Assembly: GCA_965222115.1 (NCBI GenBank)
Contig: CBDCTJ010000007.1
Span: 2,452,691 to 2,516,690, forward strand
Origin: Planctomycetota bacterium
GTDB lineage: Bacteria > Planctomycetota > PLA2 > JAEUHO01
Length of the DNA: 64,000 nt
Reading direction: 5' to 3'
Shown: positions 1-64,000 of the stretch, piece after piece
How the letters are laid out: each line of letters opens with the position of its first letter
How positions within the stretch are numbered: the stretch's first letter is position 1
The notes under the pieces: generated by a model
The model's input: the letters and a program-made list of their open reading frames with translations, nothing else
Databases searched by the model: none
Told to the model about the DNA's origin: nothing
Made by a program: the position numbers and the translations under genes

Positions 1-124
1 TATTTTCTTTGCCGGGCACCAAGCCAAAGTCCAATCCACATCGTTTTGACATATCTCAGCGTTCCAACGAAGTCCCTTGTCGGGACGCTCCGTGACTCGG
101 ATCAGGTAGAGATCCGCATTTTTG

Positions 125-475
125 TCACGACTCCAACGCATTGACAAACGCGATAAACAATGCGACCGACGCAAACAAGCCGAAGATACCAATGCCAAAT
201 GCCACGCGCCGCGATAGCCATCTTGACGTGCTGCTCCCCGACAAAACATAGAGTAGTCCGCTCGCTGCGAACATAAAGAGGCAGATATACGCGAGCGTCC
301 GAATGAGCCTCGTGTCGGGCCTTGGGCCCCAGCTGCCCATATTGCTCATGCCTTGGGCCCAAAGGAAGGCGGTGACGCCAAACAACGCCATCAATAGGGG
401 CACTGTAATGATTGCGACGCCGATCCACGCGCGATTGCGTCGCTTCTTCCTGGAGATTCGATTGGAACGAGACAC
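125..475 (-). CDS. small integral membrane protein, unknown function
   Basis: 116-aa ORF abutting the stop of the 478..2934 gene on the same strand; three hydrophobic segments (IGVAIITVPLLMALFGVTAFLWA, LAYICLFMFAASGLLYVL, FGIGIFGLFASVALFIAFV); no recognisable family. Confidence 0.4.
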   Translation of the reverse strand: MSRSNRISRKKRRNRAWIGVAIITVPLLMALFGVTAFLWAQGMSNMGSWGPRPDTRLIRTLAYICLFMFAASGLLYVLSGSSTSRWLSRRVAFGIGIFGLFASVALFIAFVNALES

Positions 476-477
476 CG

Positions 478-2934
478 TTAGTCGTCCGATTGCTCTGTAA
501 GTGCTATTTCCACATGTTCACCGGGGCGTCCGTTGGCACTTCCTTCGAAGGGCTTGCCCTTAATCTCACAGTAGATGGATATGGGCCATGTTCCGGGCGG
601 TATGTCGAGTATCTCGAATGACCGCTTTGATGTGTTCCACTTAACTCGAAAGGAGACTTCCGCTTCATACTCGCTGAAGTTTGGTCCCAGCGGTCCACCA
701 GGGAGAGATACGAAATGCTCCTCAATATCGGCCAATGAATGGCCATCCGGCGCAATCAACTGCCCGCGAATGGAGTTCGCCAGATGGGTGTCAATGTGAA
801 CCATGTCTGTACTCGGCGTGATGCCTAGCTTGTATCCGCCGCGCCCGCCTGAAAGTCGAAGGACGCACACATTGAACTTCCCGGTGGGGGACACCTCATT
901 GAATGTGGCTACGCCATCCCGATTGATGGGCGCACGTCGAAAGATGGAGAAGCTTCCCACCTGCTGCAGGTATGCCATCTTTCCCCGATCATCCACATTC
1001 CAAGGGTGAAACCGGACGTTGAGTTCGATGGGCAATGCGCCTCGATCCAGCATCAGAGTTACGTTTTTTGCGCCTGCGTCGGCCTTAGCACCTTTTCGGA
1101 CACCGTCCGCCGAGAGCGTGTATTGCCCTTTGCGAAGTCCGACTAATACGAATCGGCCATCGCTGTCGGTACGCGTACCCGGATAACTCACGGTGTAGCC
1201 ATCACTAAGCGACGCCTCCGAATCCCGAGTCGGTACGGTGCCTCCATAGGGCATGCCGTTCCCGATACCCCTAACCCAGATTCCCTTCACCGGCTTGCCA
1301 TCCCTGTCAATTATGCGTCCTGAAATCTGATGGGCGAGGGGCAAGACGAATCGATTTTCGCCGCGATTCCACACTTCCTGAAACACGGGCAACACATCCT
1401 TTCGTCGTGGCGGGGGCTGTATGTCAATGCGGTAGTCCCTATCCGGTAGTAGGCCCCGAAGCTCGGCGACGCCCTCCTCATTTGTCGTGGCTTCACTCTG
1501 TACGTCGGTGCTTCCGCGCGGGAACGTCGCGAAGACTCTAGCGCCTGCGATCGCAATCCCTTGTTCATCTATCACGGTGACCGAGTGCTCTTCGCCTCGC
1601 CTTAGTTCGATGATGAGCTTCTCTTGCCCCGGTGTTGCCCGCAACGAATCGATGCGGCAAAAGGGGCCTGGCGCACCAGATACATCAACTACGTAGGGCG
1701 TGTTGGCAAGACCCTCGAACCGAAACTGCCCCGTGCTATCACTCACACACTCGTGCGAACTGTAGCGCTTCAGTTTTGATGGCTTCCATGCAAGTAACTT
1801 CTCCTCGATTTCGGGAAACGGCATTAGTGCGCGAACCTTGACACCCGGTATGGGGTCGCCGTCAATGGTCTGAACGACGCCGACCAGTTCACATTGTTTC
1901 TTGCGCTGAATCACGGCTTGTGCCAATGGAAATGGGCCGGCAATCTGCTCACCCAGCCCACGCTCCGGGTCGGCGTGTAGGAAGACGAAGTACTTCGCAC
2001 CGGCTACATGCTCGATTCGAGTTGGCGTATTGAACGGGGAGACTCCAAACCATGCGGAACTTGAGTGATGGCTCGACAGAGAGATCAGCGACCCCGAAGA
2101 CGCGACAAGCTGACCGTCTATATCCAGCGTTTGGATCCGAAACACGACCTTGTCCCCAGGTCGCGCGCGCATCATCTGGACGGCAACGTCTTGAGTGCCC
2201 GCTTCTGCCGAAACGTGCCCAGACCAAGCGCCTTCCTTTGACGAACCTAGAACAACAAACGACTTCTTTCCTGACTCTAGCGCGTAAATCGAAAATCTCC
2301 CATCCCCATTCACGTCAAAGTCGGGCCTTGGAACACCTTGCGCTTCTGGCTCTATGAGAATGTCACTCGCATGCAGTCCGGGGGGTAAATCAATGTGACC
2401 ATGAATCGTCAGTCCCGGGGAGAGCGCAACACGAAGCTCGAACTGACCCGGCGAGAGCTTTCTTGGCGTACCTGTATCCCTCTTCGCGATGTAGCGACGT
2501 GCATTGACGAAGAATGAGTCCACACTCGCCCTAACATTGCTAACTCGAAATCGACCCAAAGCGTCCGTCTGGCCCGTGGAGATCCGATAGATAGACTCTC
2601 TCTTAGCGATGCCAACCGATACATGCTGACTGCTGATGGGCGACTTATTGTCCTCGTCTACGAGATATATCGTAACGGTATCCCGGTCGTCACTCGTGGC
2701 GGCCTCTTGCTTCGGCGCGGGTATGGCTTGGCGATTCGATCCGCGAAGCGCCGCTCCCCCGACTTCGACGCGTCTTGTCTTTGTAGTCCTTGATTCGCTA
2801 TTGCGATCTTTGACAGGCGTCGATTCTCCACTTCGACGGTGTCCCGTTGCAAGCACCATCACTCCGATGGTCAACGCAAGTCCAACAACACCGATTACGA
2901 GCAGTCCGTTGCGATTCGTTCCATGTCTATTCAC
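478..2934 (-). CDS. large membrane-anchored protein with repeated carboxypeptidase-regulatory-like (CarboxypepD_reg) beta-sandwich domains
   Basis: 818-aa ORF; N-terminal TM/signal anchor LLVIGVVGLALTIGVMVLA; recurring units of the type TDALGRFRVSNV, GDGRFSIYALESGKK, STGQFRFEGL, SDGRFVLVGLRKGQYTLSA; same repeat architecture as the C-terminal part of the divergent 3727..7062 gene. Confidence 0.55.
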   Translation of the reverse strand: MNRHGTNRNGLLVIGVVGLALTIGVMVLATGHRRSGESTPVKDRNSESRTTKTRRVEVGGAALRGSNRQAIPAPKQEAATSDDRDTVTIYLVDEDNKSPISSQHVSVGIAKRESIYRISTGQTDALGRFRVSNVRASVDSFFVNARRYIAKRDTGTPRKLSPGQFELRVALSPGLTIHGHIDLPPGLHASDILIEPEAQGVPRPDFDVNGDGRFSIYALESGKKSFVVLGSSKEGAWSGHVSAEAGTQDVAVQMMRARPGDKVVFRIQTLDIDGQLVASSGSLISLSSHHSSSAWFGVSPFNTPTRIEHVAGAKYFVFLHADPERGLGEQIAGPFPLAQAVIQRKKQCELVGVVQTIDGDPIPGVKVRALMPFPEIEEKLLAWKPSKLKRYSSHECVSDSTGQFRFEGLANTPYVVDVSGAPGPFCRIDSLRATPGQEKLIIELRRGEEHSVTVIDEQGIAIAGARVFATFPRGSTDVQSEATTNEEGVAELRGLLPDRDYRIDIQPPPRRKDVLPVFQEVWNRGENRFVLPLAHQISGRIIDRDGKPVKGIWVRGIGNGMPYGGTVPTRDSEASLSDGYTVSYPGTRTDSDGRFVLVGLRKGQYTLSADGVRKGAKADAGAKNVTLMLDRGALPIELNVRFHPWNVDDRGKMAYLQQVGSFSIFRRAPINRDGVATFNEVSPTGKFNVCVLRLSGGRGGYKLGITPSTDMVHIDTHLANSIRGQLIAPDGHSLADIEEHFVSLPGGPLGPNFSEYEAEVSFRVKWNTSKRSFEILDIPPGTWPISIYCEIKGKPFEGSANGRPGEHVEIALTEQSDD

Positions 2935-3395
2935 GGTCAGAACAGTAACACGTGCTCATGTTGTGGGCATTGAATTCTGGACGATACAGTGTCGAGACAA
3001 TCCACACCTTACCTTTAATGTGAGCCGCGATTCTTTCCAACGCATTGAAGATCATTGTCCCATGCTCCATATTGCCTATCCATTTGGCGAACAACTACGT
3101 CATGGGGCAGGTTTGAAACGCTTGTTCTTGTTTGTCGAAATGCGTGAAATTTGCCCGTACACCGTATCTTTACGAGCGTTCGACTTGGATGGGTATTCAC
3201 ATCGTCAATGCGATGCACGAACGACTGATCGCGCATATGTGCGCGCGCTGGCATGGCGGTGTCGAGCGTTTCACCGTTCTCACTAAGCACGAGAGCGATG
3301 GAAAAGCGATTGTAGGGGACGCCGCTCATCGACAACGTCTGAGTAGCGGCACCGTTTTCTGACGCCGAAAGCGTCTTGTGAACCAAAAACCGATC

Positions 3396-3533
3396 TTACG
3401 TCGTTGATGGATCCCCATTCTCATCGGCATAGGCGTCGAGCCGCACGCCGCCTCCTCCACCGCCACAGGCGGTGAGTGAGAGCGCAGCGAGCAATACAGG
3501 TAGATAGCAAAGCAGGTTATTTGAGGGATACAT
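3396..3533 (-). CDS. possible small lipoprotein or lipoprotein gene fragment (45 aa)
   Basis: Hand-translated ORF not in the supplied track (<60 aa): MYPSNNLLCYLPVLLAALSLTACGGGGGGVRLDAYADENGDPSTT; signal peptide plus lipobox LTAC followed by a Gly run; lies in the divergent intergenic region. Could be a chance ORF. Confidence 0.2.
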   Translation of the reverse strand: MYPSNNLLCYLPVLLAALSLTACGGGGGGVRLDAYADENGDPSTT

Positions 3534-3726
3534 TGCAGGTCTCCTTGACCCCATCCCCCGGGGTCAGGAGCTACATAGGATTTGCCCGCTGCGGATGGCG
3601 CGAAACTCGGCGAAATTCTTCCGCGCGTCAGCCCTGTCCCCATTTTTAGCGGCTTCGAGTTGCTCCGACCCGCGAAATCCGAAATTTTCCGTACGATGCC
3701 GACCGAAACACGTCTGTACGGGTGTC

Positions 3727-6700
3727 ATGTCAATGGATGCCGAACTACTTGAGCGCTACCGCACGCAGGGGGATCGCGATGCGTTGAACGAACTCTTGGG
3801 GCGTCACTATCCCCACGTGTATCAAGTGGCATTGCGGCTTGTGCACAACGAGTTCGACGCGCGCGATGTTGCGCAGTCCGTGTTCCTCAAGGCGATTCGA
3901 AGTGTTCATCAGGTTCGTAATCCCCGCGCGTTTCGTTCGTGGTTACTCAAGATCACGGTGAATGAGGTGCGTGGGGGGTGGCGCAAGCAGCAACGCGCAC
4001 CGCATCTGGAACAGTTGTTCGGCGAGATCGTGAGGACACAACCCGCCACACAGTCCAAGCAAGCAAGTCGTCGTGAATTCGAGTTGGCGCTTGAGAATAC
4101 TCTCGAATCAATGCCCCCTGAGCTCAAGGCACCTCTTGTGCTGCGCTATTACCAGGCGCTCTCTTTGTCGGAAATCGCGGAGATCTTGGAACTTCCTAAG
4201 TCCACCGCTCAGTTTCGTCTTCAGCGAGGCGTAAGGCGCCTTAGGCGCCGATTCGGTCGTAAACGACTTTCGCTCATGGCGCCATACCTGTCCGAGATAT
4301 CGATTCCTGGAACCGCTTCGGCACTCGTCACGGTGGGAGGGCTTTTCTGTATGAAAACAATCATGATTGGCGTTGGAGCCGTCGCCGTGATCCTTGGCGT
4401 CCTTCTCTTCCTGCTTAAAGCCGAGCCGCCTTCGTTTTACGCGCCATCAACGGCCAAAGGCGAAACCGATTCCCACGAATCGGACGAGGATCGTGACTCT
4501 CCACCAAAGCTAACCGCGAGCACAACGTCGGAGACTACCAGTCAGGAATCGAGTGAGACGATTGCTGACGTCGTTACTACAACGGGCCCTGGTGTGATTG
4601 GAGGCGTGGTCTTGGCGGAGGCTAGGGGACATCCCGTTTCGCACGCGCGTGTGGTGGTTCGATACGCACGCCACCACCGCAACAACTGGGTTACTGACGA
4701 TCACCCCAACGCTTGTGCCAATGTGTACTCAACCGACCGCAACGGTGAGTTTCGATGCCACGAGCTTCCTGTCGACCGCGTTTACGACCTACATGTGTCG
4801 CATCCAGACTTTGGTTATGTCGAACGTTGTGGCGTCACATTGAGCGTGTCGAGTCAACACGTCAATATGGGTGTTGTGGAGTTGCCCGAGCAGCGTGCAC
4901 TTCGTGGCATTGTTCGAGATGTGAACGGCACACCCGTCGCCGGCGTGAACATCTATGCAGGTGACTACGATCGAGCACTGCCCATGCTCTCGCCCACGCT
5001 CTCGTCAACGCTTCGACGGGGCGTGACGACGACAAGTGACCGACACGGGAAGTTCACCCTGCACGGGCTTGCGCCGGGATTCCATCGATTGCTCGCCATG
5101 CATCCGGGGTACGCAAGCACGGTTCGATCGAAGGTTTTCGTGCCACGCACCGCCAAGCCAGCGCACATAGATGTCACACTGAACGCTGTGAACGTTACAT
5201 CGGGCCTGGTATTGGACGAGCAAAAGCACCCCATCGCAAACGCCCTGATCATCGTGAACATCGATGAATTTTTTGAGCGAGGCTCGCGCGGATTTTCGTA
5301 TCGACATCACTGGTCGCGCATTCAGTCGGACGAACGAGGCATATGGCGCGTGACTGATTTCCCCGCCGATGGGCCCTATACCGTGTCGATTCGGATCGAG
5401 AAAGAGGGATATCAACCGAAGGATGTTGAGTACATTGGGCTGGGCTCCAAGTTAATGCCGGTTACCCTCACATCGAGTGATACGAAATTGGGCACCGTTG
5501 TGTCCGGAACCATTGTAGACGATCGAGGCGCACTTGTCGATGCGTCCAACGGCCAAGTGTGGCTTGTTTCCGTAGATAAACCGCGTATCGCGGGCACGTT
5601 TGATTCACTCACAAGTCAATATTCGTTCGAGGGCATAGCGCCGGGTCTCTATTCGATTCATGCGGATCTCTTGGGCTATCGGCGTGGCATCAAGAGTGAC
5701 GTGCGCGTGGCGTCCAGCCCGCTACCTGACATCCGCGTCTCGGTGTTGCGTGGACTCACATTGAATGGTCGAATACTCGATGCCAAGACCGATGAGCCCA
5801 TTCCCGGTGCACAGCTAATCTACCGTGGATTTACGATACACGCCGACACCATGGGTGCCTACGAACTCGGGGGACTGTCGAGCGGACGAACTACAGTCGG
5901 TGCAATCGGGCTGCGCGCTGCCGGTTACTTCGATGCATCGCCGTCATACTTCGCACCAAAGGACGCGCGTCATCACACACTTGACTTCAAGATGATTCCG
6001 GTAGACGAGGGCATCACAGTTCTCGGCAAGATAGTGGATGCATTTGGCAAGCCGATCGCGGGTGCCCACGTGCGCTACAAGACGGTCGACGGTGTGGTTC
6101 GTTCAGTTTCTGCATTTTCGAAGCGTGATGGATCGTTCGAGTTCCCGCCTCAAAAGGCCGATGCTCTCGAATCGACAGTCACGTTGATGGTGACCCACTC
6201 GCGATTTGCACCGTTGGAAGTTGGCGTGCCGAAGGCGGAAGCGCACCTACCGAACACGGTAGTGCTCAATCCAGGCAGATCGGTTGCGGGCACGGTCAAG
6301 GACTCAAGGGGCAAGCGTGTCTCTCACGCGCATGTAACCGCCGTGATCGGTCGAGTGCCCACGCGCCTCAAGGAAGGTGCGTTCGATGATCGCGAGGTGG
6401 CCAGCGCCCGTGAGATTGGGAGCGTCCTAGCCGACGCACGCGGAGACTTCGTAATTGAGCATCTGCCTAGCGAGGCCCTCACCCTGTTGGTCACCGGCAC
6501 CCGTGTGCGTTATACGATGGGGAAGGACCATATCGGACATGTGATTGCCAAGGGTGCCTCCGATGTCGTCGGTGTCTCGGTTCCGATTGAGCGCGAGCAG
6601 ATTGCGGAAGGCGTTGTGGTCTATGGCGATGGAACCCCTGCCCATGACGTGTCCTTACGTGCGTCGTCTACATTTGCGTGGACGCCCGTCCGGGAGGACG

Positions 6701-7062
6701 GGTCCTTTCGCATCGATGGCATCTACGGGCGCGGCGCTCAGCTCAAACTGAACGGAGTTACTGTTCGCCCGCGCGTCGCGCCCATCGAAGTCGCCGATCA
6801 GCCCATGCGCATAGTCGTGGATCGCTGCGGAATCGTTCATGGAACTGTGGGACTATCGGATCGCATACGTGCCGGTGCCGACGTTGTGATCGAGCGTTCC
6901 GATGGTGTGCATGAGCGAGCACCCTTGCAACGAACGGGCGCGTTTCGGTTCACGCGTGTGTTGCCGGGCGACTACGTCCTGCGCCTGGGCCAAATCGAAC
7001 TCGCCGTCAAGGTCAAGGCCGGCGAAACGACCGATCTGGGCGCACTGCGCGTCGAGAAATAG
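3727..7062 (+). CDS. ECF (sigma-70 family) sigma factor fused to a transmembrane segment and a large extracytoplasmic CarboxypepD_reg-repeat domain
   Basis: N-terminal ~190 aa carry sigma-70 region 2 (HVYQVALRLVHNEFDARDVAQSVFLKAIRS, RAFRSWLLKITVNEV) and region 4 (LPPELKAPLVLRYYQALSLSEIAEILELPKSTAQFRLQRGVRRLRRRF); hydrophobic helix LVTVGGLFCMKTIMIGVGAVAVILGVLLFLL; then ~850 aa with at least six units such as GIVRDVNGTPVAGVNIYAG...SDRHGKFTLHGLAPGFHRL and GKIVDAFGKPIAGAHVRYK...SKRDGSFEFP. Start placed at ATG 3727 (MSMDAELLERY); the track ORF opens at 3595. Confidence 0.7.
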   Translation: MSMDAELLERYRTQGDRDALNELLGRHYPHVYQVALRLVHNEFDARDVAQSVFLKAIRSVHQVRNPRAFRSWLLKITVNEVRGGWRKQQRAPHLEQLFGEIVRTQPATQSKQASRREFELALENTLESMPPELKAPLVLRYYQALSLSEIAEILELPKSTAQFRLQRGVRRLRRRFGRKRLSLMAPYLSEISIPGTASALVTVGGLFCMKTIMIGVGAVAVILGVLLFLLKAEPPSFYAPSTAKGETDSHESDEDRDSPPKLTASTTSETTSQESSETIADVVTTTGPGVIGGVVLAEARGHPVSHARVVVRYARHHRNNWVTDDHPNACANVYSTDRNGEFRCHELPVDRVYDLHVSHPDFGYVERCGVTLSVSSQHVNMGVVELPEQRALRGIVRDVNGTPVAGVNIYAGDYDRALPMLSPTLSSTLRRGVTTTSDRHGKFTLHGLAPGFHRLLAMHPGYASTVRSKVFVPRTAKPAHIDVTLNAVNVTSGLVLDEQKHPIANALIIVNIDEFFERGSRGFSYRHHWSRIQSDERGIWRVTDFPADGPYTVSIRIEKEGYQPKDVEYIGLGSKLMPVTLTSSDTKLGTVVSGTIVDDRGALVDASNGQVWLVSVDKPRIAGTFDSLTSQYSFEGIAPGLYSIHADLLGYRRGIKSDVRVASSPLPDIRVSVLRGLTLNGRILDAKTDEPIPGAQLIYRGFTIHADTMGAYELGGLSSGRTTVGAIGLRAAGYFDASPSYFAPKDARHHTLDFKMIPVDEGITVLGKIVDAFGKPIAGAHVRYKTVDGVVRSVSAFSKRDGSFEFPPQKADALESTVTLMVTHSRFAPLEVGVPKAEAHLPNTVVLNPGRSVAGTVKDSRGKRVSHAHVTAVIGRVPTRLKEGAFDDREVASAREIGSVLADARGDFVIEHLPSEALTLLVTGTRVRYTMGKDHIGHVIAKGASDVVGVSVPIEREQIAEGVVVYGDGTPAHDVSLRASSTFAWTPVREDGSFRIDGIYGRGAQLKLNGVTVRPRVAPIEVADQPMRIVVDRCGIVHGTVGLSDRIRAGADVVIERSDGVHERAPLQRTGAFRFTRVLPGDYVLRLGQIELAVKVKAGETTDLGALRVEK

Positions 7063-7182
7063 CCAGCTGGCGGCTTTGAGACCAGGGCGTATCCGGTTCA
7101 TTTGCTTCGTGCACCAACGTAGGGACTAAGTGTGTAAGGGCTTCGCCCATTCGAGCGATTTTCTGCGCTCTGTCGTAGTCTT

Positions 7183-8859
7183 TTGGCGATGGAGCCCGAA
7201 GACGTCCGCTACCTCGCTGCTTTTGACAGCTTCCGCTTACCGCAACACCTCACCGACGTATTGGTGATCGGCACGGGCGTGGCGGGCTACTCAGCGGCGC
7301 TTTGGGCCGCACGTGGCGGCGCGCGCGTCATGGTGTTGGCCAAAGGCGAGCCGGGCGAAAGCAATACCGCCTACGCGCAGGGAGGCATCGCGGCGGTGCT
7401 CGCCGATGCCAAGAGCCGCAGTGATTCTCCCGAGGCTCATGCCGCCGACACAATACGCGTAGGGCACGGCCTGTGCGACGCTACGGTTGTCGAACGCGTC
7501 GCGCGCGAAGCGGCGGATCGCGTCGCGCTGCTTCAGGAACTCGGTGCGGCGTTTGACCTCAATGAAAAGGGCGTGTTGGCACGCGGACTCGAAGGTGGAC
7601 ATAGTCGGCCACGTATTCTTCATGCGCGCGGTGATGCAACCGGCGCCGAGATTCGCGATGTGTTGGCCAATGCCGTGACGTCCCACAAGAATGTAACGCG
7701 CTGGGGCGGTGCATTTGTTGTCGATCTTTTGAGCGACGACGACGGGCGCTGTCGCGGTGCGCTTGTGTTGTCGCGCGGGCATTTGCGTTGCGTTTGGGCG
7801 AGTACGGTCGTTTTAGCAGCGGGTGGCTACGGCCAGATCTATCAAGAGACGAGTAATTATCCCGGTGCATGTGGCGATGGGGTTGCGGCCGCGTTCCGTG
7901 CTGGCTGTGCAGTGCGTGATATGGAGTTCATTCAGTTTCATCCCACCACGCTCTATCTCGCGGGTGTACCGCGTATGCTGATCACCGAAGCGGTTCGCGG
8001 TGAAGGTGCACACATCGTGGATGGTAATGGGGAACGATTCCTAAAAGACGTTCACGAGCAGGCCGAACTTGCCCCGCGCGATGTGCTTTCGCGATCCATT
8101 CTCACTCGCTTGGCGAATCCGGAACATGGCGGGGTGTTTCTCGATCTGCGCCATTTGGATACTGAGAAGATGACGAAGCGCTTTCCGGGTGTGGCACGTT
8201 CGTGTGCGGCGCATGGATTGGATATTGGCGAGCATCGCATTCCCATTCGACCTGCCGCGCACTACACGATTGGCGGTGTGATTGCCGACATTGAGGGGCG
8301 AACGGCAATTCCTGGCCTCCTGGCGTGTGGTGAAGTGTCGTCAACGGGATTGCATGGCGCCAATCGACTCGCTAGCAACTCACTCTTAGAGGGCCTCGTT
8401 GCAGGGCGTCATGCGGGGGAACACGCGGTTCGCGATACGCGCGGAAAGAACGTTCGACCCGTAAAGATTCGAAGCGATGTCGAGCGACCGCGCGAAGGGC
8501 GTATCGATGTGCGCGACCTGCGGATTTCGCTCAAGGCGCTCACATGGCGTGATGTTGGAATTGTTCGAAATGGCGCCGAATTGATGGGGGCAGAAGGCGC
8601 CATCACTGCGTGGGAACGATTCGCGCACCGGGTGGGGAGCGAGGAAGACACGCGTCGCCTGACGCTACTCAATATGCTCTGTGTGGCGCGCCTGGCGAGC
8701 AAAGCGGCCCACATGCGCGAAGAAAGTCGTGGCACACACTTCCGTCTGGATTACAAGAAGCGGGACGACAAGGCGTGGCTTGGACATATCGTTCACGTGC
8801 GCGGCGAAGGAACACGATTTGAACGAATGCAGTCAGCAGACGACGGAAGCCGTGCATGA
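7183..8859 (+). CDS. nadB: L-aspartate oxidase
   Basis: FAD-binding N-terminus DVLVIGTGVAGYSAALWAARGG; SHRPRILHARGDATGAEI, GDGVAAAFRAGCAVRDMEFIQFHPTTLY, LITEAVRGEGAHIVD...ELAPRDVLSRSI, PIRPAAHYTIGGV and GLHGANRLASNSLLEGLV match recalled E. coli NadB motifs closely. Confidence 0.9.
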   Translation: MAMEPEDVRYLAAFDSFRLPQHLTDVLVIGTGVAGYSAALWAARGGARVMVLAKGEPGESNTAYAQGGIAAVLADAKSRSDSPEAHAADTIRVGHGLCDATVVERVAREAADRVALLQELGAAFDLNEKGVLARGLEGGHSRPRILHARGDATGAEIRDVLANAVTSHKNVTRWGGAFVVDLLSDDDGRCRGALVLSRGHLRCVWASTVVLAAGGYGQIYQETSNYPGACGDGVAAAFRAGCAVRDMEFIQFHPTTLYLAGVPRMLITEAVRGEGAHIVDGNGERFLKDVHEQAELAPRDVLSRSILTRLANPEHGGVFLDLRHLDTEKMTKRFPGVARSCAAHGLDIGEHRIPIRPAAHYTIGGVIADIEGRTAIPGLLACGEVSSTGLHGANRLASNSLLEGLVAGRHAGEHAVRDTRGKNVRPVKIRSDVERPREGRIDVRDLRISLKALTWRDVGIVRNGAELMGAEGAITAWERFAHRVGSEEDTRRLTLLNMLCVARLASKAAHMREESRGTHFRLDYKKRDDKAWLGHIVHVRGEGTRFERMQSADDGSRA

Positions 8860-10184
8860 AAATTGATCGCGGACCCAAGGTTCGGCGCGGTGGGGGAGAT
8901 CGCGAGAAAGCGATCCTCGTGGGACTCAAGTTGCCAGGCGATCCTGTGTCGTATCAAAAGCCCCTTGATGAACTCGAACGACTGGCCGATACTGCCGGCG
9001 CCGACACCGTAGACAAAATTGTGCAGTCGCGTGACCGTCCCGATGCCAAGACCTATATTGGGAAGGGCAAAGCCGAGGAAATCGGTGAGTTGCTGGTCGC
9101 CACGGGCGCAGATCTCGTGATCGTCGATCACGACTTGAGTCCGTCGCAGGCACGCAACCTTGAGAAGGTCATCAAAGGACGCGTGATTGACCGCACCGAG
9201 TTGATTTTGGACATTTTCGTGCGTCGTGCGAGTAGTGCGATGGCCAAGGCGCAAGTTGAGTTGGCGCAGATGCAATACAGTTTGCCTCGCCTAAAGCGCT
9301 TGTGGACGCACCTCAATCGGGAGGTGGCAGGCGGACGCGTAGGGATTGGTGTTCGTGGGCCGGGTGAAAAGCAGATTGAGACTGACCGGCGCCTCGTGCG
9401 GAGGCGAATTCGAGACCTGCAACGTGGACTGAAGGAGATGCAAAAGCATCGCGTGCTCCAAACCAAAGCACGCGACAAGTTCTTTACGATCTGTTTGGTG
9501 GGTTACACCAACGCGGGTAAGAGCACCCTGTTGCGTGCATTGACCGGCGCCGACGTGTTCATTCAAGATCGGCTGTTTGCAACGCTCGATACCACCACGC
9601 GGGCCTGGGAAATTGCACCGGGCCGCAAGGTATTCTTGTCGGACACGATTGGTTTCATCCGCGATCTGCCCCACCATCTCGTGAGTAGTTTCCTGGCAAC
9701 GCTCGAAGAAGCGCGGCGCGCGGATCTCCTTTTGCACGTGGTGGATGTCGCCGATCCGGATGCACTGGAACACGTCGATGTCGTTCAAGAGGCGCTGTAT
9801 TCGATTGGTGCCAGTGCGGTGCCGCGCATTACGGTGCTCAACAAGATCGATCGTCAGCGTGATCCCGTAACGCTAAGGTTGCTCGAGGAGCAACGCGCGT
9901 CGTGCGTGCGCACCAGCGCACAAACGGGCCGCGGCATAGACGAGCTACGAGACGCGGTGTATGGCTACGTCACGCGACACCACGTCAACCTCACCCTTTC
10001 GGTCTCCGCAGGCCGGGGCAAGTTGCTCACGCAAATACGGGAGTGGGCCGAAGTTGACGCCATTCGCTATGACGGCGACGACGCCATCCTCGACGTCCGC
10101 ATCGACCGTCCCCATGCCCGCCGCCTCCAGGAGATGGGCGTCCGCGTCCTTGAAGGTGCGGAGCAAATCGCCCTCTCCGAGTAG
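8856..10184 (+). CDS. hflX: GTPase HflX
   Basis: HflX N-domain (ELERLADTAGADTV...) followed by G-domain with P-loop GYTNAGKSTLLRALTG and DTIGFIRDLPHHLV; start overlaps nadB stop (ATGA). Confidence 0.9.
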   Translation: MKIDRGPKVRRGGGDREKAILVGLKLPGDPVSYQKPLDELERLADTAGADTVDKIVQSRDRPDAKTYIGKGKAEEIGELLVATGADLVIVDHDLSPSQARNLEKVIKGRVIDRTELILDIFVRRASSAMAKAQVELAQMQYSLPRLKRLWTHLNREVAGGRVGIGVRGPGEKQIETDRRLVRRRIRDLQRGLKEMQKHRVLQTKARDKFFTICLVGYTNAGKSTLLRALTGADVFIQDRLFATLDTTTRAWEIAPGRKVFLSDTIGFIRDLPHHLVSSFLATLEEARRADLLLHVVDVADPDALEHVDVVQEALYSIGASAVPRITVLNKIDRQRDPVTLRLLEEQRASCVRTSAQTGRGIDELRDAVYGYVTRHHVNLTLSVSAGRGKLLTQIREWAEVDAIRYDGDDAILDVRIDRPHARRLQEMGVRVLEGAEQIALSE

Positions 10185-10198
10185 TCGGCCAACTCTCA

Positions 10199-10269
10199 TG
10201 CGCCAAAAATACCTGGTATTTCTGGCGCACCGCGGAGCACGCGCCACAAAAGGCAGGCCTTTGTGGCGC
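10199..10269. repeat. two adjacent palindromes in the hflX / secDF convergent intergenic region (possible bidirectional terminator or REP-like element)
   Basis: TGCGCCAAAAATACC-T-GGTATTTCTGGCGCA at 10199..10229 (15-bp arms, 1 mismatch) and GCGCCACAAAAGGC-a-GCCTTTGTGGCGC at 10241..10269 (perfect arms); the first unit is the same family as three copies at 43160..43339. Confidence 0.7.
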
Positions 10270-10295
10270 GGGCCATTTCTGGTGGGGCGGGTGAG

Positions 10296-13200
10296 TTAGG
10301 TGGCGGCGGGGGCGAGTTCGGAGTCGCCCTCGACCTTGTGGGTGAGTGCCCAGGGAACGAGCATAACGAGCCCGTAGACGAAGGCGATAGCACCAAACAC
10401 CAGCCACCATGCGAGCCACACAAGGAAGATCACCGGGCTGAGGATCAGGAGCAGCGGATTCTCCAGGCACTTGGCGAGCATGCCCTTGGGCGGCGCGAAG
10501 CCCTTGATCTTCTCCCACAGCCACGGCAAGTAGAGCAGCAGCGGCGACGAGATGGCGATCGTCGAATAGGTACCGATGATCGAACCCAGGATCAGGAGGA
10601 ACGCGAAGCCTTCCAGCACGTTTCGTTGCCCGATGTTGAACGCAAAGAGCGCCAAACACACGAGCAAGAACGTGGCCGACGTCTTGATGGTTCGCGCCAA
10701 CGTCTGATTGATCGACAGGTTGATCAATGGTGCGTCAATATCGGGTCGCTTGCCGCGGTTCTCACGAATACGGTCAAAGATGACCACCGTGTCATTGACC
10801 GAATACCCAACGAGCGTCAGGAACGCGGCCACCATTGCCAGGTTGATCTTGGCATCCACGATTCCGAGCGTATTGGCGATTGCCACCAAGCCGAGCGTAA
10901 TGGCGACGTCGTGGAAGAGACACAACACCGCCGCAAAGCCCATCGCCCGCGAACGGAATCGAATCGCGATGTACACAATGATGCCCAGCAACGACAACAC
11001 GAGTGCCAGCATGGCGTCGTTCTTCAGTCGCTGTGCGACGCTCGAACCAATCACGTCCGTCGAACGGAATGGTGCGCTCAAGCCGAAGTTTTCTTCACTG
11101 AGCCCAGCGTTTCCTACGTCCTTTGCAATCTCGGCGCGGAACTCAGGCCCGTCCAAGTACGCATCCAGTCGATTTTGAAGATCGTGCCAGTCGCCGTCGA
11201 GCGAGTCGCCGTTTGCGGCTGTGGTCTTAATCCAAATGTCAAAGGCGTTGAGTGCAGCAATCGGCTGTTTCGCCGGGCGTACCACCACCGCGCGTTTGAG
11301 TCCCTGGACTTCACTTGGAAGCTTGGGAACGTCTTTCCCATCCTCGAACTGCCAATGCGGAAACTTGGTCTGAAGTAGTGTTTCAAGCACCGTCGGTTTG
11401 ATGAGCTTGTCCGCATCACGAAATCCGATCTGCAAGTGCCATCCGCCATCGACCGCCGCGAGCGCAGGGTCGGCGCCGGCAGCGTCTTCATCGGCGGCCT
11501 TGGGGTGTTCGTATTTGGTGGGGGCCTCGAGAGACGAGTTCGGCATGAGGCGATCGTGGAGCACGCCCTCGATGTACTTCATGAACGCGCGCGACTGGAG
11601 CTCCTCGCTCAACTCGCTTTGCTTCTCATCGAACAGGCGCTGCACCTTAATTTCCGTGGAGCGCCCTTCGGTGCCCACGGCAAGAACTTGGGCACTTGGA
11701 AAGGGCCCAACATTCAGTGTGACGGGGCGCAGCTTGTCTTCGCCCTTCTCGTCTTTGTACTCCTCCTGAATCGTGACTTCGCGGGCCTCGGAGAGCGCCT
11801 GCTTTACATCGTCGACGGATGTTGTCTTGTGAAATGCGGCCTGCGCCTTGTAGCCACCCGTGAAGTCAACGTCATACAGCGTGTACTTATCGGTCCCGGC
11901 AAAGATAACCAACCCGGTAACCACAGCGGCTACGGAGATAGGCAGGAACAGTCGACGAAGCCCAATCCAGTTGGTGCGCGGTGGCACACCGGTGCCGAGC
12001 ATGCCGAGCTTCTTGAGCCAACCCTTGTGCAACATCCACTCAACGATGGTACGCGTTACGAAGATGGCCGTGAACATAGAGACCATCAGGCCGATGGCCA
12101 GCGTGATTGCGAATCCACGCACGGGACCCGAACCAAATTTGAACAGGAAGATGGCCGTAATGATGGACGTTACGTTGGCGTCGATGATGGCGCTCAGTGC
12201 GCGGTCATAGCCTTCGGACACCGCGCGGCGCAGGCTCCGGCCGCCGCGTAACTCCTCACGAATACGCTCGTTAATCAGAATATTCGCGTCCACCGCCATA
12301 CCCACGGTCAACACAATGCCGGCGATACCCGGCAGTGTGAGGACTGCCTGGAAGAACGCCAAAAAGCCCACCAGCAACACAAGGTTGAGCAGCAGCGCGA
12401 TGTTGGCCACCATGCCTGTGGCGCGGTAGTAGATGAACATGAACACAAGCACGAGCAGGAAAGCCACGATGATCGAAAGCAGGCCGCGATTTCGCGACTC
12501 ACCCGCAAGCGAGGCGCCGATTCGCGTCTGCGCTTCCAGCGTGGGCTGTACTTTCAGCGAACCGGTTTGAAGCACTGTAGCAAGCTGCTCGGCTTCCTCC
12601 TGTGTCGACCGGCCAAGCGTGATTTGCACGTTGTCTCGTAGCGTTTCCTGAATCGTGGGTGCGGAGAAGTACTCCTTGTTCAGGATGATGGCCATGGGGA
12701 GCTTCTTGTTCCGACCCGTCCACTCGGCAAACACATTTTGATATTCGTTCTTGACGTTGTAGAGCACGACCCAGCCGGGATTGCTCATATCGGCTGAAGG
12801 CGCCGCAACTGGATTGACCAGGATACGGCCATCAAAGAAATAGCGGTCGCCAGGCCCGCCGGTTTCTTCAAGTACGTGAAACTCGTTGACGTTTGATCCT
12901 GGTGCCCCTTTGGACTTGACGACTCGAAAGCGTTTGTCGGACGGCTTGTATTCGATGCCCTTGTCGCGCGCTGCCTGCCAGAGTTCGACTTCCTTCTTCT
13001 TGAATGCCTCGAATCTTCGTTCGGCGGCTTCGTCTGATTCCGTGGGCGAGAGTTTCGGCCAGACTCCTTTACGCTCGGGGATTTGATCTTCCCTATTTCC
13101 GGCTCTCGCGAGGTACGTGCTGTCCGGCAATACCTCGATTTGAAACCGCAGGTCACCGAGTTGCGTAACGAGGCCCGCAATGTAGTCGGCTCGTGACGCC

Positions 13201-13511
13201 GCGCCCGACGGCAGTGAAATCTCGAACTTGTTGTCACCCAGCGGCGTGATGTTGGTCTCCGCCAACCCGGATGCGTTGATACGTTGGTCGATGACCTTGA
13301 TCGTATCCGTGACGACCTTGACCGGATCGGTCGTAGGTTCAATATCTCCACGCGCAATCGCGCGTTCCAAATCGAGTGAAAATCGTAGGGTCGTTCCACC
13401 CTCCAAGTCTTGCCCGAGTTTGATTCCCGAGGCCAGGAAGGCCCAAATCAAGATGCCGGTGACCGCGAGGATGACCCAGAACCGGCCCTTTAGATCGGAT
13501 TGTTCAATCAT
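10296..13511 (-). CDS. secDF: protein translocase subunit SecDF (fused SecD-SecF)
   Basis: ~1070-aa multi-TM protein with large periplasmic loops and paired 6-TM bundles (FAITLAIGLMVSMFTAIFVTR; NTLGIVDAKINLAMVAAFLTLVGYSVNDTVVIFDRIRE); downstream of yajC. Start placed at ATG 13511 (MIEQSDLKGRF) with GGAG 7 nt upstream. Confidence 0.85.
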   Translation of the reverse strand: MIEQSDLKGRFWVILAVTGILIWAFLASGIKLGQDLEGGTTLRFSLDLERAIARGDIEPTTDPVKVVTDTIKVIDQRINASGLAETNITPLGDNKFEISLPSGAASRADYIAGLVTQLGDLRFQIEVLPDSTYLARAGNREDQIPERKGVWPKLSPTESDEAAERRFEAFKKKEVELWQAARDKGIEYKPSDKRFRVVKSKGAPGSNVNEFHVLEETGGPGDRYFFDGRILVNPVAAPSADMSNPGWVVLYNVKNEYQNVFAEWTGRNKKLPMAIILNKEYFSAPTIQETLRDNVQITLGRSTQEEAEQLATVLQTGSLKVQPTLEAQTRIGASLAGESRNRGLLSIIVAFLLVLVFMFIYYRATGMVANIALLLNLVLLVGFLAFFQAVLTLPGIAGIVLTVGMAVDANILINERIREELRGGRSLRRAVSEGYDRALSAIIDANVTSIITAIFLFKFGSGPVRGFAITLAIGLMVSMFTAIFVTRTIVEWMLHKGWLKKLGMLGTGVPPRTNWIGLRRLFLPISVAAVVTGLVIFAGTDKYTLYDVDFTGGYKAQAAFHKTTSVDDVKQALSEAREVTIQEEYKDEKGEDKLRPVTLNVGPFPSAQVLAVGTEGRSTEIKVQRLFDEKQSELSEELQSRAFMKYIEGVLHDRLMPNSSLEAPTKYEHPKAADEDAAGADPALAAVDGGWHLQIGFRDADKLIKPTVLETLLQTKFPHWQFEDGKDVPKLPSEVQGLKRAVVVRPAKQPIAALNAFDIWIKTTAANGDSLDGDWHDLQNRLDAYLDGPEFRAEIAKDVGNAGLSEENFGLSAPFRSTDVIGSSVAQRLKNDAMLALVLSLLGIIVYIAIRFRSRAMGFAAVLCLFHDVAITLGLVAIANTLGIVDAKINLAMVAAFLTLVGYSVNDTVVIFDRIRENRGKRPDIDAPLINLSINQTLARTIKTSATFLLVCLALFAFNIGQRNVLEGFAFLLILGSIIGTYSTIAISSPLLLYLPWLWEKIKGFAPPKGMLAKCLENPLLLILSPVIFLVWLAWWLVFGAIAFVYGLVMLVPWALTHKVEGDSELAPAAT

Positions 13512-13746
13512 GATGAAACTCCATCTGCCGCTTCCGTGCGTGCAGACCATGGACGGCGGGCCGAAGCCCGACTTCGAAAGAAAGCTCTCGTAGGTTCACT
13601 GAACGACGTTCAGATTGAGATCACGCTTACGAGAATGCGCCCAACGCACACACAGCATTCGTGCATGCGGTTCGAGTCTGCCTTGGCTAGCGCGACGTGC
13701 CGCGTCGAGGCAGTTGGGGACGGGCTAAGCCCCCAATGCATGTGGA

Positions 13747-14169
13747 TCAACAGTGCAAGACGATCGACGCGAGCCGTTCAAGGTCGGTTTGGCAGCGAGA
13801 GTCAAAGCTGTCGCGCGTGGTACGCGCCGCGAGACGTGAGCCATCCAGCGCGCTCAAAGCGGCAGGCCGTTGACCAAAGAAGAATGCGTACACGCTGCTG
13901 CCGGTGAGTTCGGCTCGTACAACGGAACACGTAATGAGGCCGTCGGTAGGTTTGTCGGTACCCAGTTTGGCACTGGCCATCGCCAGCGCCGCATTGACAT
14001 TCGTAATTGCCGAGGCTTCGCGCGCGCTGCTTTCACCATCATCGTTTGCTTGTGCCGGTGATAAGCCAAAGCACACGGGGCTCACGAGTGACAACATGAG
14101 GATGGAAACGAGTCCCATGCGACGCAACCATGTCTCGCGATTCGACATACGTGGTTCGGTAGTTCGCAT
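13747..14169 (-). CDS. hypothetical secreted protein
   Basis: ORF fills the gap between yajC and secDF on the same strand; signal-peptide-like MGLVSILMLSLVSPVCFGLSPAQA; no recognisable family; start uncertain. Confidence 0.35.
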   Translation of the reverse strand: MRTTEPRMSNRETWLRRMGLVSILMLSLVSPVCFGLSPAQANDDGESSAREASAITNVNAALAMASAKLGTDKPTDGLITCSVVRAELTGSSVYAFFFGQRPAALSALDGSRLAARTTRDSFDSRCQTDLERLASIVLHC

Positions 14170-14171
14170 CG

Positions 14172-14528
14172 TTAGGAGGTCGCCCCTTCGGTGCTTCCGC
14201 TCGTTGGGGCGGACTTTCCTGAGGTTTTACTCTCGGACCCATCCAAGACTTGCCAGATGGCGCCTTTGGTAAAGCGCATACGCACACCGCGCTTTTCATC
14301 GACCAACAACGTCACCGAGTCATTGTCCGAGGAAACGACGGTTCCATGAATGCCCGCATTGGTAATGACCTTGGTGTGTTTCTTGATGGAAGCGACTTTG
14401 GCCTCGCGATCCTTCTTTTCTCGAATCCCTGGGCGAATCACCAGGAAGTAGAAGATCATGAATACGATTAAGAGGGGGGCAAGTGCACCGAGAATGCCGC
14501 CGCCGGGTGCTGCGGAATCAGCCGCCAT
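14172..14528 (-). CDS. yajC: preprotein translocase subunit YajC
   Basis: Single TM (ILGALAPLLIVFMIFYFLVIRP) then charged segment and GGI-type region (VITNAGIHGTVVS); immediately upstream of secDF. Start placed at ATG 14528 (MAADSAAPGG). Confidence 0.75.
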   Translation of the reverse strand: MAADSAAPGGGILGALAPLLIVFMIFYFLVIRPGIREKKDREAKVASIKKHTKVITNAGIHGTVVSSDNDSVTLLVDEKRGVRMRFTKGAIWQVLDGSESKTSGKSAPTSGSTEGATS

Positions 14529-14707
14529 CCAGCTACCCAGGGATGCCGTTACCTTGGCTGTGGCTTGAACGCAGTGCAACGCGAAACTCCTGATACGAGC
14601 CCGTCATCCTAGGTAGACAGCACCCGAATCAGTCGAAATTGCTGCCCGCCGTGCGACGATGATCGCGCGGCGAGTCCTTCATTGCATTCACCATCTTTCG
14701 CTGCCAG

Positions 14708-15820
14708 ATGGTCAGGGATCCAGAATCGATGCGCCTGCTTGCCGCCCTCTCCGGAGGGGTTGACAGTGCTGTTGCCGCCGCGCGCGCCATTCAATCGGGC
14801 GCCGACGTTGTGGCTGTACACCTACGAACCGGCGTTGAGCAGGATGGCGCAGCGGCCGGCGGAGCCCGAAGTTGCTGCGGTGCGGACGATGCCCGCGACG
14901 CCCGGGCCATCGCCAGCACGTTGTCGATCCCGTTCTATGTCGTGGACGTTCGCCAATCGTTTGGTCGCGTCATCGATGCCTTTGAACGCGACTATGTGGC
15001 GGGTCGCACGCCGAGCCCGTGCGTGTTGTGCAACCAGTGGGTCAAATTCGGGCGCCTGGTTGAGATTGCCCATGAACTCGGCGCGAGCGCTGTCGTTACA
15101 GGTCACTATGCGCGTACCGAAACCACGACCGACGGACGCATCCGCTTGTTGCGTGGGCGTGATCCGCGTAAGGACCAGAGTTATATGCTCTGCCGACTGA
15201 ACCAAGATCAATTGCGGGCCGCACGGTTTCCGTTGGGTGACACAATCAAAGACGACGTTCGCGACGAAGCTCGTGAGCTTGGCCTTGGCGTTGCCGACAA
15301 GCCCGACAGTCAAGAGCTCTGTTTTCTTCCCGCGGGCGGCGCCCGTGAGTACTTGGCAAAGAAGCGCGCAAACGACAATCGTCCCGGTGTGTTTGTTGAC
15401 GAGCACGGGAACGAAGTCGCGTCACACGATGGCGCGCTGGGTTACACCATGGGTCAACGTAAGGGACTGCCCGCGGTTGGAACGCCACGCTACGTAAAGG
15501 ATGTGTCACCCAGCACCGGCGTCATTCGCATGGCGCCGCGGGAACACCTCATGCACAGTGAAGTCGCCGGTAGCGACGTCAACTGGATTGACTGCGATGC
15601 GCCGAAGAGCGGGTCGATCTTGCATGGGCTTCACGCACGGATTCGCCATGCCTCGCCACCGCAAGCGGGGACGCTTCACATCCAAGGCAACACTGTCACG
15701 TTTCGATTTGACGACCCGGTGTTTGCACCAACGCCCGGACAGGTGCTCGTCGTCTATCGCGAAGACGCCGTAGTGTGTGGCGCCACGATTGAGCCGTCCG
15801 CGGTTGATACGCAGGGCTAG
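14708..15820 (+). CDS. mnmA: tRNA-specific 2-thiouridylase MnmA
   Basis: PP-loop SGGVDSAV; catalytic-Cys regions CVLCNQWVKFGRLVE and SQELCFLP; overall MnmA length and layout. True start may be ATG 14729 (MRLLAALSGG). Confidence 0.9.
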   Translation: MVRDPESMRLLAALSGGVDSAVAAARAIQSGADVVAVHLRTGVEQDGAAAGGARSCCGADDARDARAIASTLSIPFYVVDVRQSFGRVIDAFERDYVAGRTPSPCVLCNQWVKFGRLVEIAHELGASAVVTGHYARTETTTDGRIRLLRGRDPRKDQSYMLCRLNQDQLRAARFPLGDTIKDDVRDEARELGLGVADKPDSQELCFLPAGGAREYLAKKRANDNRPGVFVDEHGNEVASHDGALGYTMGQRKGLPAVGTPRYVKDVSPSTGVIRMAPREHLMHSEVAGSDVNWIDCDAPKSGSILHGLHARIRHASPPQAGTLHIQGNTVTFRFDDPVFAPTPGQVLVVYREDAVVCGATIEPSAVDTQG

Positions 15821-16000
15821 GCACGCGCGTGGTTGTGACGAACACCATGACAACGTCGGCTCTCCATCGGGCGTATAGCTGTGATGCAGGGGAACGCGCC
15901 ACCATGAATGAGGCGCCTCGTGTCACTACCCCGTCTCGTTGGACGCCCGACTGTCACGCGCGTGACGAATCAATTGCCATACGCGCACGAACGAAAGAAC

Positions 16001-16023
16001 CCTCCGGCGCACCGCGCCGGAGG
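16001..16023 (-). terminator. candidate intrinsic terminator downstream of the HU gene
   Basis: Perfect hairpin CCTCCGGCGC-acc-GCGCCGGAGG; on the minus strand it is followed by GTTCTTTCGTT. Lies ~85 nt past the HU stop. Confidence 0.4.
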
Positions 16024-16106
16024 GCTCGGGAAACTCAGTCCGAAACAACTCGGTCAGAAACAACATGGTCTACCCAGTTGCGGAAAGGCTATGCGTTGTG
16101 GAAAGG

Positions 16107-16382
16107 CTACGGCTTGAGCTTTTCCTTGAGGGCTTTCCCCGCCCGGAACGTAACGCCCACGGACGCAGGGATTTGGATGCGCGCCCCGGTTTGGGGATTC
16201 GTACCCATTCGCGCTTTACGCTCGGAGCGGCGGAACGTTCCGAAGCCAAGAATGGCAACATCCCCTCCGCTCACGAGGCCGTGGGTGACGGACTCGACAA
16301 ATGCGTTGAGCGCGCGCTCGGCTTCGGCCTTGCTTGAGCCCAAGCGACCTGCCATCGCCTCTATTACTTCGGCTTTGTTCAT
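16107..16382 (-). CDS. hup: HU family nucleoid-associated DNA-binding protein
   Basis: 91-aa product MNKAEVIEAMAGRLGSSKAEAERALNAFVESV...ILGFGTFRRSERKARMGTNPQTGARIQIPASVGVTFRAGKALKE with the HU beta-arm signature; only the 3' 276 nt of the longer track ORF is real. Confidence 0.9.
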   Translation of the reverse strand: MNKAEVIEAMAGRLGSSKAEAERALNAFVESVTHGLVSGGDVAILGFGTFRRSERKARMGTNPQTGARIQIPASVGVTFRAGKALKEKLKP

Positions 16383-16490
16383 GGATCCTCCAGCGGCGCG
16401 ACCCCGGTGGGGCTCGCGTGACAACCCGAATCCTAGCCAACACTTGGGCCGCGGAGCACCGGAATTCGAGACTGCCCTGAGGTCGCAGGC

Positions 16491-18803
16491 GTGAAGCAAT
16501 GGACGCTGCGGGCCGGCATCCTCCTCTGTGTGGGCCTCGCCCTGGCCGATTTGCAACCAATTCCCATCGGTGACCCACCGCCTCCCAGGCTGATTCTTGA
16601 CGTTTCCGCAAGCATGGGTCCCGCCGCTCAAGAGCATCCGGATGACATAAAATACGGTTATCCAGTAACTTATGTCGCATCCAGGGCGGCGGATATGCGC
16701 CTAGGGCAAGCCCCGCCCCAAGTAGGAACGGGCGCGACGCGGCTCGGAGAGGCCATTCGAAGGGCGCCCGAGGGTACAACCTTGATTTTGGTGAGCGACG
16801 GATTGGATACCGATGGCGATGCCATCATGGCGTCCCGTGACCACCACCAAAAAGGCGGTCGCGTCTTCACACATCCGCCCAAATCCAGCGTTGCAGACGT
16901 GGGTTTGACCTCGCTGCGGGTGATTTCCGAGCGGCCTCGGGCCACATTCGAAGCCGAGCTTCATGCGACGACTTCCGGCGAAGCCCGACTGACACTTCAG
17001 CGTGAAGACCGAATTGCATTGGAGCGGACCCTCTCATTCGTGGCGGGCGAGACGAGGACCGTTGAGTTGGTGGATACCGTGCCCGTTGCCCGGGATGCGC
17101 CGCGAGCGCGCTACCGCGTTCGTCTAACGGTTGGCGCTGAGACGCCCAATGACATCGCCGAAAACGACGAGCTTAACGTTGTGCTTCAAGCCGGGACGCG
17201 ACGCGCCCTGTGGTGGGGCGATCCCAATCTCGATCGCGATGCGTTGGCCCAGCGATCGGATGTCGCCATTCAGGTGGTCGACGTGTTGCGAGCCGCCGAA
17301 GTACGCGCCGCCGATGTTCTCGTAGTCTCGAACATCCCCTACTACGAGATTCGAGGACACACCGACGTCATCGAGTCATTTGTGGCGCGCGGCGGAAGCC
17401 TGCTCATGCTTGGAGGGCCCGACGCTTATGCAGGAGGTGGTTGGGGAGGGACGCACCTCGAGGAGCGTCTGTCGGCGCTGCAATCCAAGCGATCCGATCG
17501 AACCGCATTGGCACTCGTTCTTGCGCTTGATCACAGCGGGAGTATGGCGGGTGGCGCACTCCAGCGATTACGCGAATCGGTGCGGACCGCGGTTGCAGGG
17601 CTCGCACCCGATGAACGGCTTGCGGTCTTGCCTTTCTCTTCCGGTCGCGATGCCACCCTGTTGACGCCGGGGTTCGTTTCGCGCGACGACACGGCGGCGG
17701 TTGAAACGTTGCTGCATGCGCTAGATGGATTGGAGGCGCGAGGGAGCACGCAGTTACTTCGTGCCATACAAGCGTCGGCGGCTCACCTGCGAGATGTGGA
17801 TGCACGCGAGCGACGGGTGGTACTGCTCAGCGATGGCGATCCCGACCACGAGTTGAGTGAATCGGAACTCGAAGCCACACGGAAGATCTTGGTTGAAGAG
17901 CAAATCGGGTTCGGCGCACTTGTCGTGGGCATGAAACGCGTGGCCGATCGCCTTGTGACGTTGTCGTCCAATCCCAAGGATGTGGTGTTGCTGCGCCAGC
18001 CCGGCGCCTTTCCCGATTCGCTCCGACGACAGTTGCAACGTCGTCGTCGCAGTAAGGAACGTGTCAATCCTCCCATCACGCTAGTGATCGATGACGCTAC
18101 TCGTTGTCCCATCGATGCGAAGCTTACGATTCACTTTGCACATCGTCTGAGCGTCCATCCACAAGCCATTCGCATTGCACGGTTGACCGCCGGCCGCGGT
18201 CGAGAGTTGCTTCCCTTTGCCGCAGAGCGGCGGGTGGGGGCGGGCACCGTCGTGTCGGTGGCCTGGGGCCCTGAAGGTGAGCGCTCCATAGACCACGCAC
18301 GCGCCACGGACGCGTTGCTGCCGCTGGTCGTTCGCCTTGCCGCGCGCTCGGATCGCGGTCTCGCGGCCGAGATCAATGGAAACGAACTCATGGTTGTGGC
18401 GCCATTTGCAGCGAGCCTCGGTGTCTTGTCGCTGCTAGATGGCGAAGAACGGCCTGTGGGCGAGCTAATTGAACGTGAACCTGGCATGTTTGTTGGACCC
18501 ATCCCGCTCGCCGACGGACTGTCGATTCGCCATGGGGACGCCCGGCACACACTGCGTCTGCCGGCGCGGCCCGCGCCCGAATTTCGTCGCATTGGCACCG
18601 ACGAGATATCGCTCATGCGCATTGCGGATGCCGGTGGCGGGCGCCTACTGCAACGTGGGCAGTCGCCGCCACGCGCCGAGACGTTTCGCGGTTCCTCGTG
18701 GGCGCCGTGGTTTCTTCTCGCGGCGCTATTGCTCTTCGTGTGGGAACGTCACGAGTCAAACACCGCCAAACGTATGGCGCTTGGTGATGCGCTTGCCGGA
18801 TGA
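16491..18803 (+). CDS. von Willebrand factor A (VWA) domain protein, two VWA/MIDAS modules, signal peptide and C-terminal TM
   Basis: N-terminal signal sequence LRAGILLCVGLALA; MIDAS-like DxSxS motifs LILDVSASMG and LALDHSGSMAG; C-terminal hydrophobic WAPWFLLAALLLFVW; GTG start. Confidence 0.7.
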   Translation: MKQWTLRAGILLCVGLALADLQPIPIGDPPPPRLILDVSASMGPAAQEHPDDIKYGYPVTYVASRAADMRLGQAPPQVGTGATRLGEAIRRAPEGTTLILVSDGLDTDGDAIMASRDHHQKGGRVFTHPPKSSVADVGLTSLRVISERPRATFEAELHATTSGEARLTLQREDRIALERTLSFVAGETRTVELVDTVPVARDAPRARYRVRLTVGAETPNDIAENDELNVVLQAGTRRALWWGDPNLDRDALAQRSDVAIQVVDVLRAAEVRAADVLVVSNIPYYEIRGHTDVIESFVARGGSLLMLGGPDAYAGGGWGGTHLEERLSALQSKRSDRTALALVLALDHSGSMAGGALQRLRESVRTAVAGLAPDERLAVLPFSSGRDATLLTPGFVSRDDTAAVETLLHALDGLEARGSTQLLRAIQASAAHLRDVDARERRVVLLSDGDPDHELSESELEATRKILVEEQIGFGALVVGMKRVADRLVTLSSNPKDVVLLRQPGAFPDSLRRQLQRRRRSKERVNPPITLVIDDATRCPIDAKLTIHFAHRLSVHPQAIRIARLTAGRGRELLPFAAERRVGAGTVVSVAWGPEGERSIDHARATDALLPLVVRLAARSDRGLAAEINGNELMVVAPFAASLGVLSLLDGEERPVGELIEREPGMFVGPIPLADGLSIRHGDARHTLRLPARPAPEFRRIGTDEISLMRIADAGGGRLLQRGQSPPRAETFRGSSWAPWFLLAALLLFVWERHESNTAKRMALGDALAG

Positions 18804-19662
18804 AATGATGGCGAGCGATATGCCACTTCGCGTTCCCACCATCCGCGCGCTCGCGTTCTCGGTTCCAATCGCACTTTTGTTCGTGCTGGCCGGTTGCCAA
18901 TCGGGCTCTGTGGCGGGCAAGGCGGATGGGGAGCTTGAGCGCAAGCCCTCCGATCGCAAGCTGGCAAAGCGCAAGGCTGCGAAGTCGCGATCGTTCTACT
19001 TGGGCTCAAAGGAGACCCAGGCATCGATCGCCCGCGACATTGAAGCGCTCGCCACCGCCTCGCCCGATCAGCATGCGACGATTCACCGTCGGCTTGTGGG
19101 TCGGGGGGAAGCATCCGTGCCCAAGCTCATGAAGGCGCTGACGCACCAAAGTCCACGTATCCGTATGCGCGCAGCGTACTCACTCGGCAGGTTGAACGAC
19201 GTACGATCATTCGATGCATTGGCAGCCGCGCAGCGGGATACCGATCCCGCCGTGGCGTTTGAGGCCGCAACGGCATTGGCTCGCTGCAAAGACGACCGCG
19301 GGTTGCCGCTGTTGATTCGCGGGCTGTCCCATGCGAAGGCCACAACGCGTGCTAGGTGTATGCAAGTACTCAATGAATGCACGGGTGAGACGTTCGGCTT
19401 TGTTGCCAACGACCGCTTGGAGGATCGGGAAGCAGCGATTGCGCGTTGGCAAGGGTGGCTCGACCGACGCCGCTACGAACTCTACGACCACCATCGTGAA
19501 GAAAGTGAGTCGTCACGCGCCAAGCCGGGTGCTTCAGCGAGCGCGGACGCGGATTCAGATGGCCTGGGTCTCCCCATTGCACCGCGTAAAGGTCCATCGA
19601 ACCAACCTGTCGATGAGCCGCCGCCCGTTGTTGGCTACGGCAGCCCGGATGGGGACGGGTAG
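18787..19662 (+). CDS. HEAT-repeat lipoprotein
   Basis: Signal peptide plus lipobox (ALLFVLAGCQSG); HEAT/PBS-lyase-like repeats (SPRIRMRAAYSLGRLND, DTDPAVAFEAATALARCKD, AKATTRARCMQVLNE); acidic low-complexity tail. Start ambiguous (18787, 18805 or 18820). Confidence 0.5.
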   Translation: MRLPDEMMASDMPLRVPTIRALAFSVPIALLFVLAGCQSGSVAGKADGELERKPSDRKLAKRKAAKSRSFYLGSKETQASIARDIEALATASPDQHATIHRRLVGRGEASVPKLMKALTHQSPRIRMRAAYSLGRLNDVRSFDALAAAQRDTDPAVAFEAATALARCKDDRGLPLLIRGLSHAKATTRARCMQVLNECTGETFGFVANDRLEDREAAIARWQGWLDRRRYELYDHHREESESSRAKPGASASADADSDGLGLPIAPRKGPSNQPVDEPPPVVGYGSPDGDG

Positions 19663-19667
19663 GTCCT

Positions 19668-20204
19668 ATGCAATCTCGCGAGCTTGCCATCGTCGTCTGT
19701 TTTGTGTTGGCCTTGTGCATTTCGGCATGCGGTGCAAAGCAAACCGGGCCCAAAAAGTCGCCCGCCGAATGGGTGGAACTCGCCGATCGTTATATGACGG
19801 CTAAGTCATGGCGCGAGGCGGGCAATGCGTATGTCTATGCGTTTCGACTAATCGATCCGGTACCGAGTGCATTGCAAGAAAGAGCGCTGCTTGCATTTCG
19901 GGCTGGCATGTCATTTGGCCGCGAAGCGCGTCACACAGACCCAAAGCTCGCGTTTACTTATGCGCGCGCAGCGTCGTTTTGGTTGACGCATACGTTGCGA
20001 CTGCAGCCCAAGATGCGTCAAGCGCTCTATGAACGAGCGTTGTTGTACGAAACAAAGCTTGAAGGCATCGAAAATGTCGATCACGCCAAGCGCGACTACA
20101 AGGCGTATGTAGAGGCTACGGAGGCGTTGGGTGATGAACTTCCCGAGTCGGAACGTGGTCGAGTGAACCATGCAAGGGAACGGTTGGTGGCGCTGGGGAG
20201 GTAG
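19668..20204 (+). CDS. lipoprotein, unknown function
   Basis: Signal peptide and lipobox (CFVLALCISACG); helical, TPR-like composition. Confidence 0.45.
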   Translation: MQSRELAIVVCFVLALCISACGAKQTGPKKSPAEWVELADRYMTAKSWREAGNAYVYAFRLIDPVPSALQERALLAFRAGMSFGREARHTDPKLAFTYARAASFWLTHTLRLQPKMRQALYERALLYETKLEGIENVDHAKRDYKAYVEATEALGDELPESERGRVNHARERLVALGR

Positions 20205-20224
20205 GCCGCTGGACGCGGCCTGAG

Positions 20225-20545
20225 ATGGGGACGCTGCATTGGGAAGAAGCCTCTCACCAAGGGCAACCGTGGAATGGGGAGCACCCTGTGTAGTCGGTTC
20301 TTGGCCGCGCGCAGAGGCGCAGAGGGCGCAAGCGTTGGGGAGTGCAATTGGCGAGTGCGGATGTTCTTCGATGGCGGGGTATTGGCTGGAGAAAAGGAAG
20401 AAGAAGCTCACACGAAGAACGCTAAGGAACGAAGCGCAGGCGCCGCAGACTAAACATTGAGCGTGCGTGGAATTGCGTTGTAGCGTGCCGCGGCTTGAAG
20501 AAGAAGGGTCTCACCAAGGGCACCAAGTTCACCAAGCGCACTCGT
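20225..20545. repeat. left copy of an imperfect inverted repeat flanking the 20801..22096 gene
   Basis: Reverse complement of 20235..20445 aligns with 22128..22345 (e.g. CGCCTGCGCTTCGTTCCTTAGCGTTCTTCGTGTGAGCT vs CGCCTGCGCTTCGTTTCTTAGCGTTCTTAGTGTGAGCT; CCAACGCTTGCGCCCTCTGCGCCTCTGCGCGCGGCCAAGAACCGACTA vs CAAACGCTTGCGCCCCTCTGCGCCTCTGCGGTCTCTGCGCGCGGCTAAAACCGACTA); internal sub-repeat TCACCAAGGGCA at 20255 and 20510. Confidence 0.8.
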
Positions 20546-20800
20546 TGAAAGGGGCGCTACGTTCCAAGTCGGTCCGATGTAGGAAAATGGCTCCAACGGG
20601 GCCAACGTTGATAGCCCAGGATGCACATCGAGCGCAGCGAGATGAAATCCAGGGTTAATGGCCAAACAAGAAATTCGGCGCCCTGCAGGGGCGCAAGTGG
20701 GCTTGAAGCAACAGACTTGGTGGAATGAGACGCTACGCAGTAGTGTATGGACTGACGTTGAGATTGACTCAACACTATCTAGTCGAGGCCCTTGCGCAAA

Positions 20801-22096
20801 ATGTGGCGACCTAAATGGCCCACCGTTTCCAAATGTGTCAAAGCGGCCTTTGGTGCATTACTTGTGCTGTTCATCGCGTCGTCCTCGGCTTGTGGCGATT
20901 GCAAGAACACCGAGACAGTTGTCGAATTAGAGAGGCACGCGGCGGGCGGCGACTGTTCCTCTGCGTATCAACTCGGTCGCGTTGTGCCTCACGTGGCGAT
21001 GCGTCTATTGCGAAATGCCACCGACAGTTCGATACGACGCACGCTCTTGGAAGGACTTGTTGCCAGCCGCTTCTCGAAACCTGATGGGTACATTCAGTTG
21101 CTAGATGAACTGCTTGACCATGAGGACATTGAGACCACACATGCCGCGTTGCGGGCACTAGCCGTGGCGGGGTACCAACATACGACGGCGCTGGTCGCGG
21201 TGACTCGTGTTGCAGAGAGCGAGACGTATTCTATTTCGTTTCGTATCCGCGCCATTGAGTGGCTAGCGAGGCATGGCAAGCGAGCATCGAGTTTTCATCC
21301 GAAGCCCGAGGTGATCTTCTCAACGAAGCATCCGTACATTGTGCGTGCCTATGCGAAATTGGTTCGTTGGTCTGTCATTGATCACTTGACTCTCGGGAGC
21401 GCTTTCGCTGAGTGGCTCTCACGAAATCCAACTAGTGGCGCCAATCCAACATCACTATTTTTTGAGCACTTGCCTGACAATTCAAACTCAAGGCTTGTCG
21501 AGTTGGCGCTTGACTACTTGTCGCGAGGACATCCCGTGGATGTTGTTGCAGCCTTGTACTTCGCGCGACGATCCCGGGTATTGCGACGAAAGGCAAAGCG
21601 TCAGATAGAACTAAAGATGGATGGCGGGGACGCACTTGCATTGGCTGCTGCGGAAGCAAGTGCGGACTTCGATCGTCCGCGGGCGCTAAAATTCTTGAAA
21701 GACGTAGTGCGCGTAGACAAGCAACTGCCCCCGGGCTACGTCGTGGATGCGATCGGACAACTGACTCGATTGTTGGAGCCCAGCGAGTTGGCCGAGTTCC
21801 TTGAAACGGTCACAAGTCCCAGCCCGTGGGTACGAATCAGGATTGCGGTTGCGCTGGCGAATGCGGGCTCGACGCCTGCGTCATCTGCAATAAACGCGCT
21901 CGTCGGGGAGATTCTGAAGCCCGCCCCCAGGAGAACGCCGTTTAACGCTAGTCAAGCGGGGCTCGTTCTAGAGTGCCTGGCATTGACGAATCTTCAGTCA
22001 ACGGATCTCGTACCACTCATCAAGCTCCGTTGCAAAGTCGATCCGTATGTCAGAGAAGCCATTACTGAGCTAGTCATCGACGTGGCGCATCGGTAG
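20801..22096 (+). CDS. lipoprotein with HEAT/ARM-like helical repeats; lower GC than neighbours
   Basis: Signal peptide and lipobox (AAFGALLVLFIASSSACGDC) from ATG 20801; helical repeats (ETTHAALRALAVAG, PWVRIRIAVALANAG); first 69 nt are ~51% GC against ~62-65% elsewhere, with TTA/CTA/ATA codons. Confidence 0.5.
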   Translation: MWRPKWPTVSKCVKAAFGALLVLFIASSSACGDCKNTETVVELERHAAGGDCSSAYQLGRVVPHVAMRLLRNATDSSIRRTLLEGLVASRFSKPDGYIQLLDELLDHEDIETTHAALRALAVAGYQHTTALVAVTRVAESETYSISFRIRAIEWLARHGKRASSFHPKPEVIFSTKHPYIVRAYAKLVRWSVIDHLTLGSAFAEWLSRNPTSGANPTSLFFEHLPDNSNSRLVELALDYLSRGHPVDVVAALYFARRSRVLRRKAKRQIELKMDGGDALALAAAEASADFDRPRALKFLKDVVRVDKQLPPGYVVDAIGQLTRLLEPSELAEFLETVTSPSPWVRIRIAVALANAGSTPASSAINALVGEILKPAPRRTPFNASQAGLVLECLALTNLQSTDLVPLIKLRCKVDPYVREAITELVIDVAHR

Positions 22097-22127
22097 CGTC
22101 CAGACCTCCGCTCGTTTCGGCCCGCTA

Positions 22128-22450
22128 CGCCTGCGCTTCGTTTCTTAGCGTTCTTAGTGTGAGCTATTTCTTCAAGCACCGTTCCGCCACCTCCAAACAC
22201 CCGCATTCACCGACTGCCATCCCAAACGCTTGCGCCCCTCTGCGCCTCTGCGGTCTCTGCGCGCGGCTAAAACCGACTAAACAAGAAACTCCTCGTTCTC
22301 CGGTTGCGCTTGGTGATCTTGGTGTCCTTCGTGAGAACCTTCTTCTTCAAACGGCGCCACACAACCAATCACGTACGCTCCCGCCAAACAACGCACCCCA
22401 ACGCTTGCGCTCCTCTGTTTGGCGCACAAAGAAACCCGGCCTCCCCAACG
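22128..22450. repeat. right copy of the imperfect inverted repeat flanking the 20801..22096 gene
   Basis: See left copy; contains a 9-bp internal duplication (GGTCTCTGC) and a second partial unit CCCCAACGCTTGCGCTCCTCTG at ~22396. Confidence 0.8.
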
Positions 22451-22508
22451 GGAAGACCGGGTGCGGTTCGATTCACACTGCGCGAGCGCAGCGACGAAAC
22501 TGTGTCAA

Positions 22509-23090
22509 CTAAAAGATGCGCGGGGCATTGCACTGTTCGTGAATGCTGTTGCACACTTCCGGTTGTAGGCGCAGGCCGTGGGCGAGTTGCTTGAGGTACT
22601 GCGCTTCTTTGTTCTGATCGAGGTCCAGAGTCAGTAGCGAGAAACCGTAGACCTGCTGCTCAAGTCCAAGCGGGATTTCCCAGGCGAACTCTTTGACGTC
22701 GAGCGGGCGAGCGAATTCTTCGCGCAGGAACTGCACTTCGGCTTCGGTGACGTCACCGAGTTGCTTCAGAATCGCGGTCTGCTCATTGTCGTCGAGCTTG
22801 CCATCGGACTTGGCGGCGTTCACCATGGCGCGCACAAGAATTTTGGCCTGTGCGTTATCAAGCTCGCTCTTTGGGTGTGCGGGTGCCTGAGGTGCGCCAC
22901 GGCTTTGCTCGTAGCGCGAATACGCGTCACGGGCCACACGACCAAAGTCGTCGCGTTGACGCGGCTGTGCCGGAGGAGCCGCCGCTGCTTTCTTATCGCC
23001 GCCCAAAAGGCCTTCGAGGATCTTTCCAATGCCGCCGCCGGATTGGGACTTCTTCTTGAGAAGACCACCGAGAATTTCTGCCATATCCAT
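22509..23090 (-). CDS. DUF533/TerB-like protein
   Basis: Gly-rich N-terminus (ILGGLLKKKSQSGGGIGKILEGLLGG) and C-terminal TerB-like helical region (AKILVRAMVNAAKSDGKLDDNEQTAILKQLG); family assignment from memory of architecture only. Confidence 0.45.
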   Translation of the reverse strand: MDMAEILGGLLKKKSQSGGGIGKILEGLLGGDKKAAAAPPAQPRQRDDFGRVARDAYSRYEQSRGAPQAPAHPKSELDNAQAKILVRAMVNAAKSDGKLDDNEQTAILKQLGDVTEAEVQFLREEFARPLDVKEFAWEIPLGLEQQVYGFSLLTLDLDQNKEAQYLKQLAHGLRLQPEVCNSIHEQCNAPRIF

Positions 23091-23532
23091 TTCGTACGTA
23101 CTCCAATGACGTTCAGGTCCGTCGCGCAGATTCGCGTGACGTGCTCGTTACTGTATGTCCGCTCCGGGTCCGGGGTGGGATTTGTGCATTTCTCATTTTC
23201 TAGGGCAAGTGCTTGTTCGCCGGGCGTGGGTCACCTCACGCAGAGGCGCTATGTGGCAAAGGCGCAAGGGGAAATCGGTGCCGTCTCCTACGTGGCCAGG
23301 TTTGAGGGGCCCAACTCCGCAAAGAACGAGATCCACACTCGTGACTACCGTCATCTTCGGAGGCTGAGCAACCGGGTCGGGCAATGGATCGGGCGACAGA
23401 TTAAGAATCAGCAAAACGTCCAGTTGAGCATCGCTTCGCTCCACTACATGCATCGCTCTGCGCCTCTGCAACGCGGCGTCTCCGCGTGAGGTAAATCGCG
23501 TCCAACGACCGCACTTCCCTCGCAAGCCGAAC

Positions 23533-24702
23533 CTATGAGGAACCGCCGTCCTCAACCGTTTCATAGATCCGGTACCGCTTCGTGATCATGCCACCGATGG
23601 CCTCAATCCCGGCGCGCATCTTCGCATTGTCTTCCAGCACCCAGCCACACTCGGCGCCAACGACCTTAGAGGCGCGACCACCGAGGAGGCCGCGCGTGAT
23701 GAGGGCCTCAGCAATCGCGGAACCGCGGGCCTCCGGAACGACGCCGAGAAGTACGCAGCGCGTTCGACGAACGTTTTTGAGCCCGCGCAAGAGCTTGAAC
23801 CACATGACCGGGAGCATGCGACCTCGGCCGCGATGAAGAATTCGATTGATGTCGCGCAGGAACACGCTGAAGCCCACCGGGACGCCCTTGCGCTCGGCGA
23901 CGCCGGACATGTTGGGGTCGATCAGCATCTTGAGATCCTTGGCGGCATGATCGAATTCCGCATCGGTCGTCGGGACGAAGCCCCAGTTCTTTTCCCAAGA
24001 ACGATTGTAGAGACTTCGAATGATCTTGATTTCGCTGTCGAAATTGTCGGTGTCAATGGCGCGAATCACTATGCCTTTGCGAACAAGCTGGCGATCGATG
24101 ACGCGTTTGAAGCGAGGTGGCAGAGGGAGCGACGTGGGGCACCAGTAACTTATGAGGTCCTTCACACCCACGAGGCCGGCACCCGTAACCAGCAAGTCGT
24201 AGTCCGGTCGATTGTAGGGCATCAGAATGGCCGGCGGCTCGCCGAACCCCTGAACGAGGATGCCGCAACTGTCATTCGTCGAGTAGTTGACCGGTCCGCG
24301 CATGGGCGAGAGGCCGCGTGCGTCGCACCACGCCTTGGCCGCATTGAGCAAAGCCTTTGCGGTTTCTACGTCTTCGTACGCCGCTACGTCAAAGAACCCG
24401 AAGAAGCCAATGCGATCTTCGTGGATTTCATTGTGACGTCGATTTTCGATCGCAGCAATGCGCCCGACGATCTCATTGCCGCGCCACGCAAGAAAGTGCT
24501 GTGCGTCGGCGTGCAAGAAGAAGGGGTTCTTTTTCTGGTCCATGAGCGCGGCTTCGACCATCCGGAGCGGCGGTACATAGTCGGGCCACTTCGCATTGAT
24601 CTTGTAGGTAAAGTCGATGAATGCCTTGCGCTCACGACGCCCCTGCTCGGGACGTACGACAACGGGCGTGGTGGACGGAGCATCCATGGAAGAGTCGCTC
24701 AC
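23533..24702 (-). CDS. putative N-acyltransferase, candidate bacterial ceramide synthase by context
   Basis: 389-aa soluble protein 44 nt downstream of the SPT-like gene on the same strand; no motif I can assign confidently; call rests on gene context. Confidence 0.35.
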   Translation of the reverse strand: MSDSSMDAPSTTPVVVRPEQGRRERKAFIDFTYKINAKWPDYVPPLRMVEAALMDQKKNPFFLHADAQHFLAWRGNEIVGRIAAIENRRHNEIHEDRIGFFGFFDVAAYEDVETAKALLNAAKAWCDARGLSPMRGPVNYSTNDSCGILVQGFGEPPAILMPYNRPDYDLLVTGAGLVGVKDLISYWCPTSLPLPPRFKRVIDRQLVRKGIVIRAIDTDNFDSEIKIIRSLYNRSWEKNWGFVPTTDAEFDHAAKDLKMLIDPNMSGVAERKGVPVGFSVFLRDINRILHRGRGRMLPVMWFKLLRGLKNVRRTRCVLLGVVPEARGSAIAEALITRGLLGGRASKVVGAECGWVLEDNAKMRAGIEAIGGMITKRYRIYETVEDGGSS

Positions 24703-24745
24703 GAGTCGCTCACAAATCGCTCACATGGAAATGGGATGCCGGTCG

Positions 24746-25948
24746 CTACGCCTTGACCAGTTGAAATTGCTGCGCGACGCTCCTGAACGCCTGAAGCACG
24801 AGGTCCAAATCCTCGTCGGTGTGCGTGGCCATGTACGACGTGCGCAGGAGACTTTGGCCGGGAGGTACGGCCGGGGGCAACACCGGATTGACGAATACGC
24901 CCTGCTCAAAGAGCGCGCGGTTGAACTTGAGAGTGGGTTCTTCTTCGCCAATCACCACACTCAGAATCGGGCTGCCGCCGTCGTGAATCACGTCAAGGCC
25001 CATGGCTTCAAAGCCTGCCTTCATCTTGGCCACGTTCTTCCACAGGGCTTTGCGCCGTTCAGGTTCGTCGCGAATGACGTGCAGGCACGCAAGCACGGTC
25101 GCCACACTCGACGGCGTCATGCTTGCTGAAAAAATGATCGATCGGCTGACGTGCTTGAGGAAGTGAATGACATCGGCAGGGCCGGCGATGAATCCGCCAA
25201 GGCACGCAAAGGACTTGCTAAACGTGCCAACGACGATGTCTACGTCGTCCATGACACCAAAGTGTTCGGCGGTGCCACGGCCATGTTCACCGAGGACGCC
25301 CAGAGCATGGGCATCGTCGACAATGACGCGCGCTGGGTACTGTTTCGCCAAGCGAACGATTTCAGGTAGCGGCGCGAGATCGCCCAGCATGGAAAACACA
25401 CCATCCGTAATGATGATGCGACCGCCGCATTCGGGGATTTCGGTAATCGCCAGCACGCGCTCCAGGTCATCCACGTCGTTGTGTCGATATTTCAAGAGCT
25501 TGGCGAATGACAGCCGGCAACCATCGATGATGGATGCGTGATTGTCTCGGTCGCCAAAGATGATGTCGTCACGACTGGCAATGGCAGAGATGAGGCCGAG
25601 ATTGGTTTGAAAGCCCGTGCCCGATGTAATGCACGCCTCTTTGCCAAGAAAGCGCGCGAGTTCCTCTTCCATTTCTTCATGGAGACTTAATGTGCCGTTG
25701 AGGAAGCGGCTTCCGGTGCACCCCGAACCAAACTTTGAGATGGCTTCACGGGCCGCTTCCAACACACGCGGTTCGTGCGTGAGACCGAGGTAGTTATTGG
25801 AGCCGGCCATGACGAGTTCGCGCCCGTCGATGTTGACACGCGTACCGCGTCTACTTTCCGAGATGGCCCGGAAGTAGGGGTAGATGCCCGCGGCCTGCAG
25901 GTCTTTCGCCCGCGCGTAGCGTTCGGCCTTCTCAAACGGGTCTAGCAC
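24746..25948 (-). CDS. spt: PLP-dependent alpha-oxoamine synthase, most similar to serine palmitoyltransferase
   Basis: PLP-lysine motif VVGTFSKSFACLGG (SPT-type GTFSKS); FGSGCTGSRFLNGT, DNHASIIDGC and YRHNDVDDLERVL resemble recalled Sphingomonas SPT more than Kbl or BioF; alpha-oxoamine synthase family itself is near certain. Confidence 0.65.
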   Translation of the reverse strand: MLDPFEKAERYARAKDLQAAGIYPYFRAISESRRGTRVNIDGRELVMAGSNNYLGLTHEPRVLEAAREAISKFGSGCTGSRFLNGTLSLHEEMEEELARFLGKEACITSGTGFQTNLGLISAIASRDDIIFGDRDNHASIIDGCRLSFAKLLKYRHNDVDDLERVLAITEIPECGGRIIITDGVFSMLGDLAPLPEIVRLAKQYPARVIVDDAHALGVLGEHGRGTAEHFGVMDDVDIVVGTFSKSFACLGGFIAGPADVIHFLKHVSRSIIFSASMTPSSVATVLACLHVIRDEPERRKALWKNVAKMKAGFEAMGLDVIHDGGSPILSVVIGEEEPTLKFNRALFEQGVFVNPVLPPAVPPGQSLLRTSYMATHTDEDLDLVLQAFRSVAQQFQLVKA

Positions 25949-26167
25949 AGGCGTCCTCGCGCGGCGGTTTCATCGAATCGCCCGGCTGCGCTCGATGGAA
26001 GGGGCATACTTGGATCTAGCGAGACGTGGGACCTTCGCCCAGCCCCGCCACGGGCTCGGTAAGTCTACCGATGCCGGGAGACCATGACGGCAGGCGTGCG
26101 ACCCGGCGGCGCGAATTCTGTCCGACGTCCATTGGGGACAAGCCCACCTCGGCGCGATAGTCCCTCC

Positions 26168-27157
26168 ATGCGCGTACTTGTCACCGGTGGACATGGATTC
26201 GTGGGTCAGCACCTCGTTCGCTCTCTGTTGGGGGCGGGGCATGCGGTTTCCATCCTCTACCGGCACAGCGGTCGGCCTGCCAGTCTCGACGGGCTCGACG
26301 TCGAGGTCGTCCATGGCGATTTGAACGACGGGCGAGGATTGGATGCGGCCGTCGCGGACCGAAAACGCATCTTTCATCTCGCCGGTCTGACCCGCAGCGT
26401 CACGCGCAGCCAAATGCTGCGCACAAACGTGGATGGAACGGCGCGGCTCCTCGCGGCGGCGCGCCGATCCGGATTTCGAGGGCGATTCGTATTCTGCAGT
26501 TCGCTGGCTGCGTGTTCGCCCAGTTTGGACGGCACGCCGTTGACTGAGCTGACCGCAACCATGGCGCCGCTCACGTGGTACGGCGAAAGCAAGCGCAAGG
26601 CCGAGTCACTTGTACGTCGGTGTGTCGGCGAATTCGACACATCCATCGTTCGCCCACCCGCCGTGTACGGCCCCGGTGATCGCGATTTTTTGACCTTCTT
26701 CGACAGCGTTGCTAAGGGCGTGGCGCTCGTTCCTGGCCGTCGCACGACCGCGCTGTGCAGTTTGATCTTCGCGCCGGATCTTGCCGAGGCTTTGATGGCA
26801 GTGGGGGACTCGCCGGCCACGATCGGCAAGACCTACTTCGCCGCCCATCCGGAGATTGTGTCGGTAGACGACATGATTCGTGCCGCTGAGGCGTCTATGG
26901 GTCGTAGATCCAGGCGACTGCGACTGCCCACCTCCCTTCTCAGACTCACGGGGAAGGTTACGGATCTCGTGACACAGATTACGGGTCGTGCCTCGCTCCT
27001 CGGAAGCCAGCGAATTCGAGAGGTCGCCAGTGCACATTGGGTGTGCAGCCCGGAACGCGTTCAGCGCGACACGAGTTGGCGCGCATCCACGCCGATTGCC
27101 CGTGGCTTCCCGGAGACTGTTGCGGTGTACCGCGCGCGCGGGCAGCTCAAAATTTGA
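26168..27157 (+). CDS. NAD(P)-dependent epimerase/dehydratase-family (extended SDR) protein; candidate ceramide reductase by context
   Basis: Rossmann motif MRVLVTGGHGFVGQHLV, catalytic YxxxK (WYGESKRKAE); divergent from the spt-like gene. Start placed at ATG 26168. Confidence 0.6.
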   Translation: MRVLVTGGHGFVGQHLVRSLLGAGHAVSILYRHSGRPASLDGLDVEVVHGDLNDGRGLDAAVADRKRIFHLAGLTRSVTRSQMLRTNVDGTARLLAAARRSGFRGRFVFCSSLAACSPSLDGTPLTELTATMAPLTWYGESKRKAESLVRRCVGEFDTSIVRPPAVYGPGDRDFLTFFDSVAKGVALVPGRRTTALCSLIFAPDLAEALMAVGDSPATIGKTYFAAHPEIVSVDDMIRAAEASMGRRSRRLRLPTSLLRLTGKVTDLVTQITGRASLLGSQRIREVASAHWVCSPERVQRDTSWRASTPIARGFPETVAVYRARGQLKI

Positions 27158-27210
27158 GTTTCGCCGGATGATTCGTGCGCCAACGCTGAGATCGTCCTTC
27201 CGGAACCGAT

Positions 27211-27738
27211 TTGGACGTCGTGTTTGACCTTGCTTGGGTCCGCCCCGAGAATGCGACGGTGCTACCGAATGCTCGACCCCCTCGCCGCGGACTGACGCGC
27301 TTGCGCAAACTCGCTTGCGGGCCGCTGCTGTTGCTGATCCTTTGTGTATTGGGGGGGTGTCAGAGTGAAGAAGCATTTGCGCCGCGGCCTTTGGATCAAG
27401 CGATCAAGCATCCCAGTCCCGGCGTTCGCGTGGCCGCGGTGCAGCGTGCGATACAGTCCGGTGACACAAGCGAGGTGCCGGAACTTATAGAAATGCTCGA
27501 CGATGAGGACCCAACAGTGCGGATGCTTGCATCGTCATCGCTCAAGCGCATCACGGGTCGAGACACCGGCTATCTGCCGTATGCATCCCCAGAAGTTAGG
27601 CGTTCGCAGCGGGATGCGTGGCGTTTGTGGTGGGCGTCACAACAGCAAATCGGTGACTCGGCGAGTTCGCCTCCCCTGTATCCAGTCTCAAAGCCAATGA
27701 CCATGGATTCGCCACATGGGGAGGGCATGGGTGAGTGA
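27211..27738 (+). CDS. small HEAT-repeat lipoprotein
   Basis: Signal peptide and lipobox (LACGPLLLLILCVLGGCQSEE); HEAT-like repeats (HPSPGVRVAAVQRAIQSGD, DEDPTVRMLASSSLKRITG). Start uncertain (TTG 27211, GTG 27259 or TTG ~27301). Confidence 0.5.
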   Translation: MDVVFDLAWVRPENATVLPNARPPRRGLTRLRKLACGPLLLLILCVLGGCQSEEAFAPRPLDQAIKHPSPGVRVAAVQRAIQSGDTSEVPELIEMLDDEDPTVRMLASSSLKRITGRDTGYLPYASPEVRRSQRDAWRLWWASQQQIGDSASSPPLYPVSKPMTMDSPHGEGMGE

Positions 27739-28168
27739 GCCGCAACAAATCCAGACAGAGCGGCTTGAGACTTCTCTCACCTCCAATCCACGGTGGCTTC
27801 CCGTCGTGCGTGGCATAGTGAGCGAAGCCGCCGGCGTGGTGGGACTCGATCGCGAGGCACAAGAGTCAATCGCTTTGGCGGTCAATGAAGCGTGGACCAA
27901 CGTGATTCGACACGTGTACGGCGGGCGCGAAGACGCACGCATTGACCTGGCAATTGAACTGCACCCCGACCGCCTCGCGACGTATATTACCGACTACGGC
28001 ACGTTTGTGGATCCCGGAACCATTCGGTCACGGAGGCTCGAGGACGTACGCCCCGGCGGCATTGGTGTTCACCTTATCAAGACCACCATGGACGACGTGG
28101 AGTACAAGTTGAACGAGCACGGGGGAACAACATTGTCCATGGTTCGCTATCTCGAATCGCATGCGTAG
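27716..28168 (+). CDS. anti-sigma regulatory factor / serine protein kinase (RsbW/SpoIIAB-like GHKL ATPase)
   Basis: HATPase_c layout: N-box ALAVNEAWTNVIRHVYGG, G-boxes ITDYGTFVDPGT and RPGGIGVHLIKTTMDDVEY; ~150 aa as for RsbW. Confidence 0.7.
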   Translation: MGRAWVSEPQQIQTERLETSLTSNPRWLPVVRGIVSEAAGVVGLDREAQESIALAVNEAWTNVIRHVYGGREDARIDLAIELHPDRLATYITDYGTFVDPGTIRSRRLEDVRPGGIGVHLIKTTMDDVEYKLNEHGGTTLSMVRYLESHA

Positions 28169-28225
28169 CAATTCGGCTACGTAGCGAATCGGTTGGCGCA
28201 CGCCACATGCTATGAAGGAAACCCC

Positions 28226-28567
28226 ATGAAAGTCACCAGCGAATCCCACGGGAACGGATCCGTATTTGTCGTTGAAGGTCACTTGGACATGGGGTCTACC
28301 TCAACGCTGCGCAATGAGTTGCGCGGCGCGCTCAAGCGCAAAAGCACACCGTTGGTCGTGGATCTCACGGATGTCGCGTTTATTGATTCAAGCGGCCTCG
28401 CCACGTTGATTGAGGCGCTGCAGTCGGTCTCGCACTATGGGGGTCGCATGTGCCTGTGTGGTTTGCGGCCTGAAGTCAAGCGCCTATTTGAACTTGCCCA
28501 TCTCGGAAGCATTTTCGAGGTAAAGGAAACCCGCGACCAAGCGCTTGGTCTCACGGGCCCCGCGTAG
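28226..28567 (+). CDS. STAS-domain anti-sigma factor antagonist (RsbV/SpoIIAA-like)
   Basis: STAS fold with phosphorylatable-Ser motif VDLTDVAFIDSSGLATLIEAL; good SD (GAAGGA) before ATG 28226. Confidence 0.75.
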   Translation: MKVTSESHGNGSVFVVEGHLDMGSTSTLRNELRGALKRKSTPLVVDLTDVAFIDSSGLATLIEALQSVSHYGGRMCLCGLRPEVKRLFELAHLGSIFEVKETRDQALGLTGPA

Positions 28568-28685
28568 CCATTTTCAAAATCGATTTAGATCAGGGGCAGA
28601 GAGAAACCGCCGAGTGAACTTGTGTAAGGAGTAGCGTTTTGCCGCACGGTCGCTCGCGCGTTCCGCTCGGGAAGGGACCACACTC

Positions 28686-29498
28686 GTGGCGGTCGTAGGC
28701 GGCATAGGGCGGTGGATTGAGGCCCTTGGTGGAACGGTTCTAGGGACGGTCCAGTTCCTTGGCGGCCTCGGGCTGATGGTGCGCCAGAGTGTGGGCCATC
28801 TTGTGTTGGGTCCCTTTCGCGGCCAAGGTGTACCGCGTCGCGCGTTCATGACGCAGGCTGTGCGCGCCGGCCCCAAGTCGTTGTTCATCGTATGCATCAT
28901 TAACTTCTTCGTCGGCGTGATTCTCGCGTTGATCGGTGGCGACATTCTCAATCTGCTCGGATTCAAAGAGTATGTGGGCGACCTCATCGGCGTGGGAATC
29001 GTCATGGAACTCGGCCCGCTGCTAACAGGCATCATTATGACCGGCTACATCGGGGCGGCGTTCGCTGCCGAGATTGGGACCATGGTGGTGTCGGAGGAGA
29101 TTGTCGCCTTGCGCACCATGGCGCTCAATCCCGTGCGTGTCATCGTTGCGCCACGCATGTTGGCCGTGCTCTTTATGGTTCCCTGCGTGACGATTATCGG
29201 AAATGCCGTGGGCATTCTCGGCGGCGCAAGCGTGGCTCATTCCGTGTTGGATGTATCCCCCAATACGTTTTGGGAGCATGTGTGGGCCACGTTGGCGCCG
29301 CGTCAAGTTTGGCGTGGACTCGCCAAGAGCGTGGTATTTGCGCTTCTCATCGGCGCCATTGGTTGTTTTAAGGGCTTCCGGGTGTCGGGCGGTGCGGAGG
29401 GCGTGGGCCGGGCCACCACCAGCGCGGTGGTGACTACCATTATCAGCATTGTGATCAGCGATGGGATCCTAAACTATTTGCTGCTCTATCGTTTGTAG
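28686..29498 (+). CDS. mlaE: MlaE-family ABC transporter permease
   Basis: MELGPLLTGIIMTGYIGAAFAAEIGTMVVSEEIVALRTMALNPVRVIVAPRMLA and GRATTSAVVTTII align with recalled E. coli MlaE (RELGPVVTALLFAG, MAVDPLRRVVAPRF, SRATTRTVV). Confidence 0.85.
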   Translation: MAVVGGIGRWIEALGGTVLGTVQFLGGLGLMVRQSVGHLVLGPFRGQGVPRRAFMTQAVRAGPKSLFIVCIINFFVGVILALIGGDILNLLGFKEYVGDLIGVGIVMELGPLLTGIIMTGYIGAAFAAEIGTMVVSEEIVALRTMALNPVRVIVAPRMLAVLFMVPCVTIIGNAVGILGGASVAHSVLDVSPNTFWEHVWATLAPRQVWRGLAKSVVFALLIGAIGCFKGFRVSGGAEGVGRATTSAVVTTIISIVISDGILNYLLLYRL

Positions 29499-29516
29499 GG
29501 CACGCGGAGCACAACC

Positions 29517-30956
29517 GTGTCGATGTACACAAAGAACGCCGAGTTCAAGGCCGGGGTCGTGGTCCTGCTTGCCATTCTTGGGTTCTTGGCCTTCCTGTAC
29601 TTCGCCGGTGGATCCGAGAGCCCGTGGCGCGACTACCGCTATGTGCAGTTGCGCTTTCAACCGGGTTTCCTCGCACCCCGTCCTGGCGATCCCGTTCAAA
29701 TGAATGGCGTTACGGTGGGGCGCGTTCACCATGTGAAGCAGCGGGAAGAGGTCCGTCGCAATGAGCAGTTGACGGTTGCCGATCGACGCAAGTTGGGCTT
29801 GAGGGCGGATGAGCCGGGCGAAGTGCGCGAAATGTATGTGCTGGCGACCGTAAAGATGCCCGCCGATCAGGTAATACCGCAGGGCTCGGCGGCACTGATC
29901 GATCAGAACATTGCGGGTGTGCGTCAACTGTCCCTTTTGCCGGGTGCCTCCACGGAAAACCTCACCGACGAACAGACCGCGTCGTCGCCGCTTCCGGCCA
30001 GCGAAGCGCCAGGCATCAAAGACGTCACCACCAATCTCAATGAACTGGTTGGCAAGTTGGACACGTTGGTGGTGAGTGCCGACGAAGTGTTGGTGGAGGC
30101 GCGCGACCTCATCGCGACCGTGCAGGAAAAGGTGGACGCGCTCGACACCGCCACAGTCAACGATGAAGTGAAGGTCATCGCCAAGGCGGTGCGCGAAGCC
30201 ATTGAGTCGTTGAAGGCTCGATTGGAGAGAATCGGTGCCAACATCGAAGAGGCGTCCGTTGATGCCAAGGCGATGACCAAGTCGGGCGTCGAGACGGTGG
30301 ACGCCATTCGCGATGGGTTGGACAAGAATCTCGCTTCCCTCGAAGGCGTTATCACTCGACTCGACAAGATTATTGCCAAGGCCGAACCGCAGGTCGATAG
30401 CTTTCTTGTGAGCATGAACAACATGTCGCGCGACATGGAATCGGCCGCTAAGAACTTCAAATCTTTGTCCACCGAGTTTGCTGGAATCGGGCCCGACGCG
30501 AGGCGCATACTCAATGATCTCGGCGTCGAGTTTGACGATGTAGTCAATACGTTGGGTGACATGGCGCGCAATCTGCTCGACGCCTCCGAGGATTTACGCG
30601 CCCGGCCCTGGCTGCTCACCAATAAGCCCGATCCGGGCGAGATCGCGTTCGACAACTTGCGCGCGGCGTCTCGCAACTACATGAAGGCGATGGCCGGTGC
30701 GCAACGTGCCATGGTCAAACTGAGTCAGTTGCTGGCGCGCCCCGATGTCCACGATCCGCGTGTGCGCGCCATGATTCACGCCGCCATGCAGAACTACCAG
30801 GCATCCCTGGAGAAGTACCGCCGCGACGAAGCGCGCTGGACTCGCCTTTTTGAGACGGCGCCCAAGGGCGAGGGTGCCCGTGTCCCCCCACGCAATCCGG
30901 CACGCAGTGCACACCCCGGAAATGCAAACCCCGGGAATGGCCAGCCGGGACGTTGA
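29517..30956 (+). CDS. mlaD: MCE-domain protein (MlaD/Mce family) with long C-terminal coiled-coil extension
   Basis: N-terminal TM (AGVVVLLAILGFLAFLYFAG) then MCE domain; ~300 aa of helical, coiled-coil-like C-terminal sequence; directly downstream of mlaE. Confidence 0.75.
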   Translation: MSMYTKNAEFKAGVVVLLAILGFLAFLYFAGGSESPWRDYRYVQLRFQPGFLAPRPGDPVQMNGVTVGRVHHVKQREEVRRNEQLTVADRRKLGLRADEPGEVREMYVLATVKMPADQVIPQGSAALIDQNIAGVRQLSLLPGASTENLTDEQTASSPLPASEAPGIKDVTTNLNELVGKLDTLVVSADEVLVEARDLIATVQEKVDALDTATVNDEVKVIAKAVREAIESLKARLERIGANIEEASVDAKAMTKSGVETVDAIRDGLDKNLASLEGVITRLDKIIAKAEPQVDSFLVSMNNMSRDMESAAKNFKSLSTEFAGIGPDARRILNDLGVEFDDVVNTLGDMARNLLDASEDLRARPWLLTNKPDPGEIAFDNLRAASRNYMKAMAGAQRAMVKLSQLLARPDVHDPRVRAMIHAAMQNYQASLEKYRRDEARWTRLFETAPKGEGARVPPRNPARSAHPGNANPGNGQPGR

Positions 30957-31135
30957 CTCGGATTCTCCCGAATCAGAACCATCGGACCCGAGACATCAGG
31001 ACGCGGCATCGATGATCGATTCGGCCGTGGTATCGGCGAGACGATTGTTGTGCATCTCGTACGGGGTTCTATGCTCCCAAGCCGATGAACGCCCTCACGA
31101 GGGTGCATCGATCCAACATCAACAAGGAGAGCGCA

Positions 31136-32068
31136 ATGCGCAAGGTAGGCATGATCGGCGGTGGCAATGTAGGTGCCACATGCGCGTATCAAATCGCATC
31201 CGCCGGAATGGCCGACGTGGCGATTTACGACATTTTGGAAGGCGTCCCCGCTGGCAAAGCGCTGGACATGTCGCAAGTTGGTCCGGTCTTCGGATTTGAC
31301 GGCGCGATCACCGGAAGCCACGACGTGTCCATCATTGAGGGCTCCGAAGTTGTGGTGGTAACGGCAGGCTTTCCTCGCAAGGCCGGCATGGATCGTATGG
31401 ACCTCCTGCGAAAAAACGTCGCGATTGCGCGCGCGAGCGGTGAAGCACTCAAGAAGTACGCACCCAACGCTGTGGTGATCGTGGTCACCAATCCACTTGA
31501 TGTCATGACGTGGGTCATTCAGCAGTCCAGCGGTTTTCCGGCCGAGCGTGTCATCGGCATGGCGGGCGTGCTCGATTCTTCCCGATTCTCAACATTCATT
31601 CGCATGGAACTTGGCGTGACGCCTAAGGATGTGAAAGCGATGGTGCTTGGTGGGCACGGCGACAGCATGGTTCCGCTTCCGCGGTTTAGTACCGTGAACG
31701 GTGTTCCGATCACCGAACTCATGTCGGCCGAGCGCATTGAGGCGCTTAGCGACCGCACGCGTAAGGGCGGCGCCGAGATCGTGAAGCTACTTGGTACGGG
31801 AAGTGCGTTTTATGCGCCTGGTGCCAGCGCGGCCATCATGGCCGAGGCCGTACTCAATGACAGCAAGCGCTTGCTTCCCTGCAGTTGTTGGCTCAGCGGT
31901 CAGTACGGCATCAACGACGTCTACCTCGGCGTGCCTGCCAAGCTCGGCAAGGGCGGCGTCGAGGAGATCATCGAACTCGACCTTCGTGACGACGAACTGA
32001 AGGCGCTCAAAGCATCGGCGGCAACAGTGGCCAAGGGCATTTCCGACGTTCAATCGTTGGATGCGTAG
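31136..32068 (+). CDS. mdh: malate dehydrogenase (LDH-like family)
   Basis: NAD-binding KVGMIGGGNVGATCA; VVVTAGFPRKAGMDRMDLL; IVVTNPLDVMT; AAGGAG SD upstream of ATG 31136. Confidence 0.9.
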   Translation: MRKVGMIGGGNVGATCAYQIASAGMADVAIYDILEGVPAGKALDMSQVGPVFGFDGAITGSHDVSIIEGSEVVVVTAGFPRKAGMDRMDLLRKNVAIARASGEALKKYAPNAVVIVVTNPLDVMTWVIQQSSGFPAERVIGMAGVLDSSRFSTFIRMELGVTPKDVKAMVLGGHGDSMVPLPRFSTVNGVPITELMSAERIEALSDRTRKGGAEIVKLLGTGSAFYAPGASAAIMAEAVLNDSKRLLPCSCWLSGQYGINDVYLGVPAKLGKGGVEEIIELDLRDDELKALKASAATVAKGISDVQSLDA

Positions 32069-32084
32069 CGAGAGTTTCTGAATC

Positions 32085-33110
32085 ATGATTCGTGCCGTCA
32101 TTCTCGGTGGGACCGGCTATGGCGGCATGGAACTGCTGCGCTACTTGCTGGGTCACGCAGACGTGGAGGTTGTGGCGCTCACGAGCCGAACCGACGAGCG
32201 TCCGGTCGGTGAGCGCTACCCACATTTGCGTGGGCTGACGGATCTTCACTTTACGAAGGAATCCGAAGGCGCACTTGAGACGTTGGCGGACGCATGCGAC
32301 GTCGTGTTTTCGGCCAAGCCACACGGCGTTGGTTGCCATGAATTGCCGGCGCTCTTAGCCGCAGCACCCGAAGTGCGCGTGATCGACCTCTCAGGCGACT
32401 TTCGACTTCGAGACGCGGCGCTGTATCCAACGTGGTACGACTACGAGCATCCGTACCCCGCATGGTTGAGCAAGTCGGTGTATGGCCTCGCCGAGTGTGG
32501 ACTGCGCGACGCGATTTCGCGCGCGCGACTGGTCGCCAATCCCGGGTGCCACGCAAGCGCAACGGTGTTGGCGCTTTGGCCCGCGGTGGACGCCGGGCTG
32601 GTGAAGGGGCGCGTATCGGTTGTGAGTGTGACAGGATCGTCCGGTTCGGGGAGTTCCCCCAAAGCGGGCACGCACCATCCCGAGCGGTTTTCCAACTTTA
32701 AGGCGTATCGTCCGCTCAAACATCAACACCTGCCCGAAGTCGTTCAAGCGTTGGGTGGCGATACTCCCGTTGACTTCGTTCCCCACTCGGCGCCGGTTGC
32801 GCGGGGCATACATGTGACGGCCTTTTTGCCGGTGGACAACGCGAATCTAGAGACCGTCATGTCGGCGTACGACGACCGCTACGCCGAGGAACCGTTCATG
32901 CGTTTACGTGAAGGCACGGTTGAGTTGCGCGCCTCCATGGGTACAAACTTCGTGGACATTGGCGTTACCGTGGCAGATGGCATTGCGGTGATTGCACTCG
33001 CGCAGGACAATCTCGGCAAGGGGATGGCCGGTTCAGCCGTGCAAAATATGAACATTATGTTCGGCCTTCCTGAAATGAGCGGCCTGGATCGCGGAGGACC
33101 TGGACTTTGA
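32085..33110 (+). CDS. argC: N-acetyl-gamma-glutamyl-phosphate reductase
   Basis: N-terminal Rossmann ILGGTGYGGMELLRYL; active-site Cys region LVANPGCHASATVLAL; arg operon context. Confidence 0.85.
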   Translation: MIRAVILGGTGYGGMELLRYLLGHADVEVVALTSRTDERPVGERYPHLRGLTDLHFTKESEGALETLADACDVVFSAKPHGVGCHELPALLAAAPEVRVIDLSGDFRLRDAALYPTWYDYEHPYPAWLSKSVYGLAECGLRDAISRARLVANPGCHASATVLALWPAVDAGLVKGRVSVVSVTGSSGSGSSPKAGTHHPERFSNFKAYRPLKHQHLPEVVQALGGDTPVDFVPHSAPVARGIHVTAFLPVDNANLETVMSAYDDRYAEEPFMRLREGTVELRASMGTNFVDIGVTVADGIAVIALAQDNLGKGMAGSAVQNMNIMFGLPEMSGLDRGGPGL

Positions 33111-34369
33111 CCGCGAAGACCAATGAACCGTTGAATCCAAACGAGTCTCTGGATCCAAGAGGGGCGCGCCAACAGTTGGAAGGCGCCATTGGCGCCCTTC
33201 CACAAGAAACGCCGGCCGTCACCGCCTTGGAAGATCGCTATCAAATAAAGACCTACGCCAAGTGGGGCTTGGCGCTTGCCGCAGGCAAAGGTGCGTGGGT
33301 GGAAGACGTCACAGGGCGACGATTCCTGGACTTGTACGGCGGGCACTGCGTGGCCCTCGTGGGGCATTGCCATCCCACCCTTGTTACCGCGGTGCAGGCC
33401 CAGTGCGAGCGGTTGATGTTTTATAGCAATGCGGTCTACAGCGATGTGCGCGCGGTTGCAGTGGAGCGACTCTGCCAGTTGGCACCGGAACCACTGCAGT
33501 CGGTGTTTCTTTGCAACTCAGGTGCCGAAGCCAATGAGACCGCCCTCAAGATGGCGCGTAAGTTTACGGGGCGCCGCAACGTCGTTTCCATGAACGAGAG
33601 CTTCCATGGACGCACGCTCGGGTGCCTTGGCGCTACCGGAATTGCCAAGTATCGCGATGCCGCGTACCCGATTCCGACCGAACATCGCTACATACCGCAC
33701 GGCGACATGGACGCGGCCAAAGCGGCGGTGGGCAACGACACGGCGGCAGTCATACTCGAACCGATTCCCTCCATGGGTGGCATTCAGTGCGCGCCCGATG
33801 GCTACCTGCCGGCCCTTCGTGCGCATTGCGATGCCGTCGGCGCGCTGCTGATCTTCGATGAAGTGCAAACGGGCTTTGGGCGCACCGGAACGATATTCTT
33901 TGGCGAACACGAGCACGTCGTGCCGGATCTGATTACGGGCGCCAAAGGACTTGCCGGTGGATTCCCGGCGGGCGTTACGTTTGTGCACGAACGCATCGCT
34001 CGCACAGTGAAGAACGGCGACCAGGGAACGACATTTGGTGGGGGCCCGCTTGCGAGTGCCGCGATCGCGGCTACCGCCACTTTGATTCGCACGTTGGATC
34101 TACCCAAGAATGCCGCACACGTTGGCAAACTCCTGTCCCGCGAGCTCAGCGCACTTGAGGGCGTTCAAGCCGTAACGGGTCGCGGTCTTCTGATCGGCAT
34201 CGATTTGAATCGGCCGGCCAAGGCCATCGCGTCGGCTCTCTTCGATGCGGGCATTCTTGTTGGCACGGCGGGAGGGCGTCTCAACCAACTGCGTCTCTTG
34301 CCTCCACTGACCCTGACAGAAGGCGAAGCCTCAATGTTGATTCCCGCACTTCGTGACGCCTTGGCGTAG
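33107..34369 (+). CDS. argD: acetylornithine aminotransferase (class III PLP aminotransferase)
   Basis: LIFDEVQTGFGRTG PLP-lysine region; class-III aminotransferase layout; within arg operon. Confidence 0.8.
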   Translation: MTAKTNEPLNPNESLDPRGARQQLEGAIGALPQETPAVTALEDRYQIKTYAKWGLALAAGKGAWVEDVTGRRFLDLYGGHCVALVGHCHPTLVTAVQAQCERLMFYSNAVYSDVRAVAVERLCQLAPEPLQSVFLCNSGAEANETALKMARKFTGRRNVVSMNESFHGRTLGCLGATGIAKYRDAAYPIPTEHRYIPHGDMDAAKAAVGNDTAAVILEPIPSMGGIQCAPDGYLPALRAHCDAVGALLIFDEVQTGFGRTGTIFFGEHEHVVPDLITGAKGLAGGFPAGVTFVHERIARTVKNGDQGTTFGGGPLASAAIAATATLIRTLDLPKNAAHVGKLLSRELSALEGVQAVTGRGLLIGIDLNRPAKAIASALFDAGILVGTAGGRLNQLRLLPPLTLTEGEASMLIPALRDALA

Positions 34370-34465
34370 AGTTTCGCCATGAGCTACCGTGCACACCGAC
34401 GACGACACAGGCGCTAAGCCACTATTTTTTTCCGTCCTGTCGTCGAATCTCCTTTGGTGTGAATC

Positions 34466-35509
34466 ATGAAGCCCGCTCCTGCCACGCTCCGGCACGTCCT
34501 AAACCTCTATGATATGGATTCAGCGCGCTGGAATCGCCTACTTGATCTCTCTGAGTGCATGGCGGGTCCACTGGGTCGCGTCCATCACTTGCGCGGTAAA
34601 CGTGTAGCGATGGTCTTTTTCAATGCGTCGCTACGAACGCGGACCGCACTGGAAGTTGCGTGCTTTGATTTAGGCGCGCACGCCATCAATCTCAACGTGG
34701 GCGGTGGTTTGTGGAGCCTCGAGCATCGCGATGACGTCGAGATGGATGGGCCGCACGCGGAGCATGTGCGTGAAGGTTTTGGTGTGCTTGGTTGCATGAC
34801 GGATGCCGTGGGCGTGCGCGTGTTCGCCTCGTTGACGGATGCCACGGAAGACGTGCGCGATCCCGCACTGAATGCCATTGCAGGCGCGTCCCCGGTACCC
34901 GTGCTCAATCTCGAGTCGGCCATGACCCATCCGCATCAGGGCTTGGCGGATGCGCTTACGGTGCGTCGCCGCTATCCCGGTGAACGTGTTCGTATCGCTC
35001 TCACGTGGGCACCTCACATCAAGCCACTCCCACTCGCTGTGGCTCAGTCTGCGCTCATGGCATTTGCTCGTGAAGGTCACGAGGTGGTAGTGGCTCATCC
35101 CAAAGGCTATGACCTCGCATCGAGCGCTGTGGAACACGCCAAGCGAATTGCAATGTCGTCGGGCGGAAGTGTGGCGGTTACGCATCAGCAAGACGAAGCA
35201 TTGAACGGTGCGCGCGTGGTCTATGCCAAGAGTTGGGGGTCGCCGCAGTTCTACGGCGACGTGGACGCTTCGAAGGCTTCGTTGAGATCGCACGCCGATT
35301 GGAAGGTGAATCGTTCCAAGATAGCACGGGGCCAAGATGCGGTATTCATGCACTGTCTACCCGTTCGCCGTGGCGTCGTTGTGGATGCCGATGTGCTCGA
35401 TAGCGAAGCGAGTGTTGTTTTGGCGCAAGCCGAAGCACGTTTGCATGTTCAGAAAGCAACCCTCATGGACATCTTTGGTGTGGACGTGGGTCGAGGCCAA
35501 ACGATATGA
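34466..35509 (+). CDS. argF: ornithine-carbamoyltransferase-family enzyme, possibly N-acetyl/N-succinyl-ornithine carbamoyltransferase
   Basis: Carbamoyl-phosphate binding SLRTR, HPHQ and HCLP motifs present; the canonical ornithine-binding DxxxSMG loop is not evident (VYAKSWGSP in the equivalent region). Confidence 0.7.
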   Translation: MKPAPATLRHVLNLYDMDSARWNRLLDLSECMAGPLGRVHHLRGKRVAMVFFNASLRTRTALEVACFDLGAHAINLNVGGGLWSLEHRDDVEMDGPHAEHVREGFGVLGCMTDAVGVRVFASLTDATEDVRDPALNAIAGASPVPVLNLESAMTHPHQGLADALTVRRRYPGERVRIALTWAPHIKPLPLAVAQSALMAFAREGHEVVVAHPKGYDLASSAVEHAKRIAMSSGGSVAVTHQQDEALNGARVVYAKSWGSPQFYGDVDASKASLRSHADWKVNRSKIARGQDAVFMHCLPVRRGVVVDADVLDSEASVVLAQAEARLHVQKATLMDIFGVDVGRGQTI

Positions 35510-36426
35510 AAGACATTGGTATTCTTCGCGAAGCGCTGCCTTACTTGCGCCGCCACCGACGTCAGACCGTCGTTGTCAAGCTCGGCGGTGAAATAGCGGC
35601 CAATCCGCAAGCCTTGGACATGTTGGCCAAGAGCATTTCGTTGCTCACGCATGTCAACATTCGCATCATTACCGTGCATGGCGGTGGTCCGCAGGCCACC
35701 AAGCTTTCGGAGAAGCTCGGGCTCGAAACCAAGATGGTGCAGGGGCGTCGAATCACGGACGCAGCCACACTCGAGGTAGCCAAGATGGCATTTGCGGGGC
35801 AGATCAATGTGGACATTCTCGGTGCCCTGCGCGTTGCTGGCGTGCGCGCCGTGGGCCTGTCGGGGATCGACGCCGACATACTCATGGCCAGGCGCCGTCC
35901 ACCTTCCGAGGTGCAAGACGTGGCTACGGGGCGTAAGGAGATTGTGGACTTTGGGCACGTGGGCGACATTGTGGAGGTGAACACCGAGTTGCTTTCCCTG
36001 TTGGTGGAGCACGGCTATGTCCCGGTGATTTCGTCGCTGGGTTGTGATGACGATGGCAACGCGCTGAACGTAAACGCCGATACCGTTGCAATGGAGATCG
36101 CGCGGGACCTGCGAGCAAGCAAGCTGATTTCGCTTACAGGCGTCCCTGGGCTCCTGAAAGACAAAGACGATCCCACCAGCGTGATTTCACGATTGAGTCT
36201 GAGTGAGGCACGCACGGCGCTCAGCGATGGAACGATCCAAGGCGGAATGATTCCCAAGGTGAAGACACTGATTGACGCCGTTGAAGGCGGCGTTCGCGCT
36301 GGCATCATATTGTCGGGCCTCGATCACGACGCGCTCCTCGCCGAACTGTTTACGGACCGTGGTGTGGGCACGTTGATCGAGCGAGATGTTGATGAGAAGT
36401 CCGCGAGCCTCGGAGCCCCCGCGTGA
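35506..36426 (+). CDS. argB: acetylglutamate kinase
   Basis: Amino-acid kinase fold: VVVKLGG, ITVHGGGPQ, NVNADTVAMEIA. Confidence 0.9.
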   Translation: MKDIGILREALPYLRRHRRQTVVVKLGGEIAANPQALDMLAKSISLLTHVNIRIITVHGGGPQATKLSEKLGLETKMVQGRRITDAATLEVAKMAFAGQINVDILGALRVAGVRAVGLSGIDADILMARRRPPSEVQDVATGRKEIVDFGHVGDIVEVNTELLSLLVEHGYVPVISSLGCDDDGNALNVNADTVAMEIARDLRASKLISLTGVPGLLKDKDDPTSVISRLSLSEARTALSDGTIQGGMIPKVKTLIDAVEGGVRAGIILSGLDHDALLAELFTDRGVGTLIERDVDEKSASLGAPA

Positions 36427-37493
36427 AGAACGTGACGGAACTACTTCAGGCGATCGTACGCATTCCCTCCGTTTCTGGGGAAGAGCACGCGTGCCGCGAC
36501 TTTCTCGTTGACTGGCTAAAAGACCAGGGCGTCAAGGCGTGGTCGTCGGGGCGTAATGTCTTGGCGACCGTGGAGGGCAAGCCATCCGCCCGTGATCGTG
36601 GCCTTCTATTGCTTACCCACATCGACGTGGTTCCTGTGGGGGATGGGTGGACACGAGATCCATGGGATGGCGCGCTTGAGGACGGATTCGTGTTCGGTCG
36701 TGGTTCCAACGACGCCAAGTCAAGCGCTGCGTCGATGGCGTGGGTCGCGGCTCATGTCGACCCGGCACACATTGAGGGCCGCTTGGTTGTTGCGCTGGTT
36801 TGCGATGAGGAAACGGGCGGCGAAGGCATTGAAGTGTGTCGCGACGAGTTGCCTGCGTTCCAAGCGAGTGTGGTGGGGGAACCTACGGAACTCGATGTAT
36901 GTCCGGGGCAACGTGGTTTGTTTCGCGCAACGATTGTTGAACGCGGCAAACAGTGTCATGCAAGTCGGCCTTGGGAGGGCGCCAACGCAATTGACATGGC
37001 TGCTCGCGATATTGCCGCCATACACGAAATGGACTTGGGTGCCGCCGACGATCTGTTGGGTCCGGCAACGCTTCAAGTGACGGTGATCCAAGGTGGTACG
37101 CGACCCAATGTGTTGCCGGGAGAATGCACATTGGAACTCGACGGTCGCCCGTCGCCCACGTTTGACAATCAGGCGATGGAGCGTGCATTGAACGAAATCG
37201 CGAAGGGTGACGTGACCATTCGCAGCAATCGCTTTTTTCCGGTGCGTACGGCCAATGATGAGGAAATCGTTCGTATTGCTGTTGAGTCAAGTCCCACGGG
37301 TAACGTCCGTGGGTTCGGCGGCGTGTCGGATCTCTTTCATGTGAGCCATCATCCCGGTGTCGTCATGGGCCCCGGCACCAGTGCGGCGAGTCATGCTGCC
37401 GATGAGTCGGTCGCCGTAGAACAGCTCGATAAGGCTGTCGTCGCATACGAAAGCATCGTTCGTGCATACTTGGCCCCGGGAGGGCGCGCATAG
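36423..37493 (+). CDS. argE: M20-family metallopeptidase, acetylornithine (or acetylcitrulline) deacetylase-like
   Basis: M20 metal-binding regions LLLLTHIDVVPVGDGW, GRGSNDAKSS, ALVCDEETGGEGIE; arg operon context; substrate not resolvable by eye. Confidence 0.6.
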   Translation: MKNVTELLQAIVRIPSVSGEEHACRDFLVDWLKDQGVKAWSSGRNVLATVEGKPSARDRGLLLLTHIDVVPVGDGWTRDPWDGALEDGFVFGRGSNDAKSSAASMAWVAAHVDPAHIEGRLVVALVCDEETGGEGIEVCRDELPAFQASVVGEPTELDVCPGQRGLFRATIVERGKQCHASRPWEGANAIDMAARDIAAIHEMDLGAADDLLGPATLQVTVIQGGTRPNVLPGECTLELDGRPSPTFDNQAMERALNEIAKGDVTIRSNRFFPVRTANDEEIVRIAVESSPTGNVRGFGGVSDLFHVSHHPGVVMGPGTSAASHAADESVAVEQLDKAVVAYESIVRAYLAPGGRA

Positions 37494-38920
37494 TGGCTGT
37501 CGAGCGATCAAAGAAACGATCAAAGAAACGATCGACGAAGAAGGGCGATCCCTTGCGAGGACGGTTTTCTGAACACACGGCCGAGGCGCTCGATCGCATC
37601 AATCGGTCCTACCCCATCGATCGTCGCCTCTGGCGCGAAGACATTGAGGGCTCGCTCGCTCATGCGCGCATGCTGGGTGCAAAGGGCATTTTGAGTCAGG
37701 CATCGGTGAAACGCATCGTGAAAGGCCTCCTAACGATTCACGGGGAGTTTGAAGCCCGTACGTTCAAGGCGTGTGCAACCGACGAGGACATTCACATGGC
37801 CGTCGAACGTCGCCTCGTCGAGTTGATTGGCGACGACGGTGCACGTCTCCATACGGGTCGCAGCCGCAACGATCAAGTGGCGACGGATTTGGAATTGTAC
37901 TGCGCGCGGGCTGCCAAGCGTATTCAGGACGGGATTCGCGACGTGCAGGCGGCATTGGTTTCCGCCGCGACGGACGTGGATGACGCACTGGTGCCGTTCT
38001 ATACCCATATGCAACGTGCCCAGCCCATCGTCATGGCTCACGTGTTGCTTGCCTACGTAGAAATGCTTCAGCGTGATACGGACGCGTGTGCGTATGACCT
38101 CAATGCGTGCCCACTCGGGTCCGGCGCCGGGGCGGGCACAACCTATCCAATCGACCGCGCCATGACCGCCAAAGCGCTCGGTTTCCGTGGACCGTCTCGC
38201 AACAGTCTTGTTGGCGTGTCGTCGCGGCAAAATCTTGCCCGGCTACTATCAGGCTTTGCCGCGACCGCTACGACGCTGTCGCGCCTGGGTGGCGACATCA
38301 TTTTATGGACGACGCGCGAGTTCGGTTTTGCTCGTCTTGGTGACGATGTGTCAACGGGCTCAAGCATCATGCCGCAAAAGCGCAATCCCGATGGCGCGGA
38401 GCTTCTGCGAGGCAAGGCATCGCGAGTGATTGGCGCACTTCAGCGCGTGTTTGAGATTCAACGCGGGTTGCCGATGGGGTACTTCAAAGATCTCCAAGAA
38501 GACAAAGCGGCGCTCTTTGATGCTGAAGACACATTGCTCGACATGTTGGCCGTGGCATCCGCGATGATGCGCAGCATCGACTTTGATCGAGTGCGCATGG
38601 AGGCCGCGGTAGCGGAACCATCGGGGTATCTCATGGCGACGGAAGCCGCGGACTACCTTGTGTCTCGCGGTGTGTCCTTTCGCGAAGCCCATGAAGCGGT
38701 TGGCGCCCTCGTTCGTCTGGCCGAGACTCGGGACGTAGGGCTGGAAGCGCTCGACATCGACGACTTTAGGCGGCTGCATAGGAAGTTTGATGACGAGGTA
38801 TTCACGGTATTGGATCCCTTGACCGCCGTTAGACGTCGTCGAGCGATTGGGGGACCCTCCCCAGCCAACGTGCGTCGCGAACTTGCTCGTTGGCGCAAAC
38901 GAATTGCCTCCTCCCACTAA
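37493..38920 (+). CDS. argH: argininosuccinate lyase
   Basis: Fumarate-lyase signature GSSIMPQKRNPDGAEL; LRGRFSE aligns with the canonical LWGGRF N-terminus; the track ORF adds a Lys-rich 20-aa leader (GTG overlapping argE stop); a TTG at the L of PLRGRF would give a canonical N-terminus. Confidence 0.9.
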   Translation: MAVERSKKRSKKRSTKKGDPLRGRFSEHTAEALDRINRSYPIDRRLWREDIEGSLAHARMLGAKGILSQASVKRIVKGLLTIHGEFEARTFKACATDEDIHMAVERRLVELIGDDGARLHTGRSRNDQVATDLELYCARAAKRIQDGIRDVQAALVSAATDVDDALVPFYTHMQRAQPIVMAHVLLAYVEMLQRDTDACAYDLNACPLGSGAGAGTTYPIDRAMTAKALGFRGPSRNSLVGVSSRQNLARLLSGFAATATTLSRLGGDIILWTTREFGFARLGDDVSTGSSIMPQKRNPDGAELLRGKASRVIGALQRVFEIQRGLPMGYFKDLQEDKAALFDAEDTLLDMLAVASAMMRSIDFDRVRMEAAVAEPSGYLMATEAADYLVSRGVSFREAHEAVGALVRLAETRDVGLEALDIDDFRRLHRKFDDEVFTVLDPLTAVRRRRAIGGPSPANVRRELARWRKRIASSH

Positions 38921-39041
38921 GCAGGGCCCTTGGACTCATCGACGCGCAATCGATAGGTCCTCGACGCGGACTCGACAATGACGGAGACGCCCTTCACCTC
39001 GTGCATCTTGGCGTACACTGGGGACTGGAGACGACGTCCCG

Positions 39042-40586
39042 ATGCGATCCACACAATCCTCATCCCCTGCCATTCGTAGCGGGCGCCTCTTGCTGGTGTC
39101 GCTTCAGGTGGTTTTGGCGGCAACCCTCGCTGCCTGCGGTGGCGGAGGTGGTGGGAGCGCAGATGTCATCACCTTCTACTTGGCCGACACCACGCCTCGT
39201 GATGGCCACGTCAATGTACCGACCAATCAGATCATTAGTTTGGTCTTCAACAAAGACGTTGATCCGCTGACGGTTACTCCCTCGTCACTGTCTATCGTTG
39301 CCAACGATGCCGGGGCGATTCAGGGAACGCTAACGCAGTCACAGACTCGGCCCCGAGAACTGCGGTGGGTGCCGTCCGAACTCATGGTGGCAGGGGAACG
39401 TCACTTTTGCACCGTGTCGAGCGGGTTACGTTCCGTCGATGGCGAGGCGCTTTCCGGTGCCACGCAGTTTGAGTTCCATACCATTGGCGGTTCGACCGGC
39501 CCCCCGATCCCCGATCCAACGCGGCTTCGGCGAACCATTGGATCGATGAACGAAGGCCGGCAGTCACACCGCGCCACGCTACTAACTGATGGCCGCGTTT
39601 TGGTTACGGGTGGTTTCGATAGCGGATCGCACGCAACCGATACGGCCGAGTTGTATCTGCCGTTCAACGACACGTTTATCAATACGTCCAACGAGATGCT
39701 GACTGAACGCGCGAGCCATGCATCCGTACGACTTGCAAATGGACATGTGCTCATTTGCGGTGGATTCCGTCAGCAGAGTGGAAGTACGTTGACCGCCCTG
39801 GCGACGGCCGAGGTATACAATCCTGCGTCCAACACGTTTGCGCCGGTGGGCGACATGGCGGTGGAACGCGCCAACCACACGGCAACACTGTTGGACGATG
39901 GGCGCGTGCTGATCGCCGGCGGAAGCACCTACGTGTCGGGCTCGTTGACCGACCACATTACTGCCGAGATCTACGATCCCGGAACGTCAACATTTGCGCT
40001 CTTATCCGAAGACATGCTGCACACACGCAGCAGCCATGTGGCGCTGAAACGATCCGACGGTGACGTTGCACTCTTTGGCGGAAGCCAAGGCGACCTGCGC
40101 GTGGGTGTCTTTGATCCCACCACCGATTCGTTTACCAGCTTGGGAATTCCACCATCGGCGTCGGCACAGTTTGGTGCCGCGGCAGCCCTGTTCCCGAGCG
40201 GCGGTATTTCCGTTGCAGGTGGCAGCGTGCGCGGCGATGTCTTTCATTTGCGTGACGGTGAGACCTTTGTCTTCAATACCGGTAGCCCGCTGTGGCGTGC
40301 ACGCTCGTATGCGACGTCCAGTGTGATTGCACCCGACACGCTCATGGTTGTGGGTGGCATCGACTTTTCACGCGGTGGTTTGATTGAGTCGTCGGTAGAT
40401 ATCATTGTTGAAGGCGGCGTTGGCGGTAGTCGCACCTACGCCACGAGTATGCGTTTCCCAACAGGCATGGCGGCACATACGGCGACGAAACTGGCGAATG
40501 GTGATGTGCTTTTCTGTGGCGGACTCGATCCAGCGGGCGTGGCAAGTTACAACGCCGCATATATTTACGAAGTGCCAACCGAGTAG
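39042..40586 (+). CDS. Kelch-repeat beta-propeller lipoprotein with N-terminal Ig-like domain
   Basis: Signal peptide and lipobox (LAATLAACGGGGGG); repeated Kelch-like blades (RQSHRATLLTDGRVLVTGG, RASHASVRLANGHVLICGG, RANHTATLLDDGRVLIAGG, RSSHVALKRSDGDVALFGG). Confidence 0.65.
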   Translation: MRSTQSSSPAIRSGRLLLVSLQVVLAATLAACGGGGGGSADVITFYLADTTPRDGHVNVPTNQIISLVFNKDVDPLTVTPSSLSIVANDAGAIQGTLTQSQTRPRELRWVPSELMVAGERHFCTVSSGLRSVDGEALSGATQFEFHTIGGSTGPPIPDPTRLRRTIGSMNEGRQSHRATLLTDGRVLVTGGFDSGSHATDTAELYLPFNDTFINTSNEMLTERASHASVRLANGHVLICGGFRQQSGSTLTALATAEVYNPASNTFAPVGDMAVERANHTATLLDDGRVLIAGGSTYVSGSLTDHITAEIYDPGTSTFALLSEDMLHTRSSHVALKRSDGDVALFGGSQGDLRVGVFDPTTDSFTSLGIPPSASAQFGAAAALFPSGGISVAGGSVRGDVFHLRDGETFVFNTGSPLWRARSYATSSVIAPDTLMVVGGIDFSRGGLIESSVDIIVEGGVGGSRTYATSMRFPTGMAAHTATKLANGDVLFCGGLDPAGVASYNAAYIYEVPTE

Positions 40587-40788
40587 GCCGTCTCTGCACC
40601 TTCCCGTATCCGTCTCTGAATCTTAATCTGTAGCCTGACCCTTTCCTTCTCCCGCAGCGATCGCGTACGCCGATGGGTCCGGCGCAAGGTCAGGAGAAAG
40701 AATCAGTGGCAGAATAGGAACAGGCTGCCGTAGCGCGCGGCTCCAGCTTGCGTGATGAATGTTGACGAGTCGAGAGTAGGATCCTCGC

Positions 40789-42966
40789 ATGCGGCGCCAA
40801 AAGACCCTCACCGTCATGTTCACCGATATCTCGGGGTTTACGAAGCACACCGAGACCGTTACGCGCGATGAATTGATGGCGCGGCTCGACGAGCACAACG
40901 CCCTACTCATGCCCATTGTGCGCCACTTTGAAGGTCGTATTGTGAAGTCCATTGGCGATGCGCTCATGATCGTCTTCGAAAGTCCAACGAACGCCGTGCA
41001 ATGTGGGATGTTGATGCAACATCGATTGGCGCGCCACAACCGTGGCAGGGTTGAATTCGAACAGATACACATCAAGGTTTCGCTCAACGCTGGCGAAGTC
41101 ACAGTAACCGAGAACGATGTCTTTGGCGATTGCGTCAATGTGGCGGCAAAGATTGAGAAGGCCACACGGCCCGACGAAATCTACTTCACGGAATCGGTCT
41201 TCCTCGCCATGAACAAAGCGGAGGTGCCCAACGTCTTCGTAAAGAACTTTCGACCTAAGGGTGAACAGAGCCATGAGATCAAGCTCTACAAGGTCATCCA
41301 AGATGTAACCAACGAACAGTACGCACGTCTTATCCGCGATACGGACATTAAGGACGACGATCCATCCGACGCGCTTGAGCTATCGGATCTTGCAGGCAGC
41401 GATCTTCCTAGCGGCCACGACTCCTTGGCGGAACTCATTGCCGACGAACGGGCACGTTCGCGAAAGAACCTTTTGCTGGCAACGGCCTTAGGCGCCTTGT
41501 TGCTCGGCGGGCTCGTCGTAGGGGGACTGGCGCTGTTTAGTGGCAGCAAAGGCCCCACCGCTGCCGATCGTACGACCGACGCCGTTCGTGCCTACTTGGC
41601 CAAAGGCAATGTGGAGGGCGCCCGATCCGCGATCGCCAATTTTGGAGCCGACGGCGGGAGTCAAGAACGCATTGCGCAGTTGCAGCGCGAGATTCACGCC
41701 TATCAGGGTGGTGAATCGGTAAAGCGCATCAAGGCGCTACTTGCCGACGACAACGTGGACGATGCCCGTTCACTTGTCGGTAGCAATCGCGAGTTCATTC
41801 CGACCGCGTTGCTGACTCACATCGATGCGCTAGCGGCGGCGGAACAGGCGCTACGCGACGGCGACGCGGAGGCGGCGCGTAAGGGCTTGCAGGGTGCGGA
41901 CCCGACGTTCACTCCGAGGAACGCCTACGCGGCGTGCAAGAAGCGAATCGAGGCCATCGATACCGCGTGGCACGTGCATGAACACTCGGAATCGGTCGAT
42001 GACGCAGAGCGAGCAATCGAGGTCCTGTCGGGGGCATTCGGAGACGACACCCATCATCCTGTGGCCACGCGTATTTTGGGCGACATGATCATTCGTTCTG
42101 TTGGCATGACAGCTCGGACGAGTGGGCGCAAGGCGATCCGCGAGCACTTTGACGCGCTCATGAAACGCTTTCCAGGTATCAAAGATCGCACGCGTATTCG
42201 CCGCGAAGTGCAGCTCCACGCGCTGTGGTTTTACACGAGTGACTACGAGGCTCGACGTCGCTGGCGCGGTCGATTTGACAGCCAGAGTCAACGGGAGATT
42301 GCTACGCTTCGCGAGCTGGGCAAAGGCGATGCCGACTTTTTGTTTCGACTTGGCGTCACGCGCCACCGGATTTCGCGAAAGAACGGACTCGGCATATCGG
42401 ATGGCGCGCAAGACATTGAGAGCGCCATGAAGTTGGATCCGCGCCTCATTGAAACGCGTGCCGACGAGTTGTACCCGATTGCGATCGATTGGCTACGTTG
42501 GGTGTCGTCTCCCGATTCACTGGCCCACAAGCTCGTTACGGGCCCCTTCAAAGAGCGTGCGCGCGAGCATCTTTTTGCCCGTGCCTTTGCTCCCTACGGT
42601 GGCAAGCGCGACGACGCACCGCGGCCTGAAGAACGCGCCAATGCTGTTGCGGCGTTGGTTGCCATGAATGCACCGATCGAAACCGAACAAGCCGTGGAGT
42701 TTGTGACCAACAACTGGAAGACCGTGCTCACGGGTCGCAATCCGATCATTTCCATCGATGTCTTTGCTGCTCTCTTTGCCCGCAAGGACATGGCCTACGA
42801 GTACTTCGAACGCTTGGCAGGCGACATCAAACGGATCCAAACCGAACTGGGCGCCAAGCGAGGCAAGTTCAGCGCCTACAAGCACGCCCGCGATCGCATC
42901 CTCGCTCTCCGCCGCACCCTCATCGACGCCCACCCCGCTCACGCCAAACGCTTCGCCGCAAACTAG
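40789..42966 (+). CDS. class III adenylate/guanylate cyclase: N-terminal catalytic domain, single TM, large C-terminal helical domain
   Basis: Cyclase motifs LTVMFTDISGFT, VKSIGDALMIVF, GDCVNVAAKIE; hydrophobic helix LLLATALGALLLGGLVVGGLALF at ~aa 225-250; ~470 aa of helical/TPR-like sequence after it. Confidence 0.75.
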   Translation: MRRQKTLTVMFTDISGFTKHTETVTRDELMARLDEHNALLMPIVRHFEGRIVKSIGDALMIVFESPTNAVQCGMLMQHRLARHNRGRVEFEQIHIKVSLNAGEVTVTENDVFGDCVNVAAKIEKATRPDEIYFTESVFLAMNKAEVPNVFVKNFRPKGEQSHEIKLYKVIQDVTNEQYARLIRDTDIKDDDPSDALELSDLAGSDLPSGHDSLAELIADERARSRKNLLLATALGALLLGGLVVGGLALFSGSKGPTAADRTTDAVRAYLAKGNVEGARSAIANFGADGGSQERIAQLQREIHAYQGGESVKRIKALLADDNVDDARSLVGSNREFIPTALLTHIDALAAAEQALRDGDAEAARKGLQGADPTFTPRNAYAACKKRIEAIDTAWHVHEHSESVDDAERAIEVLSGAFGDDTHHPVATRILGDMIIRSVGMTARTSGRKAIREHFDALMKRFPGIKDRTRIRREVQLHALWFYTSDYEARRRWRGRFDSQSQREIATLRELGKGDADFLFRLGVTRHRISRKNGLGISDGAQDIESAMKLDPRLIETRADELYPIAIDWLRWVSSPDSLAHKLVTGPFKERAREHLFARAFAPYGGKRDDAPRPEERANAVAALVAMNAPIETEQAVEFVTNNWKTVLTGRNPIISIDVFAALFARKDMAYEYFERLAGDIKRIQTELGAKRGKFSAYKHARDRILALRRTLIDAHPAHAKRFAAN

Positions 42967-43159
42967 GCTCTGTCTGAAAGCTCCTCTACTGCGCAATCCG
43001 ATCCTCTCGCTGCGAGTCGCGTCCCTTCGAAATTGCCGTCCTCGACGTGAACAGACCACGCCTGCGGGCCAATTTCTTGGTCCATCGACTCTCGCATCGG
43101 TCTCCCGCGTTTATTGAAGAGACACGGGCTCGTCACGAGGCTTTTCAGGCAGGGCCTAA

Positions 43160-43339
43160 TGCGCCACAAATACCAGGTATAGTTGGCGCACGGGCCCGTA
43201 GACGCCCATTCGTTGGGCTCGCCCCGGCGCGCGATACTCGTCGTGCGCCACAGAAACCAGGTATTTTTGGCGCATGCCGATAGGCGAGCGCGCTACGCGA
43301 CATGGCGGTGCGCCAGAAAAACCAGGTATTTTTGGCGCA
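43160..43339. repeat. three tandem copies of a ~31-bp palindromic repeat in the cyclase / lpdA convergent intergenic region
   Basis: TGCGCCACAAATACCAGGTATAGTTGGCGCA (43160..43190), TGCGCCACAGAAACCAGGTATTTTTGGCGCA (43244..43274), TGCGCCAGAAAAACCAGGTATTTTTGGCGCA (43309..43339); same family as 10199..10229. Confidence 0.8.
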
Positions 43340-43343
43340 CGGA

Positions 43344-44753
43344 TTAGGGGTTGAGAATGTGGATGGCTTTGCCGTGAACGGCTTCGGCGGCTTCCATGAG
43401 GGATTCGGGCCAGGTGGGGTGGGCGTGGACCGTGAGGGCAATGTCTTCGCTAGTGGCGCCCATTTCGATGGCGAGCGCGGCTTCGGCGATGAGGTCGGAA
43501 GCTTGGTAGCCAACGCCGGACACGCCCAGTACTTCATCGGTTTCGGGATCCGCAATGATCTTTACGAATCCGTCGGTGGCACTCACGGAGAGCGCGCGAC
43601 CCAAGGCTGTGAACGGGAACTTGCCCACCTTTACGTTACGCCCCGCTTCTTTGGCCTCGTGTTCCTGTAGTCCTACGGTTGCGACTTCGGGATGGGTGAA
43701 CGTTGCGGCGGGCATGGCACGCACGTCGTAGACGCTACTCGTGTTCCCGGCCGCGTGCTCGGCTGCCACAATGCCTTCCTTGCTTGCCTTGTGGGCCAGC
43801 CACGGCAATCCGGCGACGTCACCAATCGCGTAGATGTGTGGCACATTGGTCTGTCGGCTTTCGTTTACGGCGAAGTGACCCGTGTCGTCGATTTGTAAGC
43901 CGGCCGCATCGCGACCCACGCGATCGGAATTGGGTTTGAAGCCAATCGCACACAGGACGACTTCGGAGGGTATCGACAGTTCTTTCCCCTTCTTATCCTT
44001 TGCTTTCACGATGAGGTTTTTGCCGGTGCCTTCGATGGCTGTGGCACCGGTTTCCTTATGAATCTTCCCCTTGAGTTTCTTGATCGACTTCTCGACCACC
44101 TTTACGAGGTCGGGATCCGTACCGGGAAGGAGCGACTTGGTCAGCTCAATCACGGTCAACTTGGAACCCAAGCGCTGGAAGACAGTCCCTAGCTCTAGGC
44201 CAATCACGCCGCCGCCAATTACCGTGAACGAATCCGGCACCCAATCGATGTCGAGCGCCTCGCGATAGGTCATGACATTGCCGCCGATGGGCAGAAACGG
44301 CAGGGTGGCCGCACGTGCTCCGGTAGCCACAATGCACTTGTCAAATGATACCGCCTGCGTCTTGCCGTCGCTGTCCTTCACAGCGAGAGCCTTCGGCGAC
44401 GTGAACTCGGCATGTCCGTGAATCGTGGTCACGCCGTTCTTACTAAGCAAGAAACCAACACCTGTTGTGAGGCGATTGACGATGCCCGACTTCCACTCCT
44501 GGAGCTTCTTCCCGTCTACCTCGACATCACCAACGACAACGCCCATGGCATCGGCCTTGCGAATCTTGTCCACCAAGCCACTTGCGTAGATCAAGCTCTT
44601 TGAGGGAATGCAACCCACATTGAGACACACGCCACCAATCTTGTCCTCTTCGATGACGGCAGTCTTGAGTCCGAGTTGACCTGCACGAATGGCGGCCACA
44701 TAGCCGCCCGGCCCAGATCCAATCACGACAAGATCAAAGTGTTGATCAGCCAT
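43344..44753 (-). CDS. lpdA: dihydrolipoyl dehydrogenase (E3)
   Basis: FAD motif DLVVIGSGPGGYVAA; redox disulfide GGVCLNVGCIPSK; C-terminal HAHPTWPE interface motif. Confidence 0.9.
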   Translation of the reverse strand: MADQHFDLVVIGSGPGGYVAAIRAGQLGLKTAVIEEDKIGGVCLNVGCIPSKSLIYASGLVDKIRKADAMGVVVGDVEVDGKKLQEWKSGIVNRLTTGVGFLLSKNGVTTIHGHAEFTSPKALAVKDSDGKTQAVSFDKCIVATGARAATLPFLPIGGNVMTYREALDIDWVPDSFTVIGGGVIGLELGTVFQRLGSKLTVIELTKSLLPGTDPDLVKVVEKSIKKLKGKIHKETGATAIEGTGKNLIVKAKDKKGKELSIPSEVVLCAIGFKPNSDRVGRDAAGLQIDDTGHFAVNESRQTNVPHIYAIGDVAGLPWLAHKASKEGIVAAEHAAGNTSSVYDVRAMPAATFTHPEVATVGLQEHEAKEAGRNVKVGKFPFTALGRALSVSATDGFVKIIADPETDEVLGVSGVGYQASDLIAEAALAIEMGATSEDIALTVHAHPTWPESLMEAAEAVHGKAIHILNP

Positions 44754-44807
44754 TGAGAACTCCTCACGCGACGCGCGTAGCGCCTCGTGCATGAAAGAAC
44801 AGATTCG

Positions 44808-46010
44808 TTAGACCGGAAGATCGCCCGCCAAACGCTCTTCTTGATCGCGAAGTTGCGCCGGTTTTTCGTGCCATACATCGGTGAAGAGTGTGGCGGGAGA
44901 AACGGCACTCGCGGCCTCCACCTGGGCAATGGTCTCACTGATGGTCTTGCCCGACGCGGCGAGAAAGTCTTCTTCGCGCCCTGCGTCCCACTCACCCTTG
45001 CTCTCGAGCCATGTGCGAAGACGCAGTAGGGGATCACGTTTGATCCACATCGCGGCTTCACGTTCATCGCGATACTTGGTGGGGTCATCGGAAGAACTGT
45101 GACCGCCCAATCGGTAGGTCAAACACTCAATAAATGTTGGGCCTTCACCATTTCGCGCGCGATCGACGGCCGCCTTGGTGGCGATGTAGCACGCGAGTGC
45201 ATCGTTGCCGTCCACACGAATGCCAGGCATCCCGTAGGCGCGTGCCTTGATGGCCAGTGTTTCGCTCGCCGTTTGCATCGAAAGCGGAACTGAGATGGCC
45301 CACTGGTTGTTTTGGCACACAAACACAACCGGCGCCTTCCACACGCCGGCGAAATTGAGCCCGGCATGGAAGTCGTTCTCGGATGTGGCCCCGTCACCCA
45401 GATAACCGCCAACAACGCGATCGGTTTCGCCTCGAACTTGCATGGCACGCGCAGCACCGACGGCCTGCGAAACCTGCGTAGCAATGGGCGAGCTGAGCGT
45501 GACGAAGTGATTGGCCGGATCTGAGTAGTGACATGGCATTTGCCGGCCTTTGGTGGGATCGGCATCGTTGGCAAAGCACTGGGCGATGTAGTCGGCCAAG
45601 GGCATGCCGCGCCAAAGCGCTATCGCGCCTTCGCGAAGGGCGGGGAAGAGCCAGTCGTCGGCTTCAAACGCTGCACCCGAACCAAGTGCTGCGCCCTCTT
45701 GTCCCTTGGCGGTTCCGTAGAAACCGATTCGACCCTGCCGCTGCAGGTTCAGCATGCGCTGATCGAGCGCTCGTTGAAACAACATGGCCTCAAGCAAGCG
45801 TGCGGCGAGTCCCTTTGGCAAGGACGGGAGCGTGCCTACTTCCTTGCCGTTTTCATCCACAAGCTGATAGAGCCCGAGCGGTCCGACCTCGTAAGGATCG
45901 AGCGCGCCACGCGGCGCCTTCTTGCTTGCGCGTTTTTTTGCAGGGGTTCGCTTCTTGGCGGCCATAGCATCCGACTTCTTGGTGGTGGATCCGGTGGACT
46001 CTGGCGTCAC
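44808..46010 (-). CDS. 2-oxoacid dehydrogenase E1 component alpha subunit, paralog 2, with Lys-rich N-terminal tail
   Basis: TPP-binding GDGATSENDFHAGLNFAGVWKAPVVFVCQNNQWAISVP and phospho-loop region YRLGGHSSSDDP; N-terminal TTKKSDAMAAKKRTPAKKRASKKAPRG. Confidence 0.8.
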   Translation of the reverse strand: MTPESTGSTTKKSDAMAAKKRTPAKKRASKKAPRGALDPYEVGPLGLYQLVDENGKEVGTLPSLPKGLAARLLEAMLFQRALDQRMLNLQRQGRIGFYGTAKGQEGAALGSGAAFEADDWLFPALREGAIALWRGMPLADYIAQCFANDADPTKGRQMPCHYSDPANHFVTLSSPIATQVSQAVGAARAMQVRGETDRVVGGYLGDGATSENDFHAGLNFAGVWKAPVVFVCQNNQWAISVPLSMQTASETLAIKARAYGMPGIRVDGNDALACYIATKAAVDRARNGEGPTFIECLTYRLGGHSSSDDPTKYRDEREAAMWIKRDPLLRLRTWLESKGEWDAGREEDFLAASGKTISETIAQVEAASAVSPATLFTDVWHEKPAQLRDQEERLAGDLPV

Positions 46011-46013
46011 GAG

Positions 46014-47321
46014 CTACACGCCTTCTATCAGCATCAAACCGGGTTGCTCAAGCAAACGAATGAGCTCATTCATGAACCGAGCGGCTGTAGCGCCGTCCAC
46101 GATTCGGTGATCAAGTGTGATGGAAAGATTGCACATCTTCCGAATCACAATCTCACCGTCGCGCACGACCGGTGTGTCGGCAATCTTATACACACCAAGA
46201 ATACCTACTTCGGGGTAGTTGAGAATTGGCGTGGCCAAGATGCCACCGATGCTTCCCGCACTTGTAATCGTAAACGTGCTACCTTTGAGATCTTCGACCG
46301 CAATCTTCTTGTTACGTGCAGCCTCGGTCACGCGCTGAAGCTCGGAAGCAATCTGCAAGATGCTGAGGCGATCGACTTCCTTGATGACGGGTACCGTGAG
46401 GCCCAAGGGGGTATCCGTGGCAATGCCTATGTTGTAGTCGCCCTTCACGATGTAGCTGTTGTTGTTGTCGTCTACCAATGCATTGACGGTGGGGAACTTA
46501 CGGAAGCACGAAACCAATGCCTTGATGATGAACGGCAGGTAGGTGAGCTTGACGCCTTCCGCAGCTGCGGCGGCCTTGGCTTCCTTGCGGAGCTTAGCCA
46601 AGTTGGTCATGTCGCATTCGTCGGCGAACGTGAAGTGCGGCGAGAACTGTTTCGAGCGCACCATTTGTTCGGCAATCTTTCCGCGCAAACCTCGCAGTGG
46701 AACCACCTGGTCTTCGCGACGCGCGGCGACAGGCGGAAGTTCGACCCGTGCGCGAGGTGCACTCGCCGCAACGGGCGCGGGCACAACCCCTGGTGCACCG
46801 CCGCCGCGATAGTTTTCCACGTCCTTGCGTGTCACCCGGCCACGTTCGCCGGTTGCGGGAATCGCGTTCAGATCATAGCCACGCTCGCGGGCGAGTTTGC
46901 GTACGGCGGGCGCCGCCAGAGTGCGTTCGCGAAGCACCGAAGTCGTGGATCCGTTCGAGGAAGAGATCGGCGCGGCCGCAACGGGAGTTGGTGCCGCCTT
47001 GGGTACGCTCGCGGTAGGTGTCTGCGTTGATGCTGGAGCCGGCGCTTCGGCTTTCGTGTCGCCGCCGCCTGCAGTTCCGCCACCCTTCCCGTTGTCGATC
47101 ACAACCATGATCGATCCTACAGGAATGGTCTCGCCTTCCTGCGCCTTGATGCTCTTGATGGTGCCCGCGCACGGTGAGGTGATCTCAACCGTCGCTTTGT
47201 CCGTCATGACTTCAACCATCGGCTGATCGTCTTTGACGACGTCACCTTCTTTGACGAGCCACGTAACGACTTCGCCTTCAGTCAGTCCTTCGCCAATGTC
47301 GGGGAGCTTGAATTCGTACAT
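46014..47321 (-). CDS. dihydrolipoamide acyltransferase (E2)
   Basis: Lipoyl domain with EVMTDKATVEITSP; Ala/Pro-rich linker; E3-binding domain; catalytic DHRIVDGATAARF. Confidence 0.85.
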   Translation of the reverse strand: MYEFKLPDIGEGLTEGEVVTWLVKEGDVVKDDQPMVEVMTDKATVEITSPCAGTIKSIKAQEGETIPVGSIMVVIDNGKGGGTAGGGDTKAEAPAPASTQTPTASVPKAAPTPVAAAPISSSNGSTTSVLRERTLAAPAVRKLARERGYDLNAIPATGERGRVTRKDVENYRGGGAPGVVPAPVAASAPRARVELPPVAARREDQVVPLRGLRGKIAEQMVRSKQFSPHFTFADECDMTNLAKLRKEAKAAAAAEGVKLTYLPFIIKALVSCFRKFPTVNALVDDNNNSYIVKGDYNIGIATDTPLGLTVPVIKEVDRLSILQIASELQRVTEAARNKKIAVEDLKGSTFTITSAGSIGGILATPILNYPEVGILGVYKIADTPVVRDGEIVIRKMCNLSITLDHRIVDGATAARFMNELIRLLEQPGLMLIEGV

Positions 47322-47380
47322 AGAGTCTCTCGTGTCGATTCGAATGGTGTGTTTGCAGGATGGGGGCGCCTCGTGATTGG

Positions 47381-48358
47381 CTATTCCCAGCGCGCCGTGT
47401 ACTCAATGGCATTGAGTACACGTGCCTTGTCGGGCTTGTACACATGCTCAAGCGCATAGGGGAAGGGCGTGTCGAATCCTGCAACACGAGCGATGGGCGC
47501 TTCGAGATACTCGATGGCTTTCTCGGCAACTGTTGCAGACACTTCGGAAGCGAAACCACACGTGCGTGGTGCTTCCTGAACGGCCACACAACGCCCGGTC
47601 TTCTTTACGCTTTCAACTACTGACGCAGCGTCCCACGGAAGCAAGCTGCGAAGATCAATGATCTCAGCGTCGATGCCCTTTTCTGCGGCCTCCGCCGCCG
47701 CAGCCTCAACGATGGGCACCATAGCGCCCCACGTGACAACCGTGATGTCGTTGCCGCTGCGCACCGTGCGTGCCTTGTCGAGCTCAACGGTGAAGTAGCC
47801 CTCGTCCACGTCTTGTTTGCCATGGCGATAAAGTGCTTTGGGCTCTAAGAACAGCACCGGGTCATCGCAAAAGATGGATGAGAGCAACATGCCCTTCGCG
47901 TCAGACGGTGTGCTTGGCATGACCACGCGCAAGCCGGGTGTGTGGGCAAAGTAGGCCTCACTTGACTGCGAGTGATAGTGACCGCCGCGAATGCCTCCAC
48001 CGGACGGCGAACGAATCACCATGGGGCAGGTGAAGTGACCGCCGGAGCGATAGCGCATTTTCGCGGCCTCGGAAACGATTTGGTCAAAGCCGGGATAGAT
48101 AAAATCTAAGAATTGAATCTCTGGCACCGGTCGCAACCCGTAGAGCGCCATGCCAATGGCTGTGCCCATGATGCCGCACTCTGAAAGCGGCGTATCCATC
48201 ACGCGCAGGTCGCCGTACTTGTTGTGAAGTCCGTCGGTGGCGCCAAATACGCCACCTTTCTTGCCGATATCTTCACCCAACATCACAACGTCGCCATCGC
48301 GATCCATCGCGAGATGCAGGGCGTCGTTGATGGCTTGCAGCATGGTCATCTGAGGCAT
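47381..48358 (-). CDS. 2-oxoacid dehydrogenase E1 component beta subunit
   Basis: Transketolase-like pyrimidine-binding and C-terminal domains (VVMLGEDIGKKGGVFGAT, ITVVTWGAMV); ~325 aa. Confidence 0.85.
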   Translation of the reverse strand: MPQMTMLQAINDALHLAMDRDGDVVMLGEDIGKKGGVFGATDGLHNKYGDLRVMDTPLSECGIMGTAIGMALYGLRPVPEIQFLDFIYPGFDQIVSEAAKMRYRSGGHFTCPMVIRSPSGGGIRGGHYHSQSSEAYFAHTPGLRVVMPSTPSDAKGMLLSSIFCDDPVLFLEPKALYRHGKQDVDEGYFTVELDKARTVRSGNDITVVTWGAMVPIVEAAAAEAAEKGIDAEIIDLRSLLPWDAASVVESVKKTGRCVAVQEAPRTCGFASEVSATVAEKAIEYLEAPIARVAGFDTPFPYALEHVYKPDKARVLNAIEYTARWE

Positions 48359-48430
48359 GAGCTGATTCCTGAATGCGTGTCGAATGGGATTCGACGAAAT
48401 ACGGGTATTGAAACGAAGGCGAGCGAACGT

Positions 48431-49555
48431 TTAGAGCGGGAACGCGCCGCCCGTGTCTTCAATGTCGCCGCTGCGCTTGATCTGATCCATCAACGCGTCG
48501 CGCTGCTCACGGAGCTGGGCGGGCATCTCGTGCCACACGTCATCAAAGAGCGTCTCTACCGCCGGCTGGGGCGTGCTCTCAGCGGCTTCGACCGCCGCGG
48601 CGATGTCGGCCTGGATCGTTTCGGTAAGCTCCTTCTCCCAAGCCTCTGTCCAGAGCTTCTTCGTCTTGAGCCACGCACGGAAACGATCAATTGGGTCCTT
48701 CTTCTGCCAGGATTCGAATAGTTCTTTGGCTTGATAGCGGGACGGATCGTCACTTGACGAGTGGGGACCCATGCGGAAGGTCACCGTTTCGATCAGCGTG
48801 GGACCTTCTCCCTTTACTGCGCGTTCGCGAGCTTCCTTCGCGGCTTCGTACACTGCGAGCACGTCATTGCCATCGACACGCACGCCGCGCATGCCGTAGG
48901 CGATGGCCTTGTCGGCAAACGTTGTGGACGCGGTCTGTTGTTCCTGGGGAACTGAGATCGCCCAGTGGTTGTTCTCACACATGAACACGCACGGCGATTT
49001 CCATACACCCGCGAAATTGAGCCCCGCATGGAAGTCGTTGGATGACGTTCCACCATCGCCAAACCATGCCCACACGACTTTCTTGTCGCCGCGAATCTGT
49101 GCCGCACGCGCTGCACCTGCGGCCTGGCTAATCTGCGTGCCGATGGGCGAACTGATGCTTACCCAGTTGATATCGGGTATCGCAAAGTGGTTGGGCATCT
49201 GGCGACCCTTGACGAGGTCGGTGGCATTGCCCCAAAGTTGGTCGTAGAGCACCTTAAGTGGCACGTTCTTGAGCAGTGCGATCGAATGCGTGCGATACGA
49301 CGGGAAGAGTACGTCCTCATCGCCAAATGCATAGGCGGCACCAATCTGGCTCGCTTCCTGGCCTTTCGAGGGCACGAAAAATCCGATTCTGCCCTGACGC
49401 TGAAGGTTCATGCCCCGCTGATCAAAGAGGCGCGTCATCAGCATGGCGCGAAAGAGGGACTTGAAATCCTCGTCCTTGAGGCCCGCAGGCGCGCGGCCCT
49501 TGGCCTTTCCCTTCGCTTCCATGACCGAGTGCATAGGTGGGGGTGCCGTGGTCAT
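48431..49555 (-). CDS. 2-oxoacid dehydrogenase E1 component alpha subunit, paralog 1
   Basis: TPP-binding GDGGTSSNDFHAGLNFAGVWKSPCVFMCENNHWAISVP, FRMGPHSSSDDP; start at ATG 49555 (MTTAPPP) with AGGAG upstream. Confidence 0.8.
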   Translation of the reverse strand: MTTAPPPMHSVMEAKGKAKGRAPAGLKDEDFKSLFRAMLMTRLFDQRGMNLQRQGRIGFFVPSKGQEASQIGAAYAFGDEDVLFPSYRTHSIALLKNVPLKVLYDQLWGNATDLVKGRQMPNHFAIPDINWVSISSPIGTQISQAAGAARAAQIRGDKKVVWAWFGDGGTSSNDFHAGLNFAGVWKSPCVFMCENNHWAISVPQEQQTASTTFADKAIAYGMRGVRVDGNDVLAVYEAAKEARERAVKGEGPTLIETVTFRMGPHSSSDDPSRYQAKELFESWQKKDPIDRFRAWLKTKKLWTEAWEKELTETIQADIAAAVEAAESTPQPAVETLFDDVWHEMPAQLREQRDALMDQIKRSGDIEDTGGAFPL

Positions 49556-49649
49556 GAAAACTCCTCTTTCGTGTGTCTCCGTCGCAACGAACAACCCGAG
49601 AGACGCCAAGCGAACGCGAAGGATACGCCGTCTCGAACTCGCCTCCAAG

Positions 49650-49715
49650 CGGCGTAGGTAGACCTACTCGCATTTGATTGCTATATGCAAATAAATCGAT
49701 CAAAGTGTACTTGTC
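49650..49715. promoter_or_regulatory. candidate operator/promoter upstream of the 2-oxoacid dehydrogenase operon
   Basis: Perfect palindrome GTAGGT-ag-ACCTAC (49655..49668) followed by an AT-rich imperfect palindrome ATTTGATTGC-TATAT-GCAAATAAAT, a conspicuous low-GC island in the divergent intergenic region. Confidence 0.3.
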
Positions 49716-49895
49716 TGTTGCCCAGCAAGGCACCACGCGCCGTACAGACAGCCCAAAAAATGGGGAGATGCGTGCATTCGATGGCGCTTTGAGGGTCGTC
49801 CGTGCGTACTACGATGCCGACGTCTTTTTGGAGTCTACACCTTGCCGTCACCATACTTACAGCGGTTCGTGCACGCTCAACGCACCCGCCTGGCA

Positions 49896-50360
49896 ATGAG
49901 CTGCTTCCTGGCCCTATTGCTTGTGGCTTGCGGCGGGAATGACACGTCCCTTTCCCGCGAAACAAGCAAATCGATGTCGGGCACCAAGACACCCGCACAG
50001 GTGCTAACGCGCCTCCGCACGGTCCTGAAGGACGGCCAAGGGCTGGCCAACGCGAATTGGCAGGAAGACATCGAAGCGGTAGTCAATGCCCTATGGCCCG
50101 ATGCGCCCACCTCCGAGCCCGCCATGCTGCACCGTCGATTGAGCATGATTACGGCCGACACAGCGCGCTGGCTTGCCCGCGGCAATGACGCGCGCATTGA
50201 ATGGGAATTGAGATACCCGCTCGACGTCGCCATTCACGATGGATATCTGAAAGCGACCGGCATGGGCCCGGATGCGTACAAGGCGTGGTGCACCAGTGAA
50301 GGTGCCATGCTGCTCGACAAGAAGATTCGCGAGCAGATGCGCGAAGCCAAGAATCGATAG
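49896..50360 (+). CDS. lipoprotein, unknown function
   Basis: Signal peptide and lipobox MSCFLALLLVACGGN from ATG 49896 (track ORF opens at TTG 49842). Confidence 0.4.
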   Translation: MSCFLALLLVACGGNDTSLSRETSKSMSGTKTPAQVLTRLRTVLKDGQGLANANWQEDIEAVVNALWPDAPTSEPAMLHRRLSMITADTARWLARGNDARIEWELRYPLDVAIHDGYLKATGMGPDAYKAWCTSEGAMLLDKKIREQMREAKNR

Positions 50361-50401
50361 ACTCGGTTTGCCAATCTTAGTCATGTCTGGCGGGGGCAAT
50401 C

Positions 50402-50947
50402 ATGTTTGAAGCATTTCGAGAAGACGAATGGGCGAACGCGCTTTCGTGGTACGACTATCTGAAGACGGTTAAGACGAAAGAAGACATTTGGGCGAGCTAT
50501 GAGAAGCGCGCACGTGTGTCAGAACTAGCAGCATCACGATTGAAGGCACTGCCCGGGAGACGTAGGGCGCTGGTGTTGACCGAAGATTGGTGCGGCGACG
50601 CAGCGCGTTCCGTGCCACAGCTTCAAGCCATCTTTGATGCGACGGATCTCGTTGAGGCGCGGTACTTGTTGTCGGACGATCATCCAGATGTACTTTCGCG
50701 CTACACGTCGCACGGCGGTCGTGCTATTCCGATGTGCATCATTCAAGACGAGAAGAACAACGTGTTGGGTGTGTGGGGGCCACGACCGGCAGCGTTGCAG
50801 ACAGTCATGCGGGCACGCAAAGTTGAGTTGGGGCCTTCGACGAAGGAGAATTTGGCCGAGTGGTACTCGCCTATTCTGGCGTGGTATGCGAAAGACAAGG
50901 GCGAGGCGGTGACGGATGAGATTCTGTTGGTTTTGGAGCGGGGGTAA
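50402..50947 (+). CDS. thioredoxin-fold protein (single-Cys variant)
   Basis: Thioredoxin-like region ALVLTEDWCGDAARSVPQL with only one Cys where CxxC would sit; ~180 aa. Confidence 0.45.
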   Translation: MFEAFREDEWANALSWYDYLKTVKTKEDIWASYEKRARVSELAASRLKALPGRRRALVLTEDWCGDAARSVPQLQAIFDATDLVEARYLLSDDHPDVLSRYTSHGGRAIPMCIIQDEKNNVLGVWGPRPAALQTVMRARKVELGPSTKENLAEWYSPILAWYAKDKGEAVTDEILLVLERG

Positions 50948-51037
50948 TGGTTGATTGATGATCCCGCAAGTTCTATCGTCGAGACGGACTCCTACTCGTG
51001 CTACTGGTTCGAGCGAACAAGTGCCGAGCATCAATCT

Positions 51038-52459
51038 CTAGTCGATAATCTCAAGTCGGACAAGAGCCTCTGCTTCGCCGCCCGCTCTATTCAGAATGAG
51101 ATCTGCACGACCCACTGGCACACCTGGCATCGGAGGAATAGTGAATGTGGCTCGCGTGGGCGAATGGACCGTGAGCACATAGTCGCGAGCCTCCCCACTG
51201 TCTGGGTGGCTACTGTCGAATGGGAATAGCACTGCGACATTGACGGTTGTGTCGAACTTGAAACCCTCGAGGCTTACAACCGCTCCCGCTGCGCGGCTCA
51301 CGGCACGTGGCGAGATGCTGGTAATCGACACTCCACGTGGTTTGACATCGATCCTGTCCTGGATGTCCTTGGAGCCAGAAATGCAAAGGGCGAGAGTCTG
51401 GCCGAACTGGAATGGCGTGCTCGACTTCAAAGTGGATTCAGTCTGTCCAGCTACGTGAGAGTCCGATGCAAGGTTCGTTATTTTGTCACCTTGTGCGTTC
51501 ATGCTCCAGAGTTCGAACGATGTCGAAGGTGGGCCGACGATTCTGATCGTGGTCTCGCCCACAAGGGCAGGCCATATGAAATAAGGAGACGCCTCATCGG
51601 ACTCGAGCACATCATTCCTCACTGTCTGTTGCTCATCCGCACGCCCATCGCCATCCGTGTCGCGAACACGCAAGTCTTCGAAGACTGTACCTACCATCGC
51701 GGGGTCATCACGATAGAGGCAAAGGCACTTGTCCGCCGTGTTGAACTCGATGACTCTGGTCTCCTTAAGCTCGTGCGTCTTTGTTGAGTCGAGAAAAACT
51801 GTCGCTGACAGGGCGTCGGGAACCCTGTCACCATTCCTGTCTGTCACGCGGCGAATTTCGTAGTTGCGCGTGTCGAACACGTAGCACTCCCCTGAGATAG
51901 TAGGAGCCACGCTTGTCCAGCGTGCTCCTCCTGCAGGCGGGCTCGGATCCTCAATCGTAGCAACCAACTCATTTGCGGTGAAATGTCCGTCGTCGTTGGC
52001 GTCCCTGTAGTATTCAAGTCGGCCCTGGATGACTCCCACGATCTCAACATCGCCAACGATGCCGAGCAACAATCGGTCATCCGTCGATCGGTTGTACACG
52101 ACGAATTCGTGAATCAGCGTGTAGTCAGTGGCAAGGGACGTTGGATTCTGTGGAGGCAACGAATGGGGTGCGCATTCGATCGTTGATGCACCTACTAGAA
52201 AATAATCCGCCTCAACTGCGGCACCGTGTGGATCTAGGATGCCAAACTGCATACCAAGGAGCGGAATTACGACTTCTGATGAGGTTGGCGGCAATGCTGC
52301 CTGGGCATTGAACGGCACCCACGGCGTATACACATCTGTTTCGTCTAGATGCGGATCATCGGCTGAGGATCCGCAGGAGACGAGCATGATCGCGCATACC
52401 AGGCCGACAGCCAGTCGGTACGCGTACGAGATTAGGGACTTAGACATACCGCGCTTCAT
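51038..52459 (-). CDS. lipoprotein with Ca-binding-like and Ig/TIG-like regions, unknown function
   Basis: Signal peptide and lipobox (LAVGLVCAIMLVSCGSS) from ATG 52459; DTDGDGRAD-type acidic loop; beta-rich C-terminus; lower GC (~52-54%) than flanks. Confidence 0.5.
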   Translation of the reverse strand: MKRGMSKSLISYAYRLAVGLVCAIMLVSCGSSADDPHLDETDVYTPWVPFNAQAALPPTSSEVVIPLLGMQFGILDPHGAAVEADYFLVGASTIECAPHSLPPQNPTSLATDYTLIHEFVVYNRSTDDRLLLGIVGDVEIVGVIQGRLEYYRDANDDGHFTANELVATIEDPSPPAGGARWTSVAPTISGECYVFDTRNYEIRRVTDRNGDRVPDALSATVFLDSTKTHELKETRVIEFNTADKCLCLYRDDPAMVGTVFEDLRVRDTDGDGRADEQQTVRNDVLESDEASPYFIWPALVGETTIRIVGPPSTSFELWSMNAQGDKITNLASDSHVAGQTESTLKSSTPFQFGQTLALCISGSKDIQDRIDVKPRGVSITSISPRAVSRAAGAVVSLEGFKFDTTVNVAVLFPFDSSHPDSGEARDYVLTVHSPTRATFTIPPMPGVPVGRADLILNRAGGEAEALVRLEIID

Positions 52460-52696
52460 CGTATCAATCGGAGAGGCGATGTACGGATCGATTGTGAATC
52501 TCGCGGGCGACAAATTGGCGGACTGATGTTCGACCATGAACGAATAGGGTCAGGCAACAGATTAGGATTCGGATTCAGACGCGGAAAGAGTTTGTGGTCA
52601 CATTGTCTCCTTCCTGCACAATCTCCTTCGAAGTGATTCAGCACGCAATCATTCGCGTCGAGTTACGGTGTAGATGACTCATCGTAGGAGCAGGGT

Positions 52697-53659
52697 ATGC
52701 ACCGACTCATAACCTTCGTCCGCGCGAGCCTAGATCTCTTCGTCAAGACCCTCGCGATCTTCGCATTGGCGAACGTGTTGATCGCGGCCGTAGCGCCGTC
52801 CTACGCCTGCAACTGGTTGTGGATTCAGGGATCGCCGGTGCCGTCGGGTCTGGTGACGCTCATTCTGATTGGCTTCGGCCTGAGTACTTTGTTGAGAACA
52901 AAGGCCGCGCGAGGGTTTACGTTCGCAGTTGCGGGGATCTGCTTGCTGGATGCAATCTCGTATTGGTCATTGCTTGACCGCGGCGAGATCCAATCGTCCG
53001 TCGGCGTGCCCATGAGTGCTGGTATTGCGGCGCTCCTGCTGGGAGGTGTCGTCTTTCCGCGCATGGTCATACGAGGGCGTGCGCGTCGGTGGCTGGGGCG
53101 GGTTGCGGTTGTCGCCGCGGTGTCGATGATGCTGGTCAGTTGCGTGTGGGTGCATTTGACCTGCTTTGGTGAAAGTAACTACCGACGCGAGGCCGACGCC
53201 GCGGTGGTGTTTGGGTGCAAGGTGAATGTCGATGGACGGCCAAGCGGCGCGCTGCTCGATCGCACGCGCACTGCCTGCGATCTATACAACCGAGGACTTG
53301 TTTCGCAGTTGGTGTTTTCCGGTGGACACACGCCCGGCACGGCGTTGAGTGAACCCGAGTGCATGAAACGCATCGCGGTGCGTGCCGGCGTACCGGAGCA
53401 TGCAATTGTGCTCGACCTCAAAGGCGCAACCACGAGGGATACGCTGGATGAAGTCGCGCGCCTGTCCAAGCACAACGATTGGACGCGCGTTCTCATGGTG
53501 AGCCACGACTATCACTTGGCGCGCATCAAGCTCGCTTGCAAACGACGTGGGATCGCTGGCTATACCGTTCCCGCAGTCGAAACGGTTCCGTGGCCCGGTA
53601 AGCCCTTGGCCGTCATGCGTGAGATTACCGCGTTCGGGTGGTACGTAATTAAGGCGTAG
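52697..53659 (+). CDS. membrane protein with C-terminal DUF218 (ElyC/SanA/YdcF-like) domain
   Basis: Four N-terminal TM segments then AVVFGCKVNVDGRPSGALLDRTRTACDLYNRGLVSQLVFSGG, typical of DUF218. Confidence 0.6.
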   Translation: MHRLITFVRASLDLFVKTLAIFALANVLIAAVAPSYACNWLWIQGSPVPSGLVTLILIGFGLSTLLRTKAARGFTFAVAGICLLDAISYWSLLDRGEIQSSVGVPMSAGIAALLLGGVVFPRMVIRGRARRWLGRVAVVAAVSMMLVSCVWVHLTCFGESNYRREADAAVVFGCKVNVDGRPSGALLDRTRTACDLYNRGLVSQLVFSGGHTPGTALSEPECMKRIAVRAGVPEHAIVLDLKGATTRDTLDEVARLSKHNDWTRVLMVSHDYHLARIKLACKRRGIAGYTVPAVETVPWPGKPLAVMREITAFGWYVIKA

Positions 53660-54776
53660 TCTCAAGTCTGCGCGACACGTGTGCACGCATGGCTTTGTGG
53701 GCATCGGCGAGCGAAAACTGTTCTACCAGTCGATCGAATAGCGCTTGTCCCAACGCCGCATGGGCTCCAGGGGCTTGACTGAGCACTAGCATGAGACGAT
53801 TTCGAAGTGCTTGCATGTCGCCCGCTGGAACGGTGTTGCCTAGATCACCCAAGACTTCGGGTATTCCGCCGGCATTCGAGGCGACGATTGGTCGCTTTGC
53901 GGCCATGGCCTCCAAGAGCACCATGCCAAAACCCTCCTCGTGGCTGGGATGCACAAACACGTCAAAGGCGCGCATGAACTTGTGCGCCTCGGGGATGTGT
54001 CCCATCCACGTTACGCGGTTGGCAATGCCGAGCCGCCCTGCTTGGGCCTCAAGCGCTTCGCGTTCTGGGCCGTCTCCCAGGATGACCAACTGCGACTCTC
54101 GAAATTCGTCGCTGCTCAAGGCGTCGAGCAACGTGTGGATGCCCTTGCCGGGAACGAGGCGTGACACTACGCCCAGTATGCGCCCATCAAACTCGTCAAT
54201 TCCCAGTGCCGCGCGAGCTTCTTCGCGATCGAGCTGCGCGTTTCGAATGGCTTCTACATCCAACGCGTTGGGAATGATCTCGATTCGATCCTTGTCGATG
54301 CCGTGTTCGATGAGATCGGTTTGCACGGCGTTGGAAATGGCCACGAATGACCAGCGATCATCGAGAAACTTGCGAACGCGTGTCTTTCTACGACGTTTGC
54401 GCATGGTCCCACGACCATGCACGACGACGATGCCGGTCTTGTACTCACTAGCCAGCGCGCGACTCGCGAGAATGGCGCCACGCATGCGATGGGCAATTAT
54501 GCAATCGAACGGTTGCTTATTCGTATGTACCTCAAGGGCCTCGCGCATGGCGCGTTCGAGCACAGTCCGCCGCGATCCCTTGAGGTTCGCTTTCTGCGCA
54601 TTCAGGCAGATGCCTTCCCTTTGCGCACCTTTGCCTTCCTGATGGGGGGCGAGCAAGTAAAGCGGGAGCGAGGCGTATTCTGGCGGCGCGAACGCATCGA
54701 GCAGTCGATACGCCAAGTTGTTTACATCGGGATCGTACCGAAACGAAATGTGCAGGATGTGGGGTGGCTTAGACAC
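53649..54776 (-). CDS. glycosyltransferase family 4
   Basis: GT4 C-terminal EX7E region FVHPSHEEGFGMVLLEAMAAKRPIVASNAGGIPEV; GTG start at 54776 overlapping the upstream GT9 stop. Confidence 0.75.
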   Translation of the reverse strand: MSKPPHILHISFRYDPDVNNLAYRLLDAFAPPEYASLPLYLLAPHQEGKGAQREGICLNAQKANLKGSRRTVLERAMREALEVHTNKQPFDCIIAHRMRGAILASRALASEYKTGIVVVHGRGTMRKRRRKTRVRKFLDDRWSFVAISNAVQTDLIEHGIDKDRIEIIPNALDVEAIRNAQLDREEARAALGIDEFDGRILGVVSRLVPGKGIHTLLDALSSDEFRESQLVILGDGPEREALEAQAGRLGIANRVTWMGHIPEAHKFMRAFDVFVHPSHEEGFGMVLLEAMAAKRPIVASNAGGIPEVLGDLGNTVPAGDMQALRNRLMLVLSQAPGAHAALGQALFDRLVEQFSLADAHKAMRAHVSRRLETTP

Positions 54777-55659
54777 GGTGCAGCAATCGGTGGAGTGCTC
54801 TGTGAACGCGCAAGGCACTCAGGTTGAACTTCCATTGCTTCACACCCATGCGTGTGGGCAGTGAAAAGCGCGGCGCCACGACTTCACCCGGTGCAAAGGC
54901 GGGTCGCCAATAGCACGCACTGCTCTGTTTTCGGAAGATCGAGAGCGTGGGGGTCCCCAGCGCGGAGGCAAGGTGACCCACGCCTGAGTCGACGGCGACG
55001 AGTGCGCGAACTGACGCGAGAACGCGTGCGAGATCCATGAGCGTAGGCGTGGGTGCGACGTTGATGTCGGCTCCGAGCGCAGATTTCAATGCGTCAACCT
55101 GTTCGTGCGCCGCGATCCACTCGACATCGAAGCCATCGTCGGCTAGTCGATTACTCAATCGACGATAGCCGGTCATGCGCCAGTCCTTTACCTTGTGGGC
55201 GCTCATGGGATGGATCGCAATCACATTTGCGCGTCGCGTATCCCAATTGGGTGGTGCATTGATGCCGGACGTGTAGGGCTCTTCGAGCCCAAACCCCCAA
55301 GCCTGGATCATGCGCGCGCTGAGGCTTGCCAAGTGATGCACGGTTCGATTGCCGTAGCGCTTGCGATAAAGAATGCGCTGATCGTTCGGTGGTAGATCCG
55401 CCTCCGCAGAAACGTAGCTCTTGCTGCCCACGAATACGCGTCCAGATGAATGGACGATGGCTTGCAGGGATTCGCCGAGGGGCGTGGGCTCAATCGTGTG
55501 GTTCGGGTAGAGTGCCGCGGTAGGCAGGAGTGCGTTTGAGTAGACCACCGACGCATGGCCGAGGTCGCGCGCACGTTCGGCCATCGCCATGGTGAGCACT
55601 GCGTCGCCCAGCCCCTGCGCGCAGAGAAATTGAATCGGAGGCGACGATTCGTTCGTCAT
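54769..55659 (-). CDS. glycosyltransferase family 9 (heptosyltransferase-like)
   Basis: N-terminal GLGDAVLT and C-terminal DSGVGHLASALGTPTLSIF resemble WaaC/WaaF-type motifs; shorter (296 aa) than typical. Confidence 0.6.
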   Translation of the reverse strand: MTNESSPPIQFLCAQGLGDAVLTMAMAERARDLGHASVVYSNALLPTAALYPNHTIEPTPLGESLQAIVHSSGRVFVGSKSYVSAEADLPPNDQRILYRKRYGNRTVHHLASLSARMIQAWGFGLEEPYTSGINAPPNWDTRRANVIAIHPMSAHKVKDWRMTGYRRLSNRLADDGFDVEWIAAHEQVDALKSALGADINVAPTPTLMDLARVLASVRALVAVDSGVGHLASALGTPTLSIFRKQSSACYWRPAFAPGEVVAPRFSLPTRMGVKQWKFNLSALRVHRALHRLLHRV

Positions 55660-55759
55660 GGCACACGCCGATGAGCACGCGACGCCTCAAAGGCGGGCGT
55701 CGCGAAACTCAAGATCAAGCGCTGAGCGGCAGTGTTGAGGTGCGGGTTGAGGTGCTGAG

Positions 55760-55987
55760 TTAGCGACCGCGCGGGCGACACACGCGGCGCTCGGTCTCGT
55801 TGCAACCGGGCCAGTTGGTCGTGTAGGTGCCGTCGAGAATGTCGCACTCTTTGTAGTAGCCCCAGCCGTCTTCACAGCGCGCGCAACATCCGGTCATCGC
55901 ACCGCCGAGCAGCGCGAGAACGAGAACGCAGACTGTCTTGCCAATGAATGCTCTGCCTAGGAATGCTTGGTTGAACATGGACCGCAT
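55760..55987 (-). CDS. small secreted Cys-rich lipoprotein (75 aa)
   Basis: MRSMFNQAFLGRAFIGKTVCVLVLALLGGAMTGCCARCEDGWGYYKECDILDGTYTTNWPGCNETERRVCRPRGR; signal peptide, lipobox MTGC, six further Cys. Confidence 0.35.
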   Translation of the reverse strand: MRSMFNQAFLGRAFIGKTVCVLVLALLGGAMTGCCARCEDGWGYYKECDILDGTYTTNWPGCNETERRVCRPRGR

Positions 55988-56125
55988 CGGTGCCTCCTCC
56001 GAAGTAGGCCTGCAGCAATGAAACCGCCGCCTATCTATGCCCTTCGGCTGGATTTGGTCCCGACCAAAGCCCGTTTGCCCATTGCCAGCGTCCATTTCCC
56101 CATTATTGGGGTGTCTTGAGGCTAC

Positions 56126-56434
56126 CTACGCCTTTTCCATGGACGCCACGAGTGGAAATCCACGGGGTCGGGCCAGCGAGCGAACTTGCTCCACATAGAG
56201 CTCGGCGCGCTCAAAATTCGTAACCACGATCAGCGCCGACCCGGTGTGATGAATCTCATAGGTGAGCCGCACGGCCTCGGCCTGGGCTTTGTGGAAGATC
56301 TTCTTGAGCAAGGAAATGACGAACTCGATCGTGGTCACGTCGTCGTCGTGGAGCAAGACCTTCCACTGTGGCGCAAGAGCGGTTTTCTCTTCCGTTTCCG
56401 ACTCGGGGACCAGGACCGGGGCTTCAGTACTCAC
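56126..56434 (-). CDS. clpS: ATP-dependent Clp protease adaptor ClpS
   Basis: WKVLLHDDDVTTIEFVISLLKKIF...EIHHTGSALIVV matches the recalled E. coli ClpS core ([24 protein letters not shown]). Confidence 0.85.
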   Translation of the reverse strand: MSTEAPVLVPESETEEKTALAPQWKVLLHDDDVTTIEFVISLLKKIFHKAQAEAVRLTYEIHHTGSALIVVTNFERAELYVEQVRSLARPRGFPLVASMEKA

Positions 56435-56473
56435 GCCACCGACTATAGCGGATTGGGGGCCCTGGTGGGGAAA

Positions 56474-58870
56474 TCACATGTCAATCTCTACGCCCACCAC
56501 GATGTTGCGGCCGGGTTCGTTCTGGCCCGAGCCGTGAACGCGGTAGTACTCGTCGAGGATGTTCTCGACGCCCGCCGTGATGTAGAGGTTGTCCTGTACG
56601 CGATAGCCAGCGCGCAAATTGAGGATATTCCAGCTCGGCGTGCCGCCGGGAGGGATGCGGCGTGTGTCGGCTCTGTCGCGAAGCGACAGGCGGTCTTCCT
56701 TCGCAGAGGCAAACCACTCTAGCTGCGCGAAGAGGTCGCCGTTCTTGTAGGGGTCGTAGCGCAACGCCACCATGCCGCTGAGCGGTTTCATACGGCTGAG
56801 GGGACTGTCTACGAGATCCCCGGAGGCGGCGTCAAACTCCTGCACCTCAGCATCCATGTACGAGACGTGACCGAAGAGCGTGAATGCGGGATGAAAGCGC
56901 CACGCGGCCTCGACATCGATGCCATACGCCCATCCGTCTCCGATGTTGTCCTTGCGGACTTCCGGGACGCCGTCAATGAGTGCACCGGTGGGGGAGCGGA
57001 TGATCGTGTTGTCCAAACCGGTATACCAAAGCGCCGTTCGTAGACGCGCATTGTCCGTCGTTACTCGATGCCCCAACTCAACTGACCACATATCCTCTGC
57101 GTCAAGATCCGGAGCGGGCGTCTCTACCACGCTGCTGCTTTCTAACGACGTCAAGTCGTGCAGGGAAGGTGGGCGAAAGCCCGTGGATGCGCGCGCATAG
57201 AATTCACGGCCACAGCCGAGGTTGTAGTCCACACCCAGCGAGCCGGTCAGCTGCGACCATGACCCATCGACGGAAATGATGTTGCCCGGTGTAAGCGGAT
57301 CGGCTCCGGCCACGGCCGGATTATCTACGCGATCGGCGTTGGCGGAGGCATACGTAAAGCGAAGTCCGCCAATGAACGTCCAGCGACCGTAGGGAATCTT
57401 TTGCTCGACAAACGCGGCAAGTAGGTCGTAACTTGCGTCGTCACCCATCGGACCCTGAACATTGCGAGCGGGGGCGCTGCCCGGCCGGAAGTCGGTACGA
57501 AACGTGTCGGCATCATCGTGGTAATACGACAAGCCATACGTCAGCGGGCCGATGCCGGTACGCTGTGTGACGTAGGTTTCCAATCCAATCTGTTGCAGTG
57601 TAAAACTCGAGAGATCACGTCGTCCGCCCGTACGAAGTCGATCTCGTTCTTCCTCGTGGTGGTGAAAACTCAGGCGAATGTCGGCCTCTTGAATGAACCC
57701 TCGTGTTGATGGTGCTTCGTAGTGAGCCGACGTATACGCCAGGATGCGCCGTTGGTCGTGATCGCGCTTGAGTTCGGATCCGACCGATGTGCCTTTGAAC
57801 GAAATCGCATCGACTGTGCGTTCCGTGCGCGGCGCGTCGGTTTGATTGAGGTACTGAAAGCCTGCCGCGACATGCCATCCGCCGCCAATGAGCCCGTCAA
57901 CTCGAAAGTCGGCGGCGTGTTCATCGGCCCCACCGGTACCCGGCAATCGAGTGTCATCGCCTGCGACGATATCCCCATACACCTTGCGTGTGTAGCCAGC
58001 AAACCAACCGAAGTTGCCACAGTTGCCCTCGCGCTCCATGCGGTCATAGAACGCGCGTTCCGCGGACGCGTATCGCATGATATTTCGCGTGTTCGTGTGG
58101 CGACCGGGTTCGAAACTACGGCGCTGTTTGGGCGTGACGCGAATCGTGCCGCCCCAGGCGTCACTTCCGTAACGCACGGAATGGGGTCCGCGGTCGATGT
58201 CGATGCGCTCAATGCTGTAGGGATCGATGGTGCTCCAGTACTGCACGGGGCCGGCTCGAAATGCGCTGTTGTTTAGACGCAGGCCGTCTATCAACATCAC
58301 GTTCTTGTAGCCTGTGAAGCCACGAACGAAAGGCGAGGCCTGGAGGGGTGCTGTTTTTTGAATCAACACGCCTGGTACGCGGGAAAGAGCGTCGGGGACC
58401 GAGCGCACCATGACCTCGCGCGTGAGCACTTGTTCCGACATCGCGTCAACAAGTGCCGGTGATGGAGTACTCGTGGCAGGAGCCGGTTGGGGCGCGGGTG
58501 TAGTGGGCGCTGCGAGAGGCGTGGGCTGTGCAGGTGCCGGAGACGCTTGGGGTTCCACATAGGGCCCTGGTGGCAAGGCGTAGGGTGTGGTCGGCGACGG
58601 CCCGATGGTGGTGGGCGGTATGCGCGGCGCCTCGATTTCGATGGGATCCAACTCTTGAGGGGCGAAATCTTGAGAAGCCAAATCTTGAGAATGCTGTGTC
58701 GGCGCAGATTCCGACGTCGTCTCGTCGCCATATCCGGTCGACCCAAAGGAACCAAGCACCAGAATCGCGAAGCATGCGCACCGGAGGCGAAATCCACATC
58801 TCGGGTACGATTGCTCGCCGTAGTCTCGCAGCACCTGCTGTCCCTCCCGGACGGTTGCTTGTGTACGCAA
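56474..58870 (-). CDS. TonB-dependent outer-membrane receptor with Pro-rich N-terminal extension
   Basis: Plug domain VRGFTGYKNVMLIDGLRLNN...IERIDIDRGPHSVRYGSDAWGGTIRV; ~600-aa beta-barrel region rich in Y/G/D; Pro/Ala/Thr-rich N-terminal linker; N-terminal start uncertain. Confidence 0.8.
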   Translation of the reverse strand: MRTQATVREGQQVLRDYGEQSYPRCGFRLRCACFAILVLGSFGSTGYGDETTSESAPTQHSQDLASQDFAPQELDPIEIEAPRIPPTTIGPSPTTPYALPPGPYVEPQASPAPAQPTPLAAPTTPAPQPAPATSTPSPALVDAMSEQVLTREVMVRSVPDALSRVPGVLIQKTAPLQASPFVRGFTGYKNVMLIDGLRLNNSAFRAGPVQYWSTIDPYSIERIDIDRGPHSVRYGSDAWGGTIRVTPKQRRSFEPGRHTNTRNIMRYASAERAFYDRMEREGNCGNFGWFAGYTRKVYGDIVAGDDTRLPGTGGADEHAADFRVDGLIGGGWHVAAGFQYLNQTDAPRTERTVDAISFKGTSVGSELKRDHDQRRILAYTSAHYEAPSTRGFIQEADIRLSFHHHEEERDRLRTGGRRDLSSFTLQQIGLETYVTQRTGIGPLTYGLSYYHDDADTFRTDFRPGSAPARNVQGPMGDDASYDLLAAFVEQKIPYGRWTFIGGLRFTYASANADRVDNPAVAGADPLTPGNIISVDGSWSQLTGSLGVDYNLGCGREFYARASTGFRPPSLHDLTSLESSSVVETPAPDLDAEDMWSVELGHRVTTDNARLRTALWYTGLDNTIIRSPTGALIDGVPEVRKDNIGDGWAYGIDVEAAWRFHPAFTLFGHVSYMDAEVQEFDAASGDLVDSPLSRMKPLSGMVALRYDPYKNGDLFAQLEWFASAKEDRLSLRDRADTRRIPPGGTPSWNILNLRAGYRVQDNLYITAGVENILDEYYRVHGSGQNEPGRNIVVGVEIDM

Positions 58871-59358
58871 TTATTGCGCATACGCGCAACGTAACGAAGA
58901 TCCTAATTGGGGGTTCGCAACGTGACTCACCCCGACACGATTCTTGAGCCCATCCGTGTCCACCGCGATGGCGTGGATACAGGCGCATTGGCAGCCGGCA
59001 CACCCGGCATGCCGAGGCGCTTTCATTGGCGAAATCAAACGTACGACGTTGTTGAAGTGGGTCAGGCGGGCAAGACCACGGGTCCCTGTCGGAATGGAAG
59101 CGCTGAGCGTTACGTGCGACGACATTGGGCAGTTGTTCGTGTGAACTCGGGTGACGTCATGCGATTGACTGCCGAGCGCGGTGGGCGTCGCGGGTCGTCT
59201 CGCTGGTGGATTACGCATCGGTGGCCTGCGGGTACCAACGAATCCCTGCGTGGCCTCGAGGCTACGAGGTAGTAGCCGCCTGTTAATTGCTGGTTTCGTT
59301 CGGTCGATAGGGGGCGCGAACCTCTGCGGAAGAACCGCGATTTCGTGCGGAGTCCCCC

Positions 59359-60279
59359 ATGTCGATTGTGTTTCGTGTAACTACGGGTCTCGCGGCGGTC
59401 CTGTTTTTCGGAACGTCGGTGTATGCCAAGTCATTTGACGTCGACGACGCGGGCGTCAAATTCAATCTACCTCTTGGATACTCATTCGCACAGTGCACAA
59501 CGGGTGGCGGTACCTGAGGACGCTCCTCCACCCGTTCGTTGAACGGATTGAAGGTAGAGGGCCAGCCTTCCGTATACATCTACACCGGACCGAATGATTC
59601 GGGGTTTGTCTTGATCAAGGCCGATCTTGACTCGGGTGACGATGGTCCGAGTCGCGACCAGTTTCGAACCAAGCTGGAACAGGGTGCGAAGAAGGCAGAA
59701 GATAGCGGTCAACTTGCGGATGTGCGGGTCGTATCTCGCACGATCAAGGGTGCCGGTGGCCCCGCATTTGAAGTTGTTGGGACCGGCGAGCAACTCGGCG
59801 AAACGATGACACTTCGGACGTTGGCCGTGCTCTCAAACGACCGGGCCTACGTGTTCATTGCGACGGGCGACTCCGACACGAGCCTGGTTGCTGAACACGA
59901 ATGGAGTTCGTTTCTCGCGAGTCTTGAAGTGAACACCGACAGCGGCATCCTTCCCCCGTGGGCACTCTACGGATTGGGCGGACTCGCCCTGCTTGGATTG
60001 TTGCTCTTGCTGCAAGGCAAAGGCTCGCCCTCGACGCGTCCCTACGTCGCTTCTCGGGCTTCATCGGCGGTTTCCAATGGGGGCGCCCGATCGCGCGCGA
60101 CGGATGGATTGCCGAGGTACGACGGAGGCCCCTTGCAACGTCCCCATCTAGATTCACATCCGAGTGCGTTGCCTACACAGCGTCCGCTTGGGGTTGCGCG
60201 CACGTTACCGCCCCTCAAGCCATCGCGTCCGACGCCCCCTGGACTCTCGCGCACCATTCCCAGCCAAGACGGTCCATAG
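59359..60279 (+). pseudogene. single-pass membrane protein gene interrupted by an in-frame TGA (possible pseudogene or recoding)
   Basis: ATG 59359 encodes MSIVFRVTTGLAAVLFFGTSVYAKSF...AQCTTGGGT then TGA at 59515..59517; the same frame continues as the 59539..60279 ORF (LNGLKVEGQPSVYIY..., C-terminal TM ALYGLGGLALLGLLLLL). Confidence 0.35.
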
Positions 60280-60353
60280 TTCCCAACGAAGCAACACCAT
60301 CGAGGATCCCCAAGACCGCGGTACCATGTCGTTATCGAACTGGAGGTGTCCTC

Positions 60354-60830
60354 ATGGCCCGTCATCCGTGGATCTTGTTACTCGTCGCCTGTTTCTTCGT
60401 GCCTCAACTTGCGGGTTGCGGTAGTGACGAGGCGAGTGCCTACACCGAAGCCGAGCAACAGGCGATTCGTGAGGCCGATGCGAAGCGCGATATCGGATTG
60501 CCCGTGTGGTGCAAGGTTCGTAAGAAGGGTTGGGTCGATGGCGAGCCTGCCCAGTGCCCAGCGTGTGTTCAACAGGCGCTCAAGGAACTCTCCGACAAGA
60601 AAGACGCCGCGAAGATTGCCTCCAAGGCTGCGGAAGAAGCGCGTGGCCCGAAGTGCAGTTGCGAGAGTTGCGAATCGGGTAAGACGAATCCGGAAACGCA
60701 TGCGAAACAAGAGTTCTACGATGGGTTCAGGATCCCCACGACTGAGGATGCCAAGACCGACACGCAAGCGGAACCCAAGAACAAGGCCGAATCCAAGAAC
60801 AAGGACGATGCGTCCTCGGTTGACGAGTAG
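60354..60830 (+). CDS. lipoprotein with Cys-pair (zinc-ribbon-like) motifs and Lys/acidic tail
   Basis: Signal peptide and lipobox (ILLLVACFFVPQLAGCGS); CKVRKKG...CPAC and CSCESCESG Cys clusters. Confidence 0.45.
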   Translation: MARHPWILLLVACFFVPQLAGCGSDEASAYTEAEQQAIREADAKRDIGLPVWCKVRKKGWVDGEPAQCPACVQQALKELSDKKDAAKIASKAAEEARGPKCSCESCESGKTNPETHAKQEFYDGFRIPTTEDAKTDTQAEPKNKAESKNKDDASSVDE

Positions 60831-60859
60831 GGCGTGACGAGACTGCACGCATTTCATCG

Positions 60860-61807
60860 ATGAGCGGCGGCCCGCCCGAACCTTCGTGGTTTCGCACCCA
60901 GTTCGCCGATGTCATAAAAGCGGCGGAAGCAGCCGGGTGGACGATTCAAGAGAATCGATCAATCGCCTACGGTCGCCTTACGCGCTGGATTGACCCCGGT
61001 GGAGGCAAGGCCACCCTCGCGTGCTACTTCGGCAAGAAGGGGTTTCGCGCGGTTCCGGGCGGCGCCCAGGGGAACACGCTCGCTGCCGTTCTTGAACTCG
61101 ACGGAGCTAAGCCCAAGAGTGCGTCAACCAAGCGCAGGGTTGAATCTGAGACCGATCCCTTCGACGCGGGCTTCCCGCGTATCGGTGCCGATGAATCGGG
61201 CAAAGGCGACTACTTCGGTCCGTTGGTTGTGGCGTCCTTCTATTTGGAAGCACACGTTGTTCCCGAACTTGCCAAACTTGGGGTGACCGACAGCAAGGCG
61301 CTCTCGGATCGACGAATACAAAGCATCGCAGGCGTGCTGGAACGCATAGGGGCTTGTGAAGTTCGCGTGCTGCAACCGGTGGAGTACAACCCGGCCTATG
61401 ACGACATTCGAAACATCAATACGCTGCTGAGTCAGGAGCACGGCGCGTGCATCTCTGCGCTTGCAAAGCAAGCAAACGTGCGTCCTGCGTCGATCGTGGT
61501 GGACCGCTACAGTGTGAAAACGAAGCCCCTGGAGTCCGCGATCCAACTTCCCGGCGCGACGTCATGGCCTCGCCTCATCACAGAACCTAAGGGCGAGCGG
61601 GATCCAGCCGTTGCGGCGGCGAGCATCTTGGCCCGCGCAGCATTCTTAGATGGCCTGAGCGACCTCAACAACGAGTACGGCGTCACGTTTCCTCCCGGCG
61701 CCGGCGCTCCCGTCCTCAAAGCGGGGAAGGCTTTCGTGCGCGACTTCGGACGCGAGCGATTGCATGGTGTGGCGAAAGTTCATTTCAAAACGACGCAGCA
61801 ATTGTAG
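60860..61807 (+). CDS. rnhC: ribonuclease HIII
   Basis: ~110-aa N-terminal domain then RNase H-fold core beginning IGADESGKGDYFGPLVVA; length 315 aa fits RNase HIII rather than HII. Confidence 0.7.
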   Translation: MSGGPPEPSWFRTQFADVIKAAEAAGWTIQENRSIAYGRLTRWIDPGGGKATLACYFGKKGFRAVPGGAQGNTLAAVLELDGAKPKSASTKRRVESETDPFDAGFPRIGADESGKGDYFGPLVVASFYLEAHVVPELAKLGVTDSKALSDRRIQSIAGVLERIGACEVRVLQPVEYNPAYDDIRNINTLLSQEHGACISALAKQANVRPASIVVDRYSVKTKPLESAIQLPGATSWPRLITEPKGERDPAVAAASILARAAFLDGLSDLNNEYGVTFPPGAGAPVLKAGKAFVRDFGRERLHGVAKVHFKTTQQL

Positions 61808-61821
61808 GTATCCGTTCAACG

Positions 61822-62451
61822 CTACGTATTCGTTGCGCGTTCAATCAACTTTGCGAGGCGGTGCTCCTTGGTGTGGGCGTAGAGATCGAACGCGATCTTG
61901 ATCAGTACGAGTATGACCAAAACGCCTGACGCGCCGCCGACGGTCATCACAAAGAATCCACCGAAAATGAGCGCGACGTGCATGGCAACTACGCGCAGGT
62001 AGGCCCTCGTCATCACATCGAACGTGGACAGGTTTTGAGCTTCCTTGCCTCGTAAGAAATTGAGCACGAACGATATGCCATGACTGGCAAACATGGCGCC
62101 GAGTACGAAGGACCAATGCGGTTTGAGGGCGCCCAATTGCTTTGGTATGACATCCCATGGCGCGAAGGTCATGCCCTCCTCTGAGGTAAACTGCCCCAGA
62201 AAGGCGGCGTGGACGAACATGAACAGGCCAAAGTGCACGCAGAAGAATGGTATGAGCGCGATGGACGACCAGCCCGCGACGAATGGCAGTTTGAGTATGG
62301 CGTAAAACCCAATGATGACGGTTTCTGCCCAGTACAGATGCAGCACCATTCCGATGTCCCACCCTTGAAACAGCACGCCGTAGATCGGTATGAGATTGAC
62401 TAGAATGAGCGAGAGAATGGCGAACGGGTGAGAGCCACGCGCATTGGGCAT
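61822..62451 (-). CDS. integral membrane protein, unknown function
   Basis: Start placed at MPNARGSHPFAILSLILVNLIPIYG; about six hydrophobic helices; no recognisable family. Confidence 0.4.
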   Translation of the reverse strand: MPNARGSHPFAILSLILVNLIPIYGVLFQGWDIGMVLHLYWAETVIIGFYAILKLPFVAGWSSIALIPFFCVHFGLFMFVHAAFLGQFTSEEGMTFAPWDVIPKQLGALKPHWSFVLGAMFASHGISFVLNFLRGKEAQNLSTFDVMTRAYLRVVAMHVALIFGGFFVMTVGGASGVLVILVLIKIAFDLYAHTKEHRLAKLIERATNT

Positions 62452-62470
62452 GAGGAGTTCCAGAAATTCG

Positions 62471-63970
62471 CTAAGCGGCGTACTCGCTATACAGGCGGCA
62501 GTATACACCTTGTTTCGCCAACAATTCGCTGTGTGTGCCGCGTTCCACAATGCGACCGGATTCCATGACCAGAATCTGATCCGCCTCTTTGATGGTAGAG
62601 AGCCGGTGGGCAATGACCACGGTCGTTTGCTGCGCCGCGAGCTTCTTCATGGCTTCGAGTATGGTGGCCTCCGTTCGCGTATCGACCGCACTGGTAGCTT
62701 CGTCAAAGATGAGCAGCGAGGGTCGCGCAAGCAGTGCGCGCACGAAACACACGATCTGTCGCTCACCCTCGGAGAGATTCGCGCCGCGTTCTCCAACATC
62801 GGTCGCCAGTCCCTTCACAAAGCGGTCGAGCACATGGCGGCATCCGAGTTGTTCGAATCCTTCAAGCGCCTCAGCCTCTGATAGGTCCGGCGCGACGAAG
62901 CGCAGGTTTTCGAGCACCGTGCCCGCGAACAGGAAGTTGGACTGCAACACGATACCGGTTTGGCGATGCAACGCTTCCAAGGTGATGTCCTGAATGTCGC
63001 TGCCGTCGAGCAAGACCTGCCCTTTGGATGTTTCGTAAAAGCGTGCCAACAGGTTGATCACGGACGTCTTGCCCGCGCCGGTATGGCCCACCAACGCAAC
63101 GGTCTTGCCGGGCTCCACGACGAAGTTGACGTCTTCCAACTGCCAGCCGTCCTTTCCTTCCGGGTCGTAGCTGAAGAAGACGTCGCGGAATTCAATATGC
63201 CCGCGCAGGCGTCCGGGATCAGTAGCCGTGTCGCGATCGGCGACTTCCGGGTCGGTATCCAACAGTAAGAAAATGCGCTCCGCGGCCGCACCGGCCACCA
63301 GACACTCGTTGTAGAGACCGCCCAGTCCCTCAATGGGGCCAAGCACAAAGCCCAACAAGAGTATGAACTCAAGGAGTCCGCCAATGCTGAGGGCCCCGGA
63401 AGCAACTTCTCCGCTGCCGACCCAAAGAACAATGACCAGCACCATGTGATAGGCGATGCCGAGACTCGGCCAGTACATGCCCGACACGCGCGCGCCACGC
63501 ATGACTTCCTTGCGATAGCTCTGTTGGAGTCCCCCGAGTTTCTCTCGCTCGCGATCCTCTGCGCGGAATGCCTGGATCACGCGTACCCCGGTAATGGACT
63601 CCGCCACATGGGCGGTGATCGCCGACTGCGCCTCGCGGATGCGACGGTACGCCGGAAACGCGAGATGATGAAATACACGCGTGATCACGAAGACAAGTGG
63701 CAGCGCGGCCACCAACCAAAGCGCAAGGCCAGCATTGAGCGAGATCAATCGGGCGATTGCCACCGTCAAACTCACAATCGCCATGGACACGATGATTGGA
63801 CCCCAGAACAAAAGTTGTTCTAGGGAATCCACATCGCGGTCGGCGCGCGCAATGATGCGCCCTTGTTTGGTGCGATCGAAGTAACGCATGCTAAGGCGTT
63901 GCACATGATCGAATACATCGCGTCGGACGTCGTGGAGCACGTTTACGCCGAGGGCGGTGGACGCGCGCAA
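62471..63970 (-). CDS. ABC exporter, fused permease-ATPase (MsbA/multidrug type), N-terminus beyond window end
   Basis: C-terminal NBD with Walker A LVGHTGAGKTSVINLL, signature LSEGERQ, Walker B LLIFDEATSAVD; TMD upstream; ORF runs off the 3' end of the window. Confidence 0.85.
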   Translation of the reverse strand: MRASTALGVNVLHDVRRDVFDHVQRLSMRYFDRTKQGRIIARADRDVDSLEQLLFWGPIIVSMAIVSLTVAIARLISLNAGLALWLVAALPLVFVITRVFHHLAFPAYRRIREAQSAITAHVAESITGVRVIQAFRAEDREREKLGGLQQSYRKEVMRGARVSGMYWPSLGIAYHMVLVIVLWVGSGEVASGALSIGGLLEFILLLGFVLGPIEGLGGLYNECLVAGAAAERIFLLLDTDPEVADRDTATDPGRLRGHIEFRDVFFSYDPEGKDGWQLEDVNFVVEPGKTVALVGHTGAGKTSVINLLARFYETSKGQVLLDGSDIQDITLEALHRQTGIVLQSNFLFAGTVLENLRFVAPDLSEAEALEGFEQLGCRHVLDRFVKGLATDVGERGANLSEGERQIVCFVRALLARPSLLIFDEATSAVDTRTEATILEAMKKLAAQQTTVVIAHRLSTIKEADQILVMESGRIVERGTHSELLAKQGVYCRLYSEYAA

Positions 63971-64000
63971 CTCAATGCGTGTATTGAATGAGCGGAAGCC

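Follow-up and report, generated by a model that had tools for sequence, protein, structure and literature searches.

The locus lies in a window of 64,000 nt from a Planctomycetota bacterium (GCA_965222115.1, contig CBDCTJ010000007.1, positions 2,452,691 to 2,516,690 of the forward strand). Four ORFs, all on the + strand, occupy positions 27716-30956 of this window and code, in this order, for a kinase, a STAS protein, an MlaE permease and an MCE protein. ORF positions and domain profile searches bore out the gene order, domain calls and coordinates proposed in a sequence-only reading of the same DNA. The first gene (27716..28168) codes for a 150-aa serine kinase of the RsbW/SpoIIAB type that matches HATPase_c_2 (Pfam PF13581) at 82.5 bits, for a cutoff of 27.4 bits; that reading had made its case depend on such a HATPase_c match. 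In the database annotation, this gene begins at GTG 27731 and codes for 145 aa. HMM searches classify the protein as RsbW-like, with RsbW as the top NCBIfam match (75.6 bits, under the equivalog cutoff of 145), and its top PDB match is RsbW 6m36 (52.8 bits). In an alignment of 10 Mla-linked kinases, N-box residues E58/N62, G1 residues D93/G95 and the G2 motif G114-G115-x-G117 were invariant.

The second gene (28193..28567; the true start is likely ATG 28226, giving 113 aa) codes for a single-domain STAS protein of the SpoIIAA/RsbV type, with scores over cutoff for Pfam STAS (76.8 bits) and for the anti-sigma antagonist model TIGR00377 (80.7 bits; cutoff, 53.45 bits). The protein scored 27.4 bits with the MlaB model NF033618, whose cutoff is 90, and a PDB search returned SpoIIAA at 53.5 bits versus 16.5 bits for MlaB (E 0.07). 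That the sequence is SpoIIAA/RsbV-like and not MlaB-like counts against regarding the protein as an MlaB equivalent. Local BLAST with E. coli MlaB as the query gave 31% identity over 49 aa to this protein and 33% over 87 aa to its counterpart in Syntrophobacter fumaroxidans. The phosphorylatable serine of a DSSGL motif noticed in the sequence-only reading is indeed present, in the context FIDSSGL. This residue, S66 in ORF numbering (codon 28388-28390), aligns with SpoIIAA S58 and with E. coli MlaB T52, and DSSG was found in 11/11 aligned Mla-linked STAS proteins. MlaB T52 is at the center of the MlaF interface, and a T52E substitution lessens MlaF binding; phosphoregulation of MlaB has been put forward as an open question, with no kinase known (PMC7367683).

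The third gene (28686..29498) codes for a 270-aa MlaE-family ABC permease (Pfam MlaE, 234.8 bits) with 30% identity to E. coli MlaE over 258 aa. The fourth (29517..30956) codes for a 479-aa MCE-family protein composed of an N-terminal TM helix, one MCE beta-barrel (approximately residues 40-163) and a helical needle of ~280 residues. The AF2 model shows the TM helix, the beta-barrel (pLDDT ~80-87) and the long helices, and the best 13 Foldseek matches in the PDB are all MCE proteins, with Mce1 (E 3.5e-9) followed by MlaD, PqiB and LetB. The Pfam MlaD match is below threshold (20.2 versus 25.1 bits), TIGR00996 matches at 47.6 bits, and the precomputed Pfam assignment is PF28544, "Helical_needle." Homologs of this protein carry the JGI label MlaD.

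As the sequence-only reading had stated, there is no MlaF gene beside mlaE. A search for Walker A motifs and ABC_tran domains revealed no MlaF-type ATPase anywhere in the 64 kb, the sole match being a fused TMD-NBD exporter (62471-63970, - strand) some 32 kb away. Neither MlaF nor a PP2C phosphatase is encoded in the 64 kb of the window or within ±10 kb of any Planctomycetota-type locus, and an ATPase was found in cis at 0/12 of these loci. The proposed direct target of the STAS protein is thus missing from the locus.

Comparison with other genomes identified the locus as the Planctomycetota form of a more widespread cassette, kinase-STAS-MlaE-MlaF-MlaD, found outside this clade in Syntrophobacter fumaroxidans MPOB (L023; CP000478.1, ~3,026,259-3,032,170), in one Tectimicrobiota MAG and in further metagenomic lineages. 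Its ATPase is a true MlaF, 46% identical to the E. coli protein along 259 aa, a stretch that takes in the C-terminal extension; most lineages have both this ATPase and a PP2C phosphatase in the operon. A gene for a GAF-SpoIIE (PP2C) phosphatase often lies directly upstream of the cassette (L014-L018, L023 and L028), and in L026 a response-regulator-SpoIIE gene is 8 kb from it. The kinase of the window is closer to those of the MlaF-containing cassettes (99 bits); RsbW and SpoIIAB of B. subtilis gave 52.8 and 15 bits, respectively. The contexts retrieved with the kinase as seed (L019, L020/L021, L022, L023/L024, L025, L026 and L028) constitute an unbiased test of linkage, and the order kinase-STAS-MlaE was present in 8/8 independent loci, with overlapping or nearly abutting genes. 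All MCE-seeded loci with sufficient upstream sequence also harbor the pair, which immediately precedes mlaE with short gaps in 11/12 Planctomycetota-type loci. The exception is L004, where an inversion has put SDR-HEAT-kinase-STAS and Spt-GNAT-MlaE-MCE on opposite strands, indicating that co-transcription of the pair with mlaE is not obligatory. The arrangement recurs in more than 20 loci, with the pair kept beside mlaE across several phyla, and purifying selection acts on all genes, with dN/dS values of 0.04-0.10 between the window and L002 (kinase, 0.10; STAS, 0.04; MlaE, 0.05), which together argue against chance adjacency. The MlaEFD context is the ancestral state of the cassette, and the missing ATPase represents a derived, clade-specific loss from a complete cassette. 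As mlaF and the phosphatase gene are gone from the Planctomycetota locus, both proteins are assumed to be supplied in trans and are presumably encoded elsewhere in the genome.

The sequence-only reading had offered two interpretations, phospho-regulation of an MCE lipid transporter by a partner switch or coupling of the STAS/kinase module to a sigma factor. Support for the former is comparative and not experimental, the pair having been kept with mlaE in several phyla; the latter found no support. If it were a classical anti-sigma switch, the kinase would sequester a sigma factor encoded elsewhere, with the STAS protein as its antagonist, and the adjacency of the mlaE and MCE genes would reflect co-regulation, for instance in an envelope-stress regulon, with the sigma factor controlling lipid-transport genes. 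By sequence both proteins do belong to the RsbW/RsbV-SpoIIAB/SpoIIAA families, and orphan partner-switch modules are common, Rsb systems being encoded away from their own sigma factor in many bacteria. However, there is no sigma factor gene in any Pfam-annotated context, including 0/8 kinase-seeded contexts, and no group-3 sigma factor in the window. The window contains a single sigma factor, an ECF-type domain fused in a 1155-aa protein, ~20 kb upstream and not syntenic with the cassette, and to our knowledge ECF sigmas are not targets of RsbW. Moreover, classical partner-switch operons code for the antagonist, the kinase and then the sigma factor, whereas here the kinase and STAS genes are in the reverse order and mlaE takes the position of the sigma gene. 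Together with the linkage to mlaE across phyla, this makes an anti-sigma switch unlikely.

We favor, with moderate confidence and on comparative grounds, the interpretation that the STAS protein, as an equivalent of MlaB that can be phosphorylated, lets the kinase, with a PP2C phosphatase, switch the Mla/MCE transporter. The kinase-STAS pair would serve as the regulator, on the cytoplasmic side, of an ABC lipid transporter of the Mla/MCE type, of which MlaE and the MCE protein, with its anchor, lipid-binding MCE ring and helical needle, would make up the inner-membrane and periplasm-spanning conduit. The unphosphorylated STAS protein may take the place of MlaB and dock on the MlaF ATPase, allowing transport. 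Phosphorylation by the GHKL kinase of the DSSG serine, the predicted structural equivalent of T52 at the MlaF interface, would release the STAS protein and turn the transporter off, and the phosphatase would reset the switch. By alternating between kinase and ATPase, the STAS protein would thus operate a partner switch that acts on a transporter and not on a sigma factor. The trans-encoded ATPase, the direction of transport and the cargo are likewise putative elements of this model, and contact of the transporter with the kinase, instead of with the STAS protein, is just as plausible.

Might MlaE and the MCE protein function in this clade without any ABC ATPase, as a passive or otherwise energized conduit, the kinase-STAS pair being a vestige or a direct gate of MlaE? 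The lack of an ATPase in cis at all 12 loci is compatible with this, and other MCE systems, PqiAB and LetAB, pair with non-ABC membrane partners. Orphan ATPases are nevertheless known for MlaE-like permeases, as illustrated by mycobacterial MceG, which is encoded away from the Mce operon. The cytoplasmic stretch of MlaE that matches the TM2-TM3 coupling-helix region, AEIGTMVVSEEIVALRTM, is also conserved with E. coli, where it contacts MlaF (PMC7790496), and it is as conserved in the MlaF-less clade as in MlaF-containing cassettes. Strong purifying selection on the kinase and STAS genes shows that they are not vestigial, and we consider an ATPase-free conduit very improbable.

The genes upstream of the pair may point to a link with sphingolipids. 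The + strand block opens with a gene (26084..27157; likely start, M29 at 26168) for an extended short-chain dehydrogenase/epimerase (SDR; Epimerase, 112 bits; 3Beta_HSD, 86 bits). The protein reaches no NCBIfam equivalog cutoff, and synteny of its gene holds in every long Planctomycetota-type locus. It may be an enzyme of the ceramide reductase type, CerR being described as an NDUFA9-like SDR (PMC11087976). Divergently transcribed from it is a gene for a serine palmitoyltransferase (Spt)-like alpha-oxoamine synthase (24746..25948, - strand), whose top NCBIfam match is NF047600 (serine palmitoyltransferase; 510.8 bits, cutoff 640), with Kbl and BioF at ~382 each; it is syntenic in L002, L003, L004, L007, L019, L020 and L022. 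Downstream of the latter, a gene for a 389-aa protein (23533..24702, - strand) has a weak GNAT signature (Acetyltransf_1 only, 24.4 bits) and no NCBIfam or significant PDB matches. This candidate N-acyltransferase, putatively of the bacterial ceramide synthase type, is encoded beside the Spt-like protein in L002, L003, L004, L019, L020 and L022, and in L004 its gene is immediately 5' of mlaE on the same strand. Because the trio resembles bacterial ceramide synthesis, a sphingolipid is a possible cargo of the transporter. This surrounding cluster, the clade-specific loss of mlaF and the L004 inversion had not figured in the sequence-only reading.

Between the SDR and kinase genes, a HEAT-repeat lipoprotein is encoded (27211..27738, + strand; HEAT_2, 32.9 bits) with a lipobox, LGGC; a lipobox was also found in 2/3 homologs checked (L019 and L022). 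The kinase gene starts over the stop codon of this gene, and the two are apparently translationally coupled; the HEAT gene is immediately 5' of the kinase gene in L002, L003, L004, L005, L007, L009, L019, L020, L021 and L022. The lipoprotein may be an accessory of the transporter in the periplasm or outer membrane. One could argue from this overlap, and from the pair remaining with SDR-HEAT in L004 while the mlaE and MCE genes adjoin Spt-GNAT, that after the loss of mlaF the pair was re-purposed in this clade and now regulates neighboring enzymes of lipid synthesis, or the unit of HEAT lipoprotein and SDR, for the production of sphingoid lipids, and not the transporter. Partner-switch-like STAS modules do act on non-sigma enzymes, as reported for an Anabaena glycosyltransferase (PMC13555669). 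The position of the pair right before mlaE in all but one of the Planctomycetota-type loci argues against this, as does the absence of Spt and SDR genes from the widespread, ancestral MlaEFD contexts. In addition, the HEAT protein, as a predicted lipoprotein, would be outside the cytoplasm and beyond the reach of a cytoplasmic kinase or STAS protein. Such re-purposing thus appears quite unlikely.

The presence of a kinase and its STAS partner before an Mla/MCE operon in several phyla suggests that the transporter is switched by protein phosphorylation, and if so, the question of MlaB phosphoregulation becomes directly testable. In the literature searched, we found no description of a kinase-STAS-Mla arrangement or of an ABC lipid transporter as the target of a partner switch.

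Like E. coli MlaFEDB, the locus combines an MlaE permease, an MCE protein and a single-domain STAS protein in one operon, with a Ser/Thr at the SpoIIAA phospho-site position, and the full cassette of its relatives includes the 46%-identical MlaF. It differs from the E. coli system in that its SpoIIAA-like STAS protein scores below the cutoff of the MlaB model and is encoded together with a serine kinase, joined by PP2C in relatives; E. coli MlaB has no known kinase (PMC7367683). In place of the short MlaD there is a long, needle-type MCE protein, and no MlaC or MlaA was found here, nor MlaF in the window. With the SpoIIAA-SpoIIAB-SpoIIE and RsbV-RsbW-RsbU switches of Bacillus, the system shares a DSSG STAS protein, a HATPase_c_2 kinase with conserved ATP-binding motifs and, in relatives, a SpoIIE/PP2C phosphatase; it differs by the lack of a sigma gene, by a kinase-STAS-mlaE order, by its putative output, an ABC transporter, and, in this clade, by the lack of a phosphatase in cis. 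Mycobacterial Mce systems (YrbE, Mce1A-F) similarly associate MlaE-like permeases with MCE proteins bearing long helical needles, and Mce1 subunits are the top structural matches of the MCE protein; however, the locus has one MCE gene (presumably for a homohexamer) instead of six, one permease gene instead of two, and a STAS/kinase pair, which Mce operons lack. In the chimeric Mla-Pqi system Mpc of Brucella, a STAS domain is fused N-terminally to the MlaE homolog MpcE, mirroring the gene order seen here, and a long MlaD-like protein has a proposed envelope-bridging role (PMC12436622), but MpcF is present and no kinase has been described. Vibrio SypE/SypA and Anabaena HenR/STAS (glycosyltransferase) reportedly also use a phosphorylatable STAS protein as the effector that controls a non-transcriptional target, which here would instead be an ABC lipid transporter. 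Finally, the clustering of candidate equivalents of Spt, bCerS (the GNAT-like protein, ~380 aa) and CerR (the extended SDR) with envelope lipid-transport genes is reminiscent of Caulobacter, where the latter are LptC2/F2/G2, whereas those of the Planctomycetota locus are of the Mla/MCE type.

The segment at 27716-30956 contains, exactly as the sequence-only reading had described, four co-directional ORFs, the first of which (27716-28168, + strand) codes for a 150-aa protein. Its proposed identity as a HATPase_c-type kinase was borne out by a match to HATPase_c_2 (PF13581) at 82.5 bits in Pfam. Alignment showed that the ATP-binding residues of the N-box (E58/N62), the G1 box (D93/G95), and the G2 box (G114-G115-x-G117) are invariant both in Planctomycetota-type loci and in the wider, MlaF-containing form of the cassette. 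The best NCBIfam family was RsbW, with two models at 75.6 and 72.3 bits, both below their equivalog cutoffs of 145 and 155, respectively; the SpoIIAB model gave 38.2 bits and did not reach its cutoff of 135. RsbW was also the best match in the PDB (6m36, 52.8 bits). The kinase is much nearer to those of the MlaF-containing cassettes (99 bits) than to RsbW or SpoIIAB of Bacillus subtilis.

The second gene (28193-28567, +) codes for a single-domain STAS protein (PF01740, 76.8 bits, cutoff 22.6), the real start of which is suggested by homolog comparison to be the ATG at 28226. Classification by HMM as RsbV/SpoIIAA-like or MlaB-like favored the former, as TIGR00377 scored above its cutoff (80.7 bits, cutoff 53.45) and the MlaB family model NF033618 below (27.4 bits, cutoff 90). 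Similarly, comparisons with PDB sequences gave 53.5 bits for SpoIIAA (E value of 2.5e-13) and 16.5 bits for MlaB (E value of 0.07). Judged by these scores, the protein is SpoIIAA/RsbV-like and not MlaB-like. The phosphorylatable DSSGL serine attributed to it was found in the sequence FIDSSGL (D65-S66-S67-G68). Each of the 11 aligned STAS proteins linked to Mla has the DSSG motif, which is invariant in both forms of the cassette; in the alignment, S66 (28388-28390) falls opposite S58 of SpoIIAA, the residue phosphorylated there, and opposite T52 of Escherichia coli MlaB. A STAS-only gene lies directly 5' of mlaE in at least 20 loci, i.e., in an operon with mlaE and mlaD, as is the case for MlaB, and in nine loci outside the Planctomycetota clade the operon also includes mlaF.

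The third gene (28686-29498, +) unambiguously encodes MlaE (PF02405, 234.8 bits), with a TIGR00056 score of 197.6 bits, just short of the cutoff of 212.2, and 30% identity to E. coli MlaE. The 479-aa product of the fourth gene (29517-30956, +) matches MlaD weakly in Pfam (20.2 bits versus a threshold of 25.1). Its AlphaFold2 model consists of a transmembrane helix, a beta-barrel (pLDDT of about 80 to 87), and some 280 residues of helix, and in a Foldseek search of the PDB the top 13 matches were all MCE proteins (Mce1, MlaD, PqiB, and LetB). On this model, the protein is predicted to be the MCE-domain substrate-binding protein of a Mla-type core. In build it is similar to "long MlaD" and to the needle type of Mce1, which are thought to span the periplasm (PMC10665443). 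Neither MlaC nor MlaA had a Pfam match among the approximately 50 window ORFs scanned, consistent with the "long MlaD" type (PMC10665443).

Twelve related loci were collected through homologs of the MCE protein and the kinase (L002-L005, L007, L009, L013, and L019-L022), and the source organisms of several close kinase homologs are named Planctomycetota by NCBI. The order HEAT lipoprotein-kinase-STAS-MlaE-MCE-malate dehydrogenase, with overlapping or short junctions, is kept in 11 of the 12, so that gene order is conserved among relatives, and the kinase-STAS-MlaE core also occurs elsewhere. The exception, L004, carries an inversion that places SDR-HEAT-kinase-STAS on one strand and the Spt-like, GNAT-like, MlaE, MCE, and malate dehydrogenase genes on the other. 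Relative to the closest relative, L002, dN/dS values were 0.10 for the kinase, 0.04 for STAS, 0.05 for MlaE, and 0.07 for the MCE protein, and we therefore regard these as working genes and not relics. The gap between the STAS and MlaE genes (28568-28685) is 118 nt long in the window and 75 nt in L002, with about 5 to 25 nt or an overlap in most other relatives; it yielded no Rfam match and no convincing promoter or terminator. Promoter and terminator predictions over 25800-31300 did not exceed shuffled controls and were thus uninformative on transcription units, and searches of the window for tRNA genes and Rfam families gave no matches. Two further HEAT-repeat proteins are encoded upstream of the Spt-like cluster (18469-19662 and 20792-22096, both +). 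Both are syntenic in L003, L004, L019, L020, and L022, commonly preceded there by an HU-like gene, and the conserved neighborhood therefore exceeds the reported interval.

A wider form of the cassette was reached through distant MCE relatives (20 to 23% identity) and homologs of their kinase. Its core order is kinase-STAS-MlaE-ABC ATPase (about 270 aa)-MlaD, usually followed by an accessory gene for a TPR protein or an ABC_trans_aux protein. When the kinase alone served as the seed, STAS-MlaE was found immediately 3' in eight of eight independent contexts. The cassette ATPase aligns to MlaF of E. coli across 259 residues at 46% identity and shares its C-terminal extension, by which we identify it as a genuine MlaF. 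A GAF-SpoIIE phosphatase gene lies directly 5' of the cassette in L014-L018, L023/L024, and L028; L026 has a response-regulator-SpoIIE gene 8 kb away, and in L025, from a Tectimicrobiota metagenome-assembled genome, no SpoIIE phosphatase was found nearby. Other matches bear the NCBI names Desulfobacteraceae and Acidobacteriota. Syntrophobacter fumaroxidans MPOB, a cultured organism whose genome is complete, encodes at this locus (L023, CP000478.1, approximately 3,026,259-3,032,170) the GAF-SpoIIE phosphatase, kinase, STAS, MlaE, MlaF, MlaD, and a lipobox-bearing TPR protein. The kinase of this locus is named merely "ATP-binding protein" by NCBI and "putative anti-sigma regulatory factor" by UniRef. 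We liken this TPR protein, and the ABC_trans_aux proteins of other cassettes, to the HEAT lipoprotein of the window (27211-27738, +), whose lipobox is shared by two of three homologs examined. By this analogy, the HEAT lipoprotein may be a periplasmic or outer-membrane partner of the transporter.

The statement that no ABC ATPase accompanies MlaE held beyond the operon, as a motif scan and phmmer searches with MlaF queries detected no MlaF-type ATPase in the 64-kb window. Neither an ABC ATPase nor a PP2C phosphatase was found in the Planctomycetota-type loci, with flanks searched up to 10 kb. The absence in cis is real; it reflects a clade-specific loss of mlaF and the phosphatase gene from a complete cassette and is not the essence of the system. 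The sole ABC domain in the 64 kb belongs to a fused exporter (62471-63970, -) and was rejected as the missing ATPase: it is a fused TMD-NBD protein with 25% identity to MlaF, located about 32 kb away on the opposite strand. The gene of this MsbA-like exporter (62471-64000) is incomplete at the window end.

In E. coli, the coupling helix of MlaE contacts MlaF (PMC7790496). The corresponding cytoplasmic stretch is equally conserved in the MlaF-less Planctomycetota clade and in MlaF-containing cassettes. For this reason, we favor an ATPase encoded in trans for the clade, as is the case for mycobacterial MceG. That MlaE and the MCE protein form a conduit operating without an ATPase is very unlikely, as it conflicts with the conservation of the coupling-helix region.

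Other genes of the window include a 2-oxoacid dehydrogenase cluster (43344-49648, -) with two E1-alpha-like genes (44808-46010 and 48431-49648) and genes for E1-beta, E2, and E3; a 500-aa ORF (45528-47030, +) that runs antisense to the genes for E1-alpha and E2 is probably not a real gene. Envelope-related genes at 53649-55659 (-) code for a GT4 glycosyltransferase and a GT9 heptosyltransferase-like protein, and a TonB-dependent receptor is encoded at 56474-58870. A 725-aa protein (40789-42966, +) combines an N-terminal adenylate/guanylate cyclase catalytic domain with a long C-terminal part that has no assigned domain.

The sequence-only reading had also offered that the module couples lipid status to a sigma factor. 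No sigma-70 family domain was present in any gene of the Pfam-annotated contexts, including the operon itself. The sole sigma factor in the 64 kb is a 1,155-aa ECF fusion protein (3595-7062, +), with Sigma70_r2 (51.7 bits) and r4_2 (43.7 bits) in its N-terminal part (residues approximately 68-217) and a very long C-terminal region containing CarboxypepD_reg repeats. We rejected it as the cognate factor, given its ECF type, its position about 20 kb upstream, and its lack of synteny with the cassette. Coupling to a sigma factor thus found no support in the gene contexts. A classical anti-sigma switch, in which the pair would act on a distant sigma factor, is unlikely, as sigma genes are consistently absent and the linkage to mlaE is tight across several phyla.

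That linkage of kinase, STAS, and mlaE upholds in outline the proposal that a MCE transporter is phospho-regulated by a partner switch; the binding and phosphorylation steps we infer. The simplest interpretation assigns the role of MlaB to the STAS protein and sees in the family a hard-wired case of MlaB phosphoregulation. T52 lies centrally in the interface through which E. coli MlaB binds MlaF, and the phosphomimetic substitution T52E weakens this binding (PMC7367683). The authors of the MlaFB structure raised T52 phosphorylation as an open question, with no kinase known (PMC7367683). In Brucella, a STAS domain is fused to the N terminus of the MlaE homolog (PMC12436622), the same order as that of the separate STAS and MlaE genes here. 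On the basis of the T52 precedent and the order in the Brucella fusion, we propose that STAS is switched on the MlaF-MlaE complex by the kinase and the PP2C phosphatase. Taking E. coli alone as a guide (PMC7367683), STAS would bind MlaF and be needed for its activity. Unphosphorylated STAS would support the MlaF-MlaE complex, phosphorylation of the DSSG serine by the kinase would cause STAS to detach, and the phosphatase, which is GAF-regulated in many lineages, would restore it. In the Planctomycetota clade, the ATPase would be supplied in trans.

The neighborhood of the Planctomycetota-type loci hints at a cargo. Three genes (23533-27157) flank the cassette throughout the clade (L002, L003, L004, L019, L020, and L022), and these Spt/GNAT/SDR neighbors are absent from non-Planctomycetota cassettes. 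The first product is a Spt-like alpha-oxoamine synthase (24746-25948, -), with serine palmitoyltransferase models as its top NCBIfam matches, both sub-cutoff (510.8 bits, cutoff 640; 416.8 bits, cutoff 500), and the Kbl and BioF models beneath them at about 382 bits. The adjoining, syntenic gene (23533-24702, -) codes for a protein of about 380 aa (389 aa in the window) with a weak GNAT signature, no significant match among PDB sequences in single-sequence and profile searches, and an unusable single-sequence AlphaFold2 model (pLDDT of only 33). The third, an extended SDR (26084-27157, +), opens the plus-strand block next to the Spt-like cluster and is also syntenic. A scan of genome contigs with MlaE as the query returned only one distant locus (L001, Kapaibacterium), in which the adjacency of MlaE and a GNAT-like gene was uninformative, an unrelated gene lying between them.

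The trio resembles the bacterial ceramide synthesis cluster of Spt, bCerS, and CerR, the latter two being candidate assignments only. In the bacterial pathway, Spt acts together with a ceramide synthase of the GNAT type and a reductase resembling NDUFA9, and the genes are often clustered (PMC11334938, PMC11087976). Bacterial sphingolipids lack an identified transporter (PMC11087976), and the Caulobacter sphingolipid cluster has its own Lpt-like transport genes (PMC11324152). A sphingoid-lipid cargo is therefore possible in the Planctomycetota clade, attractive but unproven, and its conserved embedding in the Spt/GNAT/SDR cluster nominates the transporter as a candidate sphingolipid transporter. 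In L004, MlaE-MCE is directly preceded on the same strand by the Spt-like and GNAT-like genes. The inversion in this locus would fit a kinase-STAS pair re-purposed toward the lipid-synthesis genes of the clade, an account that conflicts with the gene order of the other eleven loci and is quite unlikely. A bolder, composite reading would make the Planctomycetota locus an exporter that spans the envelope and is dedicated to ceramide-type (sphingoid) lipids, built of MlaE and a needle-type MCE protein and inherited together with the HEAT lipoprotein and enzymes like Spt, bCerS, and CerR. Serine phosphorylation of the MlaB-like STAS would gate this exporter, with an ATPase shared in trans or none, and phospho-switchable MlaB would be an ancestral, widespread control of Mla/MCE transporters. 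We hold this composite as possible but rather doubtful. If true, the locus would represent the missing bacterial sphingolipid transporter.

The kinase-STAS-Mla cassette is undescribed in the literature searched, where the nearest statement is the speculation on MlaB phosphoregulation. Mla goes unmentioned in a review of STAS-only proteins, and the passages found of a phylogenomic Mla survey, in which MlaB was sought by synteny, do not speak of any kinase associated with it. The cassette bears on how Mla/MCE lipid transporters are regulated, as it ties a STAS protein in the position of MlaB to a kinase and, in many cases, to a GAF-regulated phosphatase as well. As it spans several phyla and occurs in the cultured S. 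fumaroxidans MPOB, MlaB phosphoregulation is directly testable with purified proteins. Should the proposal hold, an ABC lipid transporter would join the short list of partner-switch outputs other than sigma factors. The cassette joins a Mla/MCE transporter to a partner-switching module; systems of both kinds are known, and their combination is new in the literature searched.

Follow-up and report, generated by a model that had tools for sequence, protein, structure and literature searches.

A 31-bp palindrome that occurs three times between a class III adenylate/guanylate cyclase gene and lpdA in an uncultured Planctomycetota genome probably represents a lineage-specific, untagged family of REP-like palindromic elements (estimated probability about 0.6). 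The window, that is, the whole stretch of DNA that was analysed, comprises 64 kb. Besides the triplet (copies c1, c2, and c3), it contains a fourth copy of the same family at another locus (c4), these four being referred to as A copies, and a neighboring variant designated B. The positions of these members and of the adjoining genes and spacers are compiled in Table 1.

Table 1. Members of the palindrome family, predicted hairpin stabilities, scores with covariance model R1, and genomic surroundings in the 64-kb window
Feature	Positions	Strand	Sequence	Predicted RNA hairpin (kcal/mol)	R1 score (bits)	Remarks
Copy c1	43160-43190	+	TGCGCCACAAATACCAGGTATAGTTGGCGCA	-14.6 (+) / -15.8 (-)	51.3	most decayed copy; start 193 nt past the cyclase stop codon
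Copy c2	43244-43274	+	TGCGCCACAGAAACCAGGTATTTTTGGCGCA	-16.3 (+) / -11.8 (-)	54.9	
Copy c3 with conserved 5' flank	43305-43339	+	GCGG + TGCGCCAGAAAAACCAGGTATTTTTGGCGCA	-20.2 (+) / -15.5 (-)	55.8	palindrome itself 43309-43339
Gaps between triplet copies	43191-43243; 43275-43308					53 nt; 34 nt
Copy c4 (same family, opposite polarity)	10199-10233	-	GCGG + TGCGCCAGAAATACCAGGTATTTTTGGCGCA	-21.3 (-) / -15.9 (+)	56.8	palindrome 10199-10229; 14 nt past the hflX stop codon
Variant B	10240-10270	+	CGCGCCACAAAAGGCAGGCCTTTGTGGCGCG	-24.3 / -25.7	50.3	31-nt architecture as in A copies; 10 nt from c4; end 25 nt short of the secDF stop codon
Convergent intergenic spacer with triplet	42967-43343					377 nt; from ORF map and Pfam
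Convergent spacer with c4 and B	10185-10295					111 nt
Class III adenylate/guanylate cyclase gene	40789-42966	+				PF00211, E = 2.4e-16
lpdA, dihydrolipoyl dehydrogenase	43344-44792	-				Pyr_redox_2 and Pyr_redox_dim; last gene of a 2-oxoacid dehydrogenase operon
hflX	8856-10184	+				converges with secDF
Fused secDF	10296-13550	-				converges with hflX

A repeat search of the window returned a direct family with three members (43160-43193, 43244-43277, and 43309-43342), whose starts are 84 and 65 nt apart. These results reproduce both the coordinates and the spacing which an earlier note on this DNA had given for three copies of one palindrome, and its placement of the triplet at a convergent junction between the cyclase gene and lpdA agrees with the gene map. 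Identity among the copies is 82-88% over 34 nt, and 27-29 of 31 residues (87-94%) agree over the palindrome core, with 29/31 for c2 and c3. Taken singly, each is self-complementary at 24-26 of its 31 positions; the lowest value belongs to c1, which carries a 3x3 internal mismatch. The sequences between the copies had been described as non-identical, and local alignment scores of gap against gap and of gap against upstream flank were indeed no higher than those of shuffled sequences. Copy c3 ends only 4 nt from the lpdA stop codon (43344-43346). Searches of the triplet region for tRNAs, Rfam families, sigma-70-like promoters, and terminators composed of a hairpin and a T-tract were negative; the spacer gave no Rfam match at the gathering threshold or at E ≤ 1, and terminator-like sites of the hairpin plus T-tract kind numbered zero between 42500 and 43800.

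Three direct repeats of about 31-34 nt with unique sequence between them could also be taken for a degenerate CRISPR-like mini-array or another regular direct-repeat array, such as iterons or a type III antitoxin. However, the gaps of 53 and 34 nt are uneven, the repeats are not near-identical, and an inverted solitary copy is found beside a variant elsewhere in the window. Moreover, the array is placed between two convergent stop codons, and no cas, RT, or toxin gene adjoins the triplet, its neighbors being the cyclase gene and lpdA. The earlier note had judged the arrangement not to be CRISPR-like; given the irregular spacing and the context, this reading is considered refuted, with practically no probability left to it.

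The repeat unit is a 31-nt near-palindrome with the layout TGCGCCA-N5-ACCAGGT-N5-TGGCGCA, composed of two GC clamps of 7 bp, an AT-rich inner stem, and an ACCAGGT centre. Neither the outer clamps (TGCGCCA / TGGCGCA) nor the core ACCAGGTA varies among the four A copies; variable sites are positions 8, 10, 12, and 22-23, and the changed positions in c1 and c2 are uncompensated. The A copies are preceded by CTAA, GTCG, GCGG, and GCGG, and the triplet copies are followed by CGGGCC, TGCCGA, and CGGATT. The unit has a polarity because its central base (A) is asymmetric and because position 8/24, with C·T or G·T in the A copies, never forms a Watson-Crick pair in them. In one relative orientation the A copies are identical at 27-30 of 31 positions, versus 25-27 when one of them is flipped. 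For the triplet alone, the values are 27-29/31 direct and 25/31 flipped, which assigns one polarity to all three copies; c4 is inverted relative to them.

Folded as RNA, all members are predicted to form hairpins of 13-15 bp on either strand, with energies from -11.8 to -21.3 kcal/mol in the A copies and about -25 kcal/mol in B, most of them clearly better than those of shuffled sequences. For c2, c3, and c4 the strand with A in the centre yields the more stable structure because of G·U pairs. Over all members, 24-28 of the 31 positions are self-complementary. In variant B, pairs 1/31, 8/24, and 13/19 differ from the A copies on both sides and the palindrome is kept. Counted as one event in a single lineage, these double changes agree with a role of the hairpin or palindrome as such, although the evidence they give is weak.

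The second locus strengthens the picture of a dispersed family. When c3 with its GCGG flank was aligned to the reverse complement of 10199-10233, 34 of 35 residues were identical in two copies located 33 kb apart and in opposite orientation. The GCGG sequence, common to c3 and c4, lies immediately 5' of the palindrome and outside the stem; a match of this kind including the flank is the appearance that would be expected of copies of one element. The kinship which the earlier note had asserted among the triplet copies and with the copy at 10199 is borne out by these alignments. With up to three mismatches, the consensus was found at four loci in the window compared to 0.00 expected from 100 dinucleotide shuffles. 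Variant B, of opposite polarity to c4 and identical to it at 22 of 31 positions, looks like a sister subfamily of the A copies. A covariance model, R1, was built from the five members, the four A copies and B. Apart from these, the best R1 match in the 64 kb reached 13.5 bits (E = 0.26), leaving exactly five members in the window.

All five members are extragenic and confined to two convergent spacers, with starts 4-25 nt from a stop codon except for c1. Other strong palindromic hairpins are scarce in the window; a hairpin scan revealed only two, both unrelated to the family, at 16000 and 47396. In the latter, 13 bp pair perfectly around a single central nucleotide (CGTGTACTCAATG G CATTGAGTACACG, 47396-47422); it is located in the dehydrogenase operon at the 3' end of an E1-beta-like gene (47381-48358), just upstream of an E2-like gene. 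Among the remaining genes of the window, an ORF of 1155 aa (3595-7062) has an unusual architecture in which N-terminal ECF-type sigma-70 regions 2 and 4 are combined with multiple CarboxypepD_reg and Big_1 domains.

A third convergent spacer of 412 nt (22097-22508) deserves a separate description. It contains half-site-like sequences, GCGCCACACAACC at 22354 and TTTGGCGCAC at 22418-22427, a pair of 9-bp clamps, CGCCAAACA / TGTTTGGCG, at 22382-22424, and a 22-nt direct repeat, CCCAAACGCTTGCGCCCCTCTG, at 22221 and 22396 with 91% identity. The segment 22354-22427 may be a split or degenerate relative of the family; its R1 score is just 10.5 bits. The only convincing terminator with a hairpin and a T-run seen in the window is located in the same spacer on the minus strand (22462-22434).

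REPs have been described as short imperfect palindromes of 20-40 nt in extragenic DNA, and REP-like families without a tag are known from several phyla, while tagged families occur in Planctomycetes (PMC3733652), so that elements of this kind are not new to the phylum. The elements reported here agree with this description in size (31 nt), in self-complementarity and predicted hairpin stability, and in the extragenic location of five out of five members. Like REPs, including the untagged families described in PMC3733652, they occur scattered and in either orientation, cluster in 3' spacers, are polar and lineage-specific, and possess a conserved non-pairing position in the stem. Unlike REPs, they have no unpaired GTAG or CGTC tag, neither motif adjoining the hairpins consistently in the flanks of the four A copies, and their inner stem is AT-rich between GC clamps, whereas REPs are GC-rich throughout. 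Five copies at two loci were seen in the 64-kb window; typical REPs number more than 100 genome-wide.

The earlier note had likened the triplet to BIME-type clusters, a comparison that holds only in part. As in the BIMEs of enterobacteria, several REP-type palindromes share one intergenic spacer, a situation often met at operon 3' ends and here at a convergent junction. On the other hand, BIMEs are characterized by regular spacing and alternating orientation of the REPs (PMC2817692) and also have conserved linker motifs, with an IHF site in some classes, whereas the triplet copies are direct, irregularly spaced, and separated by unrelated linkers, and no match to the IHF consensus (WATCAANNNNTTR) was found at the triplet. 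A BIME in the strict sense was therefore rejected. The functions which the note had also proposed, as bidirectional terminator, mRNA stabilizer, or nucleoid-protein site, would be conceivable for these hairpins, which are predicted to be stable and are not followed by a T-tract. Similarity to REPINs, inverted doublets of one REP family that form one long hairpin and are mobilized by RAYTs, is apparent at the second locus, where c4 and B are arranged with opposite polarity at a distance of 10 nt. Yet c4 and B come from different subfamilies and are each palindromic in full on their own, and the triplet has no inverted partner. Readings as iteron, attC, dif, or parS were rejected on anatomy and context, and a DNA-uptake sequence was rejected since the 7-mer half-sites show no excess elsewhere in the window.

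Searches of genomes, metagenomes, viral, plasmid, and phage sequences, and Rfam, in collections that do not include the window's own genome, yielded no further instance of the repeat in this form. In 185,579 GTDB representative genomes, the pattern TGCGCCA-N5-ACCWGGT-N5-TGGCGCA yielded only six single matches in unrelated phyla, and the looser GCGCCA...TGGCGC form gave 101 single matches in JGI metagenomes (241 million records) and one in IMG/VR. In all matches that were read out, the inner sequence was GC-rich or unrelated, and most matches were in GC-rich DNA. The two most similar look-alikes (L024 and L103) reside inside a methyltransferase-like coding ORF of an organism with 35% GC. All pattern matches in the genome, metagenome, and viral collections were isolated, in coding DNA, and of unrelated inner sequence, and they were dismissed as chance. 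Plasmid and phage sequences contained no blastn match to the spacer.

The genome is represented by one assembly, and a protein 100% identical to the LpdA of the window is encoded on a contig of 3,070,730 bp. Among 5.8 billion protein clusters, the nearest non-identical LpdA is 87% identical, the closest HflX 75%, and the closest cyclase outside this genome 46%; the closest named relatives are metagenome-assembled genomes labelled "Planctomycetota bacterium". The window has a GC content of about 59%, versus 67-69% in all relatives retrieved. In two of these, L111 and L112, with HflX 74-75% identical, the convergent hflX/secDF junction is kept with spacers of 29 and 38 nt that are free of the palindrome; subtraction of c4, the 10-nt linker, and B from the corresponding spacer in the window leaves 39 nt. 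In two others, L108 and L109, LpdA is 85-87% identical and the C-termini align, and a co-directional gene follows 10-22 nt after the same stop position, again without palindrome. Downstream of the nearest cyclase homologues (42-46% identical) comes either a tRNA gene or a spacer of 19 nt. R1 produced no match with E under 0.03 in 69 kb of L108, L109, L111, and L112 and none with E ≤ 0.1 in L113 and L114, about 92 kb of relatives' DNA overall, and a hairpin scan of the relatives detected no comparable palindrome family.

Two further observations were made in these comparisons. Between window positions 39042-43344 and positions 7313-12251 of L109, the segment separating a Kelch/Big_5 gene from lpdA is rearranged between the lineages: the window has the cyclase gene and the repeat spacer, and L109 has HEAT, VWA, Ddl-like, and HMA genes. 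At the hflX/secDF junction of L111, an unrelated 14-bp hairpin (GTCGGCGCCGACTC ... GAGACGGCGCCGAC, 11294-11325) spans the hflX stop codon; no strong hairpin is present at this junction in L112. A hairpin at the junction may recur although its sequence is not conserved.

How the triplet arose can be narrowed down from the gaps. Since these are no more alike than shuffled sequences and the palindromes they separate are 87-94% identical, tandem duplication of a unit together with its spacer was rejected. The pattern points to separate insertions of the palindrome, and the comparison with relatives is in line with this. Unrelated gaps between similar palindromes would, however, also be expected from selection acting on the palindromes alone.

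In a different interpretation, the repeats would be non-mobile terminators or 3'-end stabilizers that were selected in place and form bidirectional hairpin clusters in a genome making little use of canonical terminators. Several observations fit. The members follow stop codons at convergent junctions (4 nt for lpdA, 14 nt for hflX, and 25 nt for secDF), their hairpins are predicted to be stable on both strands, canonical terminator-like sites are no more common than in shuffled sequences across 60 kb, and the hairpin at the hflX stop codon of L111 occupies an equivalent place, so that the conserved feature of this junction may be a hairpin as such. From RNA-seq data it has been argued that clusters of hairpins near stop codons, with fewer than 15 bases between the hairpins, terminate transcription without U-tails (PMC8355165). 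The resemblance to canonical and hairpin-cluster terminators thus lies in stable hairpins soon after stop codons and in the presence of more than one per spacer. The differences are a missing U-tract, distances of 34-53 nt between the hairpins, which exceed the limit of that cluster definition, and a sequence common to unrelated loci. A canonical intrinsic terminator was rejected, as no T-tract follows the hairpins, and at least for mycobacterial RNA polymerase a U-tract is stated to be needed at intrinsic terminators in the title of PMC3993855, a paper addressing proposals of noncanonical terminators. In addition, selection in place would leave unexplained the near-identical sequence at unrelated loci, the conserved flank outside the stem, and the common non-pairing position 8/24. 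It also does not account for the decayed c1, distant from the cyclase stop codon, for the lack of a strong hairpin at the junction in L112, or for the presence of the element at only two of about five convergent junctions in the window. For these reasons, non-mobile terminators or stabilizers appear unlikely, and dispersal of a REP-like element is preferred.

The strict conservation of parts of the unit invites another thought, namely that it is read as double-stranded DNA by a dimeric protein, for instance a nucleoid-associated factor, a recombinase, or a partition-like protein, the triplet being a cluster of sites. Invariance of the outer 7-bp half-sites and of ACCAGGT in four out of four A copies, with uncompensated variation in between, would suit such a site. 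Also, two further intergenic regions (27174-27183 and 28193-28202) contain the half-site-plus-flank 10-mer TTGGCGCACG by itself, which brings its occurrences in the window to four versus 0.58 expected. By count alone, however, the two solitary 10-mers outside the palindromes are not significant against the same expectation. Furthermore, all full sites are in convergent spacers devoid of promoters, and half-site centres 24 bp apart are unusual for a dimeric regulator. The joint alteration of both half-sites in variant B is more in keeping with a hairpin than with an operator, and the IHF consensus is absent. Protein-binding sites are accordingly regarded as distinctly improbable compared with a hairpin-forming REP-like element.

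The surroundings of the solitary 10-mers may be noted in their own right. They belong to an exact 11-bp inverted pair, CGTGCGCCAAC / GTTGGCGCACG (27174-27184 and 28192-28202), which is identical in sequence to the outer arm and flank of c1. The two members are placed in intergenic DNA, some 25 nt ahead of the start codons of a HEAT-repeat gene (27211) and of an ORF resembling STAS or anti-sigma antagonists (28227), and together they bracket an RsbW-like HATPase_c_2 gene. Solitary half-sites, decayed copies, and chance occurrences are all conceivable explanations.

If the palindrome spreads, the agent has to be considered. Many DDE transposon ends start with 5'-TG and finish with CA-3'. The unit begins and ends in the same way, and its copies are dispersed in both orientations, so that it might be viewed as a minimal MITE with two 15-bp terminal inverted repeats (TGCGCCAGAAATACC-like) moved by a DDE transposase. 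No consistent target-site duplication or flanking direct repeat was recognized around the four A copies, however, and neither a transposase gene nor a longer element with these ends is present in the window. To our knowledge, described MITEs are all far longer than 31 nt. A minimal MITE is therefore very improbable.

Under the preferred reading as a REP-like family, the 31-35-nt unit would spread as a discrete element, and the cluster would have been built by successive insertions, c3 next to lpdA being the youngest-looking copy. The most plausible agent would be a single-strand, hairpin-specific enzyme of the HUH/Y1 type (RAYT-like) or an equivalent. Mobilization by a hairpin-specific HUH enzyme is put forward tentatively and by analogy, as a possibility with considerable doubt attached. 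RAYT genes (Y1 HUH transposases, PF01797) usually have their REPs on either side; among 36 ORFs of the window scanned against Pfam, no transposase, recombinase, or Y1/RAYT gene was detected. Convergent spacers would tolerate insertions because they contain no promoters. Transcribed copies would leave the lpdA-operon and cyclase mRNAs with 3'-terminal hairpins, which might impede 3'->5' exonucleases as well as read-through into the antisense gene, a role described for REPs elsewhere. Liang, Rudd and Deutscher reportedly found in 2015 that, in E. coli, a REP situated no more than about 15 nt from a stop codon lowers translation via ribosome stalling. At 4 and 14 nt, c3 and c4 would fall in this range.

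A more far-reaching interpretation would place the repeats in an undescribed class of untagged palindromic elements belonging to a deep and poorly sampled Planctomycetota lineage. Such elements would either spread by means other than RAYTs or act as the main hairpin-only bidirectional terminator or 3'-end protector in a genome lacking canonical terminators, with GC clamp, AT core, and ACCWGGT serving as a recognition code. We consider a class of this kind quite unlikely.

The findings have no bearing on any long-standing open question. For annotation, they account for two unusually long convergent spacers and advise caution with small ORFs overlapping them. If confirmed genome-wide, the repeats would add a family of untagged REP-like elements in a Planctomycetota lineage without close sequenced relatives. 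If confirmed, they would also offer a small test case for the spread of palindromes without a GTAG or CGTC tag, and for hairpins alone marking 3' ends where canonical terminators are absent.

Follow-up and report, generated by a model that had tools for sequence, protein, structure and literature searches.

Heterotetrameric E1 enzymes of the 2-oxoacid dehydrogenase complexes have been described for the branched-chain (BCKDH) complexes of human (E1b, 1DTW), Thermus thermophilus HB8 (1UM9) and Pseudomonas putida (1QS0), each with one alpha per beta, and for the pyruvate dehydrogenase (PDH) of Geobacillus stearothermophilus and Bacillus (E1p alpha2beta2, 1W85 and 3DUF). The branched-chain enzyme (EC 1.2.4.4) decarboxylates 2-oxoisovalerate, 2-oxoisocaproate and 2-oxo-3-methylvalerate oxidatively. 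The PDH genes of the latter are arranged in the order E1-alpha, E1-beta, E2, E3, and the E2 carries one lipoyl domain and a peripheral-subunit-binding domain. One such complex, with a single E1-alpha, may serve more than one 2-oxoacid, and the PDH complex of Bacillus subtilis reportedly also oxidises branched-chain 2-oxoacids. Two E1-alpha paralogs are known in mammals, in which PDHA1 and PDHA2, the somatic and testis isoforms, share one PDHB, E2 and E3; the two isoforms are closely related, do not differ in their active-site residues, and are expressed tissue-specifically from separate loci. Among bacteria, Streptomyces avermitilis carries two E1-alpha paralogs for 2-oxoacid oxidation in two complete E1-alpha/E1-beta/E2 clusters, bkdABC and bkdFGH, with a separate beta and E2 for each alpha.

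The locus analysed here lies on the minus strand within a 64,000-nucleotide stretch (the window) of a Planctomycetota contig, and differs from the Bacillus arrangement in that a second, differently built E1-alpha is inserted between E2 and E3. After Pfam and NCBIfam profile searches of the open reading frames, the order E1-alpha(1), E1-beta, E2, E1-alpha(2), lpdA given in the preliminary description was confirmed over positions 43344-49555 (Table 1). The five genes are tightly spaced, with successive gaps of 72, 59, 3 (or 48) and 15 (or 54) nt, the alternative values applying if alpha2 starts at ATG 45965 and lpdA at ATG 44753. For alpha2 this in-frame ATG fits the starts of its orthologs better than GTG 46010; for alpha1 the Shine-Dalgarno-like sequence AAGAGGAG in front of the ATG supports a start at 49555 rather than the longer TTG reading frame that reaches 49648. 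The E2 contains lipoyl, peripheral-subunit-binding and acyltransferase domains, and lpdA matched TIGR01350 from residue 18 with 530 bits (cut-off 409), so that the domain and enzyme set of a complete complex was found. The best explanation of this gene content is that the operon encodes a single 2-oxoacid dehydrogenase complex of the heterotetrameric-E1 (BCKDH or Gram-positive PDH) kind.

Table 1. Features of the two-alpha operon (all on the minus strand; positions in the window; human numbering is that of BCKDH E1-alpha).
Feature	Position	Strand	Basis
Shine-Dalgarno-like sequence, 5 nt upstream of the alpha1 ATG	49561..49568	-	read from sequence
E1-alpha paralog 1 (alpha1-type, canonical), 374 aa from ATG	48431..49555	-	PF00676, TIGR03181
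alpha1 Tyr87 codon TAT (human E1b-alpha Tyr113, Geobacillus Tyr102)	49295..49297	-	alignment, codon check
E1-beta, 325 aa	47381..48358	-	Transket_pyr, Transketolase_C
E2 acyltransferase, 435 aa	46014..47321	-	PF00364 lipoyl (one domain), PF02817 peripheral-subunit-binding/E3-binding, PF00198 2-oxoacid_dh catalytic
E1-alpha paralog 2 (alpha2-type), 400 aa from GTG 46010 or 385 aa from ATG 45965	44808..46010	-	PF00676
Basic Lys/Arg/Ala/Pro-rich tail of alpha2, about residues 1-37	45900..46010	-	sequence
alpha2 Gly99 codon (human position 87), two residues after Phe85	45714..45716	-	alignment
alpha2 Leu125 codon CTT (human Tyr113 position, thiazolium/diphosphate contact)	45636..45638	-	alignment
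alpha2 Cys160 codon in GRQMPCHY loop (human position 148)	45531..45533	-	alignment
alpha2 ThDP/Mg-binding motif, G205-D206-G207 through Q233-N234-N235	45306..45398	-	alignment
alpha2 phospho-loop equivalent (R300, H304, S305, D308, Y313)	45072..45113	-	alignment
lpdA dihydrolipoyl dehydrogenase (E3), 482 aa ORF, probable start ATG 44753	43344..44792	-	TIGR01350

Both alphas matched the E1_dh family PF00676 over its full length (327.8 bits for alpha1 and 298.7 for alpha2; cut-off 22). Against TIGR03181 (PDH_E1_alph_x, the pyruvate dehydrogenase E1 alpha equivalog; cut-off 411.35) alpha1 scored 412.0 bits, barely above the limit, and alpha2 381.3, and the score alone makes neither of them pyruvate-specific. 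The closest solved relatives of alpha1 were the E1-alpha of Geobacillus PDH (298 bits) and the E1b-alpha of Thermus (297 bits), and that of alpha2 was human BCKDH E1-alpha (303 bits). Among solved structures, the beta most resembled the branched-chain 2-oxoacid dehydrogenase beta of Thermus (405 bits), followed by the BCKDH beta of P. putida (374) and the PDH beta of Geobacillus (329); the best match of the E2 was the Geobacillus PDH E2p (352 bits), with BCKDH E2 far lower at about 170 bits. By sequence the components of the operon thus look mixed, with a beta like those of Thermus and Pseudomonas BCKDH and an E2 nearest to that of Geobacillus PDH. The BCKDH-type GRQMPxH active-site loop, which the Geobacillus E1p-alpha lacks, is present in both window alphas together with the K+-site loop S-S-P-x-x-T-Q (S161, S162, T166 and Q167 in human numbering, used hereafter for family positions), and the C-terminal motif LF-DVW-E-PAQLR is common to alpha1, alpha2 and human E1b-alpha. 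The AF2 model of alpha2 (pTM 0.81) superimposed by Foldseek on human and Thermus E1b-alpha with a TM score of about 0.8, human E1b-alpha being its best match in fold as in sequence; as judged from this model, the E1-alpha fold of alpha2 is intact.

The Lys-rich N-terminal tail noted for paralog 2 in the preliminary description was recovered with either start codon (MAAKKRTPAKKRASKKAPRG...). Residues 4-35 had pLDDT values below 50 in the AF2 model, and the tail is predicted to be disordered. Planctomycete alpha2 orthologs carry tails that are alike in composition and not conserved in sequence, and the tail of one homolog matches the histone-H1-like family PF07382. In a rough analysis the tail was apparently absent from alpha2-type genes outside the planctomycetes, and it appears, from these comparisons, to be specific to Planctomycetota.

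The two alphas were aligned with the crystallised human, Thermus and Geobacillus references, 37 alpha1-type proteins, 83 alpha2-type proteins taken from loci and about 360 more from protein searches. The ThDP/Mg site was taken as GDG-X(25-30)-NN, in which Asp and the second Asn bind the metal; to acylate the lipoyl domain reductively, an E1 needs the His of the active-site loop (His291 in human), the Ser next to it and a network of Arg287, Asp295 and Tyr300. It had been claimed that both paralogs retain the TPP-binding motif and the phospho-loop, and the alignment agrees: the motif, verified at codon level, reads GDGGTS...ENN in alpha1 (G166-D167-G168...N196) and GDGATS...QNN in alpha2 (G205-D206-G207...N235), and the loop network is R261, H265, S266, D269 and Y274 in alpha1, with all five counterparts present in alpha2 (His-Ser at H304/S305). 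Across the 83 alpha2-type and 37 alpha1-type sequences the ThDP/Mg motif was invariant except for two D193E in the alpha1-type. Within the 83 alpha2-type proteins F85, R114, H149, S161, S162, G192-D193-G194, N221, N222, I226, R287, H291, D295 and Y300 were invariant, as was Q167; R144, Q145 and S292 were nearly so (81/83 each), as was T166 (78/83), position 163 of the K+ loop being variable (V48, P22, C9). Fourteen tabulated positions, R287, H291, S292, D295 and Y300 of the phospho-loop included, were essentially invariant in the 360 further homologs. The two window alphas, both full length, share 50% identity over 352 aa; the systematic differences between the types are few, with 116 conserved positions being identical in both.

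The cleanest difference that defines the alpha2 clade, missed in the preliminary description, is at a cofactor-contacting residue. At position 113 alpha1 has the conserved Tyr followed by Arg114 (Y87-R88), whereas alpha2 has Leu in place of the Tyr (L125-R126); the Arg is invariant in both types. Leu113 was found in 83/83 alpha2-type proteins from loci and in all 359 alignable further homologs, and Tyr113 in 37/37 alpha1-type proteins and the three references. In the wider family (top 150 cluster representatives) the position is occupied by Y in 94, L in 22, F in 16 and H in 6; the 16 Phe and 6 His indicate that Tyr113 is not universal, so that losing only the hydroxyl has precedents. Two residues after Phe85, which is conserved in all sequences examined, position 87 is Gly in 83/83 and 353/358 alpha2-type proteins, L, V, I or M in the alpha1-type and M, A and A in the references, and Gly87 is coupled to Leu113 (94 of 96 Leu113 sequences have it). 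In addition, position 148 is Cys in 80/83 and 357/360 alpha2-type proteins against V or N in the alpha1-type, and position 220 is Gln in 81/83 against Glu. On this sequence comparison the Tyr-to-Leu exchange is a fixed signature of a family and not a mark of decay, and alpha2 apparently represents a distinct, widespread and hitherto undescribed E1-alpha subfamily marked by Leu113, Gly87 and Cys148.

For the conserved Tyr (human Tyr113), the distances from the hydroxyl are 2.9 A to the thiazolium S and 2.8 A to a terminal phosphate O of ThDP, and this residue restrains cofactor reactivity (PMC2663715). In the engineered human Y113F protein both kcat and paracatalytic inactivation are increased, as the work of Machius et al. 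2006 is summarised in PMC2663715 and PMC4102578. The alpha2-type proteins naturally lack the same hydroxyl, but with Leu coupled to Gly87 and Cys148 instead of Phe; the phenotype of Y113F was measured on the human enzyme.

Upstream sequence of 4.6 kb or more was available for 47 related alpha2-type loci, and the order alpha-beta-E2-alpha' was present in 37 of them. Of 75 loci with sufficient flank, 44 had E3 directly behind alpha2; the order alpha-beta-E2-alpha', with or without E3, was also seen in loci L001-L004 and L086. These loci span classes of Planctomycetota and include MAGs that carry the labels Acidobacteriota, Myxococcota and Eisenbacteria, and in some of them alpha2 is only 51-58% identical to that of the window. 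More than 100 alpha2 orthologs were found at 65-79% identity. Between close orthologous loci the identity was 70-83% for alpha1, 69-79% for alpha2 and 58-72% for E2, indicating that the conservation of alpha2 is close to that of alpha1 and exceeds that of E2. The alpha2 reading frames are complete at all loci but L003, where the assembly is visibly frameshifted. Each related locus carries one E1-beta, no second beta being found in loci of roughly 19 kb. As compared across these lineages, the two-alpha arrangement is old and widespread, and no description of a two-alpha/one-beta architecture was found in the searchable literature. In simple neighbour-joining trees the bootstrap values for the exact alpha2 clade were weak (39/100 and 2/50). 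Eight alpha2-type genes are orphans, with neither alpha1 nor beta nor E2 inside 9 kb (L041, L045, L056, L057, L058, L075, L081 and L084); such orphans occur in Bipolaricaulota, in Fraserbacteria and on some Planctomycetota contigs, and in L041 and L081 alpha2 stands beside E3 only. Alpha2 can therefore be encoded apart from beta, and a partner other than a neighbouring beta is conceivable.

The preliminary description proposed that two alphas are served by one beta/E2/E3 set. This proposal fits the data and, on sequence evidence, is much strengthened by a gene order kept across phyla. We lean, with some reserve, towards the reading that two intact E1-alphas of different ancient types share the single beta, E2 and E3, forming two kinds of active site that would differ in the acyl pocket and/or in cofactor reactivity. 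Unlike PDHA1 and PDHA2, these alphas are presumably co-transcribed, anciently diverged at 50% identity and different at a cofactor-contacting residue.

The two active sites of E1 enzymes are thought to communicate, and we considered an obligate mixed alpha1-alpha2-beta2 tetramer in which the two sites are hard-wired to differ, one restrained by Tyr and the other unrestrained with Leu, within one asymmetric machine. Co-transcription of both alphas with one beta in an order fixed across phyla would suit such an enzyme, and so would their near-identity at conserved positions away from the cofactor contact, as expected if both fit the same beta dimer; the alpha1-type group is also nearest to the alpha2 clade in the weakly supported tree, which fits duplication within the operon. 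The orphan alpha2 genes far from any alpha1 speak against it, as does a sequence that enforces no hetero- over homo-pairing, and we consider the mixed tetramer unlikely. Those same orphans, and the two loci with alpha2 and E3 only, are what would be expected if alpha2 paired with a beta encoded elsewhere or served another complex, its place between E2 and E3 being a matter of co-regulation. Little weight can be given to this possibility, however, since at most informative loci, from lineages far apart, alpha2 directly follows E2 at a distance between a few and some tens of nt, and the surrounding loci hold no other beta.

A regulatory, non-catalytic alpha, also suggested in the preliminary description, or a structural pseudo-subunit or degenerating duplicate, could be imagined from the missing Tyr113, the odd disordered basic tail and the score below the TIGR03181 cut-off. 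This is very improbable and largely refuted by conservation: the Mg/ThDP ligands are invariant and the His-Ser phospho-loop essentially so in several hundred alpha2-type sequences forming about 20 clusters at 50% identity, alpha2 changes at a rate similar to alpha1, its reading frames remain open, the one altered contact is fixed family-wide, and the human Y113F enzyme, in the account given in PMC2663715, is more active rather than dead. An assembly artefact or recent strain-specific duplication, for which nothing was found in favour, is ruled out, because the copies are divergent and dozens of independent contigs, drawn from various studies and phyla, show the same order.

For the favoured reading of two alphas on one shared set, each alpha would pair with the single operon beta, the pairing of alpha2 being deduced from its genomic position, and the beta would supply the pyrimidine-binding half of the ThDP site. 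The alpha1-beta and alpha2-beta enzymes would then constitute two kinds of E1 active site, both serving one E2, whose lipoyl domain they would acylate reductively, and one E3 that would re-oxidise it. Alternative substrate specificities, as first suggested, are still the best reading of such a pair, but altered ThDP reactivity is equally live, because the systematic differences are few and lie at the cofactor and acyl pocket (87, 113, 148 and 220); with so small a number of them, the sequences give no obvious sign of a large change of specificity. Next to the thiazolium C2/S1 the two kinds of site would offer different room and polarity, and the signature may affect the range of 2-oxoacids that the complex accepts, the restraint on the enamine-ThDP intermediate, or both.

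The 2-oxoacid dehydrogenase operon consists of five successive ORFs on the minus strand (43344-49648), and the gene set, order and coordinates of the preliminary description proved correct after analysis of the ORFs, the Pfam and NCBIfam matches, the intergenic gaps (72, 59, 3 and 15 nt from alpha1 to lpdA) and the identity between the two alphas (50% across 352 residues). The ATG of alpha1 at 49555 follows 5 nt after AAGAGGAG, so that the longer ORF with a TTG start (to 49648) is probably not the true gene. The longest ORF of alpha2 starts with GTG at 46010, the E2 stop lying 3 nt before; its orthologs start with MAAK, MAAR or MATKK, and an in-frame ATG at 45965 (MAAKKRTPAKKRASKK...) fits these. 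Since the alignment with the family model begins at residue 18, lpdA probably starts with the ATG at 44753. A scan of 42900-50100 gave no sigma-70-like promoter sites and no more terminator-like sites than expected by chance, both being uninformative on the operon boundaries, and an Rfam search of 43000-50500 gave no match. The ORF antisense to E2 and alpha2 is most likely not a gene but a consequence of high G+C content and biased codon usage in the opposite-strand genes.

Positions of the operon genes, neighbouring genes and related features in the window and in the compared loci
Feature	Location	Position	Strand	Description
alpha1	window	48431-49555	-	E1_dh, 328 bits (Pfam/NCBIfam)
beta	window	47381-48358	-	Transket_pyr + Transketolase_C
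E2	window	46014-47321	-	lipoyl, E3-binding and catalytic domains
alpha2	window	44808-46010	-	E1_dh, 299 bits (Pfam/NCBIfam)
lpdA	window	43344-44792	-	TIGR01350 match, 530 bits
Tail of alpha2	window	45900-46010		N-terminal extension
Antisense ORF	window	45528-47030	+	500 aa
Argininosuccinate lyase	window	37493-38920		downstream neighbour
Big_5 + Kelch-repeat protein	window	39042-40586		lipoprotein-like, downstream neighbour
725-aa protein	window	40789-42966		N-terminal adenylate/guanylate cyclase domain, long unannotated C-terminal region
Divergent small ORF	window	49842-50360	+	172 aa, lipoprotein-like N-terminus (LLVACGG), no Pfam match
Small ORF counterpart	L001	3763-4263	-	38% identity to the window ORF
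Small ORF counterpart	L002	3815-4300	-	
Small ORF counterpart	L003	3877-4332	-	
Thioredoxin_9 protein	window	50402-50947		
499-aa ORF	window	51038-52537		unannotated
Ser/Thr kinase-FGE-sulfatase fusion	L001	1503-3737		
Ser/Thr kinase-FGE-sulfatase fusion	L002	1520-3772		
Ser/Thr kinase-FGE-sulfatase fusion	L003	1578-3845		
lipA (lipoyl synthase)	L004	3304-4245		abuts/overlaps alpha1 start
lipA (lipoyl synthase)	L085	3569-4291		abuts/overlaps alpha1 start
lipA (lipoyl synthase)	L086	2353-3249		
Fragmented alpha1, beta, E2	L003	4500-8000		ERZ25039600 contig_65411
Stand-alone alpha2-type	L056	8914-9981		Leu113/Gly87
Stand-alone alpha2-type	L057	5086-6051		Leu113/Gly87
Stand-alone alpha2-type	L061	3999-4952		Leu113/Gly87
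Stand-alone alpha2-type	L075	9001-10074		Leu113/Gly87
Stand-alone alpha2-type	L045	9001-10020		Leu113/Gly87
Stand-alone alpha2-type	L041 + L081	9001-10047		Leu113/Gly87

More than 100 orthologs of alpha2 were found in the databases at 65-79% identity, all in Planctomycetota metagenomes or MAGs, and the order alpha, beta, E2, second alpha, E3 is repeated on four long contigs carrying them. A set of 80 loci, obtained by scanning a single genome for each GTDB species, was annotated by tblastn with the five window proteins, and the upstream context was counted where 4.6 kb or more precede the alpha2-type gene: alpha-beta-E2 lies immediately 5' of 37 genes, 8 have nothing related there, and 2 have a partial set. 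E3 stands directly 3' of the alpha2-type gene in 44/75, and each locus carries exactly one beta. The arrangement was found in the window's own clade (L005-L023) and also with alpha2 only 51-58% identical to that of the window, in full on contigs labelled Phycisphaeraceae, Planctomycetia and Singulisphaera. With divergent alpha2, the arrangement is also present in loci labelled Acidobacteriota (L052, L067) and Myxococcota (L066); a locus labelled Eisenbacteria (L065) carries a partial arrangement with no alpha1 match, and short or contig-end fragments labelled Brocadiaceae show only E2-alpha2(-E3). Locus L086, found independently, reads lipA-alpha1-beta-E2-alpha2-E3. Only MAGs, and no cultured, named organisms, were present among the homologs of the Singulisphaera-labelled and Myxococcota alpha2-type queries.

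Alpha2-type genes were also found on MAG contigs labelled as archaea (Thermoplasmatota or Methanobacteriota; L042, L051 and L084), the entire, bacterial-looking operon being present in L042; this points to mis-binning or horizontal transfer, and MAG labels need caution. In L003, where alpha1, beta and E2 are fragmented and the alpha2 ortholog P0103 has scrambled stretches, the breakage looks like frameshift errors of long-read assembly rather than real pseudogenes.

The surroundings of the operon are partly conserved. The divergent small ORF is a conserved neighbour with counterparts in three loci, and L001 shows synteny with the window for the lyase and the Kelch protein; the 725-aa cyclase protein was not seen there. 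L001, L002 and L003 encode, two genes upstream of the operon, a fusion of a Ser/Thr protein kinase with an FGE-sulfatase domain; it is absent at that place in the window, which has the Thioredoxin_9 protein and the 499-aa ORF instead. More distant operon versions have lipA (LIAS_N and/or Radical_SAM) immediately 5' of alpha1; the window operon has no adjoining lipA.

Among close orthologous loci (L001, L002, L005, L007, L008, L009, L018 and L023), identity to the window is 70-83% for alpha1, 69-79% for alpha2, 78-83% for beta, 58-72% for E2 and 73-83% for E3. Alpha2 thus changes about as slowly as alpha1 and slower than E2, and both alphas are under purifying selection.

For identification of the residues separating the two types, 120 alpha proteins from the loci were aligned with human BCKDH E1-alpha (1DTW), Thermus E1b-alpha (1UM9) and Geobacillus PDH E1-alpha (1W85), three references with crystal structures, of which the aligned portions were used; the human numbering used here agrees with the landmarks Y113-R114, S161/S162, E193, N222 and H291-S292. 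The alphas located after E2 or standing alone form a group of 83 (alpha2-type), and the first-position alphas a group of 37 (alpha1-type). Throughout the 83, F85, R114, H149, S161, S162, Q167, G192-D193-G194, N221, N222 and I226 are invariant, together with R287, H291, D295 and Y300 of the active site and phospho-loop, while R144, Q145 and S292 are kept in 81; the residues for Mg2+/ThDP binding, the K+ loop, the thiazolium contact (I226) and the active site and phospho-loop are therefore all invariant or nearly so. The two types share the same conserved residue at 116 positions, and only two, 113 and 195 (Gly vs Ala), are conserved within each type yet different between the types.

Residues at the positions distinguishing alpha2-type from alpha1-type proteins (human BCKDH E1-alpha numbering)
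Position	alpha2-type	alpha1-type	Human	Thermus	Geobacillus
113	Leu 83/83	Tyr 37/37	Tyr	Tyr	Tyr
87	Gly 83/83	L/V/I/M	M	A	A
148	Cys 80/83	V/N	V	E	gap
220	Gln 81/83	mostly Glu	R	E	Q
116	Gly 78/83	mostly Pro	A	H	V

After a re-test with 360 further homologs from three protein searches, Leu113 was found in 359/359 alignable sequences, Gly87 in 353/358 and Cys148 in 357/360, and the catalytic residues were essentially invariant again. The signature Leu113/Gly87/Cys148 is fixed in the alpha2-type proteins.

Searching all 1.84 billion cluster representatives gave 1549 proteins at E <= 1e-30, and of the top 150 of these, 94 carry Y at position 113, 22 carry L, 16 F and 6 H. The presence of Phe or His indicates that the "conserved" Tyr is less universal than structural papers suggest; the proteins with Phe (e.g. 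P0144, P0145, P0148, P0168, P0176 and P0180) are mostly Gram-positive-PDH-like and without the GRQMPxH loop. In the alignment of the loci sequences and near-full-length representatives used for tree construction, L113 is coupled to G87 in 94/96, and the alpha2-type extends over about twenty clusters at 50% identity. A pure clade of 87 L113 sequences is recovered in the NJ tree with these representatives; the clade around it takes in another six with G87/L113 and no more than two other proteins, and the following one brings in the alpha1-type group before all other E1-alphas. This topology suggests an ancient duplication inside this operon type; as bootstrap values for the exact sets in the NJ trees are low (39/100 and 2/50), the alpha2 family is defined by its residue signature and not by the tree.

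According to summaries in PMC2663715 and PMC4102578 of the mutagenesis work of Machius et al. 2006, human Tyr113 controls ThDP reactivity and self-inactivation. From this role in known enzymes, the alpha2-type proteins would be naturally and universally without the tyrosine brake, and the family serves as a natural experiment on the residue corresponding to human Tyr113. Gly87 lies two residues past Phe85, which is kept in every sequence examined; the equivalent of Phe85 in Thermus E1b, Phe66-alpha, presumably lines the substrate pocket. His291 and its loop, required for lipoyl-domain recognition and reductive acylation, are also kept, suggesting that alpha2 is a genuine E1 subunit feeding E2 rather than a free decarboxylase or a pseudo-enzyme.

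The class of the complex was examined by comparison with solved relatives. Beta is closest to Thermus branched-chain 2-oxoacid dehydrogenase beta (405 bits), followed by P. putida BCKDH beta (374) and Geobacillus PDH beta (329); E2 is nearest to Geobacillus PDH E2p (352 bits), with BCKDH E2 cores at about 170 bits. Alpha1 matches Geobacillus PDH alpha (298 bits) and Thermus alpha (297 bits) equally, and the best match of alpha2 is human BCKDH alpha (303 bits). Both window alphas carry the BCKDH-type GRQMPxH loop, which is missing from Geobacillus E1p; the NCBIfam 'PDH E1 alpha' cut-off is passed by alpha1 with a small margin only, and alpha2 falls below it. With such mixed affinities, the complex is not assignable to PDH or BCKDH from sequence, and its mixed character is compatible with service to more than one 2-oxoacid.

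The Lys-rich N-terminal tail of alpha2, pointed out in the preliminary description, is real and lineage-specific: all planctomycete orthologs carry a K/R/A/P-rich extension of about 15-40 residues, the sequence of which is not conserved. Across planctomycete alpha2-type proteins in general (P0280-P0399), the tail ranges from about 15 to about 100 residues. Proteins of the Singulisphaera-like group have 390-464 aa, and the tail of P0354 matches the histone-H1-like family PF07382. A rough analysis indicates that the tail is apparently missing in several non-planctomycete alpha2-type genes, the composition in distant loci being qualitative only because stop-to-stop translations take in non-coding sequence. 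The AlphaFold2 model of alpha2, made with the ortholog alignment (pTM 0.81, mean pLDDT 80), fits human and Thermus E1b-alpha with a TM of about 0.8, and its residues 4-35 have pLDDT below 50. The tail may bind to E2, on its acidic lipoyl domains or its linkers, or to other polyanions.

Taken together, we consider it somewhat probable that the operon encodes one complex with two kinds of E1 site, alpha1-beta and alpha2-beta, on a common E2 and E3. Alpha2 would pair with the beta of the operon, and the signature would alter the size and polarity of the acyl pocket beside the thiazolium and/or the restraint of the enamine intermediate. An obligate mixed alpha1-alpha2-beta2 tetramer is an unlikely alternative. 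Equally doubtful is the related proposal that the ThDP site of alpha2 is unrestrained, in which Leu113 would remove the tyrosine brake on the enamine, Gly87 would leave a cavity beside position 113 and Cys148 would place an invariant cysteine within the active-site loop; alpha2 could then be the second, non-equivalent half of an obligate asymmetric alpha1-alpha2-beta2 with hard-wired active-site asymmetry, or an E1 with chemistry or substrates that canonical E1s avoid. If true, it would represent a new functional E1 class, widespread in Planctomycetota and several other phyla.

The use of another beta by alpha2 is slightly less probable again, and is kept alive by orphan alpha2-type genes. Around eight long-flanked genes, no alpha1, beta or E2 was found at a distance of up to 9 kb; those of L056, L057 and L075 lie between unrelated genes, and only E3 adjoins the gene in L041 and L081. 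Stand-alone genes were seen in MAGs labelled Bipolaricaulota/Acetothermia and Fraserbacteria and in some Planctomycetota. Since E1-alpha by itself is without the pyrimidine-binding half of the ThDP site, an orphan alpha2 must use a beta encoded elsewhere, and linkage to the beta of the operon is thus usual but not obligatory. That alpha2 is a pseudo-enzyme or decaying duplicate with disrupted catalytic or ThDP-binding residues, or the regulatory, non-catalytic alpha once suggested, is very improbable, the catalytic residues being invariant or nearly so in both the 83 and the 360 sequences and Leu113 being a fixed signature. An assembly artefact, also raised at first, has a negligible chance with two alphas of 50% identity and the same order on four long contigs and further loci.

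Complexes of this kind are standard textbook material, a single E1 specificity generally being ascribed to each, and mammals have two E1-alpha isoforms, PDHA1 and PDHA2, with one common beta. All components of the operon belong to well-known families. Nothing relevant on a dual-E1-alpha complex or on planctomycete BCKDH/PDH was found in the searchable literature, and the literature searched gave no description of a bacterial operon that is conserved and combines two divergent alphas with a single beta/E2/E3 set, or of an E1-alpha subfamily defined by Leu113/Gly87/Cys148. Database names of alpha2-type proteins are generic only: several hundred genes are now annotated 'pyruvate dehydrogenase E1 alpha' or 'TPP-dependent enzyme', which likely misleads attempts to reconstruct the metabolism of Planctomycetota, uncultured Polyangia and further MAG lineages, and the signature offers a simple rule for their recognition. 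The arrangement is an oddity, clear and open to testing, within a textbook enzyme family, and needs no new principle; two alphas on one beta/E2/E3 set would be a cheap means to widen or tune the oxidation range of a single megacomplex.
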